This document shows, piece after piece, positions 1 through 64,000 of a DNA stretch of 64,000 nt. The stretch is taken from positions 285 to 64,284 of the forward strand of contig JBARBN010000053.1 of NCBI GenBank assembly GCA_049793155.1. Direction: 5' to 3'. The notes beneath the pieces were generated by a model. It made no database searches and was not told where the DNA came from. It worked only from the letters and a program-made list of their open reading frames with translations. The number at the start of each line of letters is the position of its first letter. Position 1 is the first letter of the stretch. The translations under genes and the position numbers were made by a program. This DNA comes from Nitrospirota bacterium (GTDB lineage Bacteria; Nitrospirota; UBA9217).

Positions 1-540
1 CGCTGCGATCACGAACTCACGTTCTTTGAGCGAAATGAACTCCGCGCGGATCAGCCGGGCCGGTTCCATCCAACTCGTGAGTCCGATCACGATCATAATA
101 TTTATGATGCTCGGCTCCAGGATGGCGATCACGGCCAGTACCAGGAATATCGTAGGGATGCTCAGCATGATATCAACGGCCCTCATGATCGCACTGTCGA
201 TGGTCCCGCCGTAGTAGCCTGCAATGGCCCCGAGAATAATTCCGATGATCGTGGCGATCCCGACCGCTACGAAACCAACCTCAAGTGAGATCCTTCCGCC
301 CCAGAGCAGACGCGAGAATACATCCCTGCCCAGATCGTCCGTTCCAAGGGGATGGGAACCGCTCGGGCCGACGAGGATGTTCTTGATGTCTATCGTGGAT
401 GGATTATAGGGTGCGACCAGCGGTGCGCAGATTGACAGGATGAAGACGAGCAGCACGAGCAGCCCGCCGATGACGGCGAACTTGTTCTTCATGAGATAAT
501 GAAGTGTTTGTGATGTAAAGGATTCGGTATTAATTGCCAT
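1..540 (-). CDS. ABC peptide/nickel-type transporter permease (DppC/OppC-like); C-terminal part lost at the window edge
   Basis: Reverse-strand translation from the ATG at 540-538 gives MAINTESFTSQTLHYLMKNKFAVIGGLLVLLVFILSICAPLVAPYNPS...HPLGTDDLGRDVFSRLLWGGRISLEVGF..., a typical OppC/DppC N-terminus. It lies 59 nt downstream of the DppB-like gene. It is absent from the ORF track because no stop lies inside the window. Confidence 0.75.
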   Translation of the reverse strand, partial: MAINTESFTSQTLHYLMKNKFAVIGGLLVLLVFILSICAPLVAPYNPSTIDIKNILVGPSGSHPLGTDDLGRDVFSRLLWGGRISLEVGFVAVGIATIIGIILGAIAGYYGGTIDSAIMRAVDIMLSIPTIFLVLAVIAILEPSIINIMIVIGLTSWMEPARLIRAEFISLKEREFVIAA

Positions 541-599
541 CTGCTGCCCCGCTTTGTTCCTATCGCAGGCTGAAGCCTGCGGCTACCACTGTGACCTTA

Positions 600-1571
600 C
601 TATCTCAATCTTACCCTCGGATCAGTAAATGCATAAGCGATGTCCGCCAGGAAGTTTCCGAGCAATGTCAGGAACGCCGCGGGCACCAGTATCCCCATGA
701 CGAGGTTATAGTCCCGCGACAAGACCGACTGGAACATGAGCTGACCCATGCCGGGAATGCCGAAGACCTGTTCAATGATCACACTGCCGCCGATAATGCC
801 CGGCAGTGAAAGTCCGAGGATGGTGATGACCGGCATCAGCGCATTCCTGAGCGCGTGTTTGTAAATGACCACTGCCTCGGAAAGCCCCTTGGCTCTGGCA
901 GTGCGAATGTAGTCTTGCCGCATGACCTCAAGCATGTTATTCCGGACATAACGCGAGAATCCGGCCAGACCGCCGAACGACAGCACGAAGACCGGCAGGA
1001 TAAGATGCCGGGACCTGTCCACGAGCCTGCCCCAGTCCGAGAGTCCCGTCACATCCAGGCTCTGGATGCCGGATATCGGAAGCACGCCCCACTGCACACC
1101 GAACAGATAGATGAGCAGAAGAGCCAGCCAGAACGAAGGCGTGGAAAAGCCTATGAAGACGAACATGGTCGTGAACCGGTCAAGGAGCGAGTATTGCCGA
1201 GTGGCGGACATAATTCCGATGGGCAGGGCGATCAAAAGGACCAGTCCGAGCGAGAGCAGGTTTATCGTGAGCGTGATCGGGAGGCGTTCAAGGATCTTGT
1301 CCTTGACCTTGCGGCCATCGGCAAAGGCCTCGCCGAAATCAAGCGTCACGAATTTAGTAAGCCACGTGGCGTATTGCTTGTAAAAGGGCTGGTCAGCTCC
1401 GTACAGCTTGCGGAGCCGCTCACGAGCTTCGGCGGACGCCTTTGCCGAAAACTCCATCTGCGCCTCGGCGGGACCGCCCGGGGCGAGTCGCATGACGCCA
1501 AAACTCAGCAGGGTGATGCCGAGGAGGATGGGGATCATCAGGAGCGCGCGTTTTATGACATAGAGGAGCAT
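600..1571 (-). CDS. ABC peptide/nickel-type transporter permease (DppB/OppB-like)
   Basis: 323-aa ORF. N-terminus MLLYVIKRALLMIPILLGITLLSF, EAA-loop region DYIRTARAKGLSE and about 6 hydrophobic segments. Confidence 0.85.
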   Translation of the reverse strand: MLLYVIKRALLMIPILLGITLLSFGVMRLAPGGPAEAQMEFSAKASAEARERLRKLYGADQPFYKQYATWLTKFVTLDFGEAFADGRKVKDKILERLPITLTINLLSLGLVLLIALPIGIMSATRQYSLLDRFTTMFVFIGFSTPSFWLALLLIYLFGVQWGVLPISGIQSLDVTGLSDWGRLVDRSRHLILPVFVLSFGGLAGFSRYVRNNMLEVMRQDYIRTARAKGLSEAVVIYKHALRNALMPVITILGLSLPGIIGGSVIIEQVFGIPGMGQLMFQSVLSRDYNLVMGILVPAAFLTLLGNFLADIAYAFTDPRVRLR

Positions 1572-1580
1572 CTGTTGGTT

Positions 1581-1847
1581 TTATTCCGTGACCTTGTATA
1601 CGAGATCGAAGGGCTTTGCATGCTGGGAAATCCTGATGCCGGTAAACTGACCGCGAATGGCCTTCTGGACCGGTTTGTGATCGAACTCAAGGACATCGAT
1701 CTTCTGAGTGAAGTCGGTGTCGCTTCCCTTGATATGAATGGTATCGCCGATTGCCAGGTCGCCAAAATCAAGCTTGACCGCCGCAAGGGAGGTCTTCTCG
1801 AAAAATCTTATCACTGATCCGATCCGCTCTTCCATGGGGGTAATCAT
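1581..1847 (-). CDS. small EF-Tu domain-2-like beta-barrel protein (translation elongation factor-like)
   Basis: 88-aa ORF 9 nt upstream of the permease gene. GDTIHIKGSDTDF...AIRGQFTGIRI resembles the EF-Tu domain II fold family. Function unknown. Confidence 0.45.
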   Translation of the reverse strand: MITPMEERIGSVIRFFEKTSLAAVKLDFGDLAIGDTIHIKGSDTDFTQKIDVLEFDHKPVQKAIRGQFTGIRISQHAKPFDLVYKVTE

Positions 1848-1992
1848 AGTATAAAACTCGCATCATTTCAAGGGAAAAGGGTAAGGAGTACAAAAGGAGG
1901 TCAGAATAAAGACATTCAGAAGACGGATGGACTCAACATTTTTAGTTCATTGCCTGCTTGCTGCCTCCCGTGGTCCCGACGGGACATAGCGC

Positions 1993-2021
1993 TTGACAAT
2001 GCGGAGGAGTGTGAGTATTAT
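1993..2021 (+). promoter_or_regulatory. sigma70-type promoter for the tRNA cluster (TTGACA-17-TATTAT)
   Basis: TTGACA at 1993-1998, a 17-nt spacer, and TATTAT at 2016-2021, about 40 nt upstream of tRNA-Pro. Confidence 0.55.
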
Positions 2022-2061
2022 ATGGCCTACCAGTCAGGGTATAAATGGAGCTTTTGTACCG

Positions 2062-2138
<77 letters not shown>

Positions 2139-2151
2139 GTTTGAAAAATTT

Positions 2152-2232
2152 GAAATTGAAGATTGGAAATTGTAAATTTTGAATTGTGCAGGAAGATCTA
2201 AAGTCGCAACTTTCCAATTTCCCATTTACAAT
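2152..2232. repeat. intergenic palindromic repeat, family E (ggaaattg/ttccaat units)
   Basis: gaaattgaagattggaaattgtaaat (2152-2177) faces ctttccaatttcccatttacaat (2210-2232). Related copies are at 48029-48130 and 59271-59393. Confidence 0.7.
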
Positions 2233-2245
2233 ACGCGAAGCGATT

Positions 2246-2322
2246 GCGCCTGTAGCTCAGATGGATAGAGCAACAGCCTTCTAAGCTGTGGGCCAGGGGT
2301 TCGATTCCCTTCAGGCGCACCA
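2246..2322 (+). tRNA. tRNA-Arg (anticodon TCT)
   Basis: Acceptor gcgcctg/caggcgc, anticodon stem acagc/gctgt, loop ct-TCT-aa, T-loop ggttcgattcc, encoded CCA. Confidence 0.9.
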
Positions 2323-2416
2323 ATAAAATAGTAAACGTGAGCAAGTGCGTGAAGGAAAATTGAGAAGGTCTCCTTTCAGGCCTGAATAGAATCAAATGCG
2401 GTATACGGATTGTTTG

Positions 2417-2445
2417 TTGACAAATCGAACGTGGCACTATAAAAT
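2417..2445 (+). promoter_or_regulatory. internal sigma70-type promoter (TTGACA-17-TAAAAT) upstream of tRNA-His
   Basis: TTGACA at 2417-2422, a 17-nt spacer, and TAAAAT at 2440-2445. Confidence 0.45.
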
Positions 2446-2488
2446 TAATCAGTTTCTCGATCCGCAATCCGTTTTCAAAAAATAACAT

Positions 2489-2565
2489 GGTGGGCGTAGC
2501 TCAGTTGGTAGAGCTCCAGGTTGTGGCCCTGGTGGCCGCGGGTTCAAGCCCCGTCGCTCACCCCA
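2489..2565 (+). tRNA. tRNA-His (anticodon GTG) with encoded G-1
   Basis: An extra 5-prime G pairs with C73. Anticodon stem ccagg/cctgg, loop tt-GTG-gc, T-loop ggttcaagcc, encoded CCA. Confidence 0.9.
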
Positions 2566-2575
2566 AATTTCGATC

Positions 2576-2612
2576 GTAGAGACGGTCACGTCGGCCGTCT
2601 CTACAGCTTTTA
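2576..2612 (+). terminator. hairpin (10-bp stem) plus a short T-run after tRNA-His
   Basis: gtagagacgg (2576-2585) pairs with ccgtctctac (2595-2604) and is followed by agctttta. It could be a terminator or an RNA-processing element inside the tRNA cluster. Confidence 0.35.
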
Positions 2613-2627
2613 TAAGGTGTTTTTGAC

Positions 2628-2704
<77 letters not shown>

Positions 2705-2783
2705 GAATCGCAATTCAAAGCAGCACCCGGCAAAGAGTGCGAACAAGAAACTATTTGCAATTTCCAATGAAGCGAAGCGACAA

Positions 2784-2860
2784 GCGCCTGTAGCTCAGCT
2801 GGATAGAGCGTTGGCCTCCGAAGCCAAAGGTCGTGGGTCCGACTCCCGCCAGGCGCACCA
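2784..2860 (+). tRNA. tRNA-Arg (anticodon CCG)
   Basis: Acceptor gcgcctg/caggcgc, anticodon stem ttggc/gccaa, loop ct-CCG-aa, encoded CCA. Confidence 0.9.
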
Positions 2861-2922
2861 TAAAAAATCAGTGCGTCAACGATCAACCCGTTCGAGATAC
2901 CTTTGAGAACCGCGACCTCTGT

Positions 2923-2948
2923 GTCATTCTGAGCAAAGCGAAGAATCC
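2923..2948. repeat. half-copy of intergenic repeat family A (gtcattctgagcaaagcgaagaatcc)
   Basis: It matches both arms of the inverted repeat at 63737-63846. It generates the spurious peptide ...ILRFAQNDT... in ORF 2449..2958. Confidence 0.7.
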
Positions 2949-3072
2949 TGGTTGTCAAATCTATCGAAAAACCCTTCTCGCTGCTCAGAGCGCTGCCTTG
3001 AGCCTGCCGAAGGGGTGATGCATCCGACTTTTTAGGCGCGCATCAATTTTTTACAGGCCGTTGAATTTTTTG

Positions 3073-3101
3073 TTGCATCAGGCGTTAAAGATAAGTATAA
3101 T
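3073..3101 (+). promoter_or_regulatory. sigma70-type promoter (TTGCAT-17-TATAAT) upstream of tRNA-Lys and tRNA-Leu (and possibly tig)
   Basis: TTGCAT at 3073-3078, a 17-nt spacer, and consensus TATAAT at 3096-3101, 36 nt before tRNA-Lys. Confidence 0.55.
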
Positions 3102-3136
3102 AACCGCTCTTTGTATCTGATACTCTCATCGCGTAT

Positions 3137-3212
<76 letters not shown>

Positions 3213-3293
3213 TATTAAAACTCAGGGAGCAGTGAGCAGCAGGCAGCGGGTCGTGATGGCTGCTTTACGTTCACTGCTTTCTTTGTTCCTGAA

Positions 3294-3376
3294 GCGAGAG
3301 TGGCGGAACTGGCAGACGCGCCAGACTTAGGATCTGGTGGGCGACCATGGGGGTTCAAGTCCCCCCTCTCGCACCA
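3294..3376 (+). tRNA. tRNA-Leu (anticodon TAG), class II with long variable arm
   Basis: Acceptor gcgagag/ctctcgc, anticodon stem ccaga/tctgg, loop ct-TAG-ga, long variable arm, encoded CCA. Confidence 0.9.
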
Positions 3377-3447
3377 ATCAGAGAAGAGCGGTTGATGATC
3401 AGTTGCGAATTAAATCTTCATTTTCTGAATCTCTTACAGGGGGAACA

Positions 3448-4728
3448 ATGAAAGCTGTCGTGGAAGAAATAAATTCGGTAAAGAAAAAGATCAATATCGA
3501 AATTGAGCCCGAGTCCGTGGCCAAGGAGATGAACAAGGCGATCAAGGACGTTGCTAAAAAGGCAAAGATACCCGGTTTCCGTCCCGGCAAGGCGCCGAAC
3601 AATGTAGTGGAAAAACACTATGGCGAAGAGGTCAGGTCCGAGGTAATGAACAGGCTCATCTCGGATTCGTATCTCATGGCGCTCCAGGAGAACAAGCTCA
3701 GCCCCGTGGATATGCCGAAGATCGAAAATATAACGACGCTTGCCAAGGGCTCCCCGCTGAGCTTTACCGCCATCGTGGAGGTGCGCCCGAGCATCACGCT
3801 CGGCACCTACGACGGGATCGAAGTGAAGGAACAGGACCTTGTGGTGACGGACCAGGAATTGAACCAGACGCTTGATCGTCTCCGGGAGATGTACGCGCAG
3901 CTTGAAGTTGTCGAGGGACAGGCACTTGCGAAGGACCATACGGCGATCATCGACTTCGAGGGGTTCCACGACGGAAAGACCATCGAAGGCGCCAAGGCTG
4001 CGGACCACGTGCTTGCCATGGGATCAGGCAATCTGATCCCGGGTTTCGAGGAGCAGCTTATCGGCATGAAGAAGGACGAGACACGTGAGATACAGGTCAC
4101 GTTCCCGGCGGATTATACCAATAAGGAGATAGCCGGGAAGGAAGCGCGCTTTACGGTGACGCTCAAAGAGATCAAGAAGAAGGTCCTCCCCGAGCTGAAT
4201 GATGAATTTGCGAAGGATACGGGGGGCAACAAGACGGTCGAAGAGTTGAAGGCGCGGATCAAGGAAGATCTCGAAGCGCGAAAGCGCGACGAGCAAGGGT
4301 CTGCCCAGCGCGAGGAATTGATGTCTAAATTGGTGGACGCTCATGAGTTCGAAGTGCCTCAGGGCATGGTGGAACATGAACTTCAGGCCATGGCGCGGCA
4401 GCAGGCCACCCGCTTTGCCCGGCAGGGCATGGACATCAAGTCCTTTGATGCAAAGAAGTTCATGGAGAAGAACCGGGACCTGGCCGTTAAGCGGGTCAAG
4501 GGGATCCTGCTGCTCGAAGAGATAGCCGAAAAAGAAAAGATCGAAGTTACCGACCAGGAATTTGCCGCATCCATCGCGGCGATGGCGAAGGAAGCGGGAC
4601 AGACCGCGGATGCGGTCAAAAAATATTACGAATCGAAGGATGGAGGTCTTGATAACCTGCGCGCCTCTCTGGTTCAGGAAAAGACATTCGGTCTCTTGAT
4701 TTCGCGTGCGAAGAAGGTTTATAATTAA
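3448..4728 (+). CDS. tig: trigger factor
   Basis: Ribosome-docking motif GFRPGKAP and a central FKBP-type PPIase region. The start is moved to the ATG at 3448 (MKAVVEEINS) because the upstream part of the tracked ORF overlaps tRNA-Leu. Confidence 0.95.
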   Translation: MKAVVEEINSVKKKINIEIEPESVAKEMNKAIKDVAKKAKIPGFRPGKAPNNVVEKHYGEEVRSEVMNRLISDSYLMALQENKLSPVDMPKIENITTLAKGSPLSFTAIVEVRPSITLGTYDGIEVKEQDLVVTDQELNQTLDRLREMYAQLEVVEGQALAKDHTAIIDFEGFHDGKTIEGAKAADHVLAMGSGNLIPGFEEQLIGMKKDETREIQVTFPADYTNKEIAGKEARFTVTLKEIKKKVLPELNDEFAKDTGGNKTVEELKARIKEDLEARKRDEQGSAQREELMSKLVDAHEFEVPQGMVEHELQAMARQQATRFARQGMDIKSFDAKKFMEKNRDLAVKRVKGILLLEEIAEKEKIEVTDQEFAASIAAMAKEAGQTADAVKKYYESKDGGLDNLRASLVQEKTFGLLISRAKKVYN

Positions 4729-4836
4729 CATCAGGAAGGATCAAAGAATTCAGGCTTAAGAGGGTATACAGTCACCGTGAGATCCAGGAGGTTGTTGCGG
4801 CCTCCGCTTTTCAGTGACAGTCCCGAAGGAGAATAC

Positions 4837-5442
4837 ATGTCATTGATCCCCATGGTAATAGAACAGACAAGCCGGGGCGAGCGGGCGTATGATATTTACT
4901 CCCGTTTGTTGAAGGACCGGATCATCTTCCTCGGCACGCCGATAGATGATATTGTGGCGAACACCGTGATCGCGCAGCTCCTCTTCCTTGAGGCCGATGA
5001 CCCGGACAAGGACATTTATATTTACATCAATTCGCCGGGAGGCATCGTGACCGCCGGGCTGGCGATCTATGACACCATGAATTACATCAAATCCCCGGTC
5101 TCGACCATTTGCATCGGCCAGGCCGCGAGCATGGGCGCTCTGCTGCTGGCATCGGGCGCCAAGGGCAAGCGATTCTCTCTGCCTCACGCCCGTATCATGA
5201 TACACCAGCCCATGGGCGGGTTCCAGGGCCAGGCCACGGACATCGAGATCCATGCCAAGGAAATGCTGAAGATGAAGGATACGCTGAACAGGATCCTGGC
5301 GAATCACACGGGGCAGCCGATCGAAAAGATCCATGAGGATACGGACCGGGACTATTTCATGTCCGGCGAAGACGCGAAGGCATATGGTCTTGTCGACGAG
5401 GTCATTGCCAAAAAGATGCCTCTGCTGGTGAAGGAGAAGTGA
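4837..5442 (+). CDS. clpP: ATP-dependent Clp protease proteolytic subunit
   Basis: [25 protein letters not shown]..., catalytic Ser in GQAASMGA and His in MIHQP. A GAAGGAG RBS precedes the ATG at 4837. Confidence 0.95.
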
Positions 5443-5446
5443 CCCT

Positions 5447-6691
5447 ATGACGGATAAGAAAGAACATACAACGACCCCGCTCAGGTGTTCGTTCTGCGGC
5501 AAGGGGCAGGAAGAAGTAAAAAAACTGATCGCGGGCCCGTCGGTTTTCATCTGTAACGAATGCGTGGACCTGTGCAACGAGATCATCGCCGAGGAATGGG
5601 AAGAGACCAAAGAAGCGAAGGTCCCGCGGCTTCCGAAACCGTCCGAGATCAAGCGAAGCCTCGATGAATATGTGATCGGGCAGGAGCGCGCCAAGAAGAT
5701 CCTGTCGGTGGCCGTGCATAACCATTACAAGCGCATCGGCGTGCAGCACGAGATCGGCGACGAGGTCGAACTCCAGAAAAGCAACATCCTGCTGATCGGT
5801 CCCACGGGCGTGGGTAAAACATTGCTTGCCCAGACCCTGGCGAGGATCCTCGACGTGCCCTTCACCATCGCCGATGCCACGACACTTACCGAGGCCGGGT
5901 ATGTGGGCGAGGATGTGGAGAATATCATCCTCAAACTGCTCCAGAACGCCAACTACGACGTGGAGCGGGCGCAGCGCGGCATTGTGTACATTGACGAGAT
6001 CGACAAGATCAGCCGCAAGTCCGAAAGCCCTTCGATCACCCGCGACGTCTCGGGCGAGGGTGTTCAGCAGGCGCTTCTCAAGCTCATCGAAGGTACGGTC
6101 GCCAGCGTTCCGCCGCAGGGAGGCCGGAAACATCCGCACCAGGAGTTCATCCAGGTGGACACCAAGAACATCCTGTTCGTATGCGGCGGGGCTTTCGTCG
6201 GCCTCGACACGATCATCGAGCAGCGCGTTGGCCAGAAGACCATGGGTTTCGGCGCCGATATCCAGAGCAAGAAAGAGCGGAAGTTCTCTGATACGCTCGC
6301 CAGCCTTCAGCCCGGGGACCTGCTCAAATACGGGCTCATCCCGGAGTTCATCGGCCGCATGCCGGTCGTGGCAACGCTCGAAGAGCTCGATGAACGTTCG
6401 TTGATCGACATCCTCACGCGTCCCAAGAACGCGCTCATAAAGCAGTATCAGAAGCTCCTTTCGCTCGAGGGCTGCAAGCTCCGTTTCACCGAAGGCGCGC
6501 TGACTGCCATTGCCAGAAAAGCGATCAGCCGCAAGACGGGCGCCCGGGGCCTTCGCGCCATCCTCGAGGACGTGATGCTGAACGTTATGTACGACGTCCC
6601 TTCCCAGCCCGGCATCCGCGAGTGCCTCATCAGCGAAGAGGTGATCACCGAAGGAGCGGAACCGCTGCTCATCTACGAGAAGATCGCGTAG
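5447..6691 (+). CDS. clpX: ATP-dependent Clp protease ATP-binding subunit ClpX
   Basis: N-terminal zinc finger CSFCGK...CNEC, Walker A GPTGVGKT and IGF-like loop. Canonical tig-clpP-clpX order. Confidence 0.97.
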
Positions 6692-6776
6692 CCAGAAGCA
6701 GGAGACAGGAGCCCGTATTCAGGGGTCAGAAGAAATAATTTATTCTCACTTCGGGCTCCCGGCTTCTGACCCCTGA
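6691..6776. repeat. intergenic hairpin repeat, family B (cagaagc/caggagc units)
   Basis: tcaggggtcagaag (6719-6732) pairs with cttctgacccctga (6763-6776), a 14-bp stem. Related elements are at 31699-31764 and 53134-53231. Confidence 0.7.
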
Positions 6777-6785
6777 TCTCTCATC

Positions 6786-7397
6786 ATGAAAATACTCTCA
6801 GCCGAATTCGTCATCAGCGCCGTCGGACCGAAGCAGTTCCCGCAGGACGGCAGACCCCAGATCGCCATTGCCGGCCGTTCGAATGTTGGAAAATCCTCGA
6901 TCATCAACTCGCTGCTTCACCGAAAGAACCTGGTAAAGACGAGCCAGACGCCCGGCAAGACCCAGCTTATCAACTTTTTCATCATCAATGGATCTTTCTA
7001 CTTTGTGGACCTGCCGGGATACGGCTATGCGCGCGTCCCCCATGCAGTGACCGATGCCTGGGCGCCGATGATCGAGGGTTATCTGAAAAACTCGCCGCGT
7101 CTGTCCGCGGTCGTCGTCCTGCTCGATTGCAGGAGAGAACCCGATGAGCGTGACGTTCAACTGATCGAATGGCTCCGGCAGTACGATATTCCTGTCATCT
7201 TCGCACTGACGAAGATCGATAAACTGAACCGGCAGGAGACCGAGCGGGCCCGACGGGGCATGAGCCTGGCACTCGGGACTGCCAATGAAATGATCCTCAC
7301 CTCTGCCAAAGGCGGGCAGGGTATCAAAGAGCTCTGGTCCGCAATAATAAAAAAATTAAAAGAGCCGGGAATCGGAACGCAGGGGTCAGAGGCGTAG
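6786..7397 (+). CDS. engB: ribosome-biogenesis GTPase EngB/YsxC
   Basis: G1 GRSNVGKSS, G3 DLPGYG, G4 TKIDK. The last roughly 10 residues (GIGTQGSEA) are encoded by sequence resembling repeat families B and C. Confidence 0.9.
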   Translation: MKILSAEFVISAVGPKQFPQDGRPQIAIAGRSNVGKSSIINSLLHRKNLVKTSQTPGKTQLINFFIINGSFYFVDLPGYGYARVPHAVTDAWAPMIEGYLKNSPRLSAVVVLLDCRREPDERDVQLIEWLRQYDIPVIFALTKIDKLNRQETERARRGMSLALGTANEMILTSAKGGQGIKELWSAIIKKLKEPGIGTQGSEA

Positions 7398-7667
7398 TGT
7401 TGATCGCCTTTTTCCCTTTTTTCTGATCTCGTTCTCCGTCTTCAGACTTCCCTCATTTCATTTGTGAATCCCTACAGCTTAATAAAGGTCGTCATTAGCA
7501 ACCGGAAACTTTTTTTCTGTTATACTAACAACAGAATCGTCTCTGAGAGTGCAGATGTGCGGATACGACGCTGAAATAAGTCTATAGTTGCAGTGCCGGA
7601 ATGGCAATAAAGTTATCGTTGGTTATGAAAGCTTAACGTGTACGCTTTATTAATGAAGGAGTCAGTG

Positions 7668-8393
7668 ATGCAAAAGGCATCTGTTTTATGCTTCACGCTG
7701 GCAATGTGTTTTTATTTTACCCATGCCTCCTTTGCTTATGAAACGATTCCTTTCAAAAATGGCGGAAACATCGAGGGCACGGTGGAGTTTGCCGGGGCAC
7801 AGGTACCAAGTGATCCCATTGTCTCACTTACCTCCGAGACGGAATTCTGTGGTAACAGCATGCCCGCCCAACAATACCTGATCAGGAATAGAAAGGTCCA
7901 GAATGTGATCCTTTTCCTGGATGGCATCAAGGCAGGAAAGGCGATTCCCCGGGAGGCGCTTACGGTGACGAGTCGAAAATGCGCATTCGTTCCTCATGTT
8001 GCGGCGGGATTCAAGGGAAATAAGATCATCTTGAAGACCGATGATCCGGTATTCCATGCCTTTGATATTCATGCTTCCATAAGCGGCAAGGAGATCTATC
8101 ACGTCGCTCTTCATGAAAAAGATTCCTCGGTGACAAAAACTCTTTCGAAGGACGGTCTTCTGGATCTCACGTGTTATACCCATCCCTGGCAGCATGCATA
8201 CGTCTATATTTTTGATCATCCGTATGTAGCGATTACAGATGAAAAGGGTGAATTTGTCATCAAAGACATTCTCCCGGGAACCTATACGGTCAAAGCCTGG
8301 CACGAAGCGCTGGAGATAACAGAGATCCGGGATATAAAAGTTGAAAGCGGGAAAACCAGCACCATTAAAGTCAAGTACAACAAGGAGCATTAA
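7668..8393 (+). CDS. secreted cupredoxin-domain protein, paralog 1 (Cys-His-Gln site), with a carboxypeptidase-regulatory-like C-terminal domain
   Basis: Signal peptide MQKASVLCFTLAMCFYFTHASFA. FVPHVAAGFKGNKIILKTDDPVFHAF fits the cupredoxin pattern F-x-P...N-x-D...H. Ligand loop TCYTHPWQH (C-x2-H-x2-Q). C-terminus EKGEFVIKDILPGTYTVKAW. A GAAGGAG RBS precedes the ATG at 7668. Confidence 0.7.
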   Translation: MQKASVLCFTLAMCFYFTHASFAYETIPFKNGGNIEGTVEFAGAQVPSDPIVSLTSETEFCGNSMPAQQYLIRNRKVQNVILFLDGIKAGKAIPREALTVTSRKCAFVPHVAAGFKGNKIILKTDDPVFHAFDIHASISGKEIYHVALHEKDSSVTKTLSKDGLLDLTCYTHPWQHAYVYIFDHPYVAITDEKGEFVIKDILPGTYTVKAWHEALEITEIRDIKVESGKTSTIKVKYNKEH

Positions 8394-8417
8394 TCTTTCT
8401 TACTGAGGAGGTTCGTG

Positions 8418-9131
8418 ATGAAAAGAAGCGTTATTTTTTTTAGTGTTTTGGCGGTACTGTTTTCTTTCTCTGCAGTTTCCTTTGCCTATGAAACGATCGA
8501 AGTGAAGAATGGGGGAAGCATCGAAGGCGTGGTCGAGTTTACAGGGGCAACGGTCCCGAAGGATCCCATGGTCACGCTGAGTTCCGAGGTAAAATACTGC
8601 GGCAAAACGCTCCCGGCGGAAAAGTATCTGATCAAGGATAAGATGATCGAAAACGTCGTTGTGTATTTGACGGATATCAAGTCCGGAAAGGCGATTCCCG
8701 GCGAGCCGGTCACCCTGACGAATATAAAATGTCTTTTTTCGCCTCATGTCGCCGTCGGCTTCAAGGGCGGCAAGATCATTCAGAAGAACGATGACCCCAT
8801 CTTTCACAATATCCATACGTATCTGAACGGCAAGACAATGTTCAATATAGGTCTTCCTGAAAAGGGATCTTCGGTGACGAAGCCATTGCTGAGGGACGGC
8901 CTCATGGAAGTGACGTGCGACAGCCATCCCTGGATGCATGGTTTTATCCAGATTCTGGACCATCCCTACGGAGTAGTCACCAATGCAAAAGGAGAATTTT
9001 CAATAAAAGACATCCCCGCCGGCACCTATACCGTTGAAGCCTGGCACGAGGCCCTGGGCAAGGTAAAAGTGGCAAATGTCAAAGTTGAAAGCGGTAAGGC
9101 CAGCAAGATCAAGCTCGAATACAAAAAATAA
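8418..9131 (+). CDS. secreted cupredoxin-domain protein, paralog 2 (amicyanin-like Cys-His-Met site)
   Basis: Colinear with the upstream gene. Roughly half the residues are identical by eye. NDDPIFHNIH plus TCDSHPWMHGF (C-x2-H-x2-M, compare amicyanin CTPHPFM). Signal peptide and a GAGGAGG RBS are present. Confidence 0.7.
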   Translation: MKRSVIFFSVLAVLFSFSAVSFAYETIEVKNGGSIEGVVEFTGATVPKDPMVTLSSEVKYCGKTLPAEKYLIKDKMIENVVVYLTDIKSGKAIPGEPVTLTNIKCLFSPHVAVGFKGGKIIQKNDDPIFHNIHTYLNGKTMFNIGLPEKGSSVTKPLLRDGLMEVTCDSHPWMHGFIQILDHPYGVVTNAKGEFSIKDIPAGTYTVEAWHEALGKVKVANVKVESGKASKIKLEYKK

Positions 9132-9155
9132 AACGCTGAAAAAGAGGAGGAGAAC

Positions 9156-10424
9156 ATGAAAAAGGGTACGTTGCTGGGGGTTTTGGTTTTTTTTCTGGTT
9201 GTCATGATGATGCCGTATGAGTCTTACGCTGTTCCGTCCTATGCCCGTCAGGTCCAGAAGCCCTGCACTGCCTGTCACACCGTCTGGGGAAACCTGAACC
9301 AGTACGGAAGACAGTTCAAGGTCAAGGCGTATACCGATGTGAGCGAGAAATGGGAGATGATCAACAAGGACAACATGAACCTGCCGACGATCGCCCCGTT
9401 TTCCACGAGGGTCGTCCTTGAGCCATATGTAAAAGACAACACTCCCGGTGCCCCGGGCTCGACCAGCGACGTCAATCAAGTTGCGATATTCATGGCAAGC
9501 AGGGTTTTTGATTACGCCGGCGTATTTGCGAGCGCCGAGGCCGATGGCTTTTCCGCCACCTCGGGCGGCGGTACATTTAGCATACCGACTGTAAAAGTGG
9601 CTTTTCAGTATCCCCTGGGAGAGGGCAATACCATAGGCCTGGTCGCCTTCGGAGGGCTCGCCGCATCAGCAGATCCCTTTAACACCTTGGGAGGCAGGGA
9701 CCGGGACCTGTCTTTTGATGACGGGACTCCCTTTATCCTTAATACAGGCTGGACGTTCAATTTCTGGAGCGGAACGAACATCGGTGAAGTTCTTCACGGC
9801 TACTTCCTCGGCAACCGTCTCTATGCTGCCGTGGGCGTAATGAGGGGCGGGAACACAGCGGATGGTATAGCCGGCCTGTCAAACGCCGATAATTCAGATC
9901 CCAATGATATGTACTATCGCATTGCCTGGGACCAGAAACTTCCGAACGGCGCGGTCACCTTCGGAGGCGTTCTTTACGATGGCAAACAGAGGATTACCAC
10001 TGGAGGCTTACCCTCCTATGATTCCAAGGTTAAAAGGTCGTATGTTGACCTATCGTTGGAGCAAAACTACGGAGAGGACCATATCGTCGAATTGCAGGTA
10101 CTCTACGGCGGCGGCGAGGACAAGAACGTATTTAACGACGACACGGGGGGAAGAAAGTTCAGCGGTTCCTATGTTCAGGCTGATTATTACTATGACAGGA
10201 CGATCGGCGTGATAGCTTCTCTCAACAACATAAAATACAAGGATGTCTTAGCAACAGACCTGACCCCGATTGACAAAGTCGATCAATGGCTTGTCGGCGT
10301 TAATTACATGCCCTGGCTGAACACGAAAGTGGCCCTTCAATATGCGAACGCCAAGACAACGATGTTGGACGGCACGGATTCAACCAACAGGATCACGAGA
10401 CTCGTGTTGGATCTCCTGTACTAA
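9156..10424 (+). CDS. outer-membrane monoheme cytochrome-porin fusion (Cyc2/Cyt572-like)
   Basis: Signal peptide, then a single CxxCH (KPCTACH) about 12 residues into the mature protein. After that come about 380 aa with no further Cys, rich in Gly and aromatics with an alternating beta-strand pattern, ending ...LVLDLLY (C-terminal aromatic). Confidence 0.6.
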   Translation: MKKGTLLGVLVFFLVVMMMPYESYAVPSYARQVQKPCTACHTVWGNLNQYGRQFKVKAYTDVSEKWEMINKDNMNLPTIAPFSTRVVLEPYVKDNTPGAPGSTSDVNQVAIFMASRVFDYAGVFASAEADGFSATSGGGTFSIPTVKVAFQYPLGEGNTIGLVAFGGLAASADPFNTLGGRDRDLSFDDGTPFILNTGWTFNFWSGTNIGEVLHGYFLGNRLYAAVGVMRGGNTADGIAGLSNADNSDPNDMYYRIAWDQKLPNGAVTFGGVLYDGKQRITTGGLPSYDSKVKRSYVDLSLEQNYGEDHIVELQVLYGGGEDKNVFNDDTGGRKFSGSYVQADYYYDRTIGVIASLNNIKYKDVLATDLTPIDKVDQWLVGVNYMPWLNTKVALQYANAKTTMLDGTDSTNRITRLVLDLLY

Positions 10425-10440
10425 CTGACATAGTAGCATT

Positions 10441-10468
10441 CTCCCGGGGGCCGGCCGGTCCCCGGGGT
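10441..10468 (+). terminator. GC-rich hairpin between the cytochrome-porin gene and the bd-like oxidase gene (possible attenuator or RNA-stability element)
   Basis: cccgggg (10443-10449) pairs with ccccggg (10460-10466). It lies in the only sizeable gap (71 nt) of the operon. The downstream T-run is weak. Confidence 0.3.
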
Positions 10469-10495
10469 CTTTCCTAAACAAGCTGGAGGTACATA

Positions 10496-12241
10496 ATGGC
10501 GGAAGCCGATGTGAAAAAAGGCATCCTGAAGGGAATTGTTAAATTTACTGCCACTCTCGGCGCTGGCTTTATACTCCTCGTTGTTCTTAAAAATATGCTG
10601 GCCGCGCCTTCAGAGGACGGATACCGGTTCTTCCCCCTTATCGGAAGCAGGGACTGGATCTGGATCATCGCCCAGCTCCACCTGAATTTCGCCGCCTTCG
10701 TCCTGGGGGTCCCCATCTTTGCGGTTGCGATGGAGTTCATGGGATGGAAAAAGAAGGATGAGAGACTGGATCGTATCGCGTATGACTTTACCAAGCTTTT
10801 TACGCTGGCGTATAGCGTGACGGCGGTTATGGGCTCTTTCTTTCTCATCAGTCTTCCGCTGCTCTACCCTAAATTTATCGATTATATGATGAAGATACTC
10901 GGGCCCACCTGGTGGTTGTACCTCATCGTGATGTATGGAGAGGTGTTCGTCTGTTATTATTATTTTTATTCCTGGAAAAAATTGAAAGAACGGAAGGGCT
11001 TTCATGTCGCCGTGGGCGTGCTGTTGAATATCCTCGGGGCGACGCTGCTTTTGATCACCAGTTCATGGGTCGGATTCATGACCACCCCGGCAGGCGTGAA
11101 CGCGGACGGTGATCTGGTCAGCAGATGGGCCGCGATCCACACTCACATGTGGATACCCCTGTCCATGCATCGGTTCGTGGCCAACATCGTATTCGGGGCA
11201 GGGATCGCCGCGGCCTATGCGGCCTTCAGATTCATTACCGCAGAGACGGATGAAGAACGGGCATATTTTGACTGGATGGGCTATACCTCGGCGATCATAT
11301 CGATCGGGGCCTCACTCCTGCTGCCCGGTGTCGGGTATCTTCTCGGTGTCGAGATCTATTCCTTCAATGAACAAATGGGCATCCAGCTCATGGGAGGATT
11401 TTTCGCGTGGTTGTGGGTCATGCAGTCCATCATGATCGGCGCGATCCTGTTCTTCATCAATTATTATCTCTGGATATCTCTCCAAAAAATGCCGGGAGGT
11501 GAACGGTATTTCACGCATGTAAAATTCATATTTATTGCACTGGTCATAGGCTATGCGGTCTGGCTCGTGCCCCATGATGTAGCGCTGAGCCTCGAAGAGG
11601 CACGGCGGACGGGCACGTATCATCCCGCACTGGGCAAACTGGGCGTCATGGCCGCAAAGAACACCGCTGTAATCCTTTCCTATCTCGCCACTTTTTTGAG
11701 CTTCGCCATTTTCCGGATGAGCAACAAAGAGGCGACCGTTTCCTGGGCCAAAAAAGGGAATATCGCCCGGACGCTGATCATTGTCGGCTCAGTCGCCGGC
11801 GTGCTGGGGATCGGCATCTACAGTTATTACGTCTCCGCGGCAGTAAGAGTGAAGGTCCTTTCACCCATCCAGTTCGGTATCTTCTTCCTTTCCCTTGTTG
11901 CCCTGTATGTTCTTGACAGCGCCATGTATAAGGGCGCCCGGATCATCGGCGAACCGAGGTGGGGCAAGATGCCCGAGCGATCGCAGTATGCGCTTATCGC
12001 GATAACCGTGACCTTTACCTGGCTGATGGGGATGCTGGGCTACATGAGGGCCGGCGCAAGGCAATACTGGCATGTGTACGGGATCATGAAGAACACGAGC
12101 CCGGACGCCTATCTGCCCACCCATGGATATGCATCGGTCATTGTCACGATCGTCACGCTGCTTTTTCTGCTCCTTATCTCCTTTGTCTTTTGGAGCATCA
12201 TGAAACTTGAGAAGGTCCTTGGTGAAAGGAAGGGGAACTGA
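10496..12241 (+). CDS. cytochrome bd-like oxidase, CydA-related subunit (orphan, about 14 TM)
   Basis: 581 aa with about 14 hydrophobic helices by eye. WIWIIAQLHLNFAAFVLGVPIF resembles the CydA helix-1 His region (..MYHFLFVPLTLG..). SMHRFVANIVFGAGIAAAYAAF resembles the CydA His186 region. No cydB-like gene is adjacent. Confidence 0.6.
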   Translation: MAEADVKKGILKGIVKFTATLGAGFILLVVLKNMLAAPSEDGYRFFPLIGSRDWIWIIAQLHLNFAAFVLGVPIFAVAMEFMGWKKKDERLDRIAYDFTKLFTLAYSVTAVMGSFFLISLPLLYPKFIDYMMKILGPTWWLYLIVMYGEVFVCYYYFYSWKKLKERKGFHVAVGVLLNILGATLLLITSSWVGFMTTPAGVNADGDLVSRWAAIHTHMWIPLSMHRFVANIVFGAGIAAAYAAFRFITAETDEERAYFDWMGYTSAIISIGASLLLPGVGYLLGVEIYSFNEQMGIQLMGGFFAWLWVMQSIMIGAILFFINYYLWISLQKMPGGERYFTHVKFIFIALVIGYAVWLVPHDVALSLEEARRTGTYHPALGKLGVMAAKNTAVILSYLATFLSFAIFRMSNKEATVSWAKKGNIARTLIIVGSVAGVLGIGIYSYYVSAAVRVKVLSPIQFGIFFLSLVALYVLDSAMYKGARIIGEPRWGKMPERSQYALIAITVTFTWLMGMLGYMRAGARQYWHVYGIMKNTSPDAYLPTHGYASVIVTIVTLLFLLLISFVFWSIMKLEKVLGERKGN

Positions 12242-12756
12242 TGAAAAAGGGCGTCTTGAAGCTCGCGATCATCGTCATTGGCCTGAACTTGATCTTTCTT
12301 TATATTGGTCTGGAGTTTCTTCCCCAGTCGGAATCCAGGCCGCCGAAGGTGATCAAGATCGCGGAAGGCATCTCCCAGGAAGACCTGATCCAGGTCGGCG
12401 AGGAGATCGTTTTTGGAAAAGGCCAGTGCATGGTATGTCACCCGGCAAAACCTGAATCGGGAATGCGGGCTCCATCCATGGCCGCAATAGGAGCAGACCT
12501 GGAGAAGGAGGCCCGCGAGCGGGGGATGACGTCCGAAGATGTTGTTTTCGAGGCCCTTATCAACCCCTCCAAATACATCGTAAAGGGGTTTGAAGACAGC
12601 ATGTCGCGCGTGGACAAGCCTCCGACGTCGCTGACCGACGGGGAGATCATAGCAGTAGCAGCATATCTGCAGAGCCATGGAGGAAAAGTCACGCTTTCCT
12701 ATCCCGGTTCTGTCCCGATCCTGAAGGGCCAAATAGCAAAGTCAGGAGGGAAGTAA
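12241..12756 (+). CDS. membrane-anchored monoheme c-type cytochrome
   Basis: N-terminal TM helix, one CxxCH (GQCMVCH) and a distal Met region. Its ATG overlaps the upstream stop (TGATG). Confidence 0.8.
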   Translation: MKKGVLKLAIIVIGLNLIFLYIGLEFLPQSESRPPKVIKIAEGISQEDLIQVGEEIVFGKGQCMVCHPAKPESGMRAPSMAAIGADLEKEARERGMTSEDVVFEALINPSKYIVKGFEDSMSRVDKPPTSLTDGEIIAVAAYLQSHGGKVTLSYPGSVPILKGQIAKSGGK

Positions 12757-12757
12757 G

Positions 12758-13561
12758 ATGCAATTCATATTCCCCATCATCACTTTGATCGGTTTGACGA
12801 TCTCGATCATCTCCAGTATGAAAAAATCCCCGTTCTTCAACTTCGTGGGTATCCAGATGGCCATCTACGGAGGATTGAAAAGTCTGGCGCTCGTCATGCC
12901 TCCTCTGCCGGGACAAGTTGTTGTCATGCTCGTGATCATGTCCTTCTTTTCGTTTCTCATCTATTTTTCGATCCAGGATGATACGCTGAAGGCCTTTCTT
13001 GAGCCCATGAGAGCGGTCATTGCCGACGATGACAAAAGAATTTTGAGGATACTCATCGTATATGTCCTCATACCCCTGCTGGCCGGATATATAACCTACG
13101 TAGAGGTAAAGCCTGCGTTTGAACCTCCGTTGTCGGGGAGGATCACCCATCCCGAGCCACCGTCGGAGATCGACTTTAAAGGAGACACAATAAAGATACT
13201 CGGATTGGAGAACCCCCTGCGAAAGGATTCTGCGAATCTTTCGAAGTATGGCGAAGAGGGGAAAGTAATTTACTTCCAGAACTGTTTCATCTGTCACGGC
13301 GCTGACTTGGACGGTCGGGGACAATTTGCCCAGGCATTTAATCCGCCGCCGCCTCCCTTCCGGGGCACGGATACGATCGCGCAGCTGCCGGAGTCCTATG
13401 TGTTCTGGAGGATAGCAAAGGGATGGACGGGTCTTTCCGCGGGCGCGACCCCATGGGATTCAGCCATGCCGGCATTTGAGAATATACTTACACAGGAACA
13501 GACGTGGAAGGTGATCCTCTATATGTATGAAGCTACCGGTAACAAACCAAGGACATGGTAA
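12758..13561 (+). CDS. polytopic membrane protein with a C-terminal monoheme cytochrome c domain
   Basis: 3-4 N-terminal TM helices followed by YFQNCFICHGADLDGRG ...WDSAMPAF (class I cytochrome c). There is a 1-nt gap to the upstream gene. Confidence 0.75.
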   Translation: MQFIFPIITLIGLTISIISSMKKSPFFNFVGIQMAIYGGLKSLALVMPPLPGQVVVMLVIMSFFSFLIYFSIQDDTLKAFLEPMRAVIADDDKRILRILIVYVLIPLLAGYITYVEVKPAFEPPLSGRITHPEPPSEIDFKGDTIKILGLENPLRKDSANLSKYGEEGKVIYFQNCFICHGADLDGRGQFAQAFNPPPPPFRGTDTIAQLPESYVFWRIAKGWTGLSAGATPWDSAMPAFENILTQEQTWKVILYMYEATGNKPRTW

Positions 13562-13586
13562 GGATATGCGGAAGGGAGATTCTCCA

Positions 13587-15008
13587 ATGAGGTTTTTTAT
13601 TGCCCTTGTTTTGCTCGCGTCAATTCCAATGACCGCACTTTCCGAAGAGAAGGGAAAGGCCCTCTATGATCAGTCGTGCGCTTCATGCCATGGGGAAAAG
13701 GGCGATGGGAAGGGCCCGGCGGCTGATTTCGTGTTCCCGAAACCAAGGGATTTTACGAAGGGCACGTACAAATTCAAATCCACGGGGTCGGGTGAGCCGG
13801 CCCTTGATTCGGACATTCTCCGGACAATACGGGAGGGAAATCCCGGTACGTCGATGCCTGCCTGGAAACGCTTCAGCGATGATGAGGCCAAAGCGCTTGT
13901 CGTTTATCTGAAGCAGTTTTCTCCGGATACCTTTTCGATACAAGGCGCCCCTTTCAAGATAGGTAATCCGCCGGGCAACAAGGATAAGATGATAGCACTC
14001 GGGAAGGAACTGTACCAGTCGGTGAAGTGCTGGGAATGTCACGGCAAGGCCGGCAGGGGCGACGGCGAGAAGGGATGGCAGGAAAAGTTCAAGGACGATT
14101 GGGGCAACAAGATATATCCTGCAGACCAGACAAGTCCCTGGGAATACAGGGCAGGCAGTGATCCGAAGGATGTGTTAAAAACGATTTCAGTCGGTTTCGA
14201 CGGTACGCCCATGACCTCATACGGAGATACGGTCACGGAGGAGAAGAGGTGGGCGCTTGCGTATTTTGTGCAATCGCAGCAGCAGACAAGGGTCCTCGGC
14301 CCGGCATTGCGGGTGAAAAAAGTGGAGGCCATCCCCGCTGCAACCGACGATCCGGTCTGGCAGGGCGTTGAGTATCTTGATCTTCCGATGGCAGGACAGG
14401 TGATCTTTGAGCCGCGTGATTTTACCGCGTTGATCACCAATGCGCGGGTACGAGGGGTCTATAGCAAGACCGAGTTGGCAGTGATGATAGAGTGGACCGA
14501 CAAACAGCAAAACAAGGGTGAGGACAATCTCCCCCCCGACGCAGCACGTATACAGTTCCCGACCAAAGCCCCGGAAGTAGCCAAGCCGTACTTATTCATG
14601 GGGGACAAGAAACTGGGGGTCAATATCTGGCAATGGAAGGCCTCTGACAATCTTGCTGTTGAATTCACTGCAGCAGGACCCGAGAATCTGACTCAGCAGG
14701 AAAAACAGGACGTGAAAGTAACTGCTGCGTTTACAGATGGACGCTATAGGGTCATGTTCAGGAGGCTGTTGAACTCAGCCAATGAAAACCACACCGTTTT
14801 TGAAGTCGGCAAGTTTATGCCGTTTTCGGTTACCCTCTACGATGGTCGTAATAATGAGTCGGACAAGAAGGGGGCGATCTCAGCTTGGTATTACCTGGTG
14901 CCGGAGCCGGCAACGCCTGCGAAGGTTTATATGCTCCCGCCCCTGGTATTCCTTGTCATACTCGGCATCGGCTTTATATTGCACAAGAAGTTGAGGAAGA
15001 AACGTTAG
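13587..15008 (+). CDS. diheme cytochrome c fused to an EB_dh/DOMON-like (heme b type) domain, with a C-terminal TM anchor
   Basis: Signal peptide MRFFIALVLLASIPMTALS. CASCHGEKGDGKG and CWECHGKAGRGDG. A roughly 200-aa domain, DDPVWQGVEYLDLPMAGQ..., resembles the ethylbenzene-dehydrogenase gamma family. C-terminus VYMLPPLVFLVILGIGFILHKKLRKKR. An alternative start exists at 13566. Confidence 0.65.
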   Translation: MRFFIALVLLASIPMTALSEEKGKALYDQSCASCHGEKGDGKGPAADFVFPKPRDFTKGTYKFKSTGSGEPALDSDILRTIREGNPGTSMPAWKRFSDDEAKALVVYLKQFSPDTFSIQGAPFKIGNPPGNKDKMIALGKELYQSVKCWECHGKAGRGDGEKGWQEKFKDDWGNKIYPADQTSPWEYRAGSDPKDVLKTISVGFDGTPMTSYGDTVTEEKRWALAYFVQSQQQTRVLGPALRVKKVEAIPAATDDPVWQGVEYLDLPMAGQVIFEPRDFTALITNARVRGVYSKTELAVMIEWTDKQQNKGEDNLPPDAARIQFPTKAPEVAKPYLFMGDKKLGVNIWQWKASDNLAVEFTAAGPENLTQQEKQDVKVTAAFTDGRYRVMFRRLLNSANENHTVFEVGKFMPFSVTLYDGRNNESDKKGAISAWYYLVPEPATPAKVYMLPPLVFLVILGIGFILHKKLRKKR

Positions 15009-15025
15009 GCAGGAGAATCATCGGC

Positions 15026-16021
15026 ATGTACAAAAAAATATTTATCCCTATAGATAACTCGAAATATTCCCGCTACTGTACCGACATTGGGGTGTCCCTG
15101 GCTTCCAAGCTCGGTTCCGAACTGATCGGCAGCCACGTCTACAGCGCGCGTTTGCACGACAAGCGGTTCCGGGACATGGAGGCAGGACTGCCCGGGCATT
15201 ATCAGGAGGAAGGCAGACTGCGGAAATCGAGAAAGGTCCACGATTCCCTGATCGGGGACGGGTTGAGAATAATCTCCGATTCTTATCTGGAATCCTTTAA
15301 AAAGGACTGCAGGGAATCCTCAGTGCCGTTCAATTGTAAAATGATGGAGGGGAAAAACTGGCTGGAGCTGGTAAAAGACATCCGAAGCAGCGGCTATGAT
15401 CTGGTGATCATGGGGATCCTCGGCCTCGGCGCGATGAACGGCAACCTTATCGGGAGTGTCTGTGAACGGGTAGTGCGGAAGGTCACGGCAGATGTCCTGG
15501 TCGTAAAGAACAGTGAACCGCTCAATGAACGGATCGTCGTGGCGATCGACGGCAGCGATCATTCCTTTTCGGCATTGAAAAAAGCACTGGCCCTGAACAA
15601 ACAGTTTCATTCGAAGATCGAGGCCGTATCCGTTTATGACCCCTATTTTCACAGAAGGGCCTTCCAGGCTCTGGTGGGCGTCCTCTCAGACGAAGCCGGG
15701 AAAATGTTCAAGTTTAAGGATCAGGAAAAGCTGCACGATGAGGTCATTGATGACGGTTTGGGAAAGATATATCAGGGGTACCTTGAACAAGCTGTTCAGA
15801 TAGGGGCCGCTCAAGGGGTCGAAGTGAAAAGTACGCTTCTCGCAGGAAAGGCGTATGACGAAATCCATAAATATCTGGAAAAAGACCCGCCATCTCTTCT
15901 CATCGTAAGCCGCTTTGGTGCGCATACGACCGACGAACAGGACATCGGCAACACTGCAGAGAACCTTCTTCGCCTTGCACCGTGCAATCTGCTTATCACG
16001 GGTAATTCTCACGTTGAATGA
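15026..16021 (+). CDS. tandem universal stress protein (two UspA domains)
   Basis: MYKKIFIPIDNSKYS..., VIMGILGLG...GSVCERVVRK..DVLVVK, and a second repeat IVVAIDGSDHS...LLIVSRFG...GNTAENLLRLAPCNLLI. An AGGAGA RBS precedes the ATG at 15026. Confidence 0.8.
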   Translation: MYKKIFIPIDNSKYSRYCTDIGVSLASKLGSELIGSHVYSARLHDKRFRDMEAGLPGHYQEEGRLRKSRKVHDSLIGDGLRIISDSYLESFKKDCRESSVPFNCKMMEGKNWLELVKDIRSSGYDLVIMGILGLGAMNGNLIGSVCERVVRKVTADVLVVKNSEPLNERIVVAIDGSDHSFSALKKALALNKQFHSKIEAVSVYDPYFHRRAFQALVGVLSDEAGKMFKFKDQEKLHDEVIDDGLGKIYQGYLEQAVQIGAAQGVEVKSTLLAGKAYDEIHKYLEKDPPSLLIVSRFGAHTTDEQDIGNTAENLLRLAPCNLLITGNSHVE

Positions 16022-16081
16022 TCCTCCACAGGGCAGTTTCTCCTGAAAAGCTGCAGCGAACTCAAGGTCCCAAAATAAAAA

Positions 16082-16996
16082 ATGGAGCTGTATATGCGAT
16101 CTCCTGTGTTCACCTATTTAATAGTAACCGTTTCTCTTATATTCTCAGCGGTTCTTTTTGCGATGGGGAACCCATATGCCTACGCAGGCAACGAAGCGAT
16201 TGAGGATCAGGTTGCCGGTATTTTATCCGAGGAATCTGCGCCGGGGAAAATTAAAATACTTGTCTTAGATTTCAGCGTTTCATCCGTAGATACTGAAAGG
16301 AAACCCACTGAGAAGGAATTGAAAGACCGGGGGATTCTGTACACGGAAGAATTCATAGCCAACCTCATGAATAAGATCAGAGATTTAGGGAAACGGGACA
16401 AAATATCCATAATTGATCGCAGCAGACTGGAGGATATCCTTCGAGAAAAAAAATTGCCAATAATGGCCACTCCAGAGCGCACGGCAAGTGAAATCGGCCG
16501 TCTTGCAGGGGTAGATGTGATAATCTCCGGCAGACTGCAAATAGCAGGTAACACCATAACCGCAACGACAAAAGTGGTCAGAGTTAAAGATGGCGAAATA
16601 CTGGATATTGTAAAACAAGACAAACAGGAGAAACCATCCCCAATTGTCCATGTCCCCGTAATTATCCTGGAGAGAGTTGAAGAACTTAAAATTGGTACCT
16701 ATACGGCGTTGCCTCTGAACGTGCCCTCGGGCGGTACACTCAGCGTGACCATTGAAGTCGTTCATGGAAATCCGATCGATATAAACGTCATACCGGGATC
16801 GGATTTGGAAAACTTCAAAGTCCAAAAAAAGTTTAATAATATTTCCGATTTTATGGCCACGAAGATAAAGAGCTACAAACGCTCGGCTAAAGTTCGCAAT
16901 GGCGTTGACTATTATCTTGTACTTCGTGATAGCTCTTTGGGTATTTTTACCGCGCAGAGGAGCGAGATTAAGATCATAGTTCAACTGGAACCATGA
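16082..16996 (+). CDS. hypothetical exported or anchored protein: LpoB/FlgO/CsgG-like N-domain plus DUF1883-like C-domain
   Basis: N-terminal hydrophobic segment. KILVLDFSV...ISIIDRSRLEDILREKKL...GVDVIISGRL fits the TolB-N/LpoB-like fold pattern. The C-terminal roughly 110 aa (SGGTLSVTIEVVHGNPIDINVIPGSDLENF...YYLVLRD) resemble DUF1883. The gene is AT-rich. Confidence 0.45.
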   Translation: MELYMRSPVFTYLIVTVSLIFSAVLFAMGNPYAYAGNEAIEDQVAGILSEESAPGKIKILVLDFSVSSVDTERKPTEKELKDRGILYTEEFIANLMNKIRDLGKRDKISIIDRSRLEDILREKKLPIMATPERTASEIGRLAGVDVIISGRLQIAGNTITATTKVVRVKDGEILDIVKQDKQEKPSPIVHVPVIILERVEELKIGTYTALPLNVPSGGTLSVTIEVVHGNPIDINVIPGSDLENFKVQKKFNNISDFMATKIKSYKRSAKVRNGVDYYLVLRDSSLGIFTAQRSEIKIIVQLEP

Positions 16997-17127
16997 GATA
17001 AGACATCTCGATCAAATAAGGCGGACCTTGCTTGCCCGCAAAAGAGATTGGGGTCAGGGATGTTTAATCATCAATGAATGCGTTTGTATTAGTGGTAGAA
17101 TCGGATCGAAAATGATGGTACAATTTA

Positions 17128-17238
17128 CCCCGTTAGAGAAAACCGCTGACTCATGGAGGCGGGTTAATTTCATATATTCACGCATTCTGGTATAAAGTCA
17201 CAATTTGCTGACGTAGAGAATAAAGTTCTCTAACGGGG
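17128..17238 (+). promoter_or_regulatory. 5-prime leader with mutually exclusive pairings that cover the RBS of the radical SAM gene
   Basis: ttctctaacgggg (17226-17238, includes the GGGG RBS) can pair with the distal ccccgttagagaa (17128-17140, 13 bp). It can alternatively pair with the proximal tagagaa (17214-17220). Confidence 0.35.
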
Positions 17239-17246
17239 ATTACTTT

Positions 17247-18521
17247 ATGAACGACCTCCATGTTATATCCTGGAATGTCACTAGAAGATGTAATCTTGAA
17301 TGCACCCATTGCTATCTTCCCGCGGATACGAGAAAAGAAAGTTCTGCTCTTCCCGCCGCTGACGAACTCTCCACCAAGGATGCCTTCCGGCTCATCGATC
17401 AAATTGCCGCTGTCAACCCCGAGGTCATGCTGATCCTGTCTGGAGGAGAACCCCTCCTGAGAGGGGACATTTTTGATCTATCTGCGTACGCCTCAGGTAA
17501 GGGCATGATGGTTGTTATGGGTTCCAATGGACTCCTTATTGATGACGCCGTTGCCCGCAAGCTGAAACAGGCCGGGGTCTCCGGGATAAGCATCAGTCTT
17601 GATTCAATCGACCCGATAATTCACGATGATGTCCGCTCTTGCCCGGGCGCCTGGAAAAGGGCGGTAGCGGCAATAGAGAACTGCAAGAACGCGGGATTGT
17701 CAGTGCAGATCAATACGGTTGTCACCGGCAGGAACTGTGATGAGCTGCCCGCATTGATGAACTTTTCTCAAAAACGGGGAGTAAAGGTCTTTAGCCCGTT
17801 CTTCCTGGTCTGTACCGGCAGGGGAGAAGAACTGACGGACATATCGCCGCAGCAATACGAATTGGTATTGTCCCGGATCGTCGAGTCTCAGGGAAAATAT
17901 GGCGATCTGATGATAAGGACACGGTGCGCCCCGACAATACGTCGAATTCTGTATGATAAAGATCCCGACTCATCGCTGCTCAAGATGGGCGCCGGGCGTT
18001 GTCTCGCCGGTTTGACCTATTGCCGGATCACGCCTGAAGGTGACGTGACACCCTGTCCATACCTGTCCGTTTCAACCGGAAATATCCGCGAGCGGGATTT
18101 CGGGGACATCTGGAACAACTCCAGCCTCTTCGACTCTCTGAGAAATCCTGCTCTCAAGGGCAAATGTAAAGGATGTGCCTTGCGCCTCGTCTGCGGCGGT
18201 TGCAGAGCGAGGGCCTATGAGACCTATAAAGACTACCTGGAAGAAGATCCCTGGTGCAGCTATATTCCCAATGGAGGTGAAGTGGTGAAACCACCATCGT
18301 TCGGCAAGGATAACAATGCTTCAGCAAATGGATCGATCAAGCCTCTCTGGACGGCGGAGGCGGAAGAGCGGTTGAAGAGGGTGCCCTCGTTCGTTCGCAC
18401 GATGGTAAGAAGCGCCGCGGAGCGTTACGCGATCGAGCATAATTATCAAGAGATCACCCCTGGTATGATGGAAGAACTCAAACAAAAAGCAGGGATGGGA
18501 GGAATGGGTGGACATCGATAA
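17247..18521 (+). CDS. radical SAM/SPASM protein (AhbD/NirJ-like) with a C-terminal PCP_red-like extension
   Basis: CNLECTHCY radical SAM cluster motif and SGGEPLL. A Cys-rich SPASM region (CPYL..., CKGCALRLVCGGCRARA). The C-terminal roughly 70 aa (PLWTAEAEERLKRVPSFVRTMVRSAAERYAIEHNYQEITPGMMEE) resemble the protochlorophyllide-reductase 57-kD C-terminal domain. Confidence 0.7.
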   Translation: MNDLHVISWNVTRRCNLECTHCYLPADTRKESSALPAADELSTKDAFRLIDQIAAVNPEVMLILSGGEPLLRGDIFDLSAYASGKGMMVVMGSNGLLIDDAVARKLKQAGVSGISISLDSIDPIIHDDVRSCPGAWKRAVAAIENCKNAGLSVQINTVVTGRNCDELPALMNFSQKRGVKVFSPFFLVCTGRGEELTDISPQQYELVLSRIVESQGKYGDLMIRTRCAPTIRRILYDKDPDSSLLKMGAGRCLAGLTYCRITPEGDVTPCPYLSVSTGNIRERDFGDIWNNSSLFDSLRNPALKGKCKGCALRLVCGGCRARAYETYKDYLEEDPWCSYIPNGGEVVKPPSFGKDNNASANGSIKPLWTAEAEERLKRVPSFVRTMVRSAAERYAIEHNYQEITPGMMEELKQKAGMGGMGGHR

Positions 18522-18528
18522 GATATTA

Positions 18529-18783
18529 ATGGAGAGCGAAAGGATCTTTTTAAACAGGGCTGCAAAGCGAAAGACCCTTTTTTTGGCATCCAGCATTGCC
18601 ACGGTCGTCGTGGCACTGTCATTCCTCGCGTATCATGGCCTGATCGCCAGGGACATGAGCGGGCCCCGGTTCGTCATTATTCTACTTCTTCTGCTGTCCG
18701 GTCGTTCGTATCTGAGACTCTACAAGTGCGCGGTGATTTTCAGCAAAATAAAGCCAAGGCCGGAGATACAAGGGTCAAATTAA
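18529..18783 (+). CDS. small hypothetical membrane protein (2 TM)
   Basis: The ATG lies 8 nt after the radical SAM stop. There are two hydrophobic helices and no recognisable family. An alternative GTG start exists at 18508. Confidence 0.35.
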   Translation: MESERIFLNRAAKRKTLFLASSIATVVVALSFLAYHGLIARDMSGPRFVIILLLLLSGRSYLRLYKCAVIFSKIKPRPEIQGSN

Positions 18784-18904
18784 AACCGGTCGGTTTATTT
18801 GACAGTGATTTGCATGGATACAATTATGATCTATCACGGGTTATAAGCCGCCCTCGTCCCTGTCAGAGCCCCTGTTTTCGGAGCGCATGGTTTTAACATC
18901 TTAT

Positions 18905-19348
18905 ATGAAAAAGATAATTATTCTGATAGTATTAGCGCTGATCATCGTTACCTTTTATTGGTTGACGAGTGGAACAGAAACAATACCGGAAGCAAAGATA
19001 GCAGCGATAATGAAATATTTAAATACGGTGATTATTGATACGCTGGAAAAGGACTATCAAAGGCATAACATAACCATTGCCGTTTTGGTGTCGGATTTAA
19101 CCGTAGACAAGATCACGAAAAAAGAAACCAGCGAATTTATTTTGTATACCGCGTACGGCAAGGTCACTTATATCATAATAGGGAAGAGAACGTGGCTGGA
19201 TAAGGAAGGGAACCTGATACGGCTGGATCCTGAGCAGAACATAACTCACTGGTTCAGCTGCGACATTCGTGAAGATAAATATGGCGAACTTTACAGCGAC
19301 AAATCCAGAATTCCGCTTACCTTGTATGCTGATAATCCCTTGAAGTAA
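18905..19348 (+). CDS. hypothetical N-terminally anchored protein
   Basis: MKKIIILIVLALIIVTFYWL anchor. The composition is markedly AT-rich compared with neighbours. No recognisable family. Confidence 0.45.
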   Translation: MKKIIILIVLALIIVTFYWLTSGTETIPEAKIAAIMKYLNTVIIDTLEKDYQRHNITIAVLVSDLTVDKITKKETSEFILYTAYGKVTYIIIGKRTWLDKEGNLIRLDPEQNITHWFSCDIREDKYGELYSDKSRIPLTLYADNPLK

Positions 19349-19437
19349 TGTGGTCCGATCTCCATTGTTGCACAATGCCATTTGCCTTGTCTGTGATTCT
19401 GAAAAAAAAATAATTCCAACAGTACGGGAGGGAACCA

Positions 19438-19779
19438 ATGAGTGAGAAACAAGACGATCGAGACGAGAGCGGCAGCCGAGGGTCGCGGGTTGTCGGACAC
19501 ATTGCAAAGTGGACCCTCATCATCATCGCATTTGCGCTGGTACTGGGTATCCTTGTGCAATTGCTCTGGAATTGGCTGATGCCAGCTCTATTCGGGCTTG
19601 GGAAGATCAATACGGTTCAGGGTATCGGGTTGATACTTTTGTCCCGAATCCTTTTTGGACGAATGGGGCAGCGTCGCGAGCATGCCGGATACCTTACCGG
19701 CAAATATGGTTTTAGAAGCCCTGCATGGCTCGGACGCGGCGCCAGGGAGGATACGGCAAAAGACACCATTGATGCGTGA
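19438..19779 (+). CDS. hypothetical small membrane protein
   Basis: 113 aa. Charged N-terminus, two TM helices (WTLIIIAFALVLGILVQLLW, GIGLILLSRILFG) and a GGGAGG RBS. Confidence 0.45.
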   Translation: MSEKQDDRDESGSRGSRVVGHIAKWTLIIIAFALVLGILVQLLWNWLMPALFGLGKINTVQGIGLILLSRILFGRMGQRREHAGYLTGKYGFRSPAWLGRGAREDTAKDTIDA

Positions 19780-19803
19780 CCGCAAAAACGCAATTTGTAT
19801 GCT

Positions 19804-19829
19804 ATACTGTCCGCTATAGCGGACAGTAT
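19804..19829. repeat. perfect 26-bp palindrome (terminator hairpin and/or operator)
   Basis: atactgtccgcta|tagcggacagtat. It lies 25 nt after the stop at 19779 and about 170 nt upstream of the porin gene. Confidence 0.6.
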
Positions 19830-19996
19830 TTAATGAGTAAATATCATTCTTGCCTAAAATTCTAATTTGAGTGCGAGCCTTAGCATGGTTTCCGAATGCG
19901 CCTCAGATTCTGATCTACAACGTCGGGTTCACGGAAGTTCTAGAAACAAATTGCATGATGGAAAGTTATGACATATCGTGAAGGGAGGCAGGACCA

Positions 19997-21217
19997 ATGA
20001 GGTTATCAATGCGGTATAGTTGTGCTTTAGCTGCGCTGTTGTTATTAGGCCTCGGTGATGCAACAACTGCATCGGCTGTAGTCGTCGAAGGAAGAAGTTC
20101 CACGGAGCTTCTGTGGTACAACGATATTGTCGATGGCAGCAAGCAGACGGAGGCCGCGGAGTTGCTCAGGGTCTCGATCAGCGGTATCGACAACGGCAAC
20201 AAACTGTCCATCAAGGGGTACGGCAAACTCGATTATGATTTGAAGCACGGCGGTGATCTGGAAAATCGATTGTATTATTTATATGCCGACTACAAGGGTT
20301 TCATGGACAAGGCCGATATCAAACTGGGACGGCAGTTTGTGAACCTGTCAGCCGGCAGCGCTCTTCTGGACGGCATCGAGGCGGACATCAACAAGATCGG
20401 CCCCGTTGGTTTCGTGATCACGGGGGGGCGGGACGTCATTTTCGGTGAAGAAAAGGAGTTGGCGAGCCATCTCTATTCTTACGGCGCTCAGGCGTACCTC
20501 ACCGGCCCTCAGATGACCTATCTTGATATCAGCTACTATCGTGCTTACGATTATGGCGATATCGCCCGGGATATCATCGGCAGCAGCTACAAGCAATATT
20601 TTTTCAATCTCGTCAAAGCATACGCGAATGCCAGGTATGATCTCACGAGCAAGTCGTTCAACGAGGTCCTTGCGGGACTCAAGTATTTCCCGACGCTGAA
20701 CCTGATGCTGACCGCTGAGCATTATGAAAGTTACCCTACGTTTGATACGACCTCCATATATTCGGTATTTGCCGTCGATAAGTTCAAGGAGAATTTATTC
20801 AGGGCAGAATATACGCTGGCTGCATGGGTCGATATCAGCCTTGCCTTCAGCCATGAGAGCGTCGGTGAGGGCGGCCAAGCGAAATTGTACGAGGCAGGGT
20901 TGAGGTTCAGGCCTTCGATGAACACGACGATTGGCGTCTTCCACGACAAACGCAATGGATATCCCGGGGACCTTGACGGATATAAGATCTACGCTGAATA
21001 CAGCGCCATGGGAAAATGGAAGGCCGCAGGGGGCATTGACTATGATGCCTATGAACGGGACGACATGACCGGCCAGGAGACTGCACGCAAATACTGGGTC
21101 GGTGGAAAGTATGTTTTTGCAAAAAATATGGCCAGCTCGATTCGTTTGGAGGACGATGTCAATGTCAACTATACGAAAGACATACAGGGCAGGCTTACCT
21201 TTGATGTTGATTTCTAA
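19997..21217 (+). CDS. putative outer-membrane beta-barrel porin of a porin-cytochrome conduit
   Basis: Signal peptide ...GDATTASA. 406 aa with alternating hydrophobic and aromatic strands, many Y/G/D turns, and a C-terminal ...RLTFDVDF. The nonaheme gene starts 17 nt downstream. Confidence 0.6.
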   Translation: MRLSMRYSCALAALLLLGLGDATTASAVVVEGRSSTELLWYNDIVDGSKQTEAAELLRVSISGIDNGNKLSIKGYGKLDYDLKHGGDLENRLYYLYADYKGFMDKADIKLGRQFVNLSAGSALLDGIEADINKIGPVGFVITGGRDVIFGEEKELASHLYSYGAQAYLTGPQMTYLDISYYRAYDYGDIARDIIGSSYKQYFFNLVKAYANARYDLTSKSFNEVLAGLKYFPTLNLMLTAEHYESYPTFDTTSIYSVFAVDKFKENLFRAEYTLAAWVDISLAFSHESVGEGGQAKLYEAGLRFRPSMNTTIGVFHDKRNGYPGDLDGYKIYAEYSAMGKWKAAGGIDYDAYERDDMTGQETARKYWVGGKYVFAKNMASSIRLEDDVNVNYTKDIQGRLTFDVDF

Positions 21218-21233
21218 TGAAAGGGGAGCATCC

Positions 21234-22307
21234 ATGAAGAAATTGCTCATATTGGCAATGGTGATAGTTATTGCTTCGGCGGTGGTTGCATTTGCCGCTC
21301 ATAATCCAGGCATAACTGCGCAGACGGAATCTCCTGCAGCACAACCGGCGTCGCCTCCCGGAGATCAGTCATCAGCGACTCCTGCAGAACCGGCGCCCCA
21401 GACGGAAGCATCTGCTCCGGCAACACCCGCTCCGGTGGAACCTGCTCCGGCGACACCTGCTCCAGCAGCGTCTGCTCCGGTGGCACCTGCTACGACAGCT
21501 CCTGCTCCACAACAGGAGGCCTCTCCGGCGCCGGCCTGGCAACCGGCTACTTCGGCGACATCCACGGCTGCTTCAACTGCGCCGCCTGCAGGGTTCATGG
21601 TTCAGCAAATGTCCCATAAAGATTTTGCGAAAATGGACTTAAAAGAGTGCACGAAATGCCATAAAGGTTCAGGCGTTGCACCGACTCACGGGTCAGATCA
21701 GATGAGGGAACACAGTTTCCTCGCACGCCGAGCCGGAAAGAACTGTACGGACTGTCATAACCAGCAGTTCTGTTTAGATTGTCACAAGGGCGGCGGCATT
21801 GACGCGGATCTGAGCGTCTCGAATTATCGTACGAGCTACGTACCCAAAACCCACCGGACCGATTTCCGGGAGATCCATCCCATAAAGGCACTGGACAATC
21901 CGCAGTCCTGCTACCGGTGCCACGACGCGAAATACTGTTCAGAGTGCCATGCCAAGTTCAAGGGAGATGATCTCAGGATACAGTCTCACCGCAGGGCGTG
22001 GTCTGACCTTCAAGCAGGAAATCCGGGCCCTGCCCACGCTTCATTTACCGCGGACCAGTGCCAGACCTGCCATCCGGGCGGGCTTCTTCCAAAGCATGTA
22101 TGGTCTGCTGACCATGCGCAGGAGGCGCGGAGGAACCTGCAGGCATGCCAGACCTGTCACAGTGACGGCGATGTATGCATGACCTGTCACAGCGCCCGGC
22201 GCGGCCTCATGGTCAATCCTCATCCCAGGGGATGGGACTCTGTGAAGGGCAGATATAGCAAGAAGAGCGGCGGTCGAAGCTGTCAAAAGTGTCATGATAC
22301 TTATTAA
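21234..22307 (+). CDS. periplasmic nonaheme c-type cytochrome with an N-terminal Pro/Ala-rich spacer
   Basis: Signal peptide MKKLLILAMVIVIASAVVAFA. About 100 aa of P/A/T/S low complexity. Nine CxxCH motifs (CTKCH, CTDCH, CLDCH, CYRCH, CSECH, CQTCH, CQTCH, CMTCH, CQKCH) in about 235 aa. An AGGGGAG RBS precedes the start. Confidence 0.85.
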   Translation: MKKLLILAMVIVIASAVVAFAAHNPGITAQTESPAAQPASPPGDQSSATPAEPAPQTEASAPATPAPVEPAPATPAPAASAPVAPATTAPAPQQEASPAPAWQPATSATSTAASTAPPAGFMVQQMSHKDFAKMDLKECTKCHKGSGVAPTHGSDQMREHSFLARRAGKNCTDCHNQQFCLDCHKGGGIDADLSVSNYRTSYVPKTHRTDFREIHPIKALDNPQSCYRCHDAKYCSECHAKFKGDDLRIQSHRRAWSDLQAGNPGPAHASFTADQCQTCHPGGLLPKHVWSADHAQEARRNLQACQTCHSDGDVCMTCHSARRGLMVNPHPRGWDSVKGRYSKKSGGRSCQKCHDTY

Positions 22308-22405
22308 CGACGGGCCATATTGAATCGATATGAATAACACCTGAGGGAATAGGGAGTCACGAAGAATCATGATTGCCATCCCATCAAAGCAAGGAGGATC
22401 GCAAA

Positions 22406-24604
22406 ATGTTTAAACGATTCGGGATCATTTTTGGGTTACTAACGATTTTACCAGCCTTGTTTCTCGTTTATGGATGCGGAAACAGCAAGCGAGAGTCGGC
22501 GGGCGAAGCTCCCATCGCAGCGGTGAGCGCTGCCGGAAATATCCAGGCCAATATTACCGGTGCGGTGGTTTCCGCTACGACCGGCAGTTTGGTCGTCACA
22601 TTCACCCTGTTTGATGAAAAGGGGTCGGCATTGGATCCTGCGGATGCCACTATTAACGGGAAAAGCTTCGTTATAGCCCAGCTCGGCGCTGACGGTGAGT
22701 ACCATGATCCGATCCGCAATTCAAGTAGACAGCCCACGGCTGATTCGGGAGGCACGTTTGCCGGATCAGGTGGCACCTACACCTATGCCTTCGGCAAGAA
22801 CATCACAACGCTGCCCGGGTATGATGCCACGAAAACGTATACCGTGGCCGCCTATATCGGAAGAACCATTTCGAACGTAGTCGGCTCGCCCTTTCGGCAG
22901 ATATCCAATCCGCGATTTGACTTCAGGCCCGATGGTACAGCGGCAACGGATCACCGGGAGATCGTTGCCATTGATGCCTGCAATGAGTGCCACGGTAAGC
23001 TCACCGCCCATGAGGGCAACCGGATGGATGTCCCCCTTTGTATCCTCTGCCACAATCCAGGCGAGATCGATACCGATACCGGCAATACGATCGATTTCAA
23101 AGCAATGATCCACAAGATACACATGGGAAGCAAACTGCCCAGCAATACAAGGGGTGGCGCTTACGGCATCATCGGATTTGGCAATGCACAGCACGACTTC
23201 TCAAAGGTTGTCTATCCGCAGATGTCCGGGGATACCCAAACAGATAATGCTCCTGTTGATTGCGTCAAATGCCACCGGCTCGGTACAGACACGAACGGTA
23301 AAGCGTACGGCAAAGATGTTGATAAGTGGAAAACGAAACCAAGCATAGAGACATGCACCGGGTGCCACGATGTGTACACCTTTGATGGCATTACAAGCTC
23401 AGTGACAGTCACGACGTTTGCAGGGGTCGTCACCTCCGTGACGGCTTCAGCTCACTCCGGCGGCGTACAGCCGCTGGATAGCTCCACCTGTGCGGTGTGC
23501 CATACGGGCACAGGAGACGATGCATATGCATCCATCTCGGTTCCCGCGGTTCATACGATCCCGATCAAGTCGAGCCTTAATCCGGGACTCGTTTTTAGTA
23601 TTGTTTCCGCAACCGGTATTGCATCGGGTTTGACGCCGTCGGTCACCTTTACCATTACAGACAAGACGGGGGCCAATGCCGTTATGGTGCTTGGCGACCG
23701 TACGGATGTGATCATGGGGTACATGACCGGTATTGAGTATGACAATACGCTGGCAAATTGGATTTTCGGTCAGAGCACGGTTCAGGGAAAAGCGGCGAAT
23801 GCCTTCTCAACATCCGTCACGACAACGGCGAATGCAGACGGATCCTATACGGTCTCCTATGATAGGCCCTGGTATGTGCCGTCTGCCACGAAATTGAAAC
23901 CAGTACTGCCGCCAAGCGGCGTTGTTACGTTCGCCGTATATGGCGGGAAAGCAGTAACGATCCCGGCTGCCAATACAGCGCATCGAGTGGCCGCTGGGAC
24001 AAGCAAGGTCACCATGACTTCAACCTCGGTTGCGATCAACTACTATGATATCGCGACCGGTTTGACCGCAACTCCGGCACAACAGCGCCGGCAGGTGGTC
24101 TCAACTGAGCTCTGTAATGTCTGTCATTTGCAACTTGCATTCCACGGCCGGAGGACAGAAACTCAGCTCTGCGTAATGTGCCATGGCCCGAATCTTACTT
24201 ATTTAGCGCCATCGAGCAGCCCCTCACCCGGCTACTCGGGCAATTTGAAGGATTTTGTTCATGGCATCCACGGGGCGACAACTTCAACTACTGTTTTCAG
24301 AGGAGTGGAAGTCGCAGAAATTCCGAATGATCCGAGGAAATGCAGTATCTGTCACCTCAATAATTCCCAATTGTTGCCGCTGCCCGTGGGGGTAAAGGGC
24401 TCACTCAAAACAGGAACAACCGGAACGTCTTTGGATGGTACGCCGGTGTTAACGATAAAAGCCGCATGCGTGGCGTGCCATGAAAACCCCTTGACAGCAA
24501 CACACGCAGACAGTAAAGTTATTTCCGGAAGTGAAACCTGTGTGGTCTGCCATGGGACAGGATTACTCATGGGTGTAGATGCTGTTCATTTGCCGGCTAA
24601 TTAG
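22406..24604 (+). CDS. lipoprotein decaheme c-type cytochrome with MtrC/OmcA-like four-domain layout
   Basis: Lipobox LVYGC. Ten CxxCH motifs sit in two groups of five (nt 22977-23504 and nt 24113-24553). Each group is preceded by a roughly 190-200-aa heme-free, Thr/Ser/Val-rich region. An AAGGAGGA RBS precedes the start. Confidence 0.8.
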   Translation: MFKRFGIIFGLLTILPALFLVYGCGNSKRESAGEAPIAAVSAAGNIQANITGAVVSATTGSLVVTFTLFDEKGSALDPADATINGKSFVIAQLGADGEYHDPIRNSSRQPTADSGGTFAGSGGTYTYAFGKNITTLPGYDATKTYTVAAYIGRTISNVVGSPFRQISNPRFDFRPDGTAATDHREIVAIDACNECHGKLTAHEGNRMDVPLCILCHNPGEIDTDTGNTIDFKAMIHKIHMGSKLPSNTRGGAYGIIGFGNAQHDFSKVVYPQMSGDTQTDNAPVDCVKCHRLGTDTNGKAYGKDVDKWKTKPSIETCTGCHDVYTFDGITSSVTVTTFAGVVTSVTASAHSGGVQPLDSSTCAVCHTGTGDDAYASISVPAVHTIPIKSSLNPGLVFSIVSATGIASGLTPSVTFTITDKTGANAVMVLGDRTDVIMGYMTGIEYDNTLANWIFGQSTVQGKAANAFSTSVTTTANADGSYTVSYDRPWYVPSATKLKPVLPPSGVVTFAVYGGKAVTIPAANTAHRVAAGTSKVTMTSTSVAINYYDIATGLTATPAQQRRQVVSTELCNVCHLQLAFHGRRTETQLCVMCHGPNLTYLAPSSSPSPGYSGNLKDFVHGIHGATTSTTVFRGVEVAEIPNDPRKCSICHLNNSQLLPLPVGVKGSLKTGTTGTSLDGTPVLTIKAACVACHENPLTATHADSKVISGSETCVVCHGTGLLMGVDAVHLPAN

Positions 24605-24630
24605 GTCTGTTTGGAAAAGTAATCTGATAG

Positions 24631-24664
24631 AAAAAGGCCCCGGAAAAATCCGGGGCCTTTTAAT
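24631..24664. terminator. bidirectional rho-independent terminator
   Basis: aaaaa-ggccccgg-aaaaat-ccggggcc-ttttaattt, lying between convergent genes. Confidence 0.85.
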
Positions 24665-24696
24665 TTAAAATAACGCAACGTCGATTTATCTAAGAT

Positions 24697-25764
24697 CTAT
24701 TTCAAGGTAATCGCTTTCTCAGGACACATTTCCTGACAGCAAAAGCACGCGATACACGTTCTGGCATCCACCTGGGGGATTTCATCAATCATGGACAAAG
24801 CAGACACCGGACAGTGGTCAATGCAGGTACCGCAGCCGGTGCACTTTGCAGCATCCGCTTGTGGGCGGAGGATGGTTAGACTGTGTATCATCGACTGCAT
24901 GGTTTCGTTGCGCTGGAGCGCTTCTCCGCCCAAGGGAGGCAGCTTGAAATCGGGTAGCCGTTTCAACTCTCCAATGACTTCAATCGTGTTCAGCTCATAG
25001 TTGCCCAGACCTGCCTCCTTCGCTATCTGAAGGAAACGCAACCGGCCCGGTTCACACCCCATAATCGTTGCAATCACAGCGTCAACGGCCACGGCATTGT
25101 CAGAGGCGAGGATCAGTTCGATATTTCTGAGGTCAGGTGAGGCTGGTCCGTTGCCCTCCATACCGACTACAGCGTCTACGATGAACAGGTCCGGCACCCT
25201 GAGCCGGAAGACATCAACGATAACCTCATGGAATCGTGCAGGACTGCCGGCAGCCTTGTGAAGCATGGCTTTCTGGGCACCAGGTAAAATACCATAACTA
25301 TTTTTTATCGCTCCGGTCAGAACAGTCAAACCATGGGTCTTGAATTTTGGCAGGCTGATGAAAATATCGGCGTCCATGACTGCGCGGGATACGCTTACGG
25401 CCGGCATGAATTTGGCATTGAAATCTACCTTTAGGGAATCGTTGCCGATGTTTTGATAGTGCCCCCCTGCTGCTTCCATAAGGCCCGTTATTGTGAAGCT
25501 TTCCTCATTCGCCCCATAGCTGAACAGACCTGGATTGTCACCCACCACGATAGAGGCGGGACCCATCGTCTCCACCTTGTCGACGACGGCGCGAAGAACG
25601 GCAGGATTGGTGACGATGCTTTCATTTGCCATCGAAGTACGAAGTACGTTCGGCTTTATCAAGATCTTCTTCTCCTGTATCGTTAAGGGAAAAAGGTCGA
25701 AAGCCCGGTCAACCGCTTGACGGACATTTTCATAGGTAGAAGGATGGATCATGACCCTTGACAT
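24697..25764 (-). CDS. DUF362 domain protein with a C-terminal 2x[4Fe-4S] ferredoxin domain
   Basis: 355 aa. The DUF362-like body (ILIKPNV..., GDNPG...) is followed by CTGCGTCIDHCP and CIACFCCQEMCP. Confidence 0.75.
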   Translation of the reverse strand: MSRVMIHPSTYENVRQAVDRAFDLFPLTIQEKKILIKPNVLRTSMANESIVTNPAVLRAVVDKVETMGPASIVVGDNPGLFSYGANEESFTITGLMEAAGGHYQNIGNDSLKVDFNAKFMPAVSVSRAVMDADIFISLPKFKTHGLTVLTGAIKNSYGILPGAQKAMLHKAAGSPARFHEVIVDVFRLRVPDLFIVDAVVGMEGNGPASPDLRNIELILASDNAVAVDAVIATIMGCEPGRLRFLQIAKEAGLGNYELNTIEVIGELKRLPDFKLPPLGGEALQRNETMQSMIHSLTILRPQADAAKCTGCGTCIDHCPVSALSMIDEIPQVDARTCIACFCCQEMCPEKAITLK

Positions 25765-25842
25765 AAATTAATCTTCGCTCTCGACATAAGTTCAACGAGG
25801 CATTTCCTCAGACAGATGAAGTAAAAATAAAAAAATTGAAAC

Positions 25843-25932
25843 GCGGAGACGGGGAGGCGCGGGAAAACAATTGGTTTTTGAAACACAAGCCTTGCCATCC
25901 TTTTCCCTGTGTCTCGGTGCCTCTGAGGTGAA
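25843..25932. repeat. intergenic hairpin repeat, family D (cacagagRcac/ggtgcctctg units)
   Basis: gcggagacggggaggcgcgggaaaa faces ttttccctgtgtctcggtgcctctgaggtgaa. Related copies are at 30273-30319, 36065-36137, 36647-36713, 41746-41847 and 49063-49158. Confidence 0.65.
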
Positions 25933-25949
25933 CACCTTTGGCTTTTGAA

Positions 25950-26516
25950 CTAAGCTCTTTTGCCGATCGAAAATGCCTTGCCGATACGCTCGCCGATGCT
26001 GTGATAAGCACCTTGCCCCGTATCGAAAATAAGCGGCCTGACCTTCAGGATATCTGTCATTCCCTGTTCGTCGAGCACCGACTCTTCGGCCTTGATGTCC
26101 ACGATCTCGCCAATGAATTGCGTATGGAGTCCGATTTCCACGGTGTGGAGCACTTTGCACTCTATCACAACAGGGAATTCTTTTATAAACGGAGCGTCGA
26201 CAAGCACGCTTCGAACGGGAGTCAGTTTCATTACATCAAACTTATCGACAGTTCTTCCTGAAACGGTGCCGACGTAGTCTACCTCTTTCACCAGCGCGGC
26301 TGACGGGATGTTGACGGTGTAAGCTTTGCGTTCCTTGATGCATCCGTATGTATACGTTGCCTTGCGCAGGGAAATAGTGACGCAGGGAGGCTGTGAGCAG
26401 CAGATTCCACCCCATGCAATAGTCATGATATTCGGTTTCCCCTGAGCGTCGTAGCTTCCGATAACCCAGACAGGCGCCGGCTGAGCGAGTGTTTTGGCAC
26501 CGAGCGACTTTTTCAT
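25950..26516 (-). CDS. flavin reductase-like (FMN-binding split-barrel) protein
   Basis: 188 aa. PNIMTIAWGGICCSQPPCVTISLRK...TVNIPS...VSGR..DKF is typical of the flavin reductase domain family. Confidence 0.75.
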   Translation of the reverse strand: MKKSLGAKTLAQPAPVWVIGSYDAQGKPNIMTIAWGGICCSQPPCVTISLRKATYTYGCIKERKAYTVNIPSAALVKEVDYVGTVSGRTVDKFDVMKLTPVRSVLVDAPFIKEFPVVIECKVLHTVEIGLHTQFIGEIVDIKAEESVLDEQGMTDILKVRPLIFDTGQGAYHSIGERIGKAFSIGKRA

Positions 26517-26592
26517 GGTTACCTCCTAAACGAAGCTTTAAATTATTTTATTTAACCGGGGAATATTTTGACCATACAGGGTTTCCCAGTCG

Positions 26593-27777
26593 CTATTTCT
26601 TTAAGGGAGTCCGGATAAATTCCAGGAGGTCCGCCATCTCTCCTTTTTTTAGTTGAGGCCAGGAAACGCCTTTCTCTCCCGTCGCGGCCTGCATTTTGAC
26701 GCTGTGATTCCAGATACTGGCTACGATTTCGGTCGGCTGGCTGTTACGGAAATTGGACAGATCGATATACATAAGTGTACCGTGTTTCCCGTCCAAACCG
26801 TGGCATTGCGCACACCCGAAAGCTGAAAAGAGTTTTTTCCCTTTCGATGAATCCCCAGGCTCATCCGTATAATGGAGGAAGTAAAGATAGGCGAGGAGAT
26901 CCGTCATTTCTTTCGCGGTGAACCGGGGAACCCCGCACTGCGTTGGGGCTATTGTAAACAGGATCATCTCAGGGCTCTTGTTCCACATGCTCGAAGCGAT
27001 CTGGGTGAGGCTCGTATAAAAGGCCTCGGCTCTTTTCCCGAGATCGGGGCCTCCCTTTCCGCCTTCGCCATGGACTGAATGACAATTGGCACATCCCTTG
27101 GCGTTAAAGACCGCCCTGCCTTCCCTGGGATTGCCTTGCCTGATGAAAAAAGGTTCTTCCGCACCCTTTGCCGCGGTCCTGATATAAGCCAGTGTATCCA
27201 TCATCTCTGTTTCAGTAAAATGGGGCCACATCATCCCGATCCGTACCATGCGGGCCATCATGCGCAGGCTGTGATTCCAGATCGACTGGCTTAGAAAAAC
27301 CGGCGAAGCGTTTCGGGGAAACTCATCGAGTCCGGGCGCGCCGTCTTTGTCTCTACCCGAGACAAGATGACAAGAGATGCAGCCCTTCTGGTCGAAGAGG
27401 TATTTCCCGCTGGCGGCATCGCCAGGCTTATCAAAGAACCTGAGAAAATAGAGATAGTCGGTGATCTCGGTAAATTCCTGTCCGGTCAGCGTCGGCTTGG
27501 GGATCCCCGCTTGTTCCATACCCGCGATCATAGATGGAGTATGGTTCCAGATCTCCGCCGCCAGATCCAGTTGTGTGCCGCCGAGAGTGATCGTGCCCAA
27601 ATCCGGCCCGGTCTTTCCTCCCTCACCGTTGACAGCATGGCATTTCACGCATCCCTTGCTTACAAACAGTTGGCCCCCTTTGGATGGGTCTTCAGGAAGT
27701 ATTTGGGCGACCGCAGACGTCGAGGCCAAGAGAAGGAGAATGATGATTCCGTTTGATATTATCGTACCGATCTTCAA
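26593..27777 (-). CDS. periplasmic tetraheme cytochrome made of four tandem class-I cytochrome c domains
   Basis: Four repeats of G-x-LF-x3-GC-x2-CH-x-V-x-GEGGK-x-GPDLG ... IWNHS-x2-M (CVKCH, CISCH, CANCH, CAQCH). The start is set to the TTG at 27777, 6 nt after an AAGGAGGA RBS, which gives the signal peptide LKIGTIISNGIIILLLLASTSAVA. Confidence 0.8.
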   Translation of the reverse strand: MKIGTIISNGIIILLLLASTSAVAQILPEDPSKGGQLFVSKGCVKCHAVNGEGGKTGPDLGTITLGGTQLDLAAEIWNHTPSMIAGMEQAGIPKPTLTGQEFTEITDYLYFLRFFDKPGDAASGKYLFDQKGCISCHLVSGRDKDGAPGLDEFPRNASPVFLSQSIWNHSLRMMARMVRIGMMWPHFTETEMMDTLAYIRTAAKGAEEPFFIRQGNPREGRAVFNAKGCANCHSVHGEGGKGGPDLGKRAEAFYTSLTQIASSMWNKSPEMILFTIAPTQCGVPRFTAKEMTDLLAYLYFLHYTDEPGDSSKGKKLFSAFGCAQCHGLDGKHGTLMYIDLSNFRNSQPTEIVASIWNHSVKMQAATGEKGVSWPQLKKGEMADLLEFIRTPLKK

Positions 27778-28017
27778 GGTAAATCCTCCTTTGTCATTTT
27801 TAAAAATCCCGATATTGCCATGGAGATGCCACCGGTGCCTTTTGGACCGAGAACCGCACTCGAGGAGCAAGCTTTAATAAGCACCTATATCATAGGATAA
27901 CGCTTTCGCGCGATATTTTCCAGTGTTTTAAGGTGTCAGAATATAATCGATAGACTGCATTGGAATGAATACTCGATGTATTTCAAAATGAATGTCCGGC
28001 ACACCGGCCCTGTTAAC

Positions 28018-29220
28018 TTATCCCGGCGAGAGATACCCATCAGGGGCAAGACTGGTTGCCAGCATCACCATATTGATATCGCGATGCTCCCTCCAGGTAC
28101 TGGCCTGTCTGTTTGCAGGTTCAAGCCAAAAAGCCTCAATAACCTCACTAAACGGCGTATATCGCATCAGGTTTTCGATTTGCGAATGCAGGTGGCGCGT
28201 CATCTTGAGATCGCGCGGAGTTTGCTTGATTAGTCCCTGCAGCTTCTCAATTGCATGCAATCCTATGGACAAACCCAGTTCCCGAAATGCAAGCCGGTAC
28301 TTCGCAGGAGTCATCAGGGGATTCCTTCCCCGTGTATAGGCTTGCAAGCCGATCAGTGAAGAATCCAGGAGAACATCCAGAAGGGCGGCTTGTTCAAATT
28401 CTTCGATCACGATCAATTGAGCTAATTTATATGAATTGCTCAAGAGTTCACCGATACCCAAGGGATCATCGGTTGCCCAACTTTTTCCTTCACACATAGC
28501 GGCCATATCTTTAATCTCCGCACTGAGGTCGAAATCCGCGGATTTATCGGGATCGTTTACTGCAGTCGGCTGGAGTTGAAGATACGTGATGAGACCATCG
28601 AGAGGATCGTGCTGCCCCATCGAGGTTACTAGCGGATACGAGAGGTCGATGCTCATTTTCCAATACATGCGTTTCTGTCCACCGGAAGAGGGGACATAGG
28701 TGAACTTGTCGTGCGTGACTTTCGCAAGTTCGATCGCCCATCTGCTGCAGGTTGGATCTCCTGTGACTCTGCTTACTCTATTAAGAGCGTGCATCCACTT
28801 CGTCAGGTAATGAAAGTACTGTCCATCCCGATCCCATTCCAGCTGTTCATCATAGGGATCTTTGGGCCCGCGCTCGTTCATCCCTTTACCGATTCGTAAC
28901 CCGCCTTGTGTAGGATGCAATATGCCTTCTTGTTCACTGAGGCCGCTGATCCAGCCGGTTCTTGGATCGTCGTCATGGTGTCGCCCGAGTATGAAGTGAA
29001 CCTGATCGACGAGGTGCAACGCGAACTTCTTGTAATGTTCATCATTTGTCTGTTGGTAAAGTCCCAGGAAATTGCAGACGGCAAAGGCGTCTGTCCATAA
29101 ATAGCGGCGCGGCAATTTCCCGTCCGAGAGCATCCCGGTCAGATTGGCAAACTCGTCCATGAGATTCCGGGCAATAGACCCGGAAGTTATTTGTTTCATC
29201 TGTTCCTTTTTCACCGACAA
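28018..29220 (-). CDS. conserved-looking hypothetical protein (400 aa), family not recognised
   Basis: Long ORF with coding-like composition and predicted helix-rich sequence (possible alpha/alpha-toroid). No signal peptide and no motif I can name. Confidence 0.5.
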   Translation of the reverse strand: MSVKKEQMKQITSGSIARNLMDEFANLTGMLSDGKLPRRYLWTDAFAVCNFLGLYQQTNDEHYKKFALHLVDQVHFILGRHHDDDPRTGWISGLSEQEGILHPTQGGLRIGKGMNERGPKDPYDEQLEWDRDGQYFHYLTKWMHALNRVSRVTGDPTCSRWAIELAKVTHDKFTYVPSSGGQKRMYWKMSIDLSYPLVTSMGQHDPLDGLITYLQLQPTAVNDPDKSADFDLSAEIKDMAAMCEGKSWATDDPLGIGELLSNSYKLAQLIVIEEFEQAALLDVLLDSSLIGLQAYTRGRNPLMTPAKYRLAFRELGLSIGLHAIEKLQGLIKQTPRDLKMTRHLHSQIENLMRYTPFSEVIEAFWLEPANRQASTWREHRDINMVMLATSLAPDGYLSPG

Positions 29221-29298
29221 GCTGAAACTAAAAGATTTAGCGCAAATCGCACATCAGCAGGTTTATTTGTCTGATGCAAGTACCCCGGAAAGCATGAA

Positions 29299-29320
29299 CG
29301 CCGCATCAGGTGATGCGGCG
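29299..29320 (-). terminator. hairpin terminator downstream of argB
   Basis: cgccgcatc-aggt-gatgcggcg (9-bp stem). On the minus strand it is followed by ttcatgcttt. Confidence 0.5.
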
Positions 29321-29368
29321 TATTCTTACATTGAGAGATTGAGCCATGAGGATATATGATAAGATTTC

Positions 29369-30268
<900 letters not shown>

Positions 30269-30272
30269 TCAA

Positions 30273-30319
30273 CGAAGGCACGAAGGCTCTAAGTTATTCT
30301 TAGTGTCTTGGTGCCTTGG
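30273..30319. repeat. family D hairpin (21-nt arms, 5-nt loop) between hslU and argB
   Basis: cgaaggcacgaaggctctaag / cttagtgtcttggtgccttgg. 18 of 21 positions pair, including one G:U. Confidence 0.7.
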
Positions 30320-30329
30320 TGGTGAAAGA

Positions 30330-31679
<1,350 letters not shown>

Positions 31680-31698
31680 AAAAACCTCCGAAAAAATA

Positions 31699-31764
31699 CA
31701 GTAGTCAGGAGTCAGTAAAAAATTGCATACGTTGCTTATTCTGGCTTCCGGCTCCTGACTACTG
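31699..31764. repeat. family B hairpin inside the hslV-hslU intergenic gap
   Basis: cagtagtcaggag (31699-31711) pairs with ctcctgactactg (31752-31764). Confidence 0.7.
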
Positions 31765-31774
31765 TCTCCTGCGT

Positions 31775-32317
31775 TTACAATTCTTCTACCGTAATAACAC
31801 TATTCGTATAAATGCAGATCTCCGCTGCGATCTTCATCGCTTCTTCCACGATCGCGCGGGTGTCGAGCTTAGTGTGGTCAATGAGCGCGCGGGCTGCGGC
31901 AAGGGCATAGGGGCCGCCTGAGCCGATGGCAGAGATGCCATTTTCCGGTTCGATCACGTCACCGTTGCCGGAGAGAATAAAGGAGCGTTCATGGTCAGCG
32001 ACGATCATCAGGGCCTCGAGCCGGCGGAGGACCCTGTCCGTTCTCCAGTCCTTTGCAAGCTCCACGGCGGCACGGGTGAGGTTGCCGTGATACTGATCCA
32101 GTTTCGCCTCGAATTTTTCGAAGAGCGTGAATGCATCGGCAGTTGCGCCCGCAAAACCGGCAAGGACCTTGTCATTATACATTTTGCGGACTTTTTTTGC
32201 GTTGTGCTTCATCACGGTGGCGCCGACGGTCACCTGGCCGTCGCCGGCGATCGCTGTCTTGCCGTTCCGTCGGACTGCCAGTATCGTAGTTCCGTGCAGG
32301 GGTGTTATTTCACTCAT
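31775..32317 (-). CDS. hslV: ATP-dependent protease subunit HslV
   Basis: ...[12 protein letters not shown] (N-terminal Thr nucleophile after processing), GDGQVT, GSGG. 180 aa. Confidence 0.95.
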
Positions 32318-32426
32318 TGCTCCTCCGGTGCCAAAAAACTATGGACCATGGTCGATCGTTCGCTTCTCTCACGATGACGATGGACGAAGTCTTTCATTGT
32401 CTTTTCGTCCCTCGTCCTTCGTTCGT

Positions 32427-33314
32427 CTATTTTTTCCTCGCCTTCGGATGCGCCTTGTCATATACCTCCATCAGCGAGTCGAGGTTCACGTGTGTGTAGC
32501 GCTGGGTGGTCGAAAGGCTCGCGTGTCCGAGAAGTTCCTGAATAGCACGCAGGTCCGCTCCTGACTCCAGCATATGCGTGGCATAGCTGTGACGAAGCGT
32601 GTGCGGACTCGCCTTTTGCTGCAGACCCAGCTGTTTTCTGTGGTTTTCTAAAATACGCTGAACAGTGCGCGCTGTCAAGCGTTTTCCTGACGGCCCGATG
32701 AATACCGCGGCGGATTCCGCGATGCGGGACGGATAGGTCAGATATGCATCGATTGCCTCTCGTGCCTTATTGCCGATGGGCACGATCCGTTCCTTGCGGC
32801 CCTTGCCTCTGATGCGGACGAGGCTGCCGTGGCGGTCTATGTCTTCCCGGTTCATGCCGATGAGTTCGCTCGCACGGATGCCGGTGGAGTAAAGGGTTTC
32901 AAGCACGGCACGGTCTCTCAGCGCGGTTCGGTGGTCTTCAGGTCTCCTTGCGTCAGGCGATTCAATAAGTCTTAACGCGTCGTCAGCTGTCAACACGGAA
33001 GGAAGGCGTTTTTCGCGCCGCGGTGTGGCGACAAGCCGGGCCGGATTGCTCATGAGTACTCCTTCACGGTTCAGATACCTGAAGAACGACCGGATGGCCG
33101 AGAGTTTCCTTGCAATGGATGCTTTTTTCACCTCGTCCTGCATGAGGTGGGCTATGAACCGCCGAAGCGTTTGATGGTCAACTGCGGCCGGCTCTTTATC
33201 GCCGAGAAAGGCGGACAGTTGTTCGAGATCGGAAAGATAGCCCCGCAGGGTGTGAGGAGAAACATTTCGCTCATTTCTGAGGTAGGAGAGGAAATCAAAA
33301 ATATGCTTGCGCAT
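32427..33314 (-). CDS. xerC: tyrosine recombinase XerC/XerD family (chromosome dimer resolution)
   Basis: RGKGRKERIVP...HTLRHSYATHMLESGADLRAIQELLGHASLSTTQRYTHV. Conserved topA-xerC-hslVU synteny. Confidence 0.88.
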   Translation of the reverse strand: MRKHIFDFLSYLRNERNVSPHTLRGYLSDLEQLSAFLGDKEPAAVDHQTLRRFIAHLMQDEVKKASIARKLSAIRSFFRYLNREGVLMSNPARLVATPRREKRLPSVLTADDALRLIESPDARRPEDHRTALRDRAVLETLYSTGIRASELIGMNREDIDRHGSLVRIRGKGRKERIVPIGNKAREAIDAYLTYPSRIAESAAVFIGPSGKRLTARTVQRILENHRKQLGLQQKASPHTLRHSYATHMLESGADLRAIQELLGHASLSTTQRYTHVNLDSLMEVYDKAHPKARKK

Positions 33315-33435
33315 GAGGATACTTTAGCGTAACAGCCGCAAATTTGCAAGGGAAGAGGTAAATTGTGCATGGGTTAATACCGGCTGCCGATGAGCGAGGC
33401 GGAAAGGGGAAGATCATTTGGCCGGGAGCATCCTG

Positions 33436-36045
33436 CTAAGATTTTGCGGGAGAGATAGATGCCGATGATTTCTTTTTTCTTGAAGGCTTCTTGGGCGCTT
33501 TCCTGGATGGTGTGCGTTTTTTGCGCCCGCCGCCGTTGTTCGCATTTTCACGACGAATCGCCAGCAGTTCATACGCTCGTTCGGGTAACATTTCCTCGAG
33601 GCGGTCGCTCCGCATGAGGCTGGCATTGGTTTCCCCATCGGTGACATAGATGCCGAACTTGCCCTCTTTGGCCAGAACCGGTTTGCTGCTCACCGGGTCA
33701 TTGCCAAACTCGCGCAGCGGAGGCTTTGGCGCAGCGCGGCGGCCGTACTGGCGAGGCGTAGCAAGCAGCGCAAGGGCTTGTTCGACGGTAATATCGAAGA
33801 TCTGTTCTTCGCTCGCGAGCGTGCGACTTTCCTTACCCTTGGTGATATAGGGGCCATAGCGGCCATTTTGTGCGGTGATCGACACTCCGTCAACAGGATC
33901 AACGCCCACCACACGCGGAAGCGAGAGCAGCTGTGCGGCGTCCTGGAGGGTGACGTGAGCCGGGTCCATTGTCTTGAACAAGGACACCATCTTCGGTTTG
34001 TCGAGCCCGGGTGGGGGAGCATCAGGAGTACCCAGCTGAACATACGCGCCATAGCGGCCGCTCTTGATGAAGAGAGGCAGACCGTCTATTTCGCCGATCG
34101 GGTCGGTCCCCTTTGGTGCAGCGAGAAGTTTCAGCGCCGCCTCCAGTGTCAGCTCATCGGGCGTCATGGTATCGGGAACGCTGGCTGTTTCTTCACCGCG
34201 GCGAACGTAAGGTCCGAATTTCCCCGGCTTAACCACGACCTCAAGACCGGTCTCGGGGTCAATGCCGACGGGGAATGTGTTGATCGCTGAGGCATCGATC
34301 TCATCCAGGTTTATAGCGACGCGTTGCTTGAGACCAACGAGGCCCTGGTCATTGCCGAAATAAAAATCAGCGAGCCACTGTTCCTTCTTCTGCAGGCCCT
34401 GCGCGATCGCATCGAGATCTTCTTCCGTGTTCGCGGTAAAACTATAGTCTACAAGACCGGAGAAGTGCTTTACTAGCAGATTAATGACGGAGAACGCGAC
34501 CCAGTTGGGTACGAGCGCCTGGCCTTTTTTCCAAACGTAACCACGATTGACGATCGTTTGCATGATGGATGCCCAGGTTGAGGGACGGCCAATGCCCAGT
34601 TCCTCAAGTTTTTTGATCAGCGACGCTTCAGTGTACCGTGCGGGTGGCTGCGTTACGTGTCCGCTCGGAGTGATGTCGGCAATATTTACCTTGTCACCAA
34701 CAGCAAGCTTCGGCAGCAGCGCTTCACCCCTGCTGTTCTCGGTATCGTCATCCGTGGATTCCTCGTACACCTGTCGGTAGCCTGCAAAGGCGATCGTAGT
34801 GCCGCTCGCGGTGAATTCGCAGTCAGTTCCATTGCTCAGTGCGCCCAGGCGTATGCTGAGGGTGGTGCCAATCGCGTCGGCCATCTGCGAAGCGAGAGTG
34901 CGCTGCCAGATAAGCTCATACAGGGCAAGGTCCTGCGAGTTTAGCTCGCTCTTCAGTTCGCGCGGTGAACGCATCGGCGTGCTCGGACGGATCGCTTCAT
35001 GGGCTTCCTGGGCGTTTTTCACTTTTGACGAGTAGGCGCGAGGGGTCGGGTAGAGGTATTGCCGGCCGTATAACTTCCCCACTTCCGCGCGGATTTCCTC
35101 AAGCGCTTCATCGGAGATCACCACATTGTCCGTTCGCATATACGTGATGAACCCGCGTTCATATAAGCCCTGTGCGACACGCATGACCTGTGCCGCGGAC
35201 AGGCGCAATTTCCGGCCGCCCTCCTGTTGAAGGGTTGACGTCATGAACGGCGCCTTTGGCGACGAGCGGTAAGGTTTTTCCTCGACGCTTCGAACCGTAA
35301 GAAGAGTCTTGTCAAGGCCCGCTGCCAGTGCCATTGCCCGGGTCTTGTCGATTACGATGACCTTGCCGCCGGCACGACCCTGGCTGTCAAAGTCCTTGCC
35401 CGTAGCGACTCTGGTGCTGTCGAGTGCGACGAGCGTGGCAAGAAAGGGAGGTGTCGTCGCCGTTGAAATTTCGATGCCCCAGTATCCGGCAGCGACATGA
35501 GCGATGCGTTCACGTTCGCGTTCCACCACGAGACGGAGTGCGGGGCTCTGAACCCGGCCGGCTGATAAGCCGCGGTTTACGCGTCGCCACAGCACCGGAG
35601 ACACCTCGTATCCAAAGAGCCGATCCAGTATCCGGCGGGTCTCAGCAGCATCAACCAGCCCGTGATCGATGCCGCGGGGATTGGCGAGTGCGTGTTCGAT
35701 CGCGGATTTTGTGATTTCATGGAATACCATGCGTCGCACCGGTATCTTCGGCTTCAGATGCTCAACGAGGTGCCACGAGATAGCTTCGCCCTCGCGGTCT
35801 TCGTCGGTCGCGAGATACAGGGCGCTTGCGTTTTTCAGTGCTTTCCGGAGATCGCGAACCACCTGAGTTCCGCGTTCAGTGAGTTCGTAGGTGGGTTTAA
35901 ATCCATTGTCAACGTCGACCGCGAGCCCTTTGCTCGGGAGGTCTGCAATATGGCCTACAGAGGCGCGAACCTCAAAGGCATCGCCGAGATATTTTGCGAT
36001 GGTTTTTGCCTTTGCAGGTGATTCAACAATGACGAGGGATTTCAT
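33436..36045 (-). CDS. topA: DNA topoisomerase I with zinc-free C-terminal repeats and a Lys-rich tail
   Basis: MKSLVIVESPAKAKTIAKYLG (Toprim). Four G(K/R)(F/Y)G(P/A/I)Y repeats (GKFGPYV, GRYGAYV, GRYGPYI, GKFGIYV). No CxxC zinc ribbons. Tail RKKRTPSRKAPKKPSRKKK. Confidence 0.95.
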   Translation of the reverse strand: MKSLVIVESPAKAKTIAKYLGDAFEVRASVGHIADLPSKGLAVDVDNGFKPTYELTERGTQVVRDLRKALKNASALYLATDEDREGEAISWHLVEHLKPKIPVRRMVFHEITKSAIEHALANPRGIDHGLVDAAETRRILDRLFGYEVSPVLWRRVNRGLSAGRVQSPALRLVVERERERIAHVAAGYWGIEISTATTPPFLATLVALDSTRVATGKDFDSQGRAGGKVIVIDKTRAMALAAGLDKTLLTVRSVEEKPYRSSPKAPFMTSTLQQEGGRKLRLSAAQVMRVAQGLYERGFITYMRTDNVVISDEALEEIRAEVGKLYGRQYLYPTPRAYSSKVKNAQEAHEAIRPSTPMRSPRELKSELNSQDLALYELIWQRTLASQMADAIGTTLSIRLGALSNGTDCEFTASGTTIAFAGYRQVYEESTDDDTENSRGEALLPKLAVGDKVNIADITPSGHVTQPPARYTEASLIKKLEELGIGRPSTWASIMQTIVNRGYVWKKGQALVPNWVAFSVINLLVKHFSGLVDYSFTANTEEDLDAIAQGLQKKEQWLADFYFGNDQGLVGLKQRVAINLDEIDASAINTFPVGIDPETGLEVVVKPGKFGPYVRRGEETASVPDTMTPDELTLEAALKLLAAPKGTDPIGEIDGLPLFIKSGRYGAYVQLGTPDAPPPGLDKPKMVSLFKTMDPAHVTLQDAAQLLSLPRVVGVDPVDGVSITAQNGRYGPYITKGKESRTLASEEQIFDITVEQALALLATPRQYGRRAAPKPPLREFGNDPVSSKPVLAKEGKFGIYVTDGETNASLMRSDRLEEMLPERAYELLAIRRENANNGGGRKKRTPSRKAPKKPSRKKKSSASISPAKS

Positions 36046-36064
36046 TAAGCAATGCCCTTTTTAA

Positions 36065-36137
36065 CACAGAGGACACCGAGAATAAATACAGAGTTAAAGA
36101 AACGATTCATATTCGGGATTCTCTGTGATCTCTGTGG
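36065..36137. repeat. family D hairpin repeat between topA and smg
   Basis: cacagaggacaccgagaat / attctctgtgatctctgtgg. Confidence 0.65.
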
Positions 36138-36147
36138 TGAAGCCATT

Positions 36148-36624
36148 CTAATTCCACGCCGTATTTTTGATCCGCCGGAGATTCGCAGAAGAACTATGCT
36201 CATGATCGAGCGGGGAGACGAAAAAGACAAGGGCAATAAGGTTCTTGATATGGTCAAGCTCGATCCGTTCAGTATATGCCGTCATGGCCTTTTCCAGCAA
36301 TTCTTCCCGCTGGTCCTCGGAGATGATGCCGAGGTGGGTGAGTTTTGATACAAAACCAAAAGCTTCAACAGTAAAACGTTCGCGTTCTTCCCGGTTCATC
36401 GTCCTCATCCGTATGGAAGACGCCTTCAGTTCCCGTGTGATGAGGCTTTCTGATTGGTTCTGTACGAGGGTCTGCATGAGTGTGAGCGCAGCGTCAGCTT
36501 CAGTGATCCGGAAACCGCTGTTCAGCAGAGTTTGCATGATCTTGCCTTCGTTATCGAACAACTCCTGTTTATTTCGAACCTGGCCCGCGATAAGCGAGAC
36601 GAGGTCCATCATCTGTTCGTCCAA
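36148..36624 (-). CDS. smg: Smg protein (DUF494)
   Basis: 158 aa, acidic and helical. It sits in the dprA-smg-topA arrangement known from Enterobacteria. Confidence 0.7.
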   Translation of the reverse strand: MDEQMMDLVSLIAGQVRNKQELFDNEGKIMQTLLNSGFRITEADAALTLMQTLVQNQSESLITRELKASSIRMRTMNREERERFTVEAFGFVSKLTHLGIISEDQREELLEKAMTAYTERIELDHIKNLIALVFFVSPLDHEHSSSANLRRIKNTAWN

Positions 36625-36646
36625 AAAAATCTCCTTTGTGTTTACT

Positions 36647-36713
36647 CCAGAGGCACAGAGAAAATTCTTATCAATTCAAAAATACTTTTCTCCGTGTCTC
36701 GGCGTCTCTGCGG
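36647..36713. repeat. family D hairpin repeat between smg and dprA
   Basis: ccagaggcacagagaaaa / ttttctccgtgtctcggcgtctctgcgg. Confidence 0.65.
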
Positions 36714-36738
36714 TAGATCATGACTTTTTACGACCGTT

Positions 36739-37872
36739 TCAATCTTCCCGAACAAAATACTTCCCCGGAAGCTGTTTCGTCAGTCCTTTCAACTCCAGAT
36801 TGATCAGGACTCCGCTCAGTTTCCCGGCATTGGCGCCGCTTTCCTTCATAATGATGTCAATGTGCTTCGGTTCATTCGTAATACAGCAAAGCACGGTTGT
36901 TTCTTCCCGGGTAAGCGCAGGCAGGGGGCGGGCAGATATGGCTGAACCATTATCCTGCTTGTCCATCCCAAGGTTCCTCAGGATATCTTCGACGCCTTCC
37001 ACGAGGATCGCGCCCTGCTTGATCAGGCTATTCGTGCCCTTGCTGGTTAACGAGCCGATGTTCCCCGGTACGGCATAAAGCTTGCGGCCCTGTTCGAGCG
37101 TGTACTTAGCGGTGATGAGCGAGCCGCTGTCCTCGGCAGCCTCGATGATGACGGTTCCCCGCGACAGCCCACTGATGATCCGATTCCTCGCCGGGAAGTA
37201 GCCCGACTCGGGTTGCGTGCCAAAAGGGTTCTCAGTCACCACGGCTCCACGCCCCGCCTGGATGATCTCTTCCATCAGTCCTTTGTTCTCGGGCGGATAC
37301 ACGACGTCAATACCGCATCCGAGCACTGCTATGGTCCGGCCTTTTGCCGCAAGCGAACCACGATGCGCCTGGGTGTCGATCCCCCTCGCCATGCCGCTGA
37401 CAATAGTAAAGCCCGCCGAGGAAAGTTCTGATGCGATCCGTCGCGTGACGGTCATCCCATAGTGAGTGGGTTTACGGGTTCCGACGATCGCGATGGAGTT
37501 CCTGTCTTGTACCTGCAGCTCGCCTTTCACATACAGGTAGGGTGGCGAATCCGGTGCATGCCTGAGGCTTTCGGGATACGCAGGGCTGTCGGCGGTCACG
37601 ATCGCAACGTTCGCTTCAGCCGCTTTCGCGACCTCCTGTTTCGCATGCTCCTGCCAGGGGAAGGACCCAATCGCCGCGGCGACCTTTTCGGACAGCATGC
37701 CGATCTTTTGAAGGTCCTCACGAGAGGCGAAGAGCGCACGCTCCGGTGAACCGAAAAGGCTGACAAGTTTCCTGAACGTGATGCGTCCGACCCCCGGAAC
37801 GCTGCTGAGTCCTATCCAAGTAAGGGCACGATCGGAATTATCTTGTATGAGGCTGTCCGTGTGTGTACTCAT
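36739..37872 (-). CDS. dprA: DNA processing protein DprA
   Basis: Rossmann-like core GTRKPT.YG...ARGID..AH...GRTIAVLGCGID..YP and a C-terminal winged-helix region. Confidence 0.9.
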   Translation of the reverse strand: MSTHTDSLIQDNSDRALTWIGLSSVPGVGRITFRKLVSLFGSPERALFASREDLQKIGMLSEKVAAAIGSFPWQEHAKQEVAKAAEANVAIVTADSPAYPESLRHAPDSPPYLYVKGELQVQDRNSIAIVGTRKPTHYGMTVTRRIASELSSAGFTIVSGMARGIDTQAHRGSLAAKGRTIAVLGCGIDVVYPPENKGLMEEIIQAGRGAVVTENPFGTQPESGYFPARNRIISGLSRGTVIIEAAEDSGSLITAKYTLEQGRKLYAVPGNIGSLTSKGTNSLIKQGAILVEGVEDILRNLGMDKQDNGSAISARPLPALTREETTVLCCITNEPKHIDIIMKESGANAGKLSGVLINLELKGLTKQLPGKYFVRED

Positions 37873-38337
37873 TCCGCACTTAAGGTTAGGAATTATACAG
37901 TCTCAGGGAGGATAGTCAAGATTTTTTTTCAGACCTATATCAAGGATGACGTCGTAACATCCAATTGCGCATTATGTCGCTGCGGGAAAAAATATACGAT
38001 ATTCTATTAAATGCCGATGGGGTTTCAACGTACGCAAGGTTCTCCGAAAGTTCCCTTATGAGTCGGAACCGAAAACAACCGGGCGGCAAATGTGCGGTAA
38101 GGACGCTCCTTCTTGCACTCAGGCTGTACCATCATCCACCAGACGATCAGGATTCTTTAAATATAATACCGGAAGCGCGGTTTCGCCCTCTTCAGAGGCA
38201 TGTTCACTGTTTAGATAATTTTATGAAACGATGATTTAGAACGCTGTTTTTTTGCATATTTGATAAAATATCATGATGTTTAGCATTCCTGCAAAAAATT
38301 AGTCTTGCAGCTGCCTTTAAATTCAATGTGATATCTT

Positions 38338-38353
38338 TGGCACGTAGGATGCA
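38338..38353 (+). promoter_or_regulatory. candidate sigma54 (-24/-12) promoter
   Basis: TGGCACGtaggATGCA against the consensus TGGCACG-N4-TTGCW, with correct GG/GC spacing. It sits in a 750-nt AT-rich intergenic region. The inverted repeat ctgcaa-N10-ttgcag at 38289-38310 lies just upstream. Confidence 0.45.
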
Positions 38354-38626
38354 AGTACTATGAGGACGAAATGTAAGTTTTTCCAGCATGCAGACGATAA
38401 TTATAAGACCCCTAAATCATCAGATCGTTGTCGAGCCAAATTATTCCCGATTGTTGCGTTTTTCCCGGCAAGTTGGGGCTATTTTTTGACTTCATAGTTG
38501 CAAATATTATTAACAATGCAACAATATGGTCCTGTTTTTTTAGTTCTAATTGCGTGAGGAGGTGAACGGGAACGATAGGTATCTGACATATATCTCGGTT
38601 TTAAAATTAAAAGGAGGCATTCGGTA

Positions 38627-40051
38627 ATGAAAAAAGTACTTCTGGTAGCAATGTCGTTCGTCCTTCTGACCGCAGGCTTTGCAACGGCTGCTGATGAGAC
38701 CTCATGGCTTGAGATCGGCGGTGATTACCAATACAGGTTCGATTCGGTCAAAGGTACCGTACACGAATATTATAATTTCCAGGATGTTCTGCCCTGGCAG
38801 CTCGGAGGGATGACGACACCGCCGCCGGCCACCGTAAAAAGCTACGATGTCAAGAACGATTCGCTCATGACGAACCGTTTCGGTCTGAACTTAAAAGCAA
38901 ACGCCATGGAAGACGTGAGTGTCAAGGCTCGCCTTATCATGTACAAAGTGTGGGGTCATGAGACCTCGGGGCCTGCTGACGGCGCCTTCTTCTCGGACAG
39001 GGCAACGGGGCCGAACGACGGCACGGTCGGCCACATACCCGAGGACAACACGCTACGCGTAGATTATGCCTATGCCACCGTAAGCAATATCGGACAGCTG
39101 CCCCTCTGGTTCTCCGTCGGCAGGAGGCCGACCACGGGCGGCGTCCCCACGAACTTAAAAAATAATGAAGAAAAGACCGGCAGCGCGGGCGTACCCGCCA
39201 TCATGGTCGACTACGCATTCGACGGCGCTACCGTAGGCTATGCTCCGGATATAGAGGTAATGCCGGGCGCGTTCGTAAAACTCTGCTACGGCAAGGGTTT
39301 TGACAGCGGTTTTACTACGCCGACCGGTTCCTCTCTTAAGGACACGTCTTTTTACGGTGTAATGGCTTCGTTGTATGACACTGAGAGCCTGAAGGCGCAA
39401 GTGCAGTATCAGAAAGGCGCGCACATTTTCGATGCGCCTTCCGACGGCAGTGCCCTGACCGGGCCCGTACGGCACAACCTTGGCGACATCGACTGGATTG
39501 GCGGCGTTGTCATGGGGAAAGTTCACGACCTTAACCTGTTTTTGTCCGCCGCTCAAAGCAAGACCCATCCTAATGATGAGCTGTTCCAGGTCGATGCCGG
39601 TCCGTTCGGCCTTGTTCCTGTTGCCGGCCTGATGTACGATGCAGGCAGTAATGCGGAAAGCCGTACCGGCACAGCCGTGTATATCGGCGGACGTTATGAC
39701 ATCGAATCCCTGAACACGAAGATCGGCGTAGAGTACAACCAGGGATCAAAAAACTGGATCGGCATGGTTCCGGCCGCAGACGACGTCTGGACGAGCAAAC
39801 TCGGAACCCGCGGCAGTGTCTACGAAATCTATGTCATCCAGGAGCTGAAGAACCAGCGCATTTCCAAGAAGGGAAAGGCCTTCTTCAAGGTCGGCTATCA
39901 GTCCTACAAGTTCGACTATACGGGCAGCAACAACTGGGTCGGAGCCCCGAAGAAGATCTCAGACCTGGCAACCAGCCCCGCGAATGCCCAGATGCTGGCG
40001 CCGGTCGAAAAGGCGACGGATATCTACTTGACGTTCGAGGTCAGATTCTAA
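38627..40051 (+). CDS. outer-membrane beta-barrel protein (DUF3373-like porin)
   Basis: Signal peptide MKKVLLVAMSFVLLTAGFATA, beta-strand-rich sequence and a C-terminal ...YLTFEVRF. An AAGGAGG RBS precedes the start. Confidence 0.6.
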   Translation: MKKVLLVAMSFVLLTAGFATAADETSWLEIGGDYQYRFDSVKGTVHEYYNFQDVLPWQLGGMTTPPPATVKSYDVKNDSLMTNRFGLNLKANAMEDVSVKARLIMYKVWGHETSGPADGAFFSDRATGPNDGTVGHIPEDNTLRVDYAYATVSNIGQLPLWFSVGRRPTTGGVPTNLKNNEEKTGSAGVPAIMVDYAFDGATVGYAPDIEVMPGAFVKLCYGKGFDSGFTTPTGSSLKDTSFYGVMASLYDTESLKAQVQYQKGAHIFDAPSDGSALTGPVRHNLGDIDWIGGVVMGKVHDLNLFLSAAQSKTHPNDELFQVDAGPFGLVPVAGLMYDAGSNAESRTGTAVYIGGRYDIESLNTKIGVEYNQGSKNWIGMVPAADDVWTSKLGTRGSVYEIYVIQELKNQRISKKGKAFFKVGYQSYKFDYTGSNNWVGAPKKISDLATSPANAQMLAPVEKATDIYLTFEVRF

Positions 40052-40183
40052 ACTCGACGGACGCGCGCAGAAATGACATGTCACAAACTGAAAGTAAAAA
40101 CTATTGGGCAAATGTTCTGAACGCAAAAATGAAAGTTGATAAGAAGTAGTATAGGTTATAGAAGCTATATTGCAGTTCCCCTC

Positions 40184-40213
40184 AGCCCCGGATGGCATTG
40201 TGCCTCCGGGGCT
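40184..40213 (+). terminator. hairpin terminator candidate downstream of the porin gene
   Basis: agccccgga (40184-40192) pairs with tccggggct (40205-40213) and is followed by tccttgcttc. Confidence 0.4.
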
Positions 40214-40434
40214 TCCTTGCTTCAGTGAGCGAAGTCCCGTATTGCGGTCAGCTGCACGCGTATCATTTTTTGCATCCATTGCTTATTGATTGTTGTTGCG
40301 AGTGGTAGTACTATAAATACCAGCTGTATAATGATCTTAGAATTTCAAGCTTCGATCCCCACTCACAGATTTTCAATATGGAAGAGATCAAGGTCTTTCG
40401 AATAATTGCTGGTAGGAGCATCAAAGTCATCATT

Positions 40435-41046
40435 ATGCAGAATGTGATTAAAGCGGTCCTTTTTGATTTTGGCGGTGTGATCGCAGATGAGGGTTTTTGG
40501 AAAGGACTTCAGGCCATTGGGAAGGAGAGCGGGCTCGATCCCGATGACTTTTTCCGGACGGTTGATGCGCTCATTTACGAGACGGGGTATCTTGTCGGCA
40601 GGGCGGACGAAGCCTCGTTCTGGAACGCGGTAAGGACCAAGGCCGGTATCCGCGGGACTGACGCCGAGCTTACAAGCGAGATCATGAGGCGATTCGTGCT
40701 CAGACCGCCTATGATCGCGTCCGTAGATCACCTGAGGCAAAAGGGGTTCATTGTTGCCCTGTTGAGCGATCAGACGGACTGGCTCGACGAAATAGACGGG
40801 CAAACTGCGCTCTTCCAGCACTTCGATGCAATATTCAACTCCTTCTACACCCATAAAAGCAAACGTGATGCGTCCGTGTTCCGGGATGTATGCAGTGCTC
40901 TGGGTGTTAAGGCTGGAGAAACGCTTTTTGTCGATGACAATATCGATCACATCAAACGGGCGCGGGGGCAGGGACTTCAGACGATTCATTTTACGGGAAT
41001 AGACGAATACAACAAGCAGATCGGGAATTTCATCGATTTAGAATGA
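40435..41046 (+). CDS. HAD-superfamily hydrolase
   Basis: Motif I LFDFGGVI, motif II LLSDQ and the motif IV region FVDDNIDH. The start is set at the ATG at 40435 (MQNVIKAVLFDFGG). Confidence 0.7.
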   Translation: MQNVIKAVLFDFGGVIADEGFWKGLQAIGKESGLDPDDFFRTVDALIYETGYLVGRADEASFWNAVRTKAGIRGTDAELTSEIMRRFVLRPPMIASVDHLRQKGFIVALLSDQTDWLDEIDGQTALFQHFDAIFNSFYTHKSKRDASVFRDVCSALGVKAGETLFVDDNIDHIKRARGQGLQTIHFTGIDEYNKQIGNFIDLE

Positions 41047-41186
41047 GACAGTATCACGAATGACACTAATAGGACTTACACTCATAAAACCGGGAGCTTG
41101 TATATTTTAATTTGTGACTTTCGGATTATTTGTGTAATTCGTGTAACGTGTTAAAGTTTTGGTCCCGGCTTGTCCTATCCCGGATT

Positions 41187-41735
41187 TTACAAACCAAGGG
41201 CCTTTCTTGCCAACTCCACCAACCCGAAAACCTTCAAGTCCACGAGCGTACCGTTGATTTGCGCGGTGCGGAGATAATCCTGTACGTTCTGGATCGGAAC
41301 CTCCATCACATCGATGATCTCGTTGTCGTCTCCACCATTCTTGCCTACATGGACAAGTTCCGTGCACAGATAGGCACGGAGCGCTTCGGTCGAAGCTCCC
41401 GTTGAGATCGGTCCTTCAGCAAGAAATTCTATTTTCCCCGCGGACCATCCCGTTTCCTCGATCAGCTCGCGCTTCGCTGCGGATTCCATTGATTCACCGG
41501 ACTCCACAAGTCCCGCAGGGAGTTCGATTACGTCCCGGCCCATAGGCGGCCGGAACTGTTTTTCAAGAATGACGTTATGGTCAGGCGTGACGGCGACCAT
41601 CACCACGATGCCGCTGACACCGACGCGCTCGAGGGCCTCCCAGGTTCGAACCGCTCCGCGAGCATCGCGATAGGTGATCTCCACCGCGCTCATGAAATTA
41701 CCTTTCCAGACGGTTTTTTTACTGATGATTTCCAT
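41187..41735 (-). CDS. NUDIX hydrolase (ADP-ribose pyrophosphatase-like)
   Basis: Nudix box GLVESGESMESAAKRELIEETG. Confidence 0.85.
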   Translation of the reverse strand: MEIISKKTVWKGNFMSAVEITYRDARGAVRTWEALERVGVSGIVVMVAVTPDHNVILEKQFRPPMGRDVIELPAGLVESGESMESAAKRELIEETGWSAGKIEFLAEGPISTGASTEALRAYLCTELVHVGKNGGDDNEIIDVMEVPIQNVQDYLRTAQINGTLVDLKVFGLVELARKALGL

Positions 41736-41745
41736 AGATCAAGAT

Positions 41746-41847
41746 TTACCACAGAGGCAAGGAGACACAGAAAAATTCAAAAAAAAGATCGAGAAGGAAT
41801 CTGTTCCCGTCTCGTATTTCTCCAAGTCTCTGGGTCTCAGCGGTGAA
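41746..41847. repeat. family D hairpin repeat
   Basis: ttaccacagaggcaaggagacacagaaaaa / tttctccaagtctctgggtctcagcggtgaa. Confidence 0.65.
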
Positions 41848-41853
41848 TTGGGG

Positions 41854-42465
41854 TTACAACCATTTCTTCAAATCCAGCGTCAACGCCGCGGGAATGATGG
41901 TATCAACTTCGCGGAGCCGCTTTCGGCCGGCCTTTATAAACATGGCCTTCTGCAATTTCTTTTCTTCCGCATAGTGGTCGAAGATGGGGAAATCGGCTTC
42001 GGGAATGTCTTTTGTAAAAAGTCCGCAGCCTGCGAGCTGCACAGCGCGGCGCGGGCCGCGGATGGTCGGACCGAAGATGCGACAGATGTGCGGCCGCTGG
42101 TTATAGATCAGACATGAGCCGTTCTCGAGCGCCGGGCAGGACATCTTTGCCGATCTGCGGGAGATCGAGTCGATGGCGGGCAGCGTTTTGAGCAGCGGAT
42201 CTTTGCGGGAAAAGGCCTTTTTCTTTTCCAGGATATCGATCTGTTCATTGGCCTTTGCGAGTACCCGTTCCCTGATAGGCGCGGGGAGCTGTTTCAGTGC
42301 GTCGCGAAGATAGATCGCGTCGAGAAGAGTGATGTCGAAGAAGCCGACTGAACAGCACTCATGGCACCCTTGTTTGCAGCCGACACCGTGTTTTGAAGCG
42401 GCCTTGGAGAAGACCGTGTTTGATCTTTCGAGGAACTGTCCGTATTTTTTGATGATTCGGTTCAT
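41854..42465 (-). CDS. YkgJ-family cysteine-cluster protein (UPF0153)
   Basis: CKQGCHECCS plus later Cys residues (CPAL...GSCLIY...ICR), typical of the Zn/Fe-chelating YkgJ family. Confidence 0.6.
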   Translation of the reverse strand: MNRIIKKYGQFLERSNTVFSKAASKHGVGCKQGCHECCSVGFFDITLLDAIYLRDALKQLPAPIRERVLAKANEQIDILEKKKAFSRKDPLLKTLPAIDSISRRSAKMSCPALENGSCLIYNQRPHICRIFGPTIRGPRRAVQLAGCGLFTKDIPEADFPIFDHYAEEKKLQKAMFIKAGRKRLREVDTIIPAALTLDLKKWL

Positions 42466-42606
42466 TGCACAATACCTTTCTGTAAATAGTGTTGTGGATT
42501 ATACGGGCTTGACAGTACGTTTGTCAATATGAAGCGTACTATCGGGGAAAGAGCAGGGGGTGTGGACCGGATTAGAAAGGTTGTAAGCGGTGTTTCGAGC
42601 TGCCTT

Positions 42607-43419
42607 TTACATCCTTTGCCTCACCGCTTCATAAAGTACCGCTGCTGCGGAGACGGCAACATTCAAAGAGTCGATCGCTTCCACCATGGGAATACGAACG
42701 CGAAGGTCGACTTCAGCCATGATGTCCTGCGGTAGTCCGGCGCCTTCCTGTCCTAGAACGATCACGGTCGGTTTTTTGAGGTCGAGAGCAAAGTGGGACT
42801 TGTCGCCGGTCACGACGGCTGCGATTGTTTGAAAACCCCTCTGCTTGCACAGCTTCAAGAATTCGTTCGCGTTCCCGACGCGCACCACGGGAAGCCGGAG
42901 GATGCTGCCCATTGATGCCCTTATTGCCTTGGCGCTGTAGGGATCAACGGTACTGGGCGCCAGCACTATGCCGGCCGCGCCCACGGCCTCGACCGTTCTG
43001 ATGATAGTGCCGAGGTTGCCCGGGTCCTGAAGCTGATGGCAAATGATAATGAGCTTTGAGGCATGATCGAAGAGCTCATCTTCGCTGTGTTCCTTCATCT
43101 TAACGATCGCCATCACCGGCTGAGGGGTTTTACTCTCCGATATTGCGTCTACAAGTCTTTCAGCGATCCAGAGAATATCGATGGATCTGGCCTCCGCCAG
43201 CTTGAGCACACCTTTGCCATGATGTTGAACAAGAGCTGGCGAGGCCACGACCGTGGTAACGCCGACCTTGTCCCGAAGCGCCTCTTCGACCATTTTAACG
43301 CCTTCGATCAAAAAGACCTGTTCCTTTCTCCGGAATTTTGGATCGGACAGGGCGCGCAGGTATTTTATAATGCTGTTGTCTTTGCTCGTGATCGGCTTAT
43401 GAGGGCTGGATTGCTGCAT
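42607..43419 (-). CDS. TrmH/SpoU-family RNA 2-prime-O-methyltransferase
   Basis: C-terminal SPOUT motifs NLGTIIRT, VVLGQEGAGL and IPM...SLNVAVSAA. The start is set at the ATG at 43419. Confidence 0.8.
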   Translation of the reverse strand: MQQSSPHKPITSKDNSIIKYLRALSDPKFRRKEQVFLIEGVKMVEEALRDKVGVTTVVASPALVQHHGKGVLKLAEARSIDILWIAERLVDAISESKTPQPVMAIVKMKEHSEDELFDHASKLIIICHQLQDPGNLGTIIRTVEAVGAAGIVLAPSTVDPYSAKAIRASMGSILRLPVVRVGNANEFLKLCKQRGFQTIAAVVTGDKSHFALDLKKPTVIVLGQEGAGLPQDIMAEVDLRVRIPMVEAIDSLNVAVSAAAVLYEAVRQRM

Positions 43420-43550
43420 GGAAGAGAGTATAACATAAACAGGTGGGAGTGCGAACAGGAAATTCTCGCGCAATCATGGAGACACGGAAACCGGATGGCA
43501 GGACAATTTCTTGAAGATGCGTACAATGGTTTCGGCATGTCCGGGTTAGG

Positions 43551-43823
43551 TTAGATCTTCATCGTCCTGAAGGCTTCCCGGTACTGCTGCTCCAGTTCCT
43601 GCCATTTCTTAAGTGAATCGTAACTGCTCTGCCAGGCAGCATAGTCGTCTTTAAATTCAAGACGGTCTATCAATTTATTGTCCAGGAGTTCCTGAATAAA
43701 AACCTCGGTGGTCTTATTATGCTTCCGCTCCAGGATGCCGAGTGACTTTTGGATCCTCTGGATGGTATTCTTACATAAGTTCAGTTCCCGAGCAAGGGAT
43801 ATCTCATATTCATCGTATGGCAT
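43551..43823 (-). CDS. hypothetical small helical protein (90 aa)
   Basis: An ORF with a plausible GGAGGAG RBS. It is charged and helical with no recognised family. Confidence 0.4.
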   Translation of the reverse strand: MPYDEYEISLARELNLCKNTIQRIQKSLGILERKHNKTTEVFIQELLDNKLIDRLEFKDDYAAWQSSYDSLKKWQELEQQYREAFRTMKI

Positions 43824-44031
43824 GACTCTCCTCCAACTCTTGATTAAAATTGCTTACCACGGATTTTCACCGAGGGAGGCACACAGAGATATACAAATGC
43901 AAAGAATCTTCATAGGGAGATCGATCCTTTTATCTTCCCCGGGTGTTAGCTATCCTCGGCAATTACGCACAGCTGTCTGCCATGAACTGATTAAAAGTAG
44001 TTCAAATGACCGTAAAAAACAAGGAAATAAT

Positions 44032-44064
44032 ATACTTGACAAAATTGGTCAAGTTTGTTATGTT
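44032..44064 (+). promoter_or_regulatory. sigma70 promoter (TTGACA-17-TATGTT) overlapped by an IscR type-1-like operator
   Basis: TTGACA at 44036-44041 and TATGTT at 44059-44064. ATACTTGACAAAATTGGTCAAGTTT (44032-44056) matches the remembered consensus ATASYYGACTRWWWYAGTCRRSTAT at about 22 of 25 positions. Confidence 0.55.
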
Positions 44065-44138
44065 TTCATTGAATGATAGTGAAGACAGAATCAGTCCTCT
44101 TTGATGAGGGGATGGGCCTTCACCGGTAGATATAAAGT

Positions 44139-44612
44139 ATGAAACTGTCAACAAAAGGTAAATACGGCGTCCGGGCCGTGTTTGAGATCGCAAGGCACTA
44201 CGGCAAGGGACCAATTTCGATCAAGGAGATCGCAGAGCGGCAGGGAATTTCGTTCTCCTACCTCGAACAGATCCTGCATAAACTCGGCAAGGCCGGATTG
44301 ATCGAGAGCGTTCGCGGTCCCGCAGGGGGATATTTGCTTGCGCGCAAGCCGTTGGAACTGACGATAGGTGATATTGTGCGCGTGCTGGAAGGCCCGATAG
44401 CCCTTTCTCATTGTTTGGAGCCCGGAGAATCGGCTGATTGCTGCCAGACCGACGATTGTGTCGCCAGAATGGTTTGGGCCAAGGTGGGCGCAAAAATTGA
44501 GGAAGCGCTTGACAGCATCAGCTTTCATGATCTCCTGCAGCAGCATCGGAAAGAACCGATGCTCCTGAAAGCGAGGAGAAAAACGGTTTTGGCGGGAAAG
44601 GGGGCATGTTGA
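44139..44612 (+). CDS. iscR: Rrf2-family transcriptional regulator (IscR-like)
   Basis: MKLSTKGKYGVRAVFEIA... winged HTH and a Cys cluster (C..x..CC....C). It heads the isc operon. Confidence 0.85.
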   Translation: MKLSTKGKYGVRAVFEIARHYGKGPISIKEIAERQGISFSYLEQILHKLGKAGLIESVRGPAGGYLLARKPLELTIGDIVRVLEGPIALSHCLEPGESADCCQTDDCVARMVWAKVGAKIEEALDSISFHDLLQQHRKEPMLLKARRKTVLAGKGAC

Positions 44613-44613
44613 A

Positions 44614-45798
44614 ATGAGAAATGTATATCTTGACCATGCGGCCACAACGCCGGTTCACCCGAGAGTTCTGGAGGCCATGTTGCCTTACTTTTCGGCAAAG
44701 TTCGGCAATCCGTCCAATTTGCATGATATCGGGCGGGAGGCAAAGAATGCCATCGAAGAGGCGAGGGACAAAACCGGAAATCTTATCGGGGCCCGGGCAG
44801 ATGAAATATTCTTTACCGCCAGCGGAGCCGAGTCGAACAACTTTGCGATCAAAGGTCTGGCCCAAGCGAACAGCCAGAAGGGCAAACATATTATCGTATC
44901 GCAAATAGAGCATTTTTCAATTCTTCATCCGGCGAAAACGCTCGAAAAATCGGGCTTCACGGTCACCTACCTGCCGACGGACAAACAGGGGCTCGTGAGC
45001 CCCGATGACGTCGCCAGCGCGATCACCAAGGAGACGATTCTCGTCTCGATCATGCACGCGAACAATGAGATCGGCACCATAGAACCGATCGAAGAGATAG
45101 GCAGGATCACCAAAGAACGCGGCGTACTGCTCCATACCGACGCGGTTGCCACTACGGGATGGATCCCGGTGGATGTAAAGACCCTGGGCGTTGATGCCCT
45201 TTCGTTCTCCGGCCACCAGTTCTACGGACCCAAGGGATCTGCCGGGCTCTTTGTGCGCAAGGGAGTCAGGATCAAACCATTGATCGAAGGCGGCATTCAG
45301 GAGGACGGGAGGCGTGCGGGCACCGAGAATGTGCCTGCCATCGTGGGGCTGGGCAAGGCATCGGAGATCGCCGCCGCAGAGATCACCAACCGGATGAGAT
45401 ATCTTGCCCCGCTCAGGGACCGTCTCCAGAAGGGGCTCAGTGAGAAGATCGACCACCTGGTGATCAATGGCCATCCTACGAAAAGACTGCCGAATAATCT
45501 AAACATCTCATTGTGGTATGTGGAAGGCGAGTCTATGCTCCTGTTCCTGAATATGCAGGGGGTCTCGGTCTCGAGCGGATCGGCATGCACCTCACGTTCG
45601 CTCAAGTCGTCGCATGTGCTCACGTGTATCGGCACGGACGCTGCGGTCGCGAACGGGACGCTGCTGATGTCGCTGGGGATGGGGAACACGGCGGAAGACA
45701 TCGACTACGTGATAGAAACACTTCCCCCCATTGTTCATCGTCTGCGGGAGATGTCACCGCTCTATGAGGACATGATAAAAAAAGAGAAAGGAAAATGA
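44614..45798 (+). CDS. iscS: NifS/IscS-family cysteine desulfurase homolog lacking the PLP-binding lysine (Gln202)
   Basis: Full-length class-V aminotransferase fold (HANNEIGT, GTENVP, active-site loop SSGSACTS). The conserved SGHK is SGHQ (CAG at 45217-45219) and DAVQ is DAVA. Confidence 0.85.
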   Translation: MRNVYLDHAATTPVHPRVLEAMLPYFSAKFGNPSNLHDIGREAKNAIEEARDKTGNLIGARADEIFFTASGAESNNFAIKGLAQANSQKGKHIIVSQIEHFSILHPAKTLEKSGFTVTYLPTDKQGLVSPDDVASAITKETILVSIMHANNEIGTIEPIEEIGRITKERGVLLHTDAVATTGWIPVDVKTLGVDALSFSGHQFYGPKGSAGLFVRKGVRIKPLIEGGIQEDGRRAGTENVPAIVGLGKASEIAAAEITNRMRYLAPLRDRLQKGLSEKIDHLVINGHPTKRLPNNLNISLWYVEGESMLLFLNMQGVSVSSGSACTSRSLKSSHVLTCIGTDAAVANGTLLMSLGMGNTAEDIDYVIETLPPIVHRLREMSPLYEDMIKKEKGK

Positions 45799-45808
45799 GG
45801 AGGATATT

Positions 45809-46237
45809 ATGGAACAGTACAGCTCAAAAGTGATGGAACATTTCGCCCAGCCGCATAACGTGGGCGAGATCGAGAACGCCGACGGCGTCGGCACCGTGGG
45901 CAACCCGGTGTGCGGCGACGTGATGCGTCTTTACATCAAGGTGGAGAACAACATCATTACGGACGCAAAGTTCAAGACCTTCGGTTGCGGCGCGGCGATC
46001 GCTACCAGCAGTATGGTGACGGACCTGGTGAAGGGGAAGAGCATCGACGAGGCGCTCAAAATATCCAATGCTGCCGTGGCTGAAGCTCTCGGCGGGCTGC
46101 CGAAGGTAAAAATGCACTGCTCGGTGCTGGCCGAGGAGGCGCTAAAGTCCGCGCTCGACGATTACTATAAGAAGCAGGGCAAGCCGTCACCCGTTAGAAT
46201 ATCCCCTGACGCGGGACATGAAAATGAGATGGAGTGA
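45809..46237 (+). CDS. iscU: Fe-S cluster scaffold IscU/NifU N-terminal type
   Basis: GNPVCGDVM, FKTFGCGAAIA and MHCSVLAEEA (three ligand Cys plus Asp). Confidence 0.9.
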   Translation: MEQYSSKVMEHFAQPHNVGEIENADGVGTVGNPVCGDVMRLYIKVENNIITDAKFKTFGCGAAIATSSMVTDLVKGKSIDEALKISNAAVAEALGGLPKVKMHCSVLAEEALKSALDDYYKKQGKPSPVRISPDAGHENEME

Positions 46238-46316
46238 TTCAATAGCGGATTGCGTGAAAAAAACCGGCATTAATCCGTGTTCATTCGTGTGAATCCGCTT
46301 CTGCGAGAGTGACTCT

Positions 46317-46559
46317 ATGGACGTAAAGGACATTAAACCTGATGAAATACTGGACTGCGTGAACTTGGCCTGTCCCATGCCGATCTTCAAGGCATCAGGT
46401 AAGATCAAGGAAATGAAGCAGGGTCAGGTTCTTGAAATTCAGTCCGACGATGAGGGCATTGAAAAGGACATGCCTGCGTGGTGCGAGATGACCGGTAACG
46501 AATACATCGGCCTGATCAAGGAAAACGGCGAATATCGCGTATATGTACGGAAGAAGTAG
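46317..46559 (+). CDS. TusA/SirA-family sulfurtransferase
   Basis: 80 aa with the CPMP motif (LACPMPIFKA). Confidence 0.8.
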   Translation: MDVKDIKPDEILDCVNLACPMPIFKASGKIKEMKQGQVLEIQSDDEGIEKDMPAWCEMTGNEYIGLIKENGEYRVYVRKK

Positions 46560-46945
46560 CTTCCCTACCCGATGACGGCATATAGGCGCGGGCGAATTCG
46601 CTTTTGCCGTCGCGGTGCTTCGGAACACCTTTCTGATCTACTTGCAGGCATACAACTCCTCATGAGAATACTTTCTGGATCAATGATCTTGTCCAACTCG
46701 AGAACATTGAGGAGGGGACGACGATCATTTGCAACGCGCTCGAATCGATTGACCCGCAGCACGAGCAGCCCAAACGCCATATAAGCCTTTTCAAGCGGAG
46801 CTCATCGAGACCGCTTCCCCACCTAAAACAAACCAGCGTCCGGGAAATGTATGAAATTCAGTTGTCCGGGCACTCTCTTCCTGCTTTCCGTTTGACAATG
46901 CCGGGACGATAGTTTATTATCAAAACGCGTACGAAGGGGGCTTTG

Positions 46946-48010
46946 ATGCAGACAATAGCATCGCTAAAAGAAGGCGACTGGGTCGAGGATATCTACCTCG
47001 TTACCTCGAAACAGGTATCGACGGCAAAGAACGGCGTGACCTATCTGTCATTGAAGCTGGCAGACAAGACCGGAGAGATCGATGGCAGGCTTTGGGACAA
47101 TGCCGATGAAGTTTCCGGGAAGTTCGAGCGTGAGGATTTTGTCCGAATCAGGGGTATGGCCTCGGTGTATCAGGGCTCGATGCAGATCAAGATGAAGACC
47201 CTTGAAAAAGTGGATGATGCCAGGGTTGACGTGGCAAACTTTCTTGAAGCGTCGCCGCGCAACATCGATGAAATGGTGATGGAGCTGCGGACCGTTGCGG
47301 CTGCACTTTCCAATGGCTATCTCCGGCAGCTCATGAATACCTTTCTTGACGATCCTTCCTTTATGACCTTGTTCAAAAGAACGCCCGCCGCAAAAACGCT
47401 GCATCATAATTATATCGGCGGGTTGCTTGAGCACATTGTCGAACTTGTTGCGCTTGCCCGCGATGTAGCAAAGCACTTTCCCTCAGTGGACCTTGACCTG
47501 CTGACCGTGGGCGCATTCCTGCACGACGTCGGCAAGGTGAAAGAACTTGCGGTCAGAAAATCCATCGAGTACACGACAGAGGGGCGGCTCATCGGGCACA
47601 TCTCCCTGGGGTATGAGATGATCGTCGAGAAGATAAGCGCCATCCCGTCGTTCCCCGCCGAGTTGACCCTTCTGCTGAAGCATATCATGCTTTCGCATCA
47701 CGGCGAATACGAGTTTGGCTCTCCCAAGAGGCCTAAGATCCAGGAGGCGATCATCATCAACTACCTGGATGACCTCGCGGCTAAGATCAACAACTTCCAG
47801 GCAACGATCAAAAAAGAGAAAGTGGCGGAGGGGGCGTGGTCTAGCTACAGTAAAATGCACGACCGGTATCTTTACCATGCCAGGAGCGTGCTCGCCTCCA
47901 CACCGGCGGAAGGGCCTGAAGACGCTGAAGAAATAATGCTACGCAGGGGCAAGAAGGCGGTTGCGGGCGGCGAAGTGGACGCATGCGGCAAACTGCCGCT
48001 GGATATTTGA
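46946..48010 (+). CDS. OB-fold plus HD-domain phosphohydrolase (YhaM-like 3-prime-5-prime exoribonuclease)
   Basis: N-terminal OB fold (VEDIYLVTSKQVSTAKNGVTYLSLKLADKTGEIDGRLW). HD domain (HHNYIGGLLEH...FLHDVGK...SHHG). Confidence 0.75.
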   Translation: MQTIASLKEGDWVEDIYLVTSKQVSTAKNGVTYLSLKLADKTGEIDGRLWDNADEVSGKFEREDFVRIRGMASVYQGSMQIKMKTLEKVDDARVDVANFLEASPRNIDEMVMELRTVAAALSNGYLRQLMNTFLDDPSFMTLFKRTPAAKTLHHNYIGGLLEHIVELVALARDVAKHFPSVDLDLLTVGAFLHDVGKVKELAVRKSIEYTTEGRLIGHISLGYEMIVEKISAIPSFPAELTLLLKHIMLSHHGEYEFGSPKRPKIQEAIIINYLDDLAAKINNFQATIKKEKVAEGAWSSYSKMHDRYLYHARSVLASTPAEGPEDAEEIMLRRGKKAVAGGEVDACGKLPLDI

Positions 48011-48028
48011 CGGCATTCTTTGAATGCC

Positions 48029-48130
48029 GAATTGAAAGCTGAAGAGTGTAAATTGGAAATTTATAATTAAAGCGCTGTCGCAGGCAGTATGTTCTCCAAT
48101 CTCAAATTTCCAATCTTCAATTTCCAATTC
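48029..48130. repeat. family E palindromic repeat
   Basis: gaattgaaagctgaagagtgtaaattggaaattt / aaatttccaatcttcaatttccaattc. It is preceded by the small hairpin cggcatt-ctttg-aatgccg (48011-48029). Confidence 0.7.
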
Positions 48131-48144
48131 ATTTGAGGTACTCT

Positions 48145-49050
48145 ATGTTCGGCGTTCTCCGCAGTTTGCGCGACGGGCTTGCTAAGACCAGAAAAAACTT
48201 TACGGACAAGGTCGGTTCACTGATCCTGGGCGAGAAGATCGACGAATCGTTCCTCGACGAACTCGAGGAGGCGCTTATCGCTTCGGATGTCGGCGTCGAA
48301 ACCGCGTCGTTCGTCCTCAAGGACCTGAAGGAGCGGTTCAAGCGCAATGAACTGTCCTCTCCCGAACAGGTAAGGGACCGGCTCAGGCAGATACTGTTTG
48401 AGATCCTCTCGGCACGGTCGCCGATATTTTCTCTTACCGCATCTCCATCGGCAGTGCTTGTTGTCGGCGTTAACGGCACGGGCAAAACCACTACTATCGG
48501 CAAACTGGCGAACCGGCTGCAGGCAGAAGGAAAGAAAGTGATGCTTGCCGCGGGAGATACCTTCCGCGCGGCGGCATCGGAGCAGCTGTCGATCTGGGGA
48601 GCGCGCGCGGGAATACCGGTGATCAAACACAAGGAAGGCGCCGACCCCAGCGCAGTGGTATTCGACGCCGTATCGGCGGCTAAGGCCCGTGCAGTGGATG
48701 TGCTCATCGTGGATACCGCCGGCAGGCTGCACACGAAATCGAACCTCATGGAAGAGCTTAAAAAGGTACGCCGGATTCTTTCACGCGAACTCCCGGGCGC
48801 GCCGCATGAAACCTTGCTCGTCCTCGACGGGAACACCGGTCAGAACGCACTGGTGCAGGCAAAGATGTTTCATGAGACGGTGGGCGTCACCGGCATCGTG
48901 CTCACGAAACTCGACGGCACATCAAAGGGCGGCATTGTCTTCGCTATTTATAAGGAGCTTTTGATCCCGGTAAAGTTCGTGGGAATCGGCGAGGCCATTG
49001 AAGACCTCAAAAGCTTTGATCCGAGAGAGTTCGTGGATGCGCTGTTGTAA
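48145..49050 (+). CDS. ftsY: signal recognition particle receptor FtsY
   Basis: GVNGTGKTTTIGKLA, DTAGR, TKLDG. The start is set at the ATG at 48145 (MFGVLRSLRDGL). Confidence 0.93.
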   Translation: MFGVLRSLRDGLAKTRKNFTDKVGSLILGEKIDESFLDELEEALIASDVGVETASFVLKDLKERFKRNELSSPEQVRDRLRQILFEILSARSPIFSLTASPSAVLVVGVNGTGKTTTIGKLANRLQAEGKKVMLAAGDTFRAAASEQLSIWGARAGIPVIKHKEGADPSAVVFDAVSAAKARAVDVLIVDTAGRLHTKSNLMEELKKVRRILSRELPGAPHETLLVLDGNTGQNALVQAKMFHETVGVTGIVLTKLDGTSKGGIVFAIYKELLIPVKFVGIGEAIEDLKSFDPREFVDALL

Positions 49051-49062
49051 AAAAAAATGATA

Positions 49063-49158
49063 TACCACTAAGACACGAAGACACAAAGGACACCTGAAAA
49101 AAGTATTTTATCAGACAAGGATTAAAGCATTTCTTGGTGTCTTCGTGTCTTTGTGGTA
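49063..49158. repeat. family D hairpin repeat (about 27-nt arms) between ftsY and zapA
   Basis: taccactaagacacgaagacacaaagga / tcttggtgtcttcgtgtctttgtggta. Confidence 0.75.
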
Positions 49159-49169
49159 AGGATGGTATT

Positions 49170-49442
49170 ATGGAACGCGTGCAGGTCGAGATATTCGGTC
49201 AGATGTACACCATCAAGGGCAAGGATGATCCCGGTTATATCCGTGAACTGGCTGCCTTCATCGACGCTAAGATGAAGGAAATACAGAAAGGTACGGGCAC
49301 GGTCGATCCGCACCGAGTGGCAATCCTCATGGCTCTTACGATCACCGATGAGCTTTACCGTTTGCGCGAGCGATATGGAATCCTGGAACAAAAATCTGAG
49401 GACATCGCCTGCCGACTGCTCGATATTACCGAAAACATCTGA
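49170..49442 (+). CDS. zapA: cell division protein ZapA
   Basis: MERVQVEIFGQMYTIKGKDDPGYIRELAAFIDAKMKE..., typical ZapA. About 90 aa. Confidence 0.85.
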   Translation: MERVQVEIFGQMYTIKGKDDPGYIRELAAFIDAKMKEIQKGTGTVDPHRVAILMALTITDELYRLRERYGILEQKSEDIACRLLDITENI

Positions 49443-49569
49443 GAAACAGCTGCAAAACATTGTTTGTTCCGATTGCTGCTGTGAAGGAAGGCGGCAATAT
49501 CATTTTGTATCGGCTTGAAATACAATAAAATTACATCGCCCCGATGACCGGGCGGACTCCATTTTCCCC

Positions 49570-49598
49570 TTGCCATTTTTGGCTGGTTCTGGTATATA
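49570..49598 (+). promoter_or_regulatory. sigma70 promoter (TTGCCA-17-TATATA) for the candidate 6S RNA
   Basis: TTGCCA at 49570-49575, a 17-nt spacer, and TATATA at 49593-49598. Confidence 0.5.
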
Positions 49599-49604
49599 GT
49601 ATCA

Positions 49605-49795
49605 GACATAAAAAACGTCCCCTGCTTTGCCCGTGATGATGTAACTTGTTCCTCGTGAACAAAAAATTATGGGAGCTGTCACTGAAAAGGGTGTGCATGC
49701 CCAGATTGGACTGGGAAGCCTAAACTTTTAGACATGGCGCCCACCTGGTTAATCCAGGAATCAAGTTTATCCACACGGCAAAAGCGGGGGATCTA
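49605..49795 (+). ncRNA. ssrS: candidate 6S RNA
   Basis: It lies immediately downstream of zapA, the classical ssrS position. A long irregular closing helix is present. cccctgctttgcccgtg (49619-49635) pairs with cacggcaaaagcggggg (49774-49790), and the helix extends through aacttg-ttcct (49643-49653) pairing with aggaa-t-caagtt (49756-49767). This leaves a roughly 100-nt central region. Total length is about 185-190 nt. The ends are approximate. Confidence 0.5.
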
Positions 49796-50237
49796 AATAT
49801 TGCGGGTCAGGAATAACGGCTTCATAACCACACTAACGTGTAATCAGCGCGTACTCGAAAGGGGCGGGCAGTTAAGGCTCCGGCGCTTGTGATAGTGCTC
49901 AAGAAACAGCGGTTTACTGGGACGTTTTAACGATACGGACTTTCATAAACGGGTGTTCTCAGTCCGCGACCAGATTGTTTTGCCAGCATGGTAACATAAT
50001 GAGACTATGGGGATTTTTATGCATACATATATTCACCGAGAGGAAATACCGGGTACGGAAGTTCCAGAGACATTGCGCGCGAAGGTCGTTCGCCGGATGC
50101 GAATTGCGCAATTTCCTGGAAAATCGGCAGCATTCCGGGTATTCGCTCGAATCCCCGGTCCACTGTTGTCCTGATCTGGATCAATCGGCCCCCTCACTAT
50201 TACAGGTCCCGTGTAAGCCCTCCCGCAGTTAAGAACG

Positions 50238-51584
50238 TTGGGTCTTAAAAATCTTAATAAGCAAACTCAGAAAGATTTGCTGTCCGTCGAGTCGACTCCT
50301 GCGCCTCTGGCGTGGAGAATGCGTCCCCATGCCCTGTCCGAGTTCGTGGGACAGAAGCATATCCTGGGTACGGGCAAGCTTCTGCGCAGGGCCATTGAGA
50401 CCGATCGGTTCATGTCGCTCATTTTATATGGTCCGCCCGGCGTAGGAAAAACCGCGCTGGCGCACCTGATCGCGGAGCAAAGCAGCGCACATTTTGTCCC
50501 GCTCAATGCCGTCACCGCCGGAGTAGCCGACATCCGGAAGGTGACGCACGAGGCGATGCAGGAACGGGCTCAGAGCGACAAAAGGACCATTCTCTTCATC
50601 GATGAGATCCACCGCTTTACCCGGGTACAGCAGGATGCCCTCCTGCCCGATGTGGAGCGGGGGAATATCACGCTGATCGGCGCCTCAACCCAGAATCCCT
50701 TCTTTGCCATTATTCCAGCCCTCTCCTCGCGCTCACAGATCTTTGAGTTCAAACCGCTCGACCATGAAGATCTTAAGACGCTCATCCTTCGCGCGCTTGC
50801 CGATAAAGACCGGGGACTCGGTAATCTGGCCGTGATCCTGACGCCGGATGCACTCGACCTCATTATCGCCAAATCCAACGGCGATGCGCGGCGCGTGCTG
50901 AATGCACTTGAACTCGGTGTTCTCTCGACAGCGCCCGGTCCTGACGGCGCCATCCTCTATGATCTCCATACGGCGGAGGAATCCATTCAGAAGAAGGCGC
51001 TGGTCTACGATGAAGACGAACATTACGACACAATCTCCGCTTTCATTAAAAGCATGCGCGGGAGCGACCCTGACGCGACGCTCTACTGGATGGCAAAGAT
51101 GATCACTGCCGGTGAGGACCCGTTGTTCATCGCGCGCAGGATCGTGATCGCCGCGAGCGAGGACGTCGGGAACGCGGATCCGCGGGCGCTCTTTGTGGCC
51201 GTTTCCGCATACCAGGCAGTGGAGCGCATCGGTATGCCTGAGGGCAAACTGCCGCTCGCACAGGCTGCTGTATACATTGCCTCGGCGCCGAAGAGTAACG
51301 CATCGTACCTCGGCATCAAAGAGGCGATGAAGGACATTGAGGAAGGGCAGCTCATGCCGGTACCGGACCACCTGAAGGACTCCTCATACAAGGGTGCGGG
51401 CCGTCTCGGCAGGGGCAAAGGCTACAGATATCCGCATGATTTTCCGGGCCACTATACTGCCCAGGATTACCTCCCGCAAAAGCGGGAGTATTACCGGCCC
51501 TCGGAGCAAGGCGAAGAAAAAAGGATAAAGGACCGCCTTGCCGGGCTGAAGAAGAGATACCAGGAGGAACACGGACATGATTGA
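50238..51584 (+). CDS. rarA: replication-associated recombination protein RarA/MgsA
   Basis: [21 protein letters not shown], Walker A GPPGVGKT, and a C-terminal MgsA domain. TTG start. Confidence 0.92.
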
Positions 51585-53133
51585 GTATATGGTGGTGTTG
51601 ATTGTCGGTCTTGCCATGGGCTTGGGTGCAGGCCTGCTGATCAAGGGAAAGTCAGCTGCAGGCAAGATAAAGGAAGCAGAAACGGAAGCGGCGAGGATCA
51701 TTGCCAATGCCGAGCGTGAAGCGGAGACCAAGCGTAAGGAGGCGGTGCTTGAGTCCAAGGACAAATTCTATCAGGCGCGGTCTGATTTCGAGAAGGAGAC
51801 CCGGGAAAAGCGCCAGGAGATCCAGAACCAGGAACGGCGGCTCACGCAGAAGGAAGAGAGTCTTGAAAAAAAGACCGACCTTATCGAAAAGCGGGAATCC
51901 GATGCAGTGCGGCGCGAGCGGGAGCTGACAGCGAAGGAAAAGATCGCGCAGGAAAAAGAGGAGCGCTTCGAGAAGGGGATCCACGAGCAGAGGCAGATGC
52001 TCGAAAAGATCGCGAACATGACCGCCGAGGAGGCAAAGCGCCAGCTCATGGTATCTATGGAAGACGAGGCCAAGTATGAGGCGGCCAAGACGATCAAACG
52101 GATCGAGGACGAGGCCAAGGAAGAGGCGGACAAGAAGTCGAAAAACATCATGAGCCTGGCCATCCAGCGGTACGCCAGCGACTATGTAGCCGAGGCCACG
52201 GTCTCCGTTGTCAATCTTCCCAATGATGAAATGAAAGGCAGGATCATCGGGCGCGAGGGCAGGAACATCAGGGCACTCGAGGCAGCGACGGGCATCGACC
52301 TGATCATCGACGATACGCCGGAAGCGGTCATTCTATCGTGTTATGATCCGCTCCGGAGAGAGATCGCGAAGCTTACCATTGAACGCTTGATCCATGACGG
52401 ACGCATCCATCCCGCCCGTATCGAGGAGATCGCCGAGAAGGTCAGGAAAGACCTCGATATCACCATGAAGGAGGAGGGAGAAAAAGCCGCATTCGATCTC
52501 GGCCTGCACAATATTCACCCCGAGATCATCAAACTTCTCGGGAGGCTCAGGTTCCGGACGAGCTATGGACAGAACGTGCTGATGCATTCGCGCGAGGTCG
52601 CCTATTTTGCAGGCATCATGGCTGCCGAGTGCGGTGTGGACCAGAAACTCGCGCGGCGCGCCGGTCTCCTGCATGACCTGGGCAAGGCAGTAGACCATGA
52701 GGTGGAGGGGACCCATCCGCAGATTGGCGGCGACCTGGCCAAGAAGTACGGTGAGAACCCCAAGGTGATCAACGCGATCATGACGCATCACGGAGACGGG
52801 GAGCCGAACTGCGTGGAGTCCGTACTGGTAGCGGCTGCGGACGCGCTTTCCGCGGGAAGGCCGGGTGTGCGGCGCGAGACGCTCGAGAGCTATCTCAAGC
52901 GGCTTGAGCAGCTCGAGACAGCGGCGAATTCCTTTAAAGGGGTCGAGAAATCCTACGCCATTCAGGCGGGCCGGGAGATCCGCATCATCGTCAAACCGGA
53001 AGATCTGTCTGATGCCCACTCTGCCCAGCTTTCGCGGGATATTGCCAAGAAGATAGAGACCGAGATGTCCTATCCCGGCCAGATCAAGGTCACGGTGGTG
53101 CGCGAGAGCAGGTATGTGGAGTACGCGAAATAG
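51577..53133 (+). CDS. rny: ribonuclease Y
   Basis: N-terminal TM helix, coiled-coil, KH domain ([15 protein letters not shown]) and HD domain (LLHDLGKA). It overlaps the rarA stop by 8 nt. Confidence 0.95.
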
Positions 53134-53231
53134 AAGAAACAGGAGCCAGAAGTCAGAATTCAGGAGTCAGGAGTAAAGGGAGACAATTGAAATCTTTATT
53201 CTGGCTCCTGGCTTCTGTCTCGTGACTTCTG
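53134..53231. repeat. family B repeat between rny and ymdB
   Basis: aggagccagaa (53141-53151) pairs with ttctggctcct (53199-53209), plus cagaagtca/tgacttctg units. Confidence 0.65.
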
Positions 53232-53247
53232 CATCTAAGGGGGCTCA

Positions 53248-54027
53248 TTGAAGGTTCTTTTCATCGGCGACATCATCGGCGAGCCGGGCAGAAAGATGGT
53301 TCGGCAGCAGTTGCGCGGTCTCCGGGACACGCACCATCCCGATCTCGTGATTGCGAATGGAGAGAACTCGGCGGGCGGGTTCGGGATCACGTCCGAGATC
53401 GCCGATGAATTGTTCTTTCTCGGCATCGATGTGCTGACGTCGGGCAATCACGTTTGGGACAAGAAGGAGATCGAACCCTATCTGGCCAGGCAGGACCGGC
53501 TCATCAGACCGGCAAACTATCCCGAAGGAAATCCCGGGTACGGTAGTGTGGTCATCTCCACCGAGAGCGCAGGCAAGGCGGCGGTCCTGAACCTGGAAGG
53601 GAGGGTCTTCATGTCGAACCTGACAGACCCGTTTCGCGTGGCCGAACAGGAGATCGAGAAACTGAAAAAAGAAACGTCGATCGTGATCATCGACTTTCAC
53701 GCCGAGGCCACCTCCGAGAAGATCGCCCTCGCCTGGCACCTGGACGGCAAGGCGAGCGCCGTGATCGGGACCCATACCCATGTGCAGACGGCCGACGAAA
53801 GGGTCCTTCCGGGCGGGACGGCTTTTATTACCGATGCGGGCATGACGGGGCCCACGGATTCGGTCATAGGCGTGAAGAAAGAACAGGCTATCGCCCGTTT
53901 TCTGTATCAAACCCCGCACCGGTTCGAAATACCAAAGGGTCCGGTGCATCTCTGCGCGGTCATCATCGATGTCAACGATAAGACGGGGAAGGCAAACTCC
54001 ATAGAACGAATACACGTTAGATCGTAG
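53248..54027 (+). CDS. ymdB: YmdB-family metallophosphoesterase (2-prime,3-prime-cyclic-nucleotide phosphodiesterase)
   Basis: MKVLFIGDIIGEPGR, GENSAGG, DFHAEATSEK, GTHTHVQTADE. TTG start with an AAGGGGG RBS. rny-ymdB synteny. Confidence 0.9.
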   Translation: MKVLFIGDIIGEPGRKMVRQQLRGLRDTHHPDLVIANGENSAGGFGITSEIADELFFLGIDVLTSGNHVWDKKEIEPYLARQDRLIRPANYPEGNPGYGSVVISTESAGKAAVLNLEGRVFMSNLTDPFRVAEQEIEKLKKETSIVIIDFHAEATSEKIALAWHLDGKASAVIGTHTHVQTADERVLPGGTAFITDAGMTGPTDSVIGVKKEQAIARFLYQTPHRFEIPKGPVHLCAVIIDVNDKTGKANSIERIHVRS

Positions 54028-54053
54028 GGTCAGGGGTCATGGGTCCAGGGTCA
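54027..54053. repeat. family C repeat (gggtcaggggtcatgg units) overlapping the xseA start codon
   Basis: gggtcaggggtcATGggtccagggtca. Related palindromic copy at 60311-60390. Confidence 0.6.
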
Positions 54054-55256
54054 AACAAGTCTCACATTGTAACCGTTTCCCAGCTTACCGCTCAGATAAA
54101 AACCCTCCTCGAGGGTGCGTTTCCTGAGGTCTGGGTGGAAGGTGAACTCTCGAACCTCAGCATCCCCCAGTCAGGTCATGCCTATTTTACTCTCAAGGAC
54201 GAACACGCCCAGATCCGCGCGGTCATGTTCCGCTCCTCCCTTCGATTCCTCAAGTTCACGCTCCAGCACGGGATACAGGTGCTGTGCCGGGGCAGGGTCA
54301 GTGTCTATGACCCGCGCGGTGAGTACCAGCTCATTCTCGACTATATAGAACCAAAAGGCGTTGGCGCACTCCAGCTTGCCTTTGAACAGCTCAAGGCGCG
54401 GCTCGACAAGGAAGGACTCTTCGACCTTGACCGCAAGAAGCCCCTCCCGCTCCTTCCGCGGCGCATCGGTATTATCACGTCACCGACCGGCGCCGCGATC
54501 CGTGACATGTTGCGCGTGATCAAGCGCCGTCATCCGAGGATGCATATCCTTCTCTATCCCGTGCCGGTGCAAGGCATCGATGCCGCCCCCGCCCTTGTTG
54601 AGGCAATACAGTATTTCAACCGGGAGAAGAGCGTCGAGGTGATGATCATGGGCCGCGGCGGCGGGTCACTCGAAGACCTCTGGGCCTTCAATGAGGAACC
54701 GGTGGCGCGCGCAATCGCCGCGTCGAATATCCCGCTCATATCAGCGGTCGGCCACGAGACGGACTATACGATCTCGGATTTTGTTGCTGATCTGCGCGCT
54801 CCGACGCCTTCTGCCGCGGCTGAGATGGTGGTGGAGAGCGAGGAGCGTTTTCGGGAAACCGTTCATTCACTCAAGGTCCGGCTTGTCGGCCGCATGGAAC
54901 AAATGATCGGGACTGCGCGCGCATCTCTTCGCGAGAAGATCCGTCTTCTGGGAGACCCGAGGCGGAGACTTGAACAGGTGGTGCAGCGGGTAGATGAACT
55001 GGTCCGCCGGATGGGTCTGGGACTTCGTCAGCACGTGCGACGGGACCGGGCGCAGCTCACTTCTTTGATCGCGGGTCTCGACCATTTGAATCCGCTCGGC
55101 ATCCTTTCGCGCGGATACAGCATCACAAGAAAAATGCCTGAAGGGATTATCCTCAAAGATGCCGTGGCGGTCATACCGGGCGATATGATCAGGACCAGGC
55201 TCAATGAGGGCGAGGTGTTGTCCCGGGTTGAACAGCGGGATGCTTCTGATAAGTGA
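54039..55256 (+). CDS. xseA: exodeoxyribonuclease VII large subunit
   Basis: VTVSQLTAQIKTLLEGAFPEVWVEGELSNLS (OB fold N-terminus), GRGGGSLEDLWAFNEE. Confidence 0.92.
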   Translation: MGPGSNKSHIVTVSQLTAQIKTLLEGAFPEVWVEGELSNLSIPQSGHAYFTLKDEHAQIRAVMFRSSLRFLKFTLQHGIQVLCRGRVSVYDPRGEYQLILDYIEPKGVGALQLAFEQLKARLDKEGLFDLDRKKPLPLLPRRIGIITSPTGAAIRDMLRVIKRRHPRMHILLYPVPVQGIDAAPALVEAIQYFNREKSVEVMIMGRGGGSLEDLWAFNEEPVARAIAASNIPLISAVGHETDYTISDFVADLRAPTPSAAAEMVVESEERFRETVHSLKVRLVGRMEQMIGTARASLREKIRLLGDPRRRLEQVVQRVDELVRRMGLGLRQHVRRDRAQLTSLIAGLDHLNPLGILSRGYSITRKMPEGIILKDAVAVIPGDMIRTRLNEGEVLSRVEQRDASDK

Positions 55257-55329
55257 CAGCGGCCGAGAGCCCTTGACGGCCGGAGCACCTGTCCGCAATT
55301 GACGGAGCAGGGGATATGCCGTTCTCCTT

Positions 55330-55358
55330 TTGACACCCGGTCTTTCTTGTGGTACAGT
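55330..55358 (+). promoter_or_regulatory. sigma70 promoter (TTGACA-17-TACAGT) placed for a leaderless transcript
   Basis: TTGACA at 55330-55335 and TACAGT at 55353-55358. The ATG of the next gene is at 55366, 8 nt after the -10 element, with no Shine-Dalgarno sequence in between. Confidence 0.45.
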
Positions 55359-55365
55359 ACAAATT

Positions 55366-57465
55366 ATGCAGAAAGATATCGGCCAGGAAGATGTACTCAC
55401 CCCTGAAGTGCACGATGTCATGCGCGCCCTCGTTTCGGCGATCAGGACGGTTAAGATTTACCCTCCCAACAATCCCGTTTATTCTCAATCGCTAAAAAAA
55501 TCCTTTGAACTGCTGGACCATTTCCTGGCCACGGCGCAGGAATACACCGTCGGCGTACAAAAAACCAATTTCACCTACCGGCGCACTCCGGTCGGGAAAG
55601 AGGCTCAGTTGAACAGGGCCATTGCCCAGGACCTGTTCGCGAAAGGGATCCGTGAGATCGTCCTCAGCGCCGGGGTGACCGAGGCAGAGCTGCTCACGCT
55701 TTGTCGGGCACTTGCCCTGTCGTCGGAAGACCTGGCGATGAAGAACGGAATCTCTTCTATCCTCTGGGAGGAGGGTGCAACGCATATCAGGGTGACCGAG
55801 GCGGGTCTTGACGAGATCATAACGACAAATATGTCAACGGGTTTGATGGACAAGGCGGCAACGGGTACCACGGCAACAACGGAAAGTCCCCTGCCATCCG
55901 CGGTCAGGAAGGAAAAGGTTTTTTTTGGCCGCACACTGGTCCTCGGTGACCTTATCGGCGATCCCTCGGGGTTCGCATTCAGCATGCTGGAACTTGCAAA
56001 ACAGACTCACGCTGAAGATGAAACTGTGGAGGACCGGTTGTATGCCCTCTATCAGGAAGCCGGCCGTAAGATAGAGGTTGACCATGCCGGACAGGGTGAT
56101 GCCATGTTCGAGAGCCTGGGCAAGTCCGTTCTTGCGCTTGAACCAAACTTTCGCGATGCGCTCGTAGCCGGTAAGTTATATAAAGACCTGGACTCCGAAA
56201 TGGCGTCTGAACAGCAGACCGACGTCGAACAGAACTTTCCCTCCGCGATTCAGGAGGTCCAGGCGGGGCGTTTCTCCCACGCCTGGACCGTGCAGCAGGT
56301 GTCAGCGCTCCTGAAAAAAGCAACGTCAAAAAAATCCCTCTCCTCAACACCGCTGTTGTCCCCTTCCGAGGTGATAGCCGCCCCGTTGTCCCAGGGCATC
56401 GCCGGGATCGCCAGGGAAATGTCCTCTTACAGTCCGGAAGAGATGGAACGACTCAAAGTACTCGGAGAGGCAGGCATGGAATCGGACATCATCCAGGCGG
56501 CTGTGCACACCTTCATCTGCTTGCTGCCCCTCGCCAAGAATCCGCAGCATGCCGCTCCGGAACAGAAGGAAATCGAGCATTTTTCCAGTGTGGTCAGACA
56601 GCTTGAGGAAATGCTCAGCTTTTTTTTGAAGGAAAAGGATTATGACCGCGCATTGGGTATAATCGAGGCGTTTCACCTGCCGGTGGAACCGGCATTCAAA
56701 CCGCGGATAAATGAGGCCCTGAAAAGAACGGCATCCAAGTCCGTCGTTATAGCGGTGATCGGCGAGCTGAAAAAGCATCCCAAAGGTTCTAGAGAATACA
56801 AGTCCGCCTATGCCTACATTTCGAGACTGGAACGAGAAACAACGGAAATTCTTCTGGAGCTCATGGCGGAGGAACAGGACCGGGCGGCAAGGATCTTCTA
56901 TCTCGATCTCTTGAAAGATGTCGGCAGGAACCAGATCGCACTGCTCGGGGAATTGCTTACGGACGGGCGCTGGTATTTCGTGCGAAATATCGTGAGCGTT
57001 CTGGGGGAAAGCAAGACGGACCAGGCGCTCACATTTCTCCGAAAGGCGGCAGACCACAAGAATGTCCGCATCCGGCAGGAAGTCATCAAGGGGCTTTTCA
57101 GTGTCGGCGGGAAGAAAGCTGCAAGTATACTGGTCAAGCTGCTGCGCGACAAGGATGATGGCGTGCAGGTAACGGCGATCCATGCGTATGGTGATTTCCC
57201 CGGCATCGGTGCGGAGGAGTCAACTCCCCTCATCGAGTTTCTGGAGGAAAGGGTTTTGAAAAAGAAGGAACAGGAACATACGATCGAGGCGATCAAGGCG
57301 CTGGGAAAAATCGGCGGGCGGGAGGCGATGGAATTTCTAAAACGGTATTCAATCACCCGGTGGTGGAAACCCCGAAAACTTCAGAAGGAGCTCAAGGTCG
57401 CGGCGGAACAGGCCGTTGAGGAGATCAAGAGGAGACAGAGCGATGTCGGACGAACAAGTCGATAA
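55366..57465 (+). CDS. hypothetical protein: N-terminal domain shared with the downstream HD-GYP protein, plus C-terminal HEAT repeats
   Basis: The N-terminal roughly 150 aa (AIRTVKIYPPNNP...GIREIVLSAGVTEAELL...GATHIRV) align with the N-terminus of the next gene. The C-terminus has HEAT/PBS-lyase-like repeats (RWYFVRNIVSVLGES..., VRIRQEVIKGL..., DDGVQVTAIHAYG..., EAIKALGKIGG). Confidence 0.65.
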   Translation: MQKDIGQEDVLTPEVHDVMRALVSAIRTVKIYPPNNPVYSQSLKKSFELLDHFLATAQEYTVGVQKTNFTYRRTPVGKEAQLNRAIAQDLFAKGIREIVLSAGVTEAELLTLCRALALSSEDLAMKNGISSILWEEGATHIRVTEAGLDEIITTNMSTGLMDKAATGTTATTESPLPSAVRKEKVFFGRTLVLGDLIGDPSGFAFSMLELAKQTHAEDETVEDRLYALYQEAGRKIEVDHAGQGDAMFESLGKSVLALEPNFRDALVAGKLYKDLDSEMASEQQTDVEQNFPSAIQEVQAGRFSHAWTVQQVSALLKKATSKKSLSSTPLLSPSEVIAAPLSQGIAGIAREMSSYSPEEMERLKVLGEAGMESDIIQAAVHTFICLLPLAKNPQHAAPEQKEIEHFSSVVRQLEEMLSFFLKEKDYDRALGIIEAFHLPVEPAFKPRINEALKRTASKSVVIAVIGELKKHPKGSREYKSAYAYISRLERETTEILLELMAEEQDRAARIFYLDLLKDVGRNQIALLGELLTDGRWYFVRNIVSVLGESKTDQALTFLRKAADHKNVRIRQEVIKGLFSVGGKKAASILVKLLRDKDDGVQVTAIHAYGDFPGIGAEESTPLIEFLEERVLKKKEQEHTIEAIKALGKIGGREAMEFLKRYSITRWWKPRKLQKELKVAAEQAVEEIKRRQSDVGRTSR

Positions 57466-58876
57466 GCGGGGAGAGGCGAGGCAGTCCTTTTATGCGAGAC
57501 AACTTTTAATCGACTCTGCGCGGACCGCGTTCCAGCAGCTTGCCGCCATCCTGAAAAACGCGACCCTGTATCCGGAAGCTCACCCGCATCTGCTTGCCGC
57601 AGCGGACAAATTTCGGGGCAAGATCGAAGAATTGCTTGAGGAACGGAAGGAAGCGGCTTTTTATCTCGTCGGCGGCGAGTTGTTTTTTGAGAAGATATCC
57701 ATTCCTATCGATCAGGCGCTTTCCCTGCTCTTGGAGCAATTCACCACGAGGGACGTGGGCGGGATCGTCTTTATGCCGGGACTCACCGCTCAGGAATTGA
57801 TCCGGTTTGCAAGCCTCATGAACAAGGAACCCTCGGTTCTTGCCGGGCAGGGGGGCATTCGTTCCGTGATCGAGAAAGAGGGCGCATCTCACCTCGTACT
57901 TCACAACGTGGTTCTTGTCGAAAAGCAGGTGGGAGCTGACATCAAGGCGGGGAAAAAGAAGGCCTCCGACGTGTTCAAGGATGCGATCGACACGGTGAAG
58001 GATACGGTCCAGGCAATGCAGACCGGTCAGCTGTCCAGTGTGCGAAAAGTGAACTCGGTCGTGCAAACCATGGTGGACAACATCCTGGACAACCGGGATG
58101 CCCTCTTGGGCATGACAAACCTCAAGATGTACGATGAATACACCTTTGCCCACTCCGTGAACACGTCGATCCTCGCGTCATCCCTCGGGACATTTCTCTC
58201 ATTCGGCAAACCGCAGGTCGCCACCCTGGGTATGGCGGCGATGATGCATGATATCGGCAAGGTAACGGTCCCACTCGATATCATCAATAAACCGGGCAAG
58301 CTCTCGGATGAAGAATGGAACCAGGTGAAACGGCATCCTATCGAAGGGGCGCTGCTTCTCGTAGACATACCGGGTGTGTCCAGGCTGGCCATGGTGGCGG
58401 CTTTTGAGCATCATCAGCACGGAGGAGCCAGGGGCTATCCGCAGGTGAACGGCCAATCTGAGCGGCATCCCTTTTCTCAGATCGTTGCCCTCGCAGATGC
58501 CTATGAAGCACTCACGGCGGCGCGGGTGTATTACAGCTCCCAAATGCCCCCGAACCAGGCCATCCAGATCCTGATCAAGAATCGAGGGACTACCAGCGAT
58601 CCCGTTCTCCTCAAGGCGTTTGTCAACATGGTCGGCATCTTCCCTGTCGGCACCCTTCTTAAACTGGACACGGGAGAGGTCGCTCTCGTCACCCATCAAA
58701 CGCGGGATTTGATGCGTCCCCGCGTTCTGATCTTGAACCGGTTCGACGGATCGGAAAAGGAGAGTGGTCAGGACATCAGTCTTCTGGAGACCGCAGGAGG
58801 ACGGCATCGGCGCTCCATTGTCGGCACCATTGATCCGAATTCGGCCAAGATCGATCTGAAAAAATACCTCACATAA
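57443..58876 (+). CDS. HD-GYP domain protein (putative c-di-GMP phosphodiesterase; variant HHQ..GARGYP motif)
   Basis: AAMMHDIGKV (HD), KRHP, FEHHQHGGARGYP (GYP). A GAGGAGA RBS precedes the start. It overlaps the upstream gene by 23 nt. Confidence 0.8.
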   Translation: MSDEQVDKRGEARQSFYARQLLIDSARTAFQQLAAILKNATLYPEAHPHLLAAADKFRGKIEELLEERKEAAFYLVGGELFFEKISIPIDQALSLLLEQFTTRDVGGIVFMPGLTAQELIRFASLMNKEPSVLAGQGGIRSVIEKEGASHLVLHNVVLVEKQVGADIKAGKKKASDVFKDAIDTVKDTVQAMQTGQLSSVRKVNSVVQTMVDNILDNRDALLGMTNLKMYDEYTFAHSVNTSILASSLGTFLSFGKPQVATLGMAAMMHDIGKVTVPLDIINKPGKLSDEEWNQVKRHPIEGALLLVDIPGVSRLAMVAAFEHHQHGGARGYPQVNGQSERHPFSQIVALADAYEALTAARVYYSSQMPPNQAIQILIKNRGTTSDPVLLKAFVNMVGIFPVGTLLKLDTGEVALVTHQTRDLMRPRVLILNRFDGSEKESGQDISLLETAGGRHRRSIVGTIDPNSAKIDLKKYLT

Positions 58877-58949
58877 GGAGCACCGGCGCAAATTACAGCC
58901 TCCGTCGTCCCCGGTTGACATTCCTGACGCATTTCCCTTGCATTTATCC

Positions 58950-58979
58950 TTGATTTTGTCCACCCGTTGCGGATATAAT
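58950..58979 (+). promoter_or_regulatory. sigma70 promoter (TTGATT-18-TATAAT) for xseB-ispA-dxs
   Basis: TTGATT at 58950-58955 and TATAAT at 58974-58979. Confidence 0.45.
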
Positions 58980-59031
58980 TATTTTGTCGCGCTTTTCTTT
59001 TCTGGCCCGACATCATGGAGCACGCGTTCCT

Positions 59032-59259
59032 ATGGCGGAAAAAAAATTTGAGGCGGCGCTGGCGCGGCTCGAGGAGATCGTGCAGAAGCTTGAGCAGGGA
59101 GACCTCCCGTTAGAGCAATCGCTGAAATTGTTCGAGGAGGGGATAAGGCTTTCACGCATCTGCAACACCCGTCTGGAAGAGGCCGAGCGCAAGGTGGAGG
59201 TCCTGCTCAAAGATAAGGCTGGAAATATGATCGCGAAACCGTTCGAAGAAGAGGAATAA
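59032..59259 (+). CDS. xseB: exodeoxyribonuclease VII small subunit
   Basis: [44 protein letters not shown], the canonical XseB sequence. Confidence 0.9.
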
Positions 59260-59270
59260 CGGAAACAATC

Positions 59271-59393
59271 GCCAAATTACAAATAACAAATCCCAAATGA
59301 ATTCCAAGTTCAATATGCAATTTCTCAAACGTTCGGAATTTGAGGCTTGGCTTATTGAATTTTATTTGTAATTTGCCGCTTGGAATTTAGGGC
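59271..59393. repeat. family E-like large imperfect palindrome between xseB and ispA
   Basis: caaattacaaataa (59273-59286) pairs with ttatttgtaatttg (59362-59375). It is flanked by ttccaa/ttggaa units. Confidence 0.6.
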
Positions 59394-59406
59394 TTGCTTC
59401 TCACTT

Positions 59407-60297
59407 ATGGATATAACCTCATACCTTTCCAAAAGAAAAGCCGTCATTGACAAGGCGCTCGATAAGCTCGTTCCGTCCGCGAAGATGTTCCCGACGTCGA
59501 TCCATGAGGCCATGCGCTACAGTCTTTTTGCCGGCGGAAAGAGGGTGCGGCCAATCCTGGCTATTGCCGCTGCCGAGGCGCTCGGTGCAAGGGCATCAGG
59601 CCTGCTTCCCCTGGCAGGATCACTGGAACTCATTCATACGTACTCGCTGATCCACGACGATCTTCCCGCCATGGACGACGATGATTTCAGGCGAGGGCGA
59701 CCGACCTGCCACAAGGTCTATGGCGAGGCCGTAGCCATCCTTGCGGGTGACGGGCTTTTGAACATGGCGTTCGAGGTATTGTCCGATCCCCGACGGGCCA
59801 AAGCAGTGCCCGCGAACAGGCTCATTGCCATCATCAAAGAGATCAGCGCTGCATCCGGCGTCCTTGGCATGGTGGGAGGACAGGTGGTCGATATGGAGTC
59901 CGAGGGCAGGGAAATTGATTTCCCCACGCTCGAATACATACATACGCACAAGACCGGCGCGCTCATCCGGGCCGCGGTTCGGGTCGGCGCCCTCTATGCA
60001 AAGGCGAGTGAAAGACGGCTCAGTGCCCTGACCCGGTACGGTGAACTGGCCGGGCTTGCTTTTCAGATCGTCGATGATATCCTCGATATTACGGGCAAGC
60101 GGGAGGAGATCGGCAAGGATATCGGCAGTGACCTGAAAAAAGGCAAGAGGACCTTCCCGAGCTTTTATGGTCTTGAAGAATCGCGCCTGAGGGCCAGCGA
60201 GGTTGCGGACAAGGCGATTTACGCCCTAAGGGACTTTGACCGTAAGGCAGATCCGCTCAGGGAACTGGCGAAGTATATTGTGAAGAGAGTGAATTAA
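59407..60297 (+). CDS. ispA: farnesyl diphosphate synthase (polyprenyl synthetase)
   Basis: FARM LIHDDLPAMDDDDFRRG and SARM QIVDDILD. Confidence 0.92.
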   Translation: MDITSYLSKRKAVIDKALDKLVPSAKMFPTSIHEAMRYSLFAGGKRVRPILAIAAAEALGARASGLLPLAGSLELIHTYSLIHDDLPAMDDDDFRRGRPTCHKVYGEAVAILAGDGLLNMAFEVLSDPRRAKAVPANRLIAIIKEISAASGVLGMVGGQVVDMESEGREIDFPTLEYIHTHKTGALIRAAVRVGALYAKASERRLSALTRYGELAGLAFQIVDDILDITGKREEIGKDIGSDLKKGKRTFPSFYGLEESRLRASEVADKAIYALRDFDRKADPLRELAKYIVKRVN

Positions 60298-60310
60298 AAA
60301 AACAGAGGTT

Positions 60311-60390
60311 CATGGGGCAAGGGTCAGGGGTCATGGTTTAGGATTCATGATCCAGAAGTCCATGACCCTTGCGACTTGACCCTTGACCCA
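60311..60390. repeat. family C palindromic repeat between ispA and dxs
   Basis: caagggtca (60318-60326) pairs with tgacccttg (60377-60385). gggtcatgg (60328-60336) pairs with ccatgaccc (60360-60368). Confidence 0.7.
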
Positions 60391-60406
60391 TTTTATGAGG
60401 TACCAA

Positions 60407-62329
60407 ATGATTCTCGACAAAGTGAACAATGTTCAAGAACTCAGGACGCTTCCCCAAGCGGAACTGCCGACGCTAGCCGGGGAAATCCGGCAGGAGATCA
60501 TCACGGTGGTGTCGAAGACCGGTGGACACCTGGCCTCGAGCCTTGGGGTCGTTGACCTGACCATCGCCTTGCATTACGCTTTTGATACGCCGAATGACCG
60601 CATTATCTGGGATGTGGGCCATCAAGCCTACGCGCATAAGATCCTTACCGGCAGACGGGATCGGTTCCCATCACTCCGGCAGCACGGCGGGATCAGTGGT
60701 TTTCCCAAGCGCGAGGAGAGTTCTTACGACAATTTCGATGTGGGACATGCAAGCACCTCCATATCCGCGGCCACCGGCATGATCGCGGCCAGGGACATCA
60801 AGGGAGAGGACTATCGGGTGATCGCCGTGATAGGCGATGGGTCCATCTCCGCCGGATTGGCATTCGAGGGAATGAACCAGGCGGGCCACCTGAAAAAGAA
60901 CCTGATCGTCATTCTGAACGATAATGAGATGTCCATCTCGCCGAATGTCGGAGCACTCTCGTCGTATCTCAGCAGGATGATGACCGGACATTTTTATACA
61001 AAGTTGCGGCAGGACGCCAAGCACTTTCTTCAGGGCATCCCCCGGGTCGGAGAATCCATGTTCAACCTCGCCAAGAGGGCCGAAGATTCTCTCAAGGGCC
61101 TGATGGTGCCGGGCATGCTGTTCGAGGATCTGGGCTTCCAGTATCTGGGTCCTCTTGACGGGCATAATATCGATCATCTCGTCAAGGCCTTTCAGAACAT
61201 CAAGGACTATCCCTGGCCGGTGCTGGTCCATGTGATCACCCGGAAAGGAAAGGGCTGCGAGTTCGCGGAATGCAAGCCGTCACAGTATCATGGTACACCG
61301 CCCTTTGATCCGGTGACGGGTAAGGTCGTATCAAAGAAGCAACCCATTATGAGCTACACCGAGGTGTTTGGCCAGACCATGATCAAGCTCGCCGAGGAAA
61401 ACGACAAGATCGTCGCCATTTCGGCGGCAATGTCCGAAGGTACCGGGCTTGACCTGTTTGCCGAAAAATTTCCTGAACGATTTTTCGACGTGGGCATTGC
61501 CGAGTCCCACGGCATCACCTTTGCGTGCGGCCTTGCGGTGGAAGGGATGCACCCGGTCGCGGCCATTTATTCCACCTTTATGCAGCGCGCCTACGACCAG
61601 GTAGTGCACGACCTTTGTCTCCAGAACCTGCCGGTGACGCTCGCGCTTGACCGGGCTGGCCTCGTCGGAGAGGACGGACCGACGCACCACGGCGTATTTG
61701 ACATCGCGTATCTTCGTCATGTCCCCAATATCGTCGTCATGGCGCCGAAGGACGAGAACGAGCTGCAGCACATGATCAAGACCGCTGTCGAACACGAAGG
61801 TCCCGCGGCGGTGCGCTATCCGCGCGGCATCGGCAACGGCGTTCCCATGGACCAGGAGTTGAAGACGCTTGAGATGGGCAAGGCGGAAATGATCAGGGAA
61901 GGGCGCGATGCCGCGATCATCGCCATCGGCACGATGGTCACGCCGTCACTCGAAGCGGCCGAGAGACTCTCCGGAGAGGGGATCTCCGTGGCGGTGATAA
62001 ATGCGCGGTTCGTAAAACCGCTCGATGACGATATGATCCTTTCGATGGCGAAGAAAACAGGACGGATCGTGACGGTGGAGGAACACGCGCTTCTGGGCGG
62101 TTTCGGCAGCGCCGTGCTTGAGTGTCTGGATGCGCAGGGGGTTACGGGTATCAAGACCCATCGTATCGGATTGCCGGACGCGTATATCGAACACGGCCCG
62201 CAAGCCGTTCTCCGGCAGAAATACGGCCTCGACGCGAACGGCATCTATTCTTCCGTCAAGGAGTTCGTCGAAAAGTCCCGTCCCAAAGCTGTTTCCCCTG
62301 TTGCGTCGCTTCGGGCAATTGATGTGTAA
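60407..62329 (+). CDS. dxs: 1-deoxy-D-xylulose-5-phosphate synthase
   Basis: GGHLASSLGVVDLTIALHY and the TPP motif GDGSISAGLAFEGMN. The start is set at the ATG at 60407 behind a GAGG RBS (alternatives at 60383 and 60395). Confidence 0.95.
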   Translation: MILDKVNNVQELRTLPQAELPTLAGEIRQEIITVVSKTGGHLASSLGVVDLTIALHYAFDTPNDRIIWDVGHQAYAHKILTGRRDRFPSLRQHGGISGFPKREESSYDNFDVGHASTSISAATGMIAARDIKGEDYRVIAVIGDGSISAGLAFEGMNQAGHLKKNLIVILNDNEMSISPNVGALSSYLSRMMTGHFYTKLRQDAKHFLQGIPRVGESMFNLAKRAEDSLKGLMVPGMLFEDLGFQYLGPLDGHNIDHLVKAFQNIKDYPWPVLVHVITRKGKGCEFAECKPSQYHGTPPFDPVTGKVVSKKQPIMSYTEVFGQTMIKLAEENDKIVAISAAMSEGTGLDLFAEKFPERFFDVGIAESHGITFACGLAVEGMHPVAAIYSTFMQRAYDQVVHDLCLQNLPVTLALDRAGLVGEDGPTHHGVFDIAYLRHVPNIVVMAPKDENELQHMIKTAVEHEGPAAVRYPRGIGNGVPMDQELKTLEMGKAEMIREGRDAAIIAIGTMVTPSLEAAERLSGEGISVAVINARFVKPLDDDMILSMAKKTGRIVTVEEHALLGGFGSAVLECLDAQGVTGIKTHRIGLPDAYIEHGPQAVLRQKYGLDANGIYSSVKEFVEKSRPKAVSPVASLRAIDV

Positions 62330-62456
62330 CGGAAACGCGGGGTGCGAAGCAACCAACCCCGGTCCGTGCAGGAGCACAAAAAGATCTCAGCGCCATTTTC
62401 CGGTAAATACTCTTTTTTCCGACGAACGCGATGCGGCAATGGTCTGTTAAAGACCT

Positions 62457-62801
62457 CTAGGGTTTTACATATCCATAGTTGCCGGTCCGAATTTCCGCGA
62501 CCCTGCCGTTTTTCAGGACAACGATCCGCATGAACTGGCTCGGCCCGAGATTATATGTCCATTCTTCCACTGTTATGAATACTTTTTGCCTGGTGTCTGT
62601 AGTGAGTCTTTGGGTCACTTCCTCCTGATGTGAATCCCGAAAGTCGGGTTCACCACATTTTGACACCACATCGGCGCTTCTATCGTCAGTTGAAATGATC
62701 CCGCCTCGACAGCTGAAAGAATCTGAATAAGCGTCAAACCAAAAAAGGGTAAACGTCAGAACAAAAAAAGCGGGAAGAATGTATGCTTTTTTCATATGCA
62801 C
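62457..62801 (-). CDS. DUF2845-like small exported protein
   Basis: Signal peptide, then C..GGIIS.DD...V..KCGEP pattern and ...RIVVLKNGRVAEI. It is inserted antisense between dxs and tlyA. Confidence 0.6.
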   Translation of the reverse strand: MHMKKAYILPAFFVLTFTLFWFDAYSDSFSCRGGIISTDDRSADVVSKCGEPDFRDSHQEEVTQRLTTDTRQKVFITVEEWTYNLGPSQFMRIVVLKNGRVAEIRTGNYGYVKP

Positions 62802-62962
62802 AACCTCCGTGCGCAGATAAGATTACCTTCAGCAACTCATCATAGTTTAGATCAATCCGGGAGAAACATCAATAATAAAACAGATTTCCAATGGTTGTCC
62901 GTTGACAGCCTCGTCGGCTTCTGGTAGGCTCAATCACGAAATGGTGTGAACGGATATTCTTA

Positions 62963-63727
62963 ATGATGGGTAGGCAGGCAAATAAAAAGATCAGCAAGAT
63001 ACGCATCGATCGTCTGCTTGTCGAACGAGGCCTGGTGGAAAGCCGCGAGCGCGCTCAATCCCTGATCATTGCCGGACAGGTGCTGGTGAACGAACAGAAA
63101 CAGGACAAGGCGGGAGCGATGGTCCCCGAAGACGCGGAGATCCGCATCCTTGGTGGACAGCTTCCCTACGTGAGCCGGGGTGGATTGAAGCTCGAGTCAG
63201 CATTAAAAGAATTCAAGGTGTCCGTTTCAGGTAAGACAGCCCTCGATGTTGGAGCATCAACCGGCGGCTTTACCGATTGCCTGCTCCAGCATGGATGTGA
63301 AAAGGTCTATGCCGTGGATGTGGGCTACGGCCAGATGGCGTGGAAGCTCAGGCAAGATCCTCGCGTGGTCGTTATCGAACGCACGAACGTTCGCTCAATG
63401 GACCCTTCACTCATTCCCCTGCTTGTCGATATCGTGGTGATCGATGCTTCTTTCATCTCCCTTGAAAAAGTCATCCCGTCGGTCCTGAAATTTCTTGCAG
63501 CAGGTTCGGACCTCATCGCGCTCATTAAACCGCAGTTCGAAGTGGGAAGGGAACAGGTGGGCAAGGGCGGGATCGTGCGGGATGAGATCGCGCGGGCTGC
63601 TGCGGTCGAGAAGGTCGTCATGTTCTTTCACGAAATCGGTTTAGAGGTAAAGGGCGTCATCCCTTCGCCGATCACGGGCCAGGATGGGAATGTGGAATAT
63701 CTTATTCATGCGCTTTATCGGACGTAA
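62963..63727 (+). CDS. tlyA: TlyA-family rRNA 2-prime-O-methyltransferase (hemolysin A-like)
   Basis: S4 domain RIDRLLVERGLVESRERAQSLI and FtsJ fold DVGASTGGFTDCLL. dxs-tlyA synteny as in Bacillus. Confidence 0.9.
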   Translation: MMGRQANKKISKIRIDRLLVERGLVESRERAQSLIIAGQVLVNEQKQDKAGAMVPEDAEIRILGGQLPYVSRGGLKLESALKEFKVSVSGKTALDVGASTGGFTDCLLQHGCEKVYAVDVGYGQMAWKLRQDPRVVVIERTNVRSMDPSLIPLLVDIVVIDASFISLEKVIPSVLKFLAAGSDLIALIKPQFEVGREQVGKGGIVRDEIARAAAVEKVVMFFHEIGLEVKGVIPSPITGQDGNVEYLIHALYRT

Positions 63728-63736
63728 TGAATTTAT

Positions 63737-63846
63737 TGTCATCCTGAGTGAAGCGAAGGATCTCGTCGTTAATTAAATCCGGATCGGAAAGATTTGAGTG
63801 CCGAATGGTTTGGAAAGCGAGATTCTTCGCGTTGCTCAGAATGACA
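63737..63846. repeat. family A inverted repeat (gtcatcctgagtgaagcgaaggatctc ... gagattcttcgcgttgctcagaatgac)
   Basis: Arm 63737-63765 faces arm 63818-63846. A third partial unit (ggctcagaata) follows. It lies between convergent genes. Confidence 0.75.
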
Positions 63847-63886
63847 ACGAAAGGCTCAGAATAACGGGAAGTGAGTCAAATTATAT

Positions 63887-64000
63887 CATCCCGTCAATCG
63901 TGAAGCGAACTCTTCACCCAGAACCACGATCGACTCGATGTCCAGATAACGCGGCGCGGTCTTATCCAGAAGCAGCCTGCATTGAGCGGGAAAATTCTCA
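63887..64000 (-). CDS. C-terminal end of an unidentified CDS entering from the right window edge
   Basis: The minus-strand frame reads ...ENFPAQCRLLLDKTAPRYLDIESIVVLGEEFASRLTG-stop (stop complement at 63887-63889). It is too short to assign. Confidence 0.3.

Follow-up and report, generated by a model that had tools for sequence, protein, structure and literature searches.

The gene cluster described here is most like Gmet_0908-0910 of Geobacter metallireducens GS-15, which Holmes et al. named PccF (OmbF-OmaF-OmcF; PMC10989804). The two cytochromes of PccF, Gmet0909 and Gmet0910, carry 9 and 10 hemes, and a strain lacking Gmet0908-0910 reduces ferrihydrite only after a delay, no longer reduces anodes and shows diminished direct interspecies electron transfer (PMC11389400). 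According to Aklujkar et al., Gmet_0910 is not equivalent to GSU2737. The Pcc clusters of G. sulfurreducens, OmbB-OmaB-OmcB and OmbC-OmaC-OmcC, comprise a porin, a periplasmic multiheme cytochrome and a lipoprotein multiheme cytochrome, in that order; we follow here the description of Shi et al. 2014 (PMC4245776). In the MtrCAB system of Shewanella, encoded in the order mtrC-mtrA-mtrB, a 10-heme periplasmic cytochrome (MtrA) is sheathed by a barrel of ~700 aa and 26 strands (MtrB), and the surface component is a lipid-anchored protein with the fold beta-barrel/pentaheme/beta-barrel/pentaheme. Structures available for comparison are those of MtrCAB (6R2Q), MtrC (4LM8), OmcA (4LMH) and MtrF (3PMQ). 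The PCC_1-3 systems of Ca. Manganitrophus, and MtoAB and PioAB, likewise pair an outer-membrane porin with a multiheme cytochrome, but are proposed or shown to work inward, in the oxidation of Mn(II) or Fe(II). The PCC of Ca. Manganitrophus are described as porin-dodecaheme systems, PCC_1 being restricted to Manganitrophaceae (PMC9040806).

The three genes discussed below (the 'triad') lie in a 64,000-nucleotide stretch of Nitrospirota DNA, which we refer to throughout as the window. They encode a porin, a nonaheme cytochrome and a decaheme lipoprotein, and match PccF in gene order, in protein length (porin 405 versus 406 aa here, decaheme 731 versus 732 aa), in heme number (9 + 10 in both) and in possessing an OmcA/MtrC-type surface cytochrome with a conserved xYGC lipobox (LYGC in Gmet_0910, LVYGC here). 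They differ from PccF in host phylum (Desulfobacterota for G. metallireducens), in an additional ~100-aa linker behind the signal peptide of the nonaheme cytochrome, and in standing by themselves, two tandem Pcc clusters being present in G. metallireducens and G. pickeringii. PccF, moreover, has been studied by deletion. The G. sulfurreducens clusters have the same gene order, but their periplasmic cytochromes (OmaB/OmaC) have 8 hemes rather than 9, and their surface cytochromes are of the 12-heme OmcB type rather than MtrC-family decahemes. With MtrCAB, the triad has in common the family, fold and lipid anchor of the surface component and, by analogy, would share the logic of a periplasmic multiheme sheathed by a barrel; its porin is much smaller, however, and comes first in the cluster, and its periplasmic cytochrome is of another kind. 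The Ca. Manganitrophus systems, MtoAB and PioAB share with the triad the phylum or the purpose of trans-outer-membrane electron transfer; the first are set apart from it by their descriptions, and MtoAB and PioAB by having no MtrC-type surface cytochrome.

An earlier note on this DNA had proposed that the locus is a hybrid, combining Geobacter gene order with an MtrC-like decaheme. The combination itself is borne out. It is not new, however: as judged by sequence comparison, porin, 9-heme cytochrome and MtrC-family 10-heme cytochrome together constitute the known PccF, Gmet_0910 scoring 640.6 bits on the TIGR03507 profile and belonging, too, to the OmcA/MtrC family.

The locus

The three proteins that the earlier note had read from the sequence (a porin, a secreted cytochrome with 9 CxxCH motifs and a lipobox protein with 10 such motifs arranged 5+5) are all encoded where it had placed them (Table 1). 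The genes are separated by 16 nt (stop of gene 1 to ATG of gene 2) and 98 nt, and each has its own ribosome-binding site. For gene 2, the listed open reading frame starts with GTG at 21102; the start that has a ribosome-binding site is the ATG given in the table.

Table 1. Positions in the window of the triad and of neighbouring features
Feature	Position	Strand	Details
Cyc2-like fused monoheme-porin	9156-10424		422 aa, one CxxCH at residue 37, C-terminal aromatic
bd-like oxidase subunit I	10496-12241		
Upstream hairpin	19804-19829	+	11-bp perfect stem, 3' of small ORF 19438-19779
Gene 1, porin	19997-21217	+	ATG start, GGGAGG Shine-Dalgarno site
Most conserved porin-family motif	20732-20776	+	YPTFDTTSIYSVFAV, residues 246-260
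Gene 2, nonaheme cytochrome	21234-22307	+	ATG at 21234 with ribosome-binding site (AAAGGGGAG)
Gene 3, decaheme lipoprotein	22406-24604	+	ATG at 22406 with ribosome-binding site (AAGGAGG)
Terminator hairpin	24632-24661	.	GAAAAAGGCCCCGG-AAAA-CCGGGGCCUUUU, between convergent genes
DUF362/4Fe-4S gene	24697-25764	-	Converges on decaheme gene

The unit is closed, as the earlier note had also recognized, by a strong bidirectional intrinsic terminator, which lies between the decaheme gene and the DUF362/4Fe-4S gene. Its stem of 13 bp (dG -24.7 kcal/mol, z -5.5; 0/200 shuffles fold as well) is flanked on both sides by A-runs and T-runs, and, as the T-run forms part of the stem, it escaped a simple consensus scanner. 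The hairpin upstream of the porin gene (dG about -20 kcal/mol, z -4.6) is not kept 5' of the porin in relatives, and the leader that contains it matched no Rfam family. This hairpin is probably the terminator of the small ORF that precedes it, in which case the triad would be a separate transcription unit.

The porin

The product of gene 1 is 406 aa long, with a signal peptide (...ATTASA|VVVEG, assigned by eye), no Cys-heme motif and the C-terminus ...FDVDF. It is, on the strength of homology and modelling, an OmbF-type Pcc porin, predicted to form a 22-strand beta-barrel that ends in Phe. Among the 908 homologues found is Gmet_0908, to which it is 49% identical (E 4e-139) in an alignment that covers 397 of its 406 aa. 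The AlphaFold2 model (pLDDT 84.6, pTM 0.72) contains 22 DSSP strands, somewhat more than the ~20 first supposed, although the assignment as a small Pcc-type porin stands; Pcc porins are reported to have 18-22 trans-membrane motifs (Shi et al. 2014, PMC4245776), and the model falls inside this range. Foldseek searches with the model returned outer-membrane barrels only, of which 24-strand ushers overlap best with it (FimD, best TMq 0.55-0.57). No Pfam or NCBIfam family, any MtrB model included, was matched at E values up to 1. We reject assignment as a sheath of the MtrB/PioB type (~650-800 aa, 26-28 strands) on account of length, strand number and this absence of a family match. The most conserved motif of the family contains invariant and near-invariant columns of a 53-sequence alignment, and lies in the predicted loop between strands 13 and 14. 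It overlaps residues 250-259, the sole segment of the model with pLDDT <50.

The nonaheme cytochrome

Gene 2 encodes an OmaF-type periplasmic nonaheme c-type cytochrome of 357 aa, with a signal peptide (MKKLLILAMVIVIASAVVAFA|AH, by eye), nine CxxCH motifs, and ten further His in its heme domain. Identity to Gmet_0909 is 64% over the whole 235-aa heme domain (E 3e-119). Between signal peptide and heme domain lies the Nitrospirota-specific linker (residues 22-125, nt 21297-21608), which is rich in A, P, T and S. The MtrA/DmsE profile by which the earlier note had suggested checking the cluster does not fit: the protein scores 18.5 bits on TIGR03508 (cut-off 192.2) and has 9 hemes, not 10, and we reject membership of that family. 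A sequence search of the PDB found no solved relative of the protein, and no MtrA.

The decaheme lipoprotein

The 732-aa product of gene 3 is an OmcF-type lipoprotein decaheme, a true member of the OmcA/MtrC family with a putative location at the cell surface. Its lipobox, with Cys24 as the lipidated residue, was assigned by eye. The CxxCH motifs occur at residues 192, 212, 286, 317 and 362, and at 570, 589, 646, 688 and 712. The two heme-free stretches, rich in T, A, V, S and G, had both been put at roughly 190-200 aa; this holds for the second (203 aa, residues 367-569), but the first is nearer 170 (~168 aa, residues 25-191). The protein aligns with positions 2-672 of the 672 in the TIGR03507 profile and reaches 366.9 bits, where the cut-off is 209.3; it also matches PF22113, with an E value of 1.8e-50. 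Identity to Gmet_0910 is 41% over the full length (E 4e-155), and phmmer against the PDB found MtrF, OmcA, UndA and MtrC only. The AlphaFold2 model (pLDDT 82.2, pTM 0.84) predicts four domains: beta-barrel I, pentaheme II, beta-barrel III and pentaheme IV. With this model, the top 16 Foldseek matches in the PDB are all OmcA, MtrC, UndA or MtrF (E 3e-27 to 1e-10; TM 0.55-0.67 against full-length structures), and the next matches have TM <0.15.

All ten CxxCH motifs and eight distal His are invariant in a 54-sequence alignment, and two more His are nearly so; non-motif His are numerous enough for each heme of the triad to be bis-His coordinated. Apart from the heme motifs, Cys occurs only in the lipobox, and the protein therefore lacks the disulfide that the Shewanella surface cytochromes have in domain III. 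That disulfide is a feature of the Shewanella clade proteins and does not define the family.

Distribution in relatives

In 80 of 81 related loci, from Nitrospirota, Geobacterales and Syntrophales, the porin gene is followed directly by that of an 8- or 9-heme periplasmic cytochrome. The full triad is present in nine loci (L001, L004, L039, L053, L060, L063, L077, L082 and L087), of which L004 and L082 are Nitrospirota, and is partial in L073. In many Geobacterales, the porin and periplasmic cytochrome family occurs with 8-heme and 12-heme partners, and an Acidobacteria relative has the classical order mtrC-mtrA-mtrB. The surface cytochrome is a swappable cassette on a conserved chassis of porin and periplasmic cytochrome. 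The observations that, in the view of the earlier note, would have told against a conduit (no wide barrel, a decaheme modelling as a periplasmic reductase, no synteny in relatives) were none of them made.

A model of the proposed conduit

We consider the triad to be one operon for a PccF-type (OmbF-OmaF-OmcF) porin-cytochrome complex, most likely an outward conduit, and put the probability of this at about 0.8. That the proteins form a complex, how they are disposed, and in which direction electrons flow, we infer by analogy with the systems described above. The 22-strand barrel would span the outer membrane. It is assumed, again by analogy, that the secreted nonaheme enters this barrel from the periplasmic side and serves as an insulated heme wire, and the lipid-anchored decaheme would cap the barrel at the cell surface. 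Together, the three would provide a continuous chain of bis-His hemes by which electrons could cross the outer membrane. Most likely, carriers in the periplasm would be the donors, and insoluble Fe(III)/Mn(IV) oxides, humics, electrodes or partner cells the acceptors. The outward direction is favored because Mtr-type clusters for Fe(II) oxidation typically have no MtrC-type surface cytochrome (PMC4245776).

Alternative readings

Multiheme conduits are reversible in principle, and the same complex might instead work inward, in lithotrophy beside the Cyc2-like protein: the decaheme would take up electrons, be it from Fe(II) or Mn(II), from reduced minerals, from cathodes or from partner cells, and these would pass by way of the nonaheme and periplasmic c-type cytochromes to the bd-like oxidase. 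This we regard as unlikely, but it has to be reckoned with on account of its neighbors and its phylum. The genes of the Cyc2-like protein, of subunit I of a bd-like oxidase and of three c-type cytochromes are situated 4-10 kb upstream of the triad, and that of a tetraheme class-I cytochrome c just downstream, on the opposite strand. One Nitrospirota Cyc2 has been shown to oxidize Fe(II); the protein here is called Cyc2-like for its architecture, which fits Cyc2, and its 163 homologues are all unnamed Nitrospirota proteins that belong to no Pfam family. Porin-cytochromes are also the proposed entry point for Mn(II) oxidation in Ca. Manganitrophaceae, but these are described as dodecaheme systems restricted to that family (PMC9040806), and the one orthologous cluster studied genetically, Gmet0908-0910, works outward (PMC11389400). 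Nor is the adjacency of triad and Cyc2 block conserved in syntenic relatives: the block is absent from L082, which has the full triad, and from L083, in which the porin-nonaheme pair lies between the flanks found here (tig-clpP-clpX-engB ... argB-hslUV-xerC). The earlier note had read the nearness of the Cyc2-like operon as a sign that the organism may have separate inward and outward routes, a suggestion that is not supported as it stands. The window yielded no inner-membrane quinol oxidase partner. Somewhat more doubtful still is the idea that a PccF-type conduit has been re-purposed in this lineage, by inward flow, by use of the nonaheme extension as a tether, or by both. Electrons from Fe(II)/Mn(II) minerals may then reach the bd-like oxidase chain inserted next to the triad, and the 50-100 aa of lineage-specific, Pro/Ala-rich extension may span the periplasm as a tether or, if the signal peptide is uncleaved, would be an inner-membrane anchor.

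Two further readings would deny the triad a role as a conduit altogether. It is very improbable that the decaheme is a periplasmic reductase, related to octaheme nitrite, tetrathionate or hydroxylamine enzymes, beside an unrelated general porin. Its partial matches to NrfH, NrfB and DmsE are weak, consist of single CxxCH pairs and fall far below the cut-offs; the full-length match to TIGR03507, the sequence and fold searches of the PDB, the lipobox in place of a plain signal peptide and the conserved porin-cytochrome adjacency in three phyla all argue against it. Hardly credible, finally, is the view of the triad as a passenger, gained recently by horizontal transfer or in decay, that does nothing for its host. 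The porin family is common to Nitrospirota and Desulfobacterota, at ~45-52% identity, which points to transfer between the phyla, but to an ancient one, the Nitrospirota porins forming a clade of their own with identities down to 57%. Each of the three reading frames is intact, with a good ribosome-binding site, their GC content (0.53-0.54) is similar to that of the remainder of the window, conservation extends to all heme motifs and distal His, and in three genomes the locus occupies the same chromosomal position, beside argB-hslUV-xerC.

Implications

What Nitrospirota are known for is sulfur cycling and the oxidation of nitrite, Fe(II) and Mn(II) rather than the reduction of minerals, and our search of the literature found no paper describing a PccF-type cluster in this phylum. 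The triad extends PccF, genetically characterized in Geobacter, to uncultured Nitrospirota of groundwater and sediment. It leaves unchanged the view of how such conduits work; if the nonaheme extension were indeed a tether or anchor, no soluble carriers would be needed to wire the outer-membrane complex to the inner membrane. Mtr-type and Pcc-type systems are usually called unrelated, yet the locus shows that they have a surface module in common and exchange it, and it provides a clear example, at one fixed chromosomal locus, of exchange of the surface cytochrome on a conserved chassis.

A PccF-type cluster in Nitrospirota

As judged from sequence, the three genes at 19997-24604, encoding a porin candidate, a nine-heme cytochrome (the nonaheme) and a ten-heme lipoprotein (the decaheme), constitute a PccF-type porin–cytochrome conduit in Nitrospirota, a known and genetically characterized kind. 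The homologues of the porin include Gmet_0908 of Geobacter metallireducens (405 aa), which is accompanied in that genome by Gmet_0909, a 259-aa cytochrome, and Gmet_0910, a 731-aa protein with an MtrC/MtrF domain. In full-length pairwise alignments, the porin is 49% identical to Gmet_0908 (E 4e-139), the nonaheme 64% identical to Gmet_0909 over the heme domain (E 3e-119) and the decaheme 41% identical to Gmet_0910 (E 4e-155). Gmet_0910 itself scores 640.6 bits on the OmcA/MtrC model TIGR03507.

Gmet_0908-0910 are among the porin–cytochrome (Pcc) clusters listed by Shi et al. 2014 (PMC4245776), and were named PccF (OmbF–OmaF–OmcF) by Holmes et al. 2022 (PMC10989804). The PccF porin has 20 motifs, the periplasmic cytochrome 9 hemes and the outer cytochrome 10; when the cluster is deleted, ferrihydrite reduction is delayed, anodes are no longer reduced and direct interspecies electron transfer is diminished (Zhuo et al. 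2024, PMC11389400). Gmet_0910 is not an OmcB orthologue (Aklujkar et al. 2009). Pcc and Mtr systems are called phylogenetically unrelated in published work (including PMC4245776), and in published accounts of the two we found no discussion of OmcF as a member of the MtrC family; NCBI and JGI annotations do label such proteins OmcA/MtrC family. Nor did we find anything specific in the literature on a cluster of this type in Nitrospirota. The earlier note had called the triad a hybrid of Geobacter gene order and Shewanella architecture. That is apt as a description, but the combination is not new: the class is already known, and genetically studied, as Gmet_0908-0910. Elsewhere, MtrC-family genes outside Pcc clusters keep the classical order, as in an Acidobacteria contig that carries mtrC, an mtrA-like gene and then a gene for a 671-aa protein without a Pfam match, presumably the barrel.

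Gene layout and transcription signals

The triad genes are co-oriented, each with its own ribosome-binding site, and lie where the earlier note described them, with small corrections to start codons and region lengths (see table). In the decaheme, heme-free stretches rich in Thr, Ala, Val and Ser, of about 170 aa and 200 aa, precede the two five-heme blocks. The terminator hairpin behind the triad (dG -24.7 kcal/mol; none of 200 shuffles folds as well) was missed by a consensus terminator scan and confirmed by sequence reading and folding. The 217-nt leader contains no riboswitch or other Rfam element, the sole match being a chance snoRNA (E 0.54). The inverted repeat upstream of the porin is probably the terminator of a small upstream ORF; it was considered as a conserved operator and rejected, the palindrome not being kept in the three relatives compared.

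Features of the window and of related loci (L003, L008, L082 and L083 are loci of relatives)
Feature	Coordinates	Strand	Description
tRNA genes	2062-3376		Tandem array of seven: Pro, Arg, His, Arg, Arg, Lys, Leu; tig-clpP-clpX follows closely downstream
ORF	2449-2958	-	Artefact overlapping tRNA genes
Block between engB and Pcc operon	7638-16021		About 8 kb; compared with L083:6658-10000
Cyc2-like monoheme porin	9156-10424		Signal peptide; single CxxCH (residue 37); rest of protein barrel-like; no Pfam family
Radical-SAM/SPASM protein	17247-18521		C-terminal PCP_red domain; upstream of triad
Same gene in L082	L082:15092-16156		Downstream of triad
Inverted repeat	19804-19829		Perfect, 11 bp; 170 nt upstream of porin start; core ACTGTCCGC TATA GCGGACAGT; dG about -20 kcal/mol
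Porin candidate	19997-21217	+	406 aa; signal peptide ending ASA/VV; no heme motif; C-terminal Phe
Most conserved porin-family motif, YPTFDTTSIYSVFAV	20732-20776	+	Porin residues 246-260; predicted loop between strands 13 and 14
Nonaheme (secreted)	best start ATG at 21234	+	16 nt past porin stop; 357 aa; nine CxxCH
Low-complexity linker, Ala/Pro/Thr/Ser-rich	21297-21608	+	Nonaheme residues 22-125, between signal peptide and first heme; 31 Ala, 24 Pro
Decaheme	best start ATG at 22406	+	732 aa; lipobox LVYGC; ten CxxCH as 5+5
Terminator hairpin	24632-24661		Between convergent genes; 13-bp G+C stem, flanking A-runs and T-runs
Three genes convergent to triad	24697-27870	-	DUF362 protein with 4Fe-4S dicluster domain; flavin reductase-like protein; 425-aa protein with four CxxCH and repeated class-I cytochrome c domains
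DUF3373 family protein	38627-40051		438 bits, full-length match
Third gene, L083	12094-14076		660-aa lipoprotein; 8+2 heme motifs; non-homologous to decaheme
Third gene, L003	8232-10505		Surface multiheme lipoprotein of a different type; 9+2 heme motifs
Third gene, L008	8253-10982		Surface multiheme lipoprotein of a different type; 13 heme motifs

The decaheme

The decaheme is a genuine member of the OmcA/MtrC family. It matches TIGR03507 end to end at 366.9 bits, above the curated cut-off of 209.3, which upholds its earlier description as MtrC-like, and it matches PF22113 (MtrC/MtrF domains II/IV) at 1.8e-50. The only PDB entries found by sequence are MtrF, OmcA, UndA and MtrC. An AlphaFold2 model built from an alignment of 54 homologues (pLDDT 82.2, pTM 0.84) has as its 16 best structural neighbours only OmcA, MtrC, UndA or MtrF (E 3e-27 to 1e-10), with TM scores of 0.55-0.67 against full-length structures; the next matches are meaningless immunoglobulin domains. 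On the combined evidence of the HMM, the PDB sequence matches and the fold comparison, we reject a reading as a periplasmic reductase. Across the 54 family sequences, the ten CxxCH motifs and eight distal histidines are invariant, and two further histidines nearly so. Apart from the heme motifs, cysteine occurs only at the lipidation site, and the protein therefore lacks the domain III disulfide that Shewanella OmcA/MtrC proteins have.

The porin and the nonaheme

For the porin there is no match in Pfam or NCBIfam, and membership of the MtrB family was rejected. A confident model from a 53-sequence alignment (pLDDT 84.6, pTM 0.72) shows a barrel of 22 strands whose loops are very short. Foldseek returns outer-membrane barrels only, the best overlap being with the 24-strand FimD usher (TMq 0.55-0.57). 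As modelled, the barrel has the width to house a thin multiheme protein: TonB-dependent receptors, whose barrels are of this 22-strand size class, surround a plug domain of some 150 residues. The motif YPTFDTTSIYSVFAV overlaps the sole segment of the model with pLDDT below 50; this would fit a segment that becomes ordered only against a partner. The loop is a candidate contact or constriction.

The nonaheme scores 18.5 bits on TIGR03508, below the cut-off of 192.2, and was rejected as an MtrA/DmsE protein; a PDB sequence search found no solved relative. Its heme domain of 235 aa holds nine hemes and ten spare histidines. All Nitrospirota nonahemes carry a linker of 50-100 aa, not conserved in sequence, whereas those of Geobacter and of Syntrophales are without it. 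We speculate that it may be a flexible periplasmic spacer or tether.

Distribution and exchange of the third gene

A scan with the porin alignment, covering GTDB at one genome per species, yielded 169 relatives; 79 distinct loci among them were retained. The nearest porins belong to Nitrospirota MAGs, at 79, 74, 64, 64, 63 and 57% identity, followed by many from Geobacterales, Desulfuromonadales and Syntrophales at 42-52%. The window thus comes from an uncultured Nitrospirota bacterium that has no species-level representative in this collection. Neighbour-joining places the Nitrospirota porins in a single clade and groups together the porins with 9-heme partners, including all of the PccF type.

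At 80 of 81 loci, the gene right after the best porin match encodes a homologous cytochrome with 8 or 9 hemes. The third gene varies: its product has 9, 10, 12 or 13 hemes and is a lipoprotein in most versions. An MtrC-family decaheme fills this place in G. metallireducens, G. pickeringii, several Geobacteraceae and Syntrophales MAGs, and the Nitrospirota loci L004 and L082. The three points on which the earlier note staked its reading (barrel width, a decaheme that is not a reductase, and synteny) thus all fall in its favour. L083 shares both flanks with the window (opp permease, tig, clpP, clpX and engB on one side; argB, hslU, hslV and xerC on the other), and its porin and nonaheme are 71% and 72% identical to the window's. 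The Pcc locus is chromosomally fixed within Nitrospirota. The third genes of L003, L008 and L083, which stand at this locus behind a conserved porin and nonaheme, were considered as remote kin of the decaheme; they gave no significant BLASTP or TIGR03507 match and are treated as different cassettes. A stable porin–nonaheme pair, with a third gene that varies at a fixed locus, means that the surface cytochrome is an exchangeable cassette carried by a conserved chassis. In line with this, Pcc porins have been described as better conserved than the surface cytochromes (PMC11389400).

Genomic neighbourhood

The block between engB and the Pcc operon encodes two CarboxypepD_reg proteins, the Cyc2-like protein, a bd-like oxidase subunit I, a universal stress protein and three c-type cytochromes, one bearing an EB_dh domain. 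The Cyc2-like protein has 163 homologues, all unnamed, and gains no name through homology. The earlier note placed the triad 4 kb from this Cyc2-like operon, which is about right, and took it to suggest separate inward and outward electron routes, which are not supported. L083 has the same flanking genes with no such block between them, and L082 has none beside the triad; the adjacency is thus specific to the window genome and gives no evidence of a functional link, and we reject such linkage as a conserved feature. Absent from L083 despite the shared flanks, the block resembles the insertion or deletion of a respiratory island.

Also upstream of the triad are genes for a CsgG-like protein and the radical-SAM/SPASM protein. 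The latter lies on the other side in L082, an 85%-identical relative that keeps the full triad, which indicates local rearrangement around a conserved Pcc operon. The products of the convergent genes at 24697-27870 are possible periplasmic or cytoplasmic redox partners. The remaining genes of the window are housekeeping.

Mechanism and direction of electron flow

We infer complex formation, topology and direction of flow alike. By homology, the 22-strand barrel would be seated in the outer membrane, with the nonaheme inserted from the periplasmic side and the lipid-anchored decaheme on the cell surface, and the hemes of all three would line up as one unbroken chain through the membrane. The main rival to outward flow is inward flow through this same conduit, for which it can be said that the host encodes a Cyc2-like protein and a bd-like oxidase, and that other Nitrospirota are proposed to oxidize Mn(II) via porin-cytochromes (PMC9040806). 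However, oxidizing Mtr-type clusters are usually without an MtrC-type cap (PMC4245776), and PccF, the sole orthologous cluster to have been studied, works outward, supporting electron transfer to Fe(III) oxide, to anodes and between species (PMC11389400). For these reasons we favour outward flow, by which the organism may pass electrons to acceptors beyond its outer membrane.
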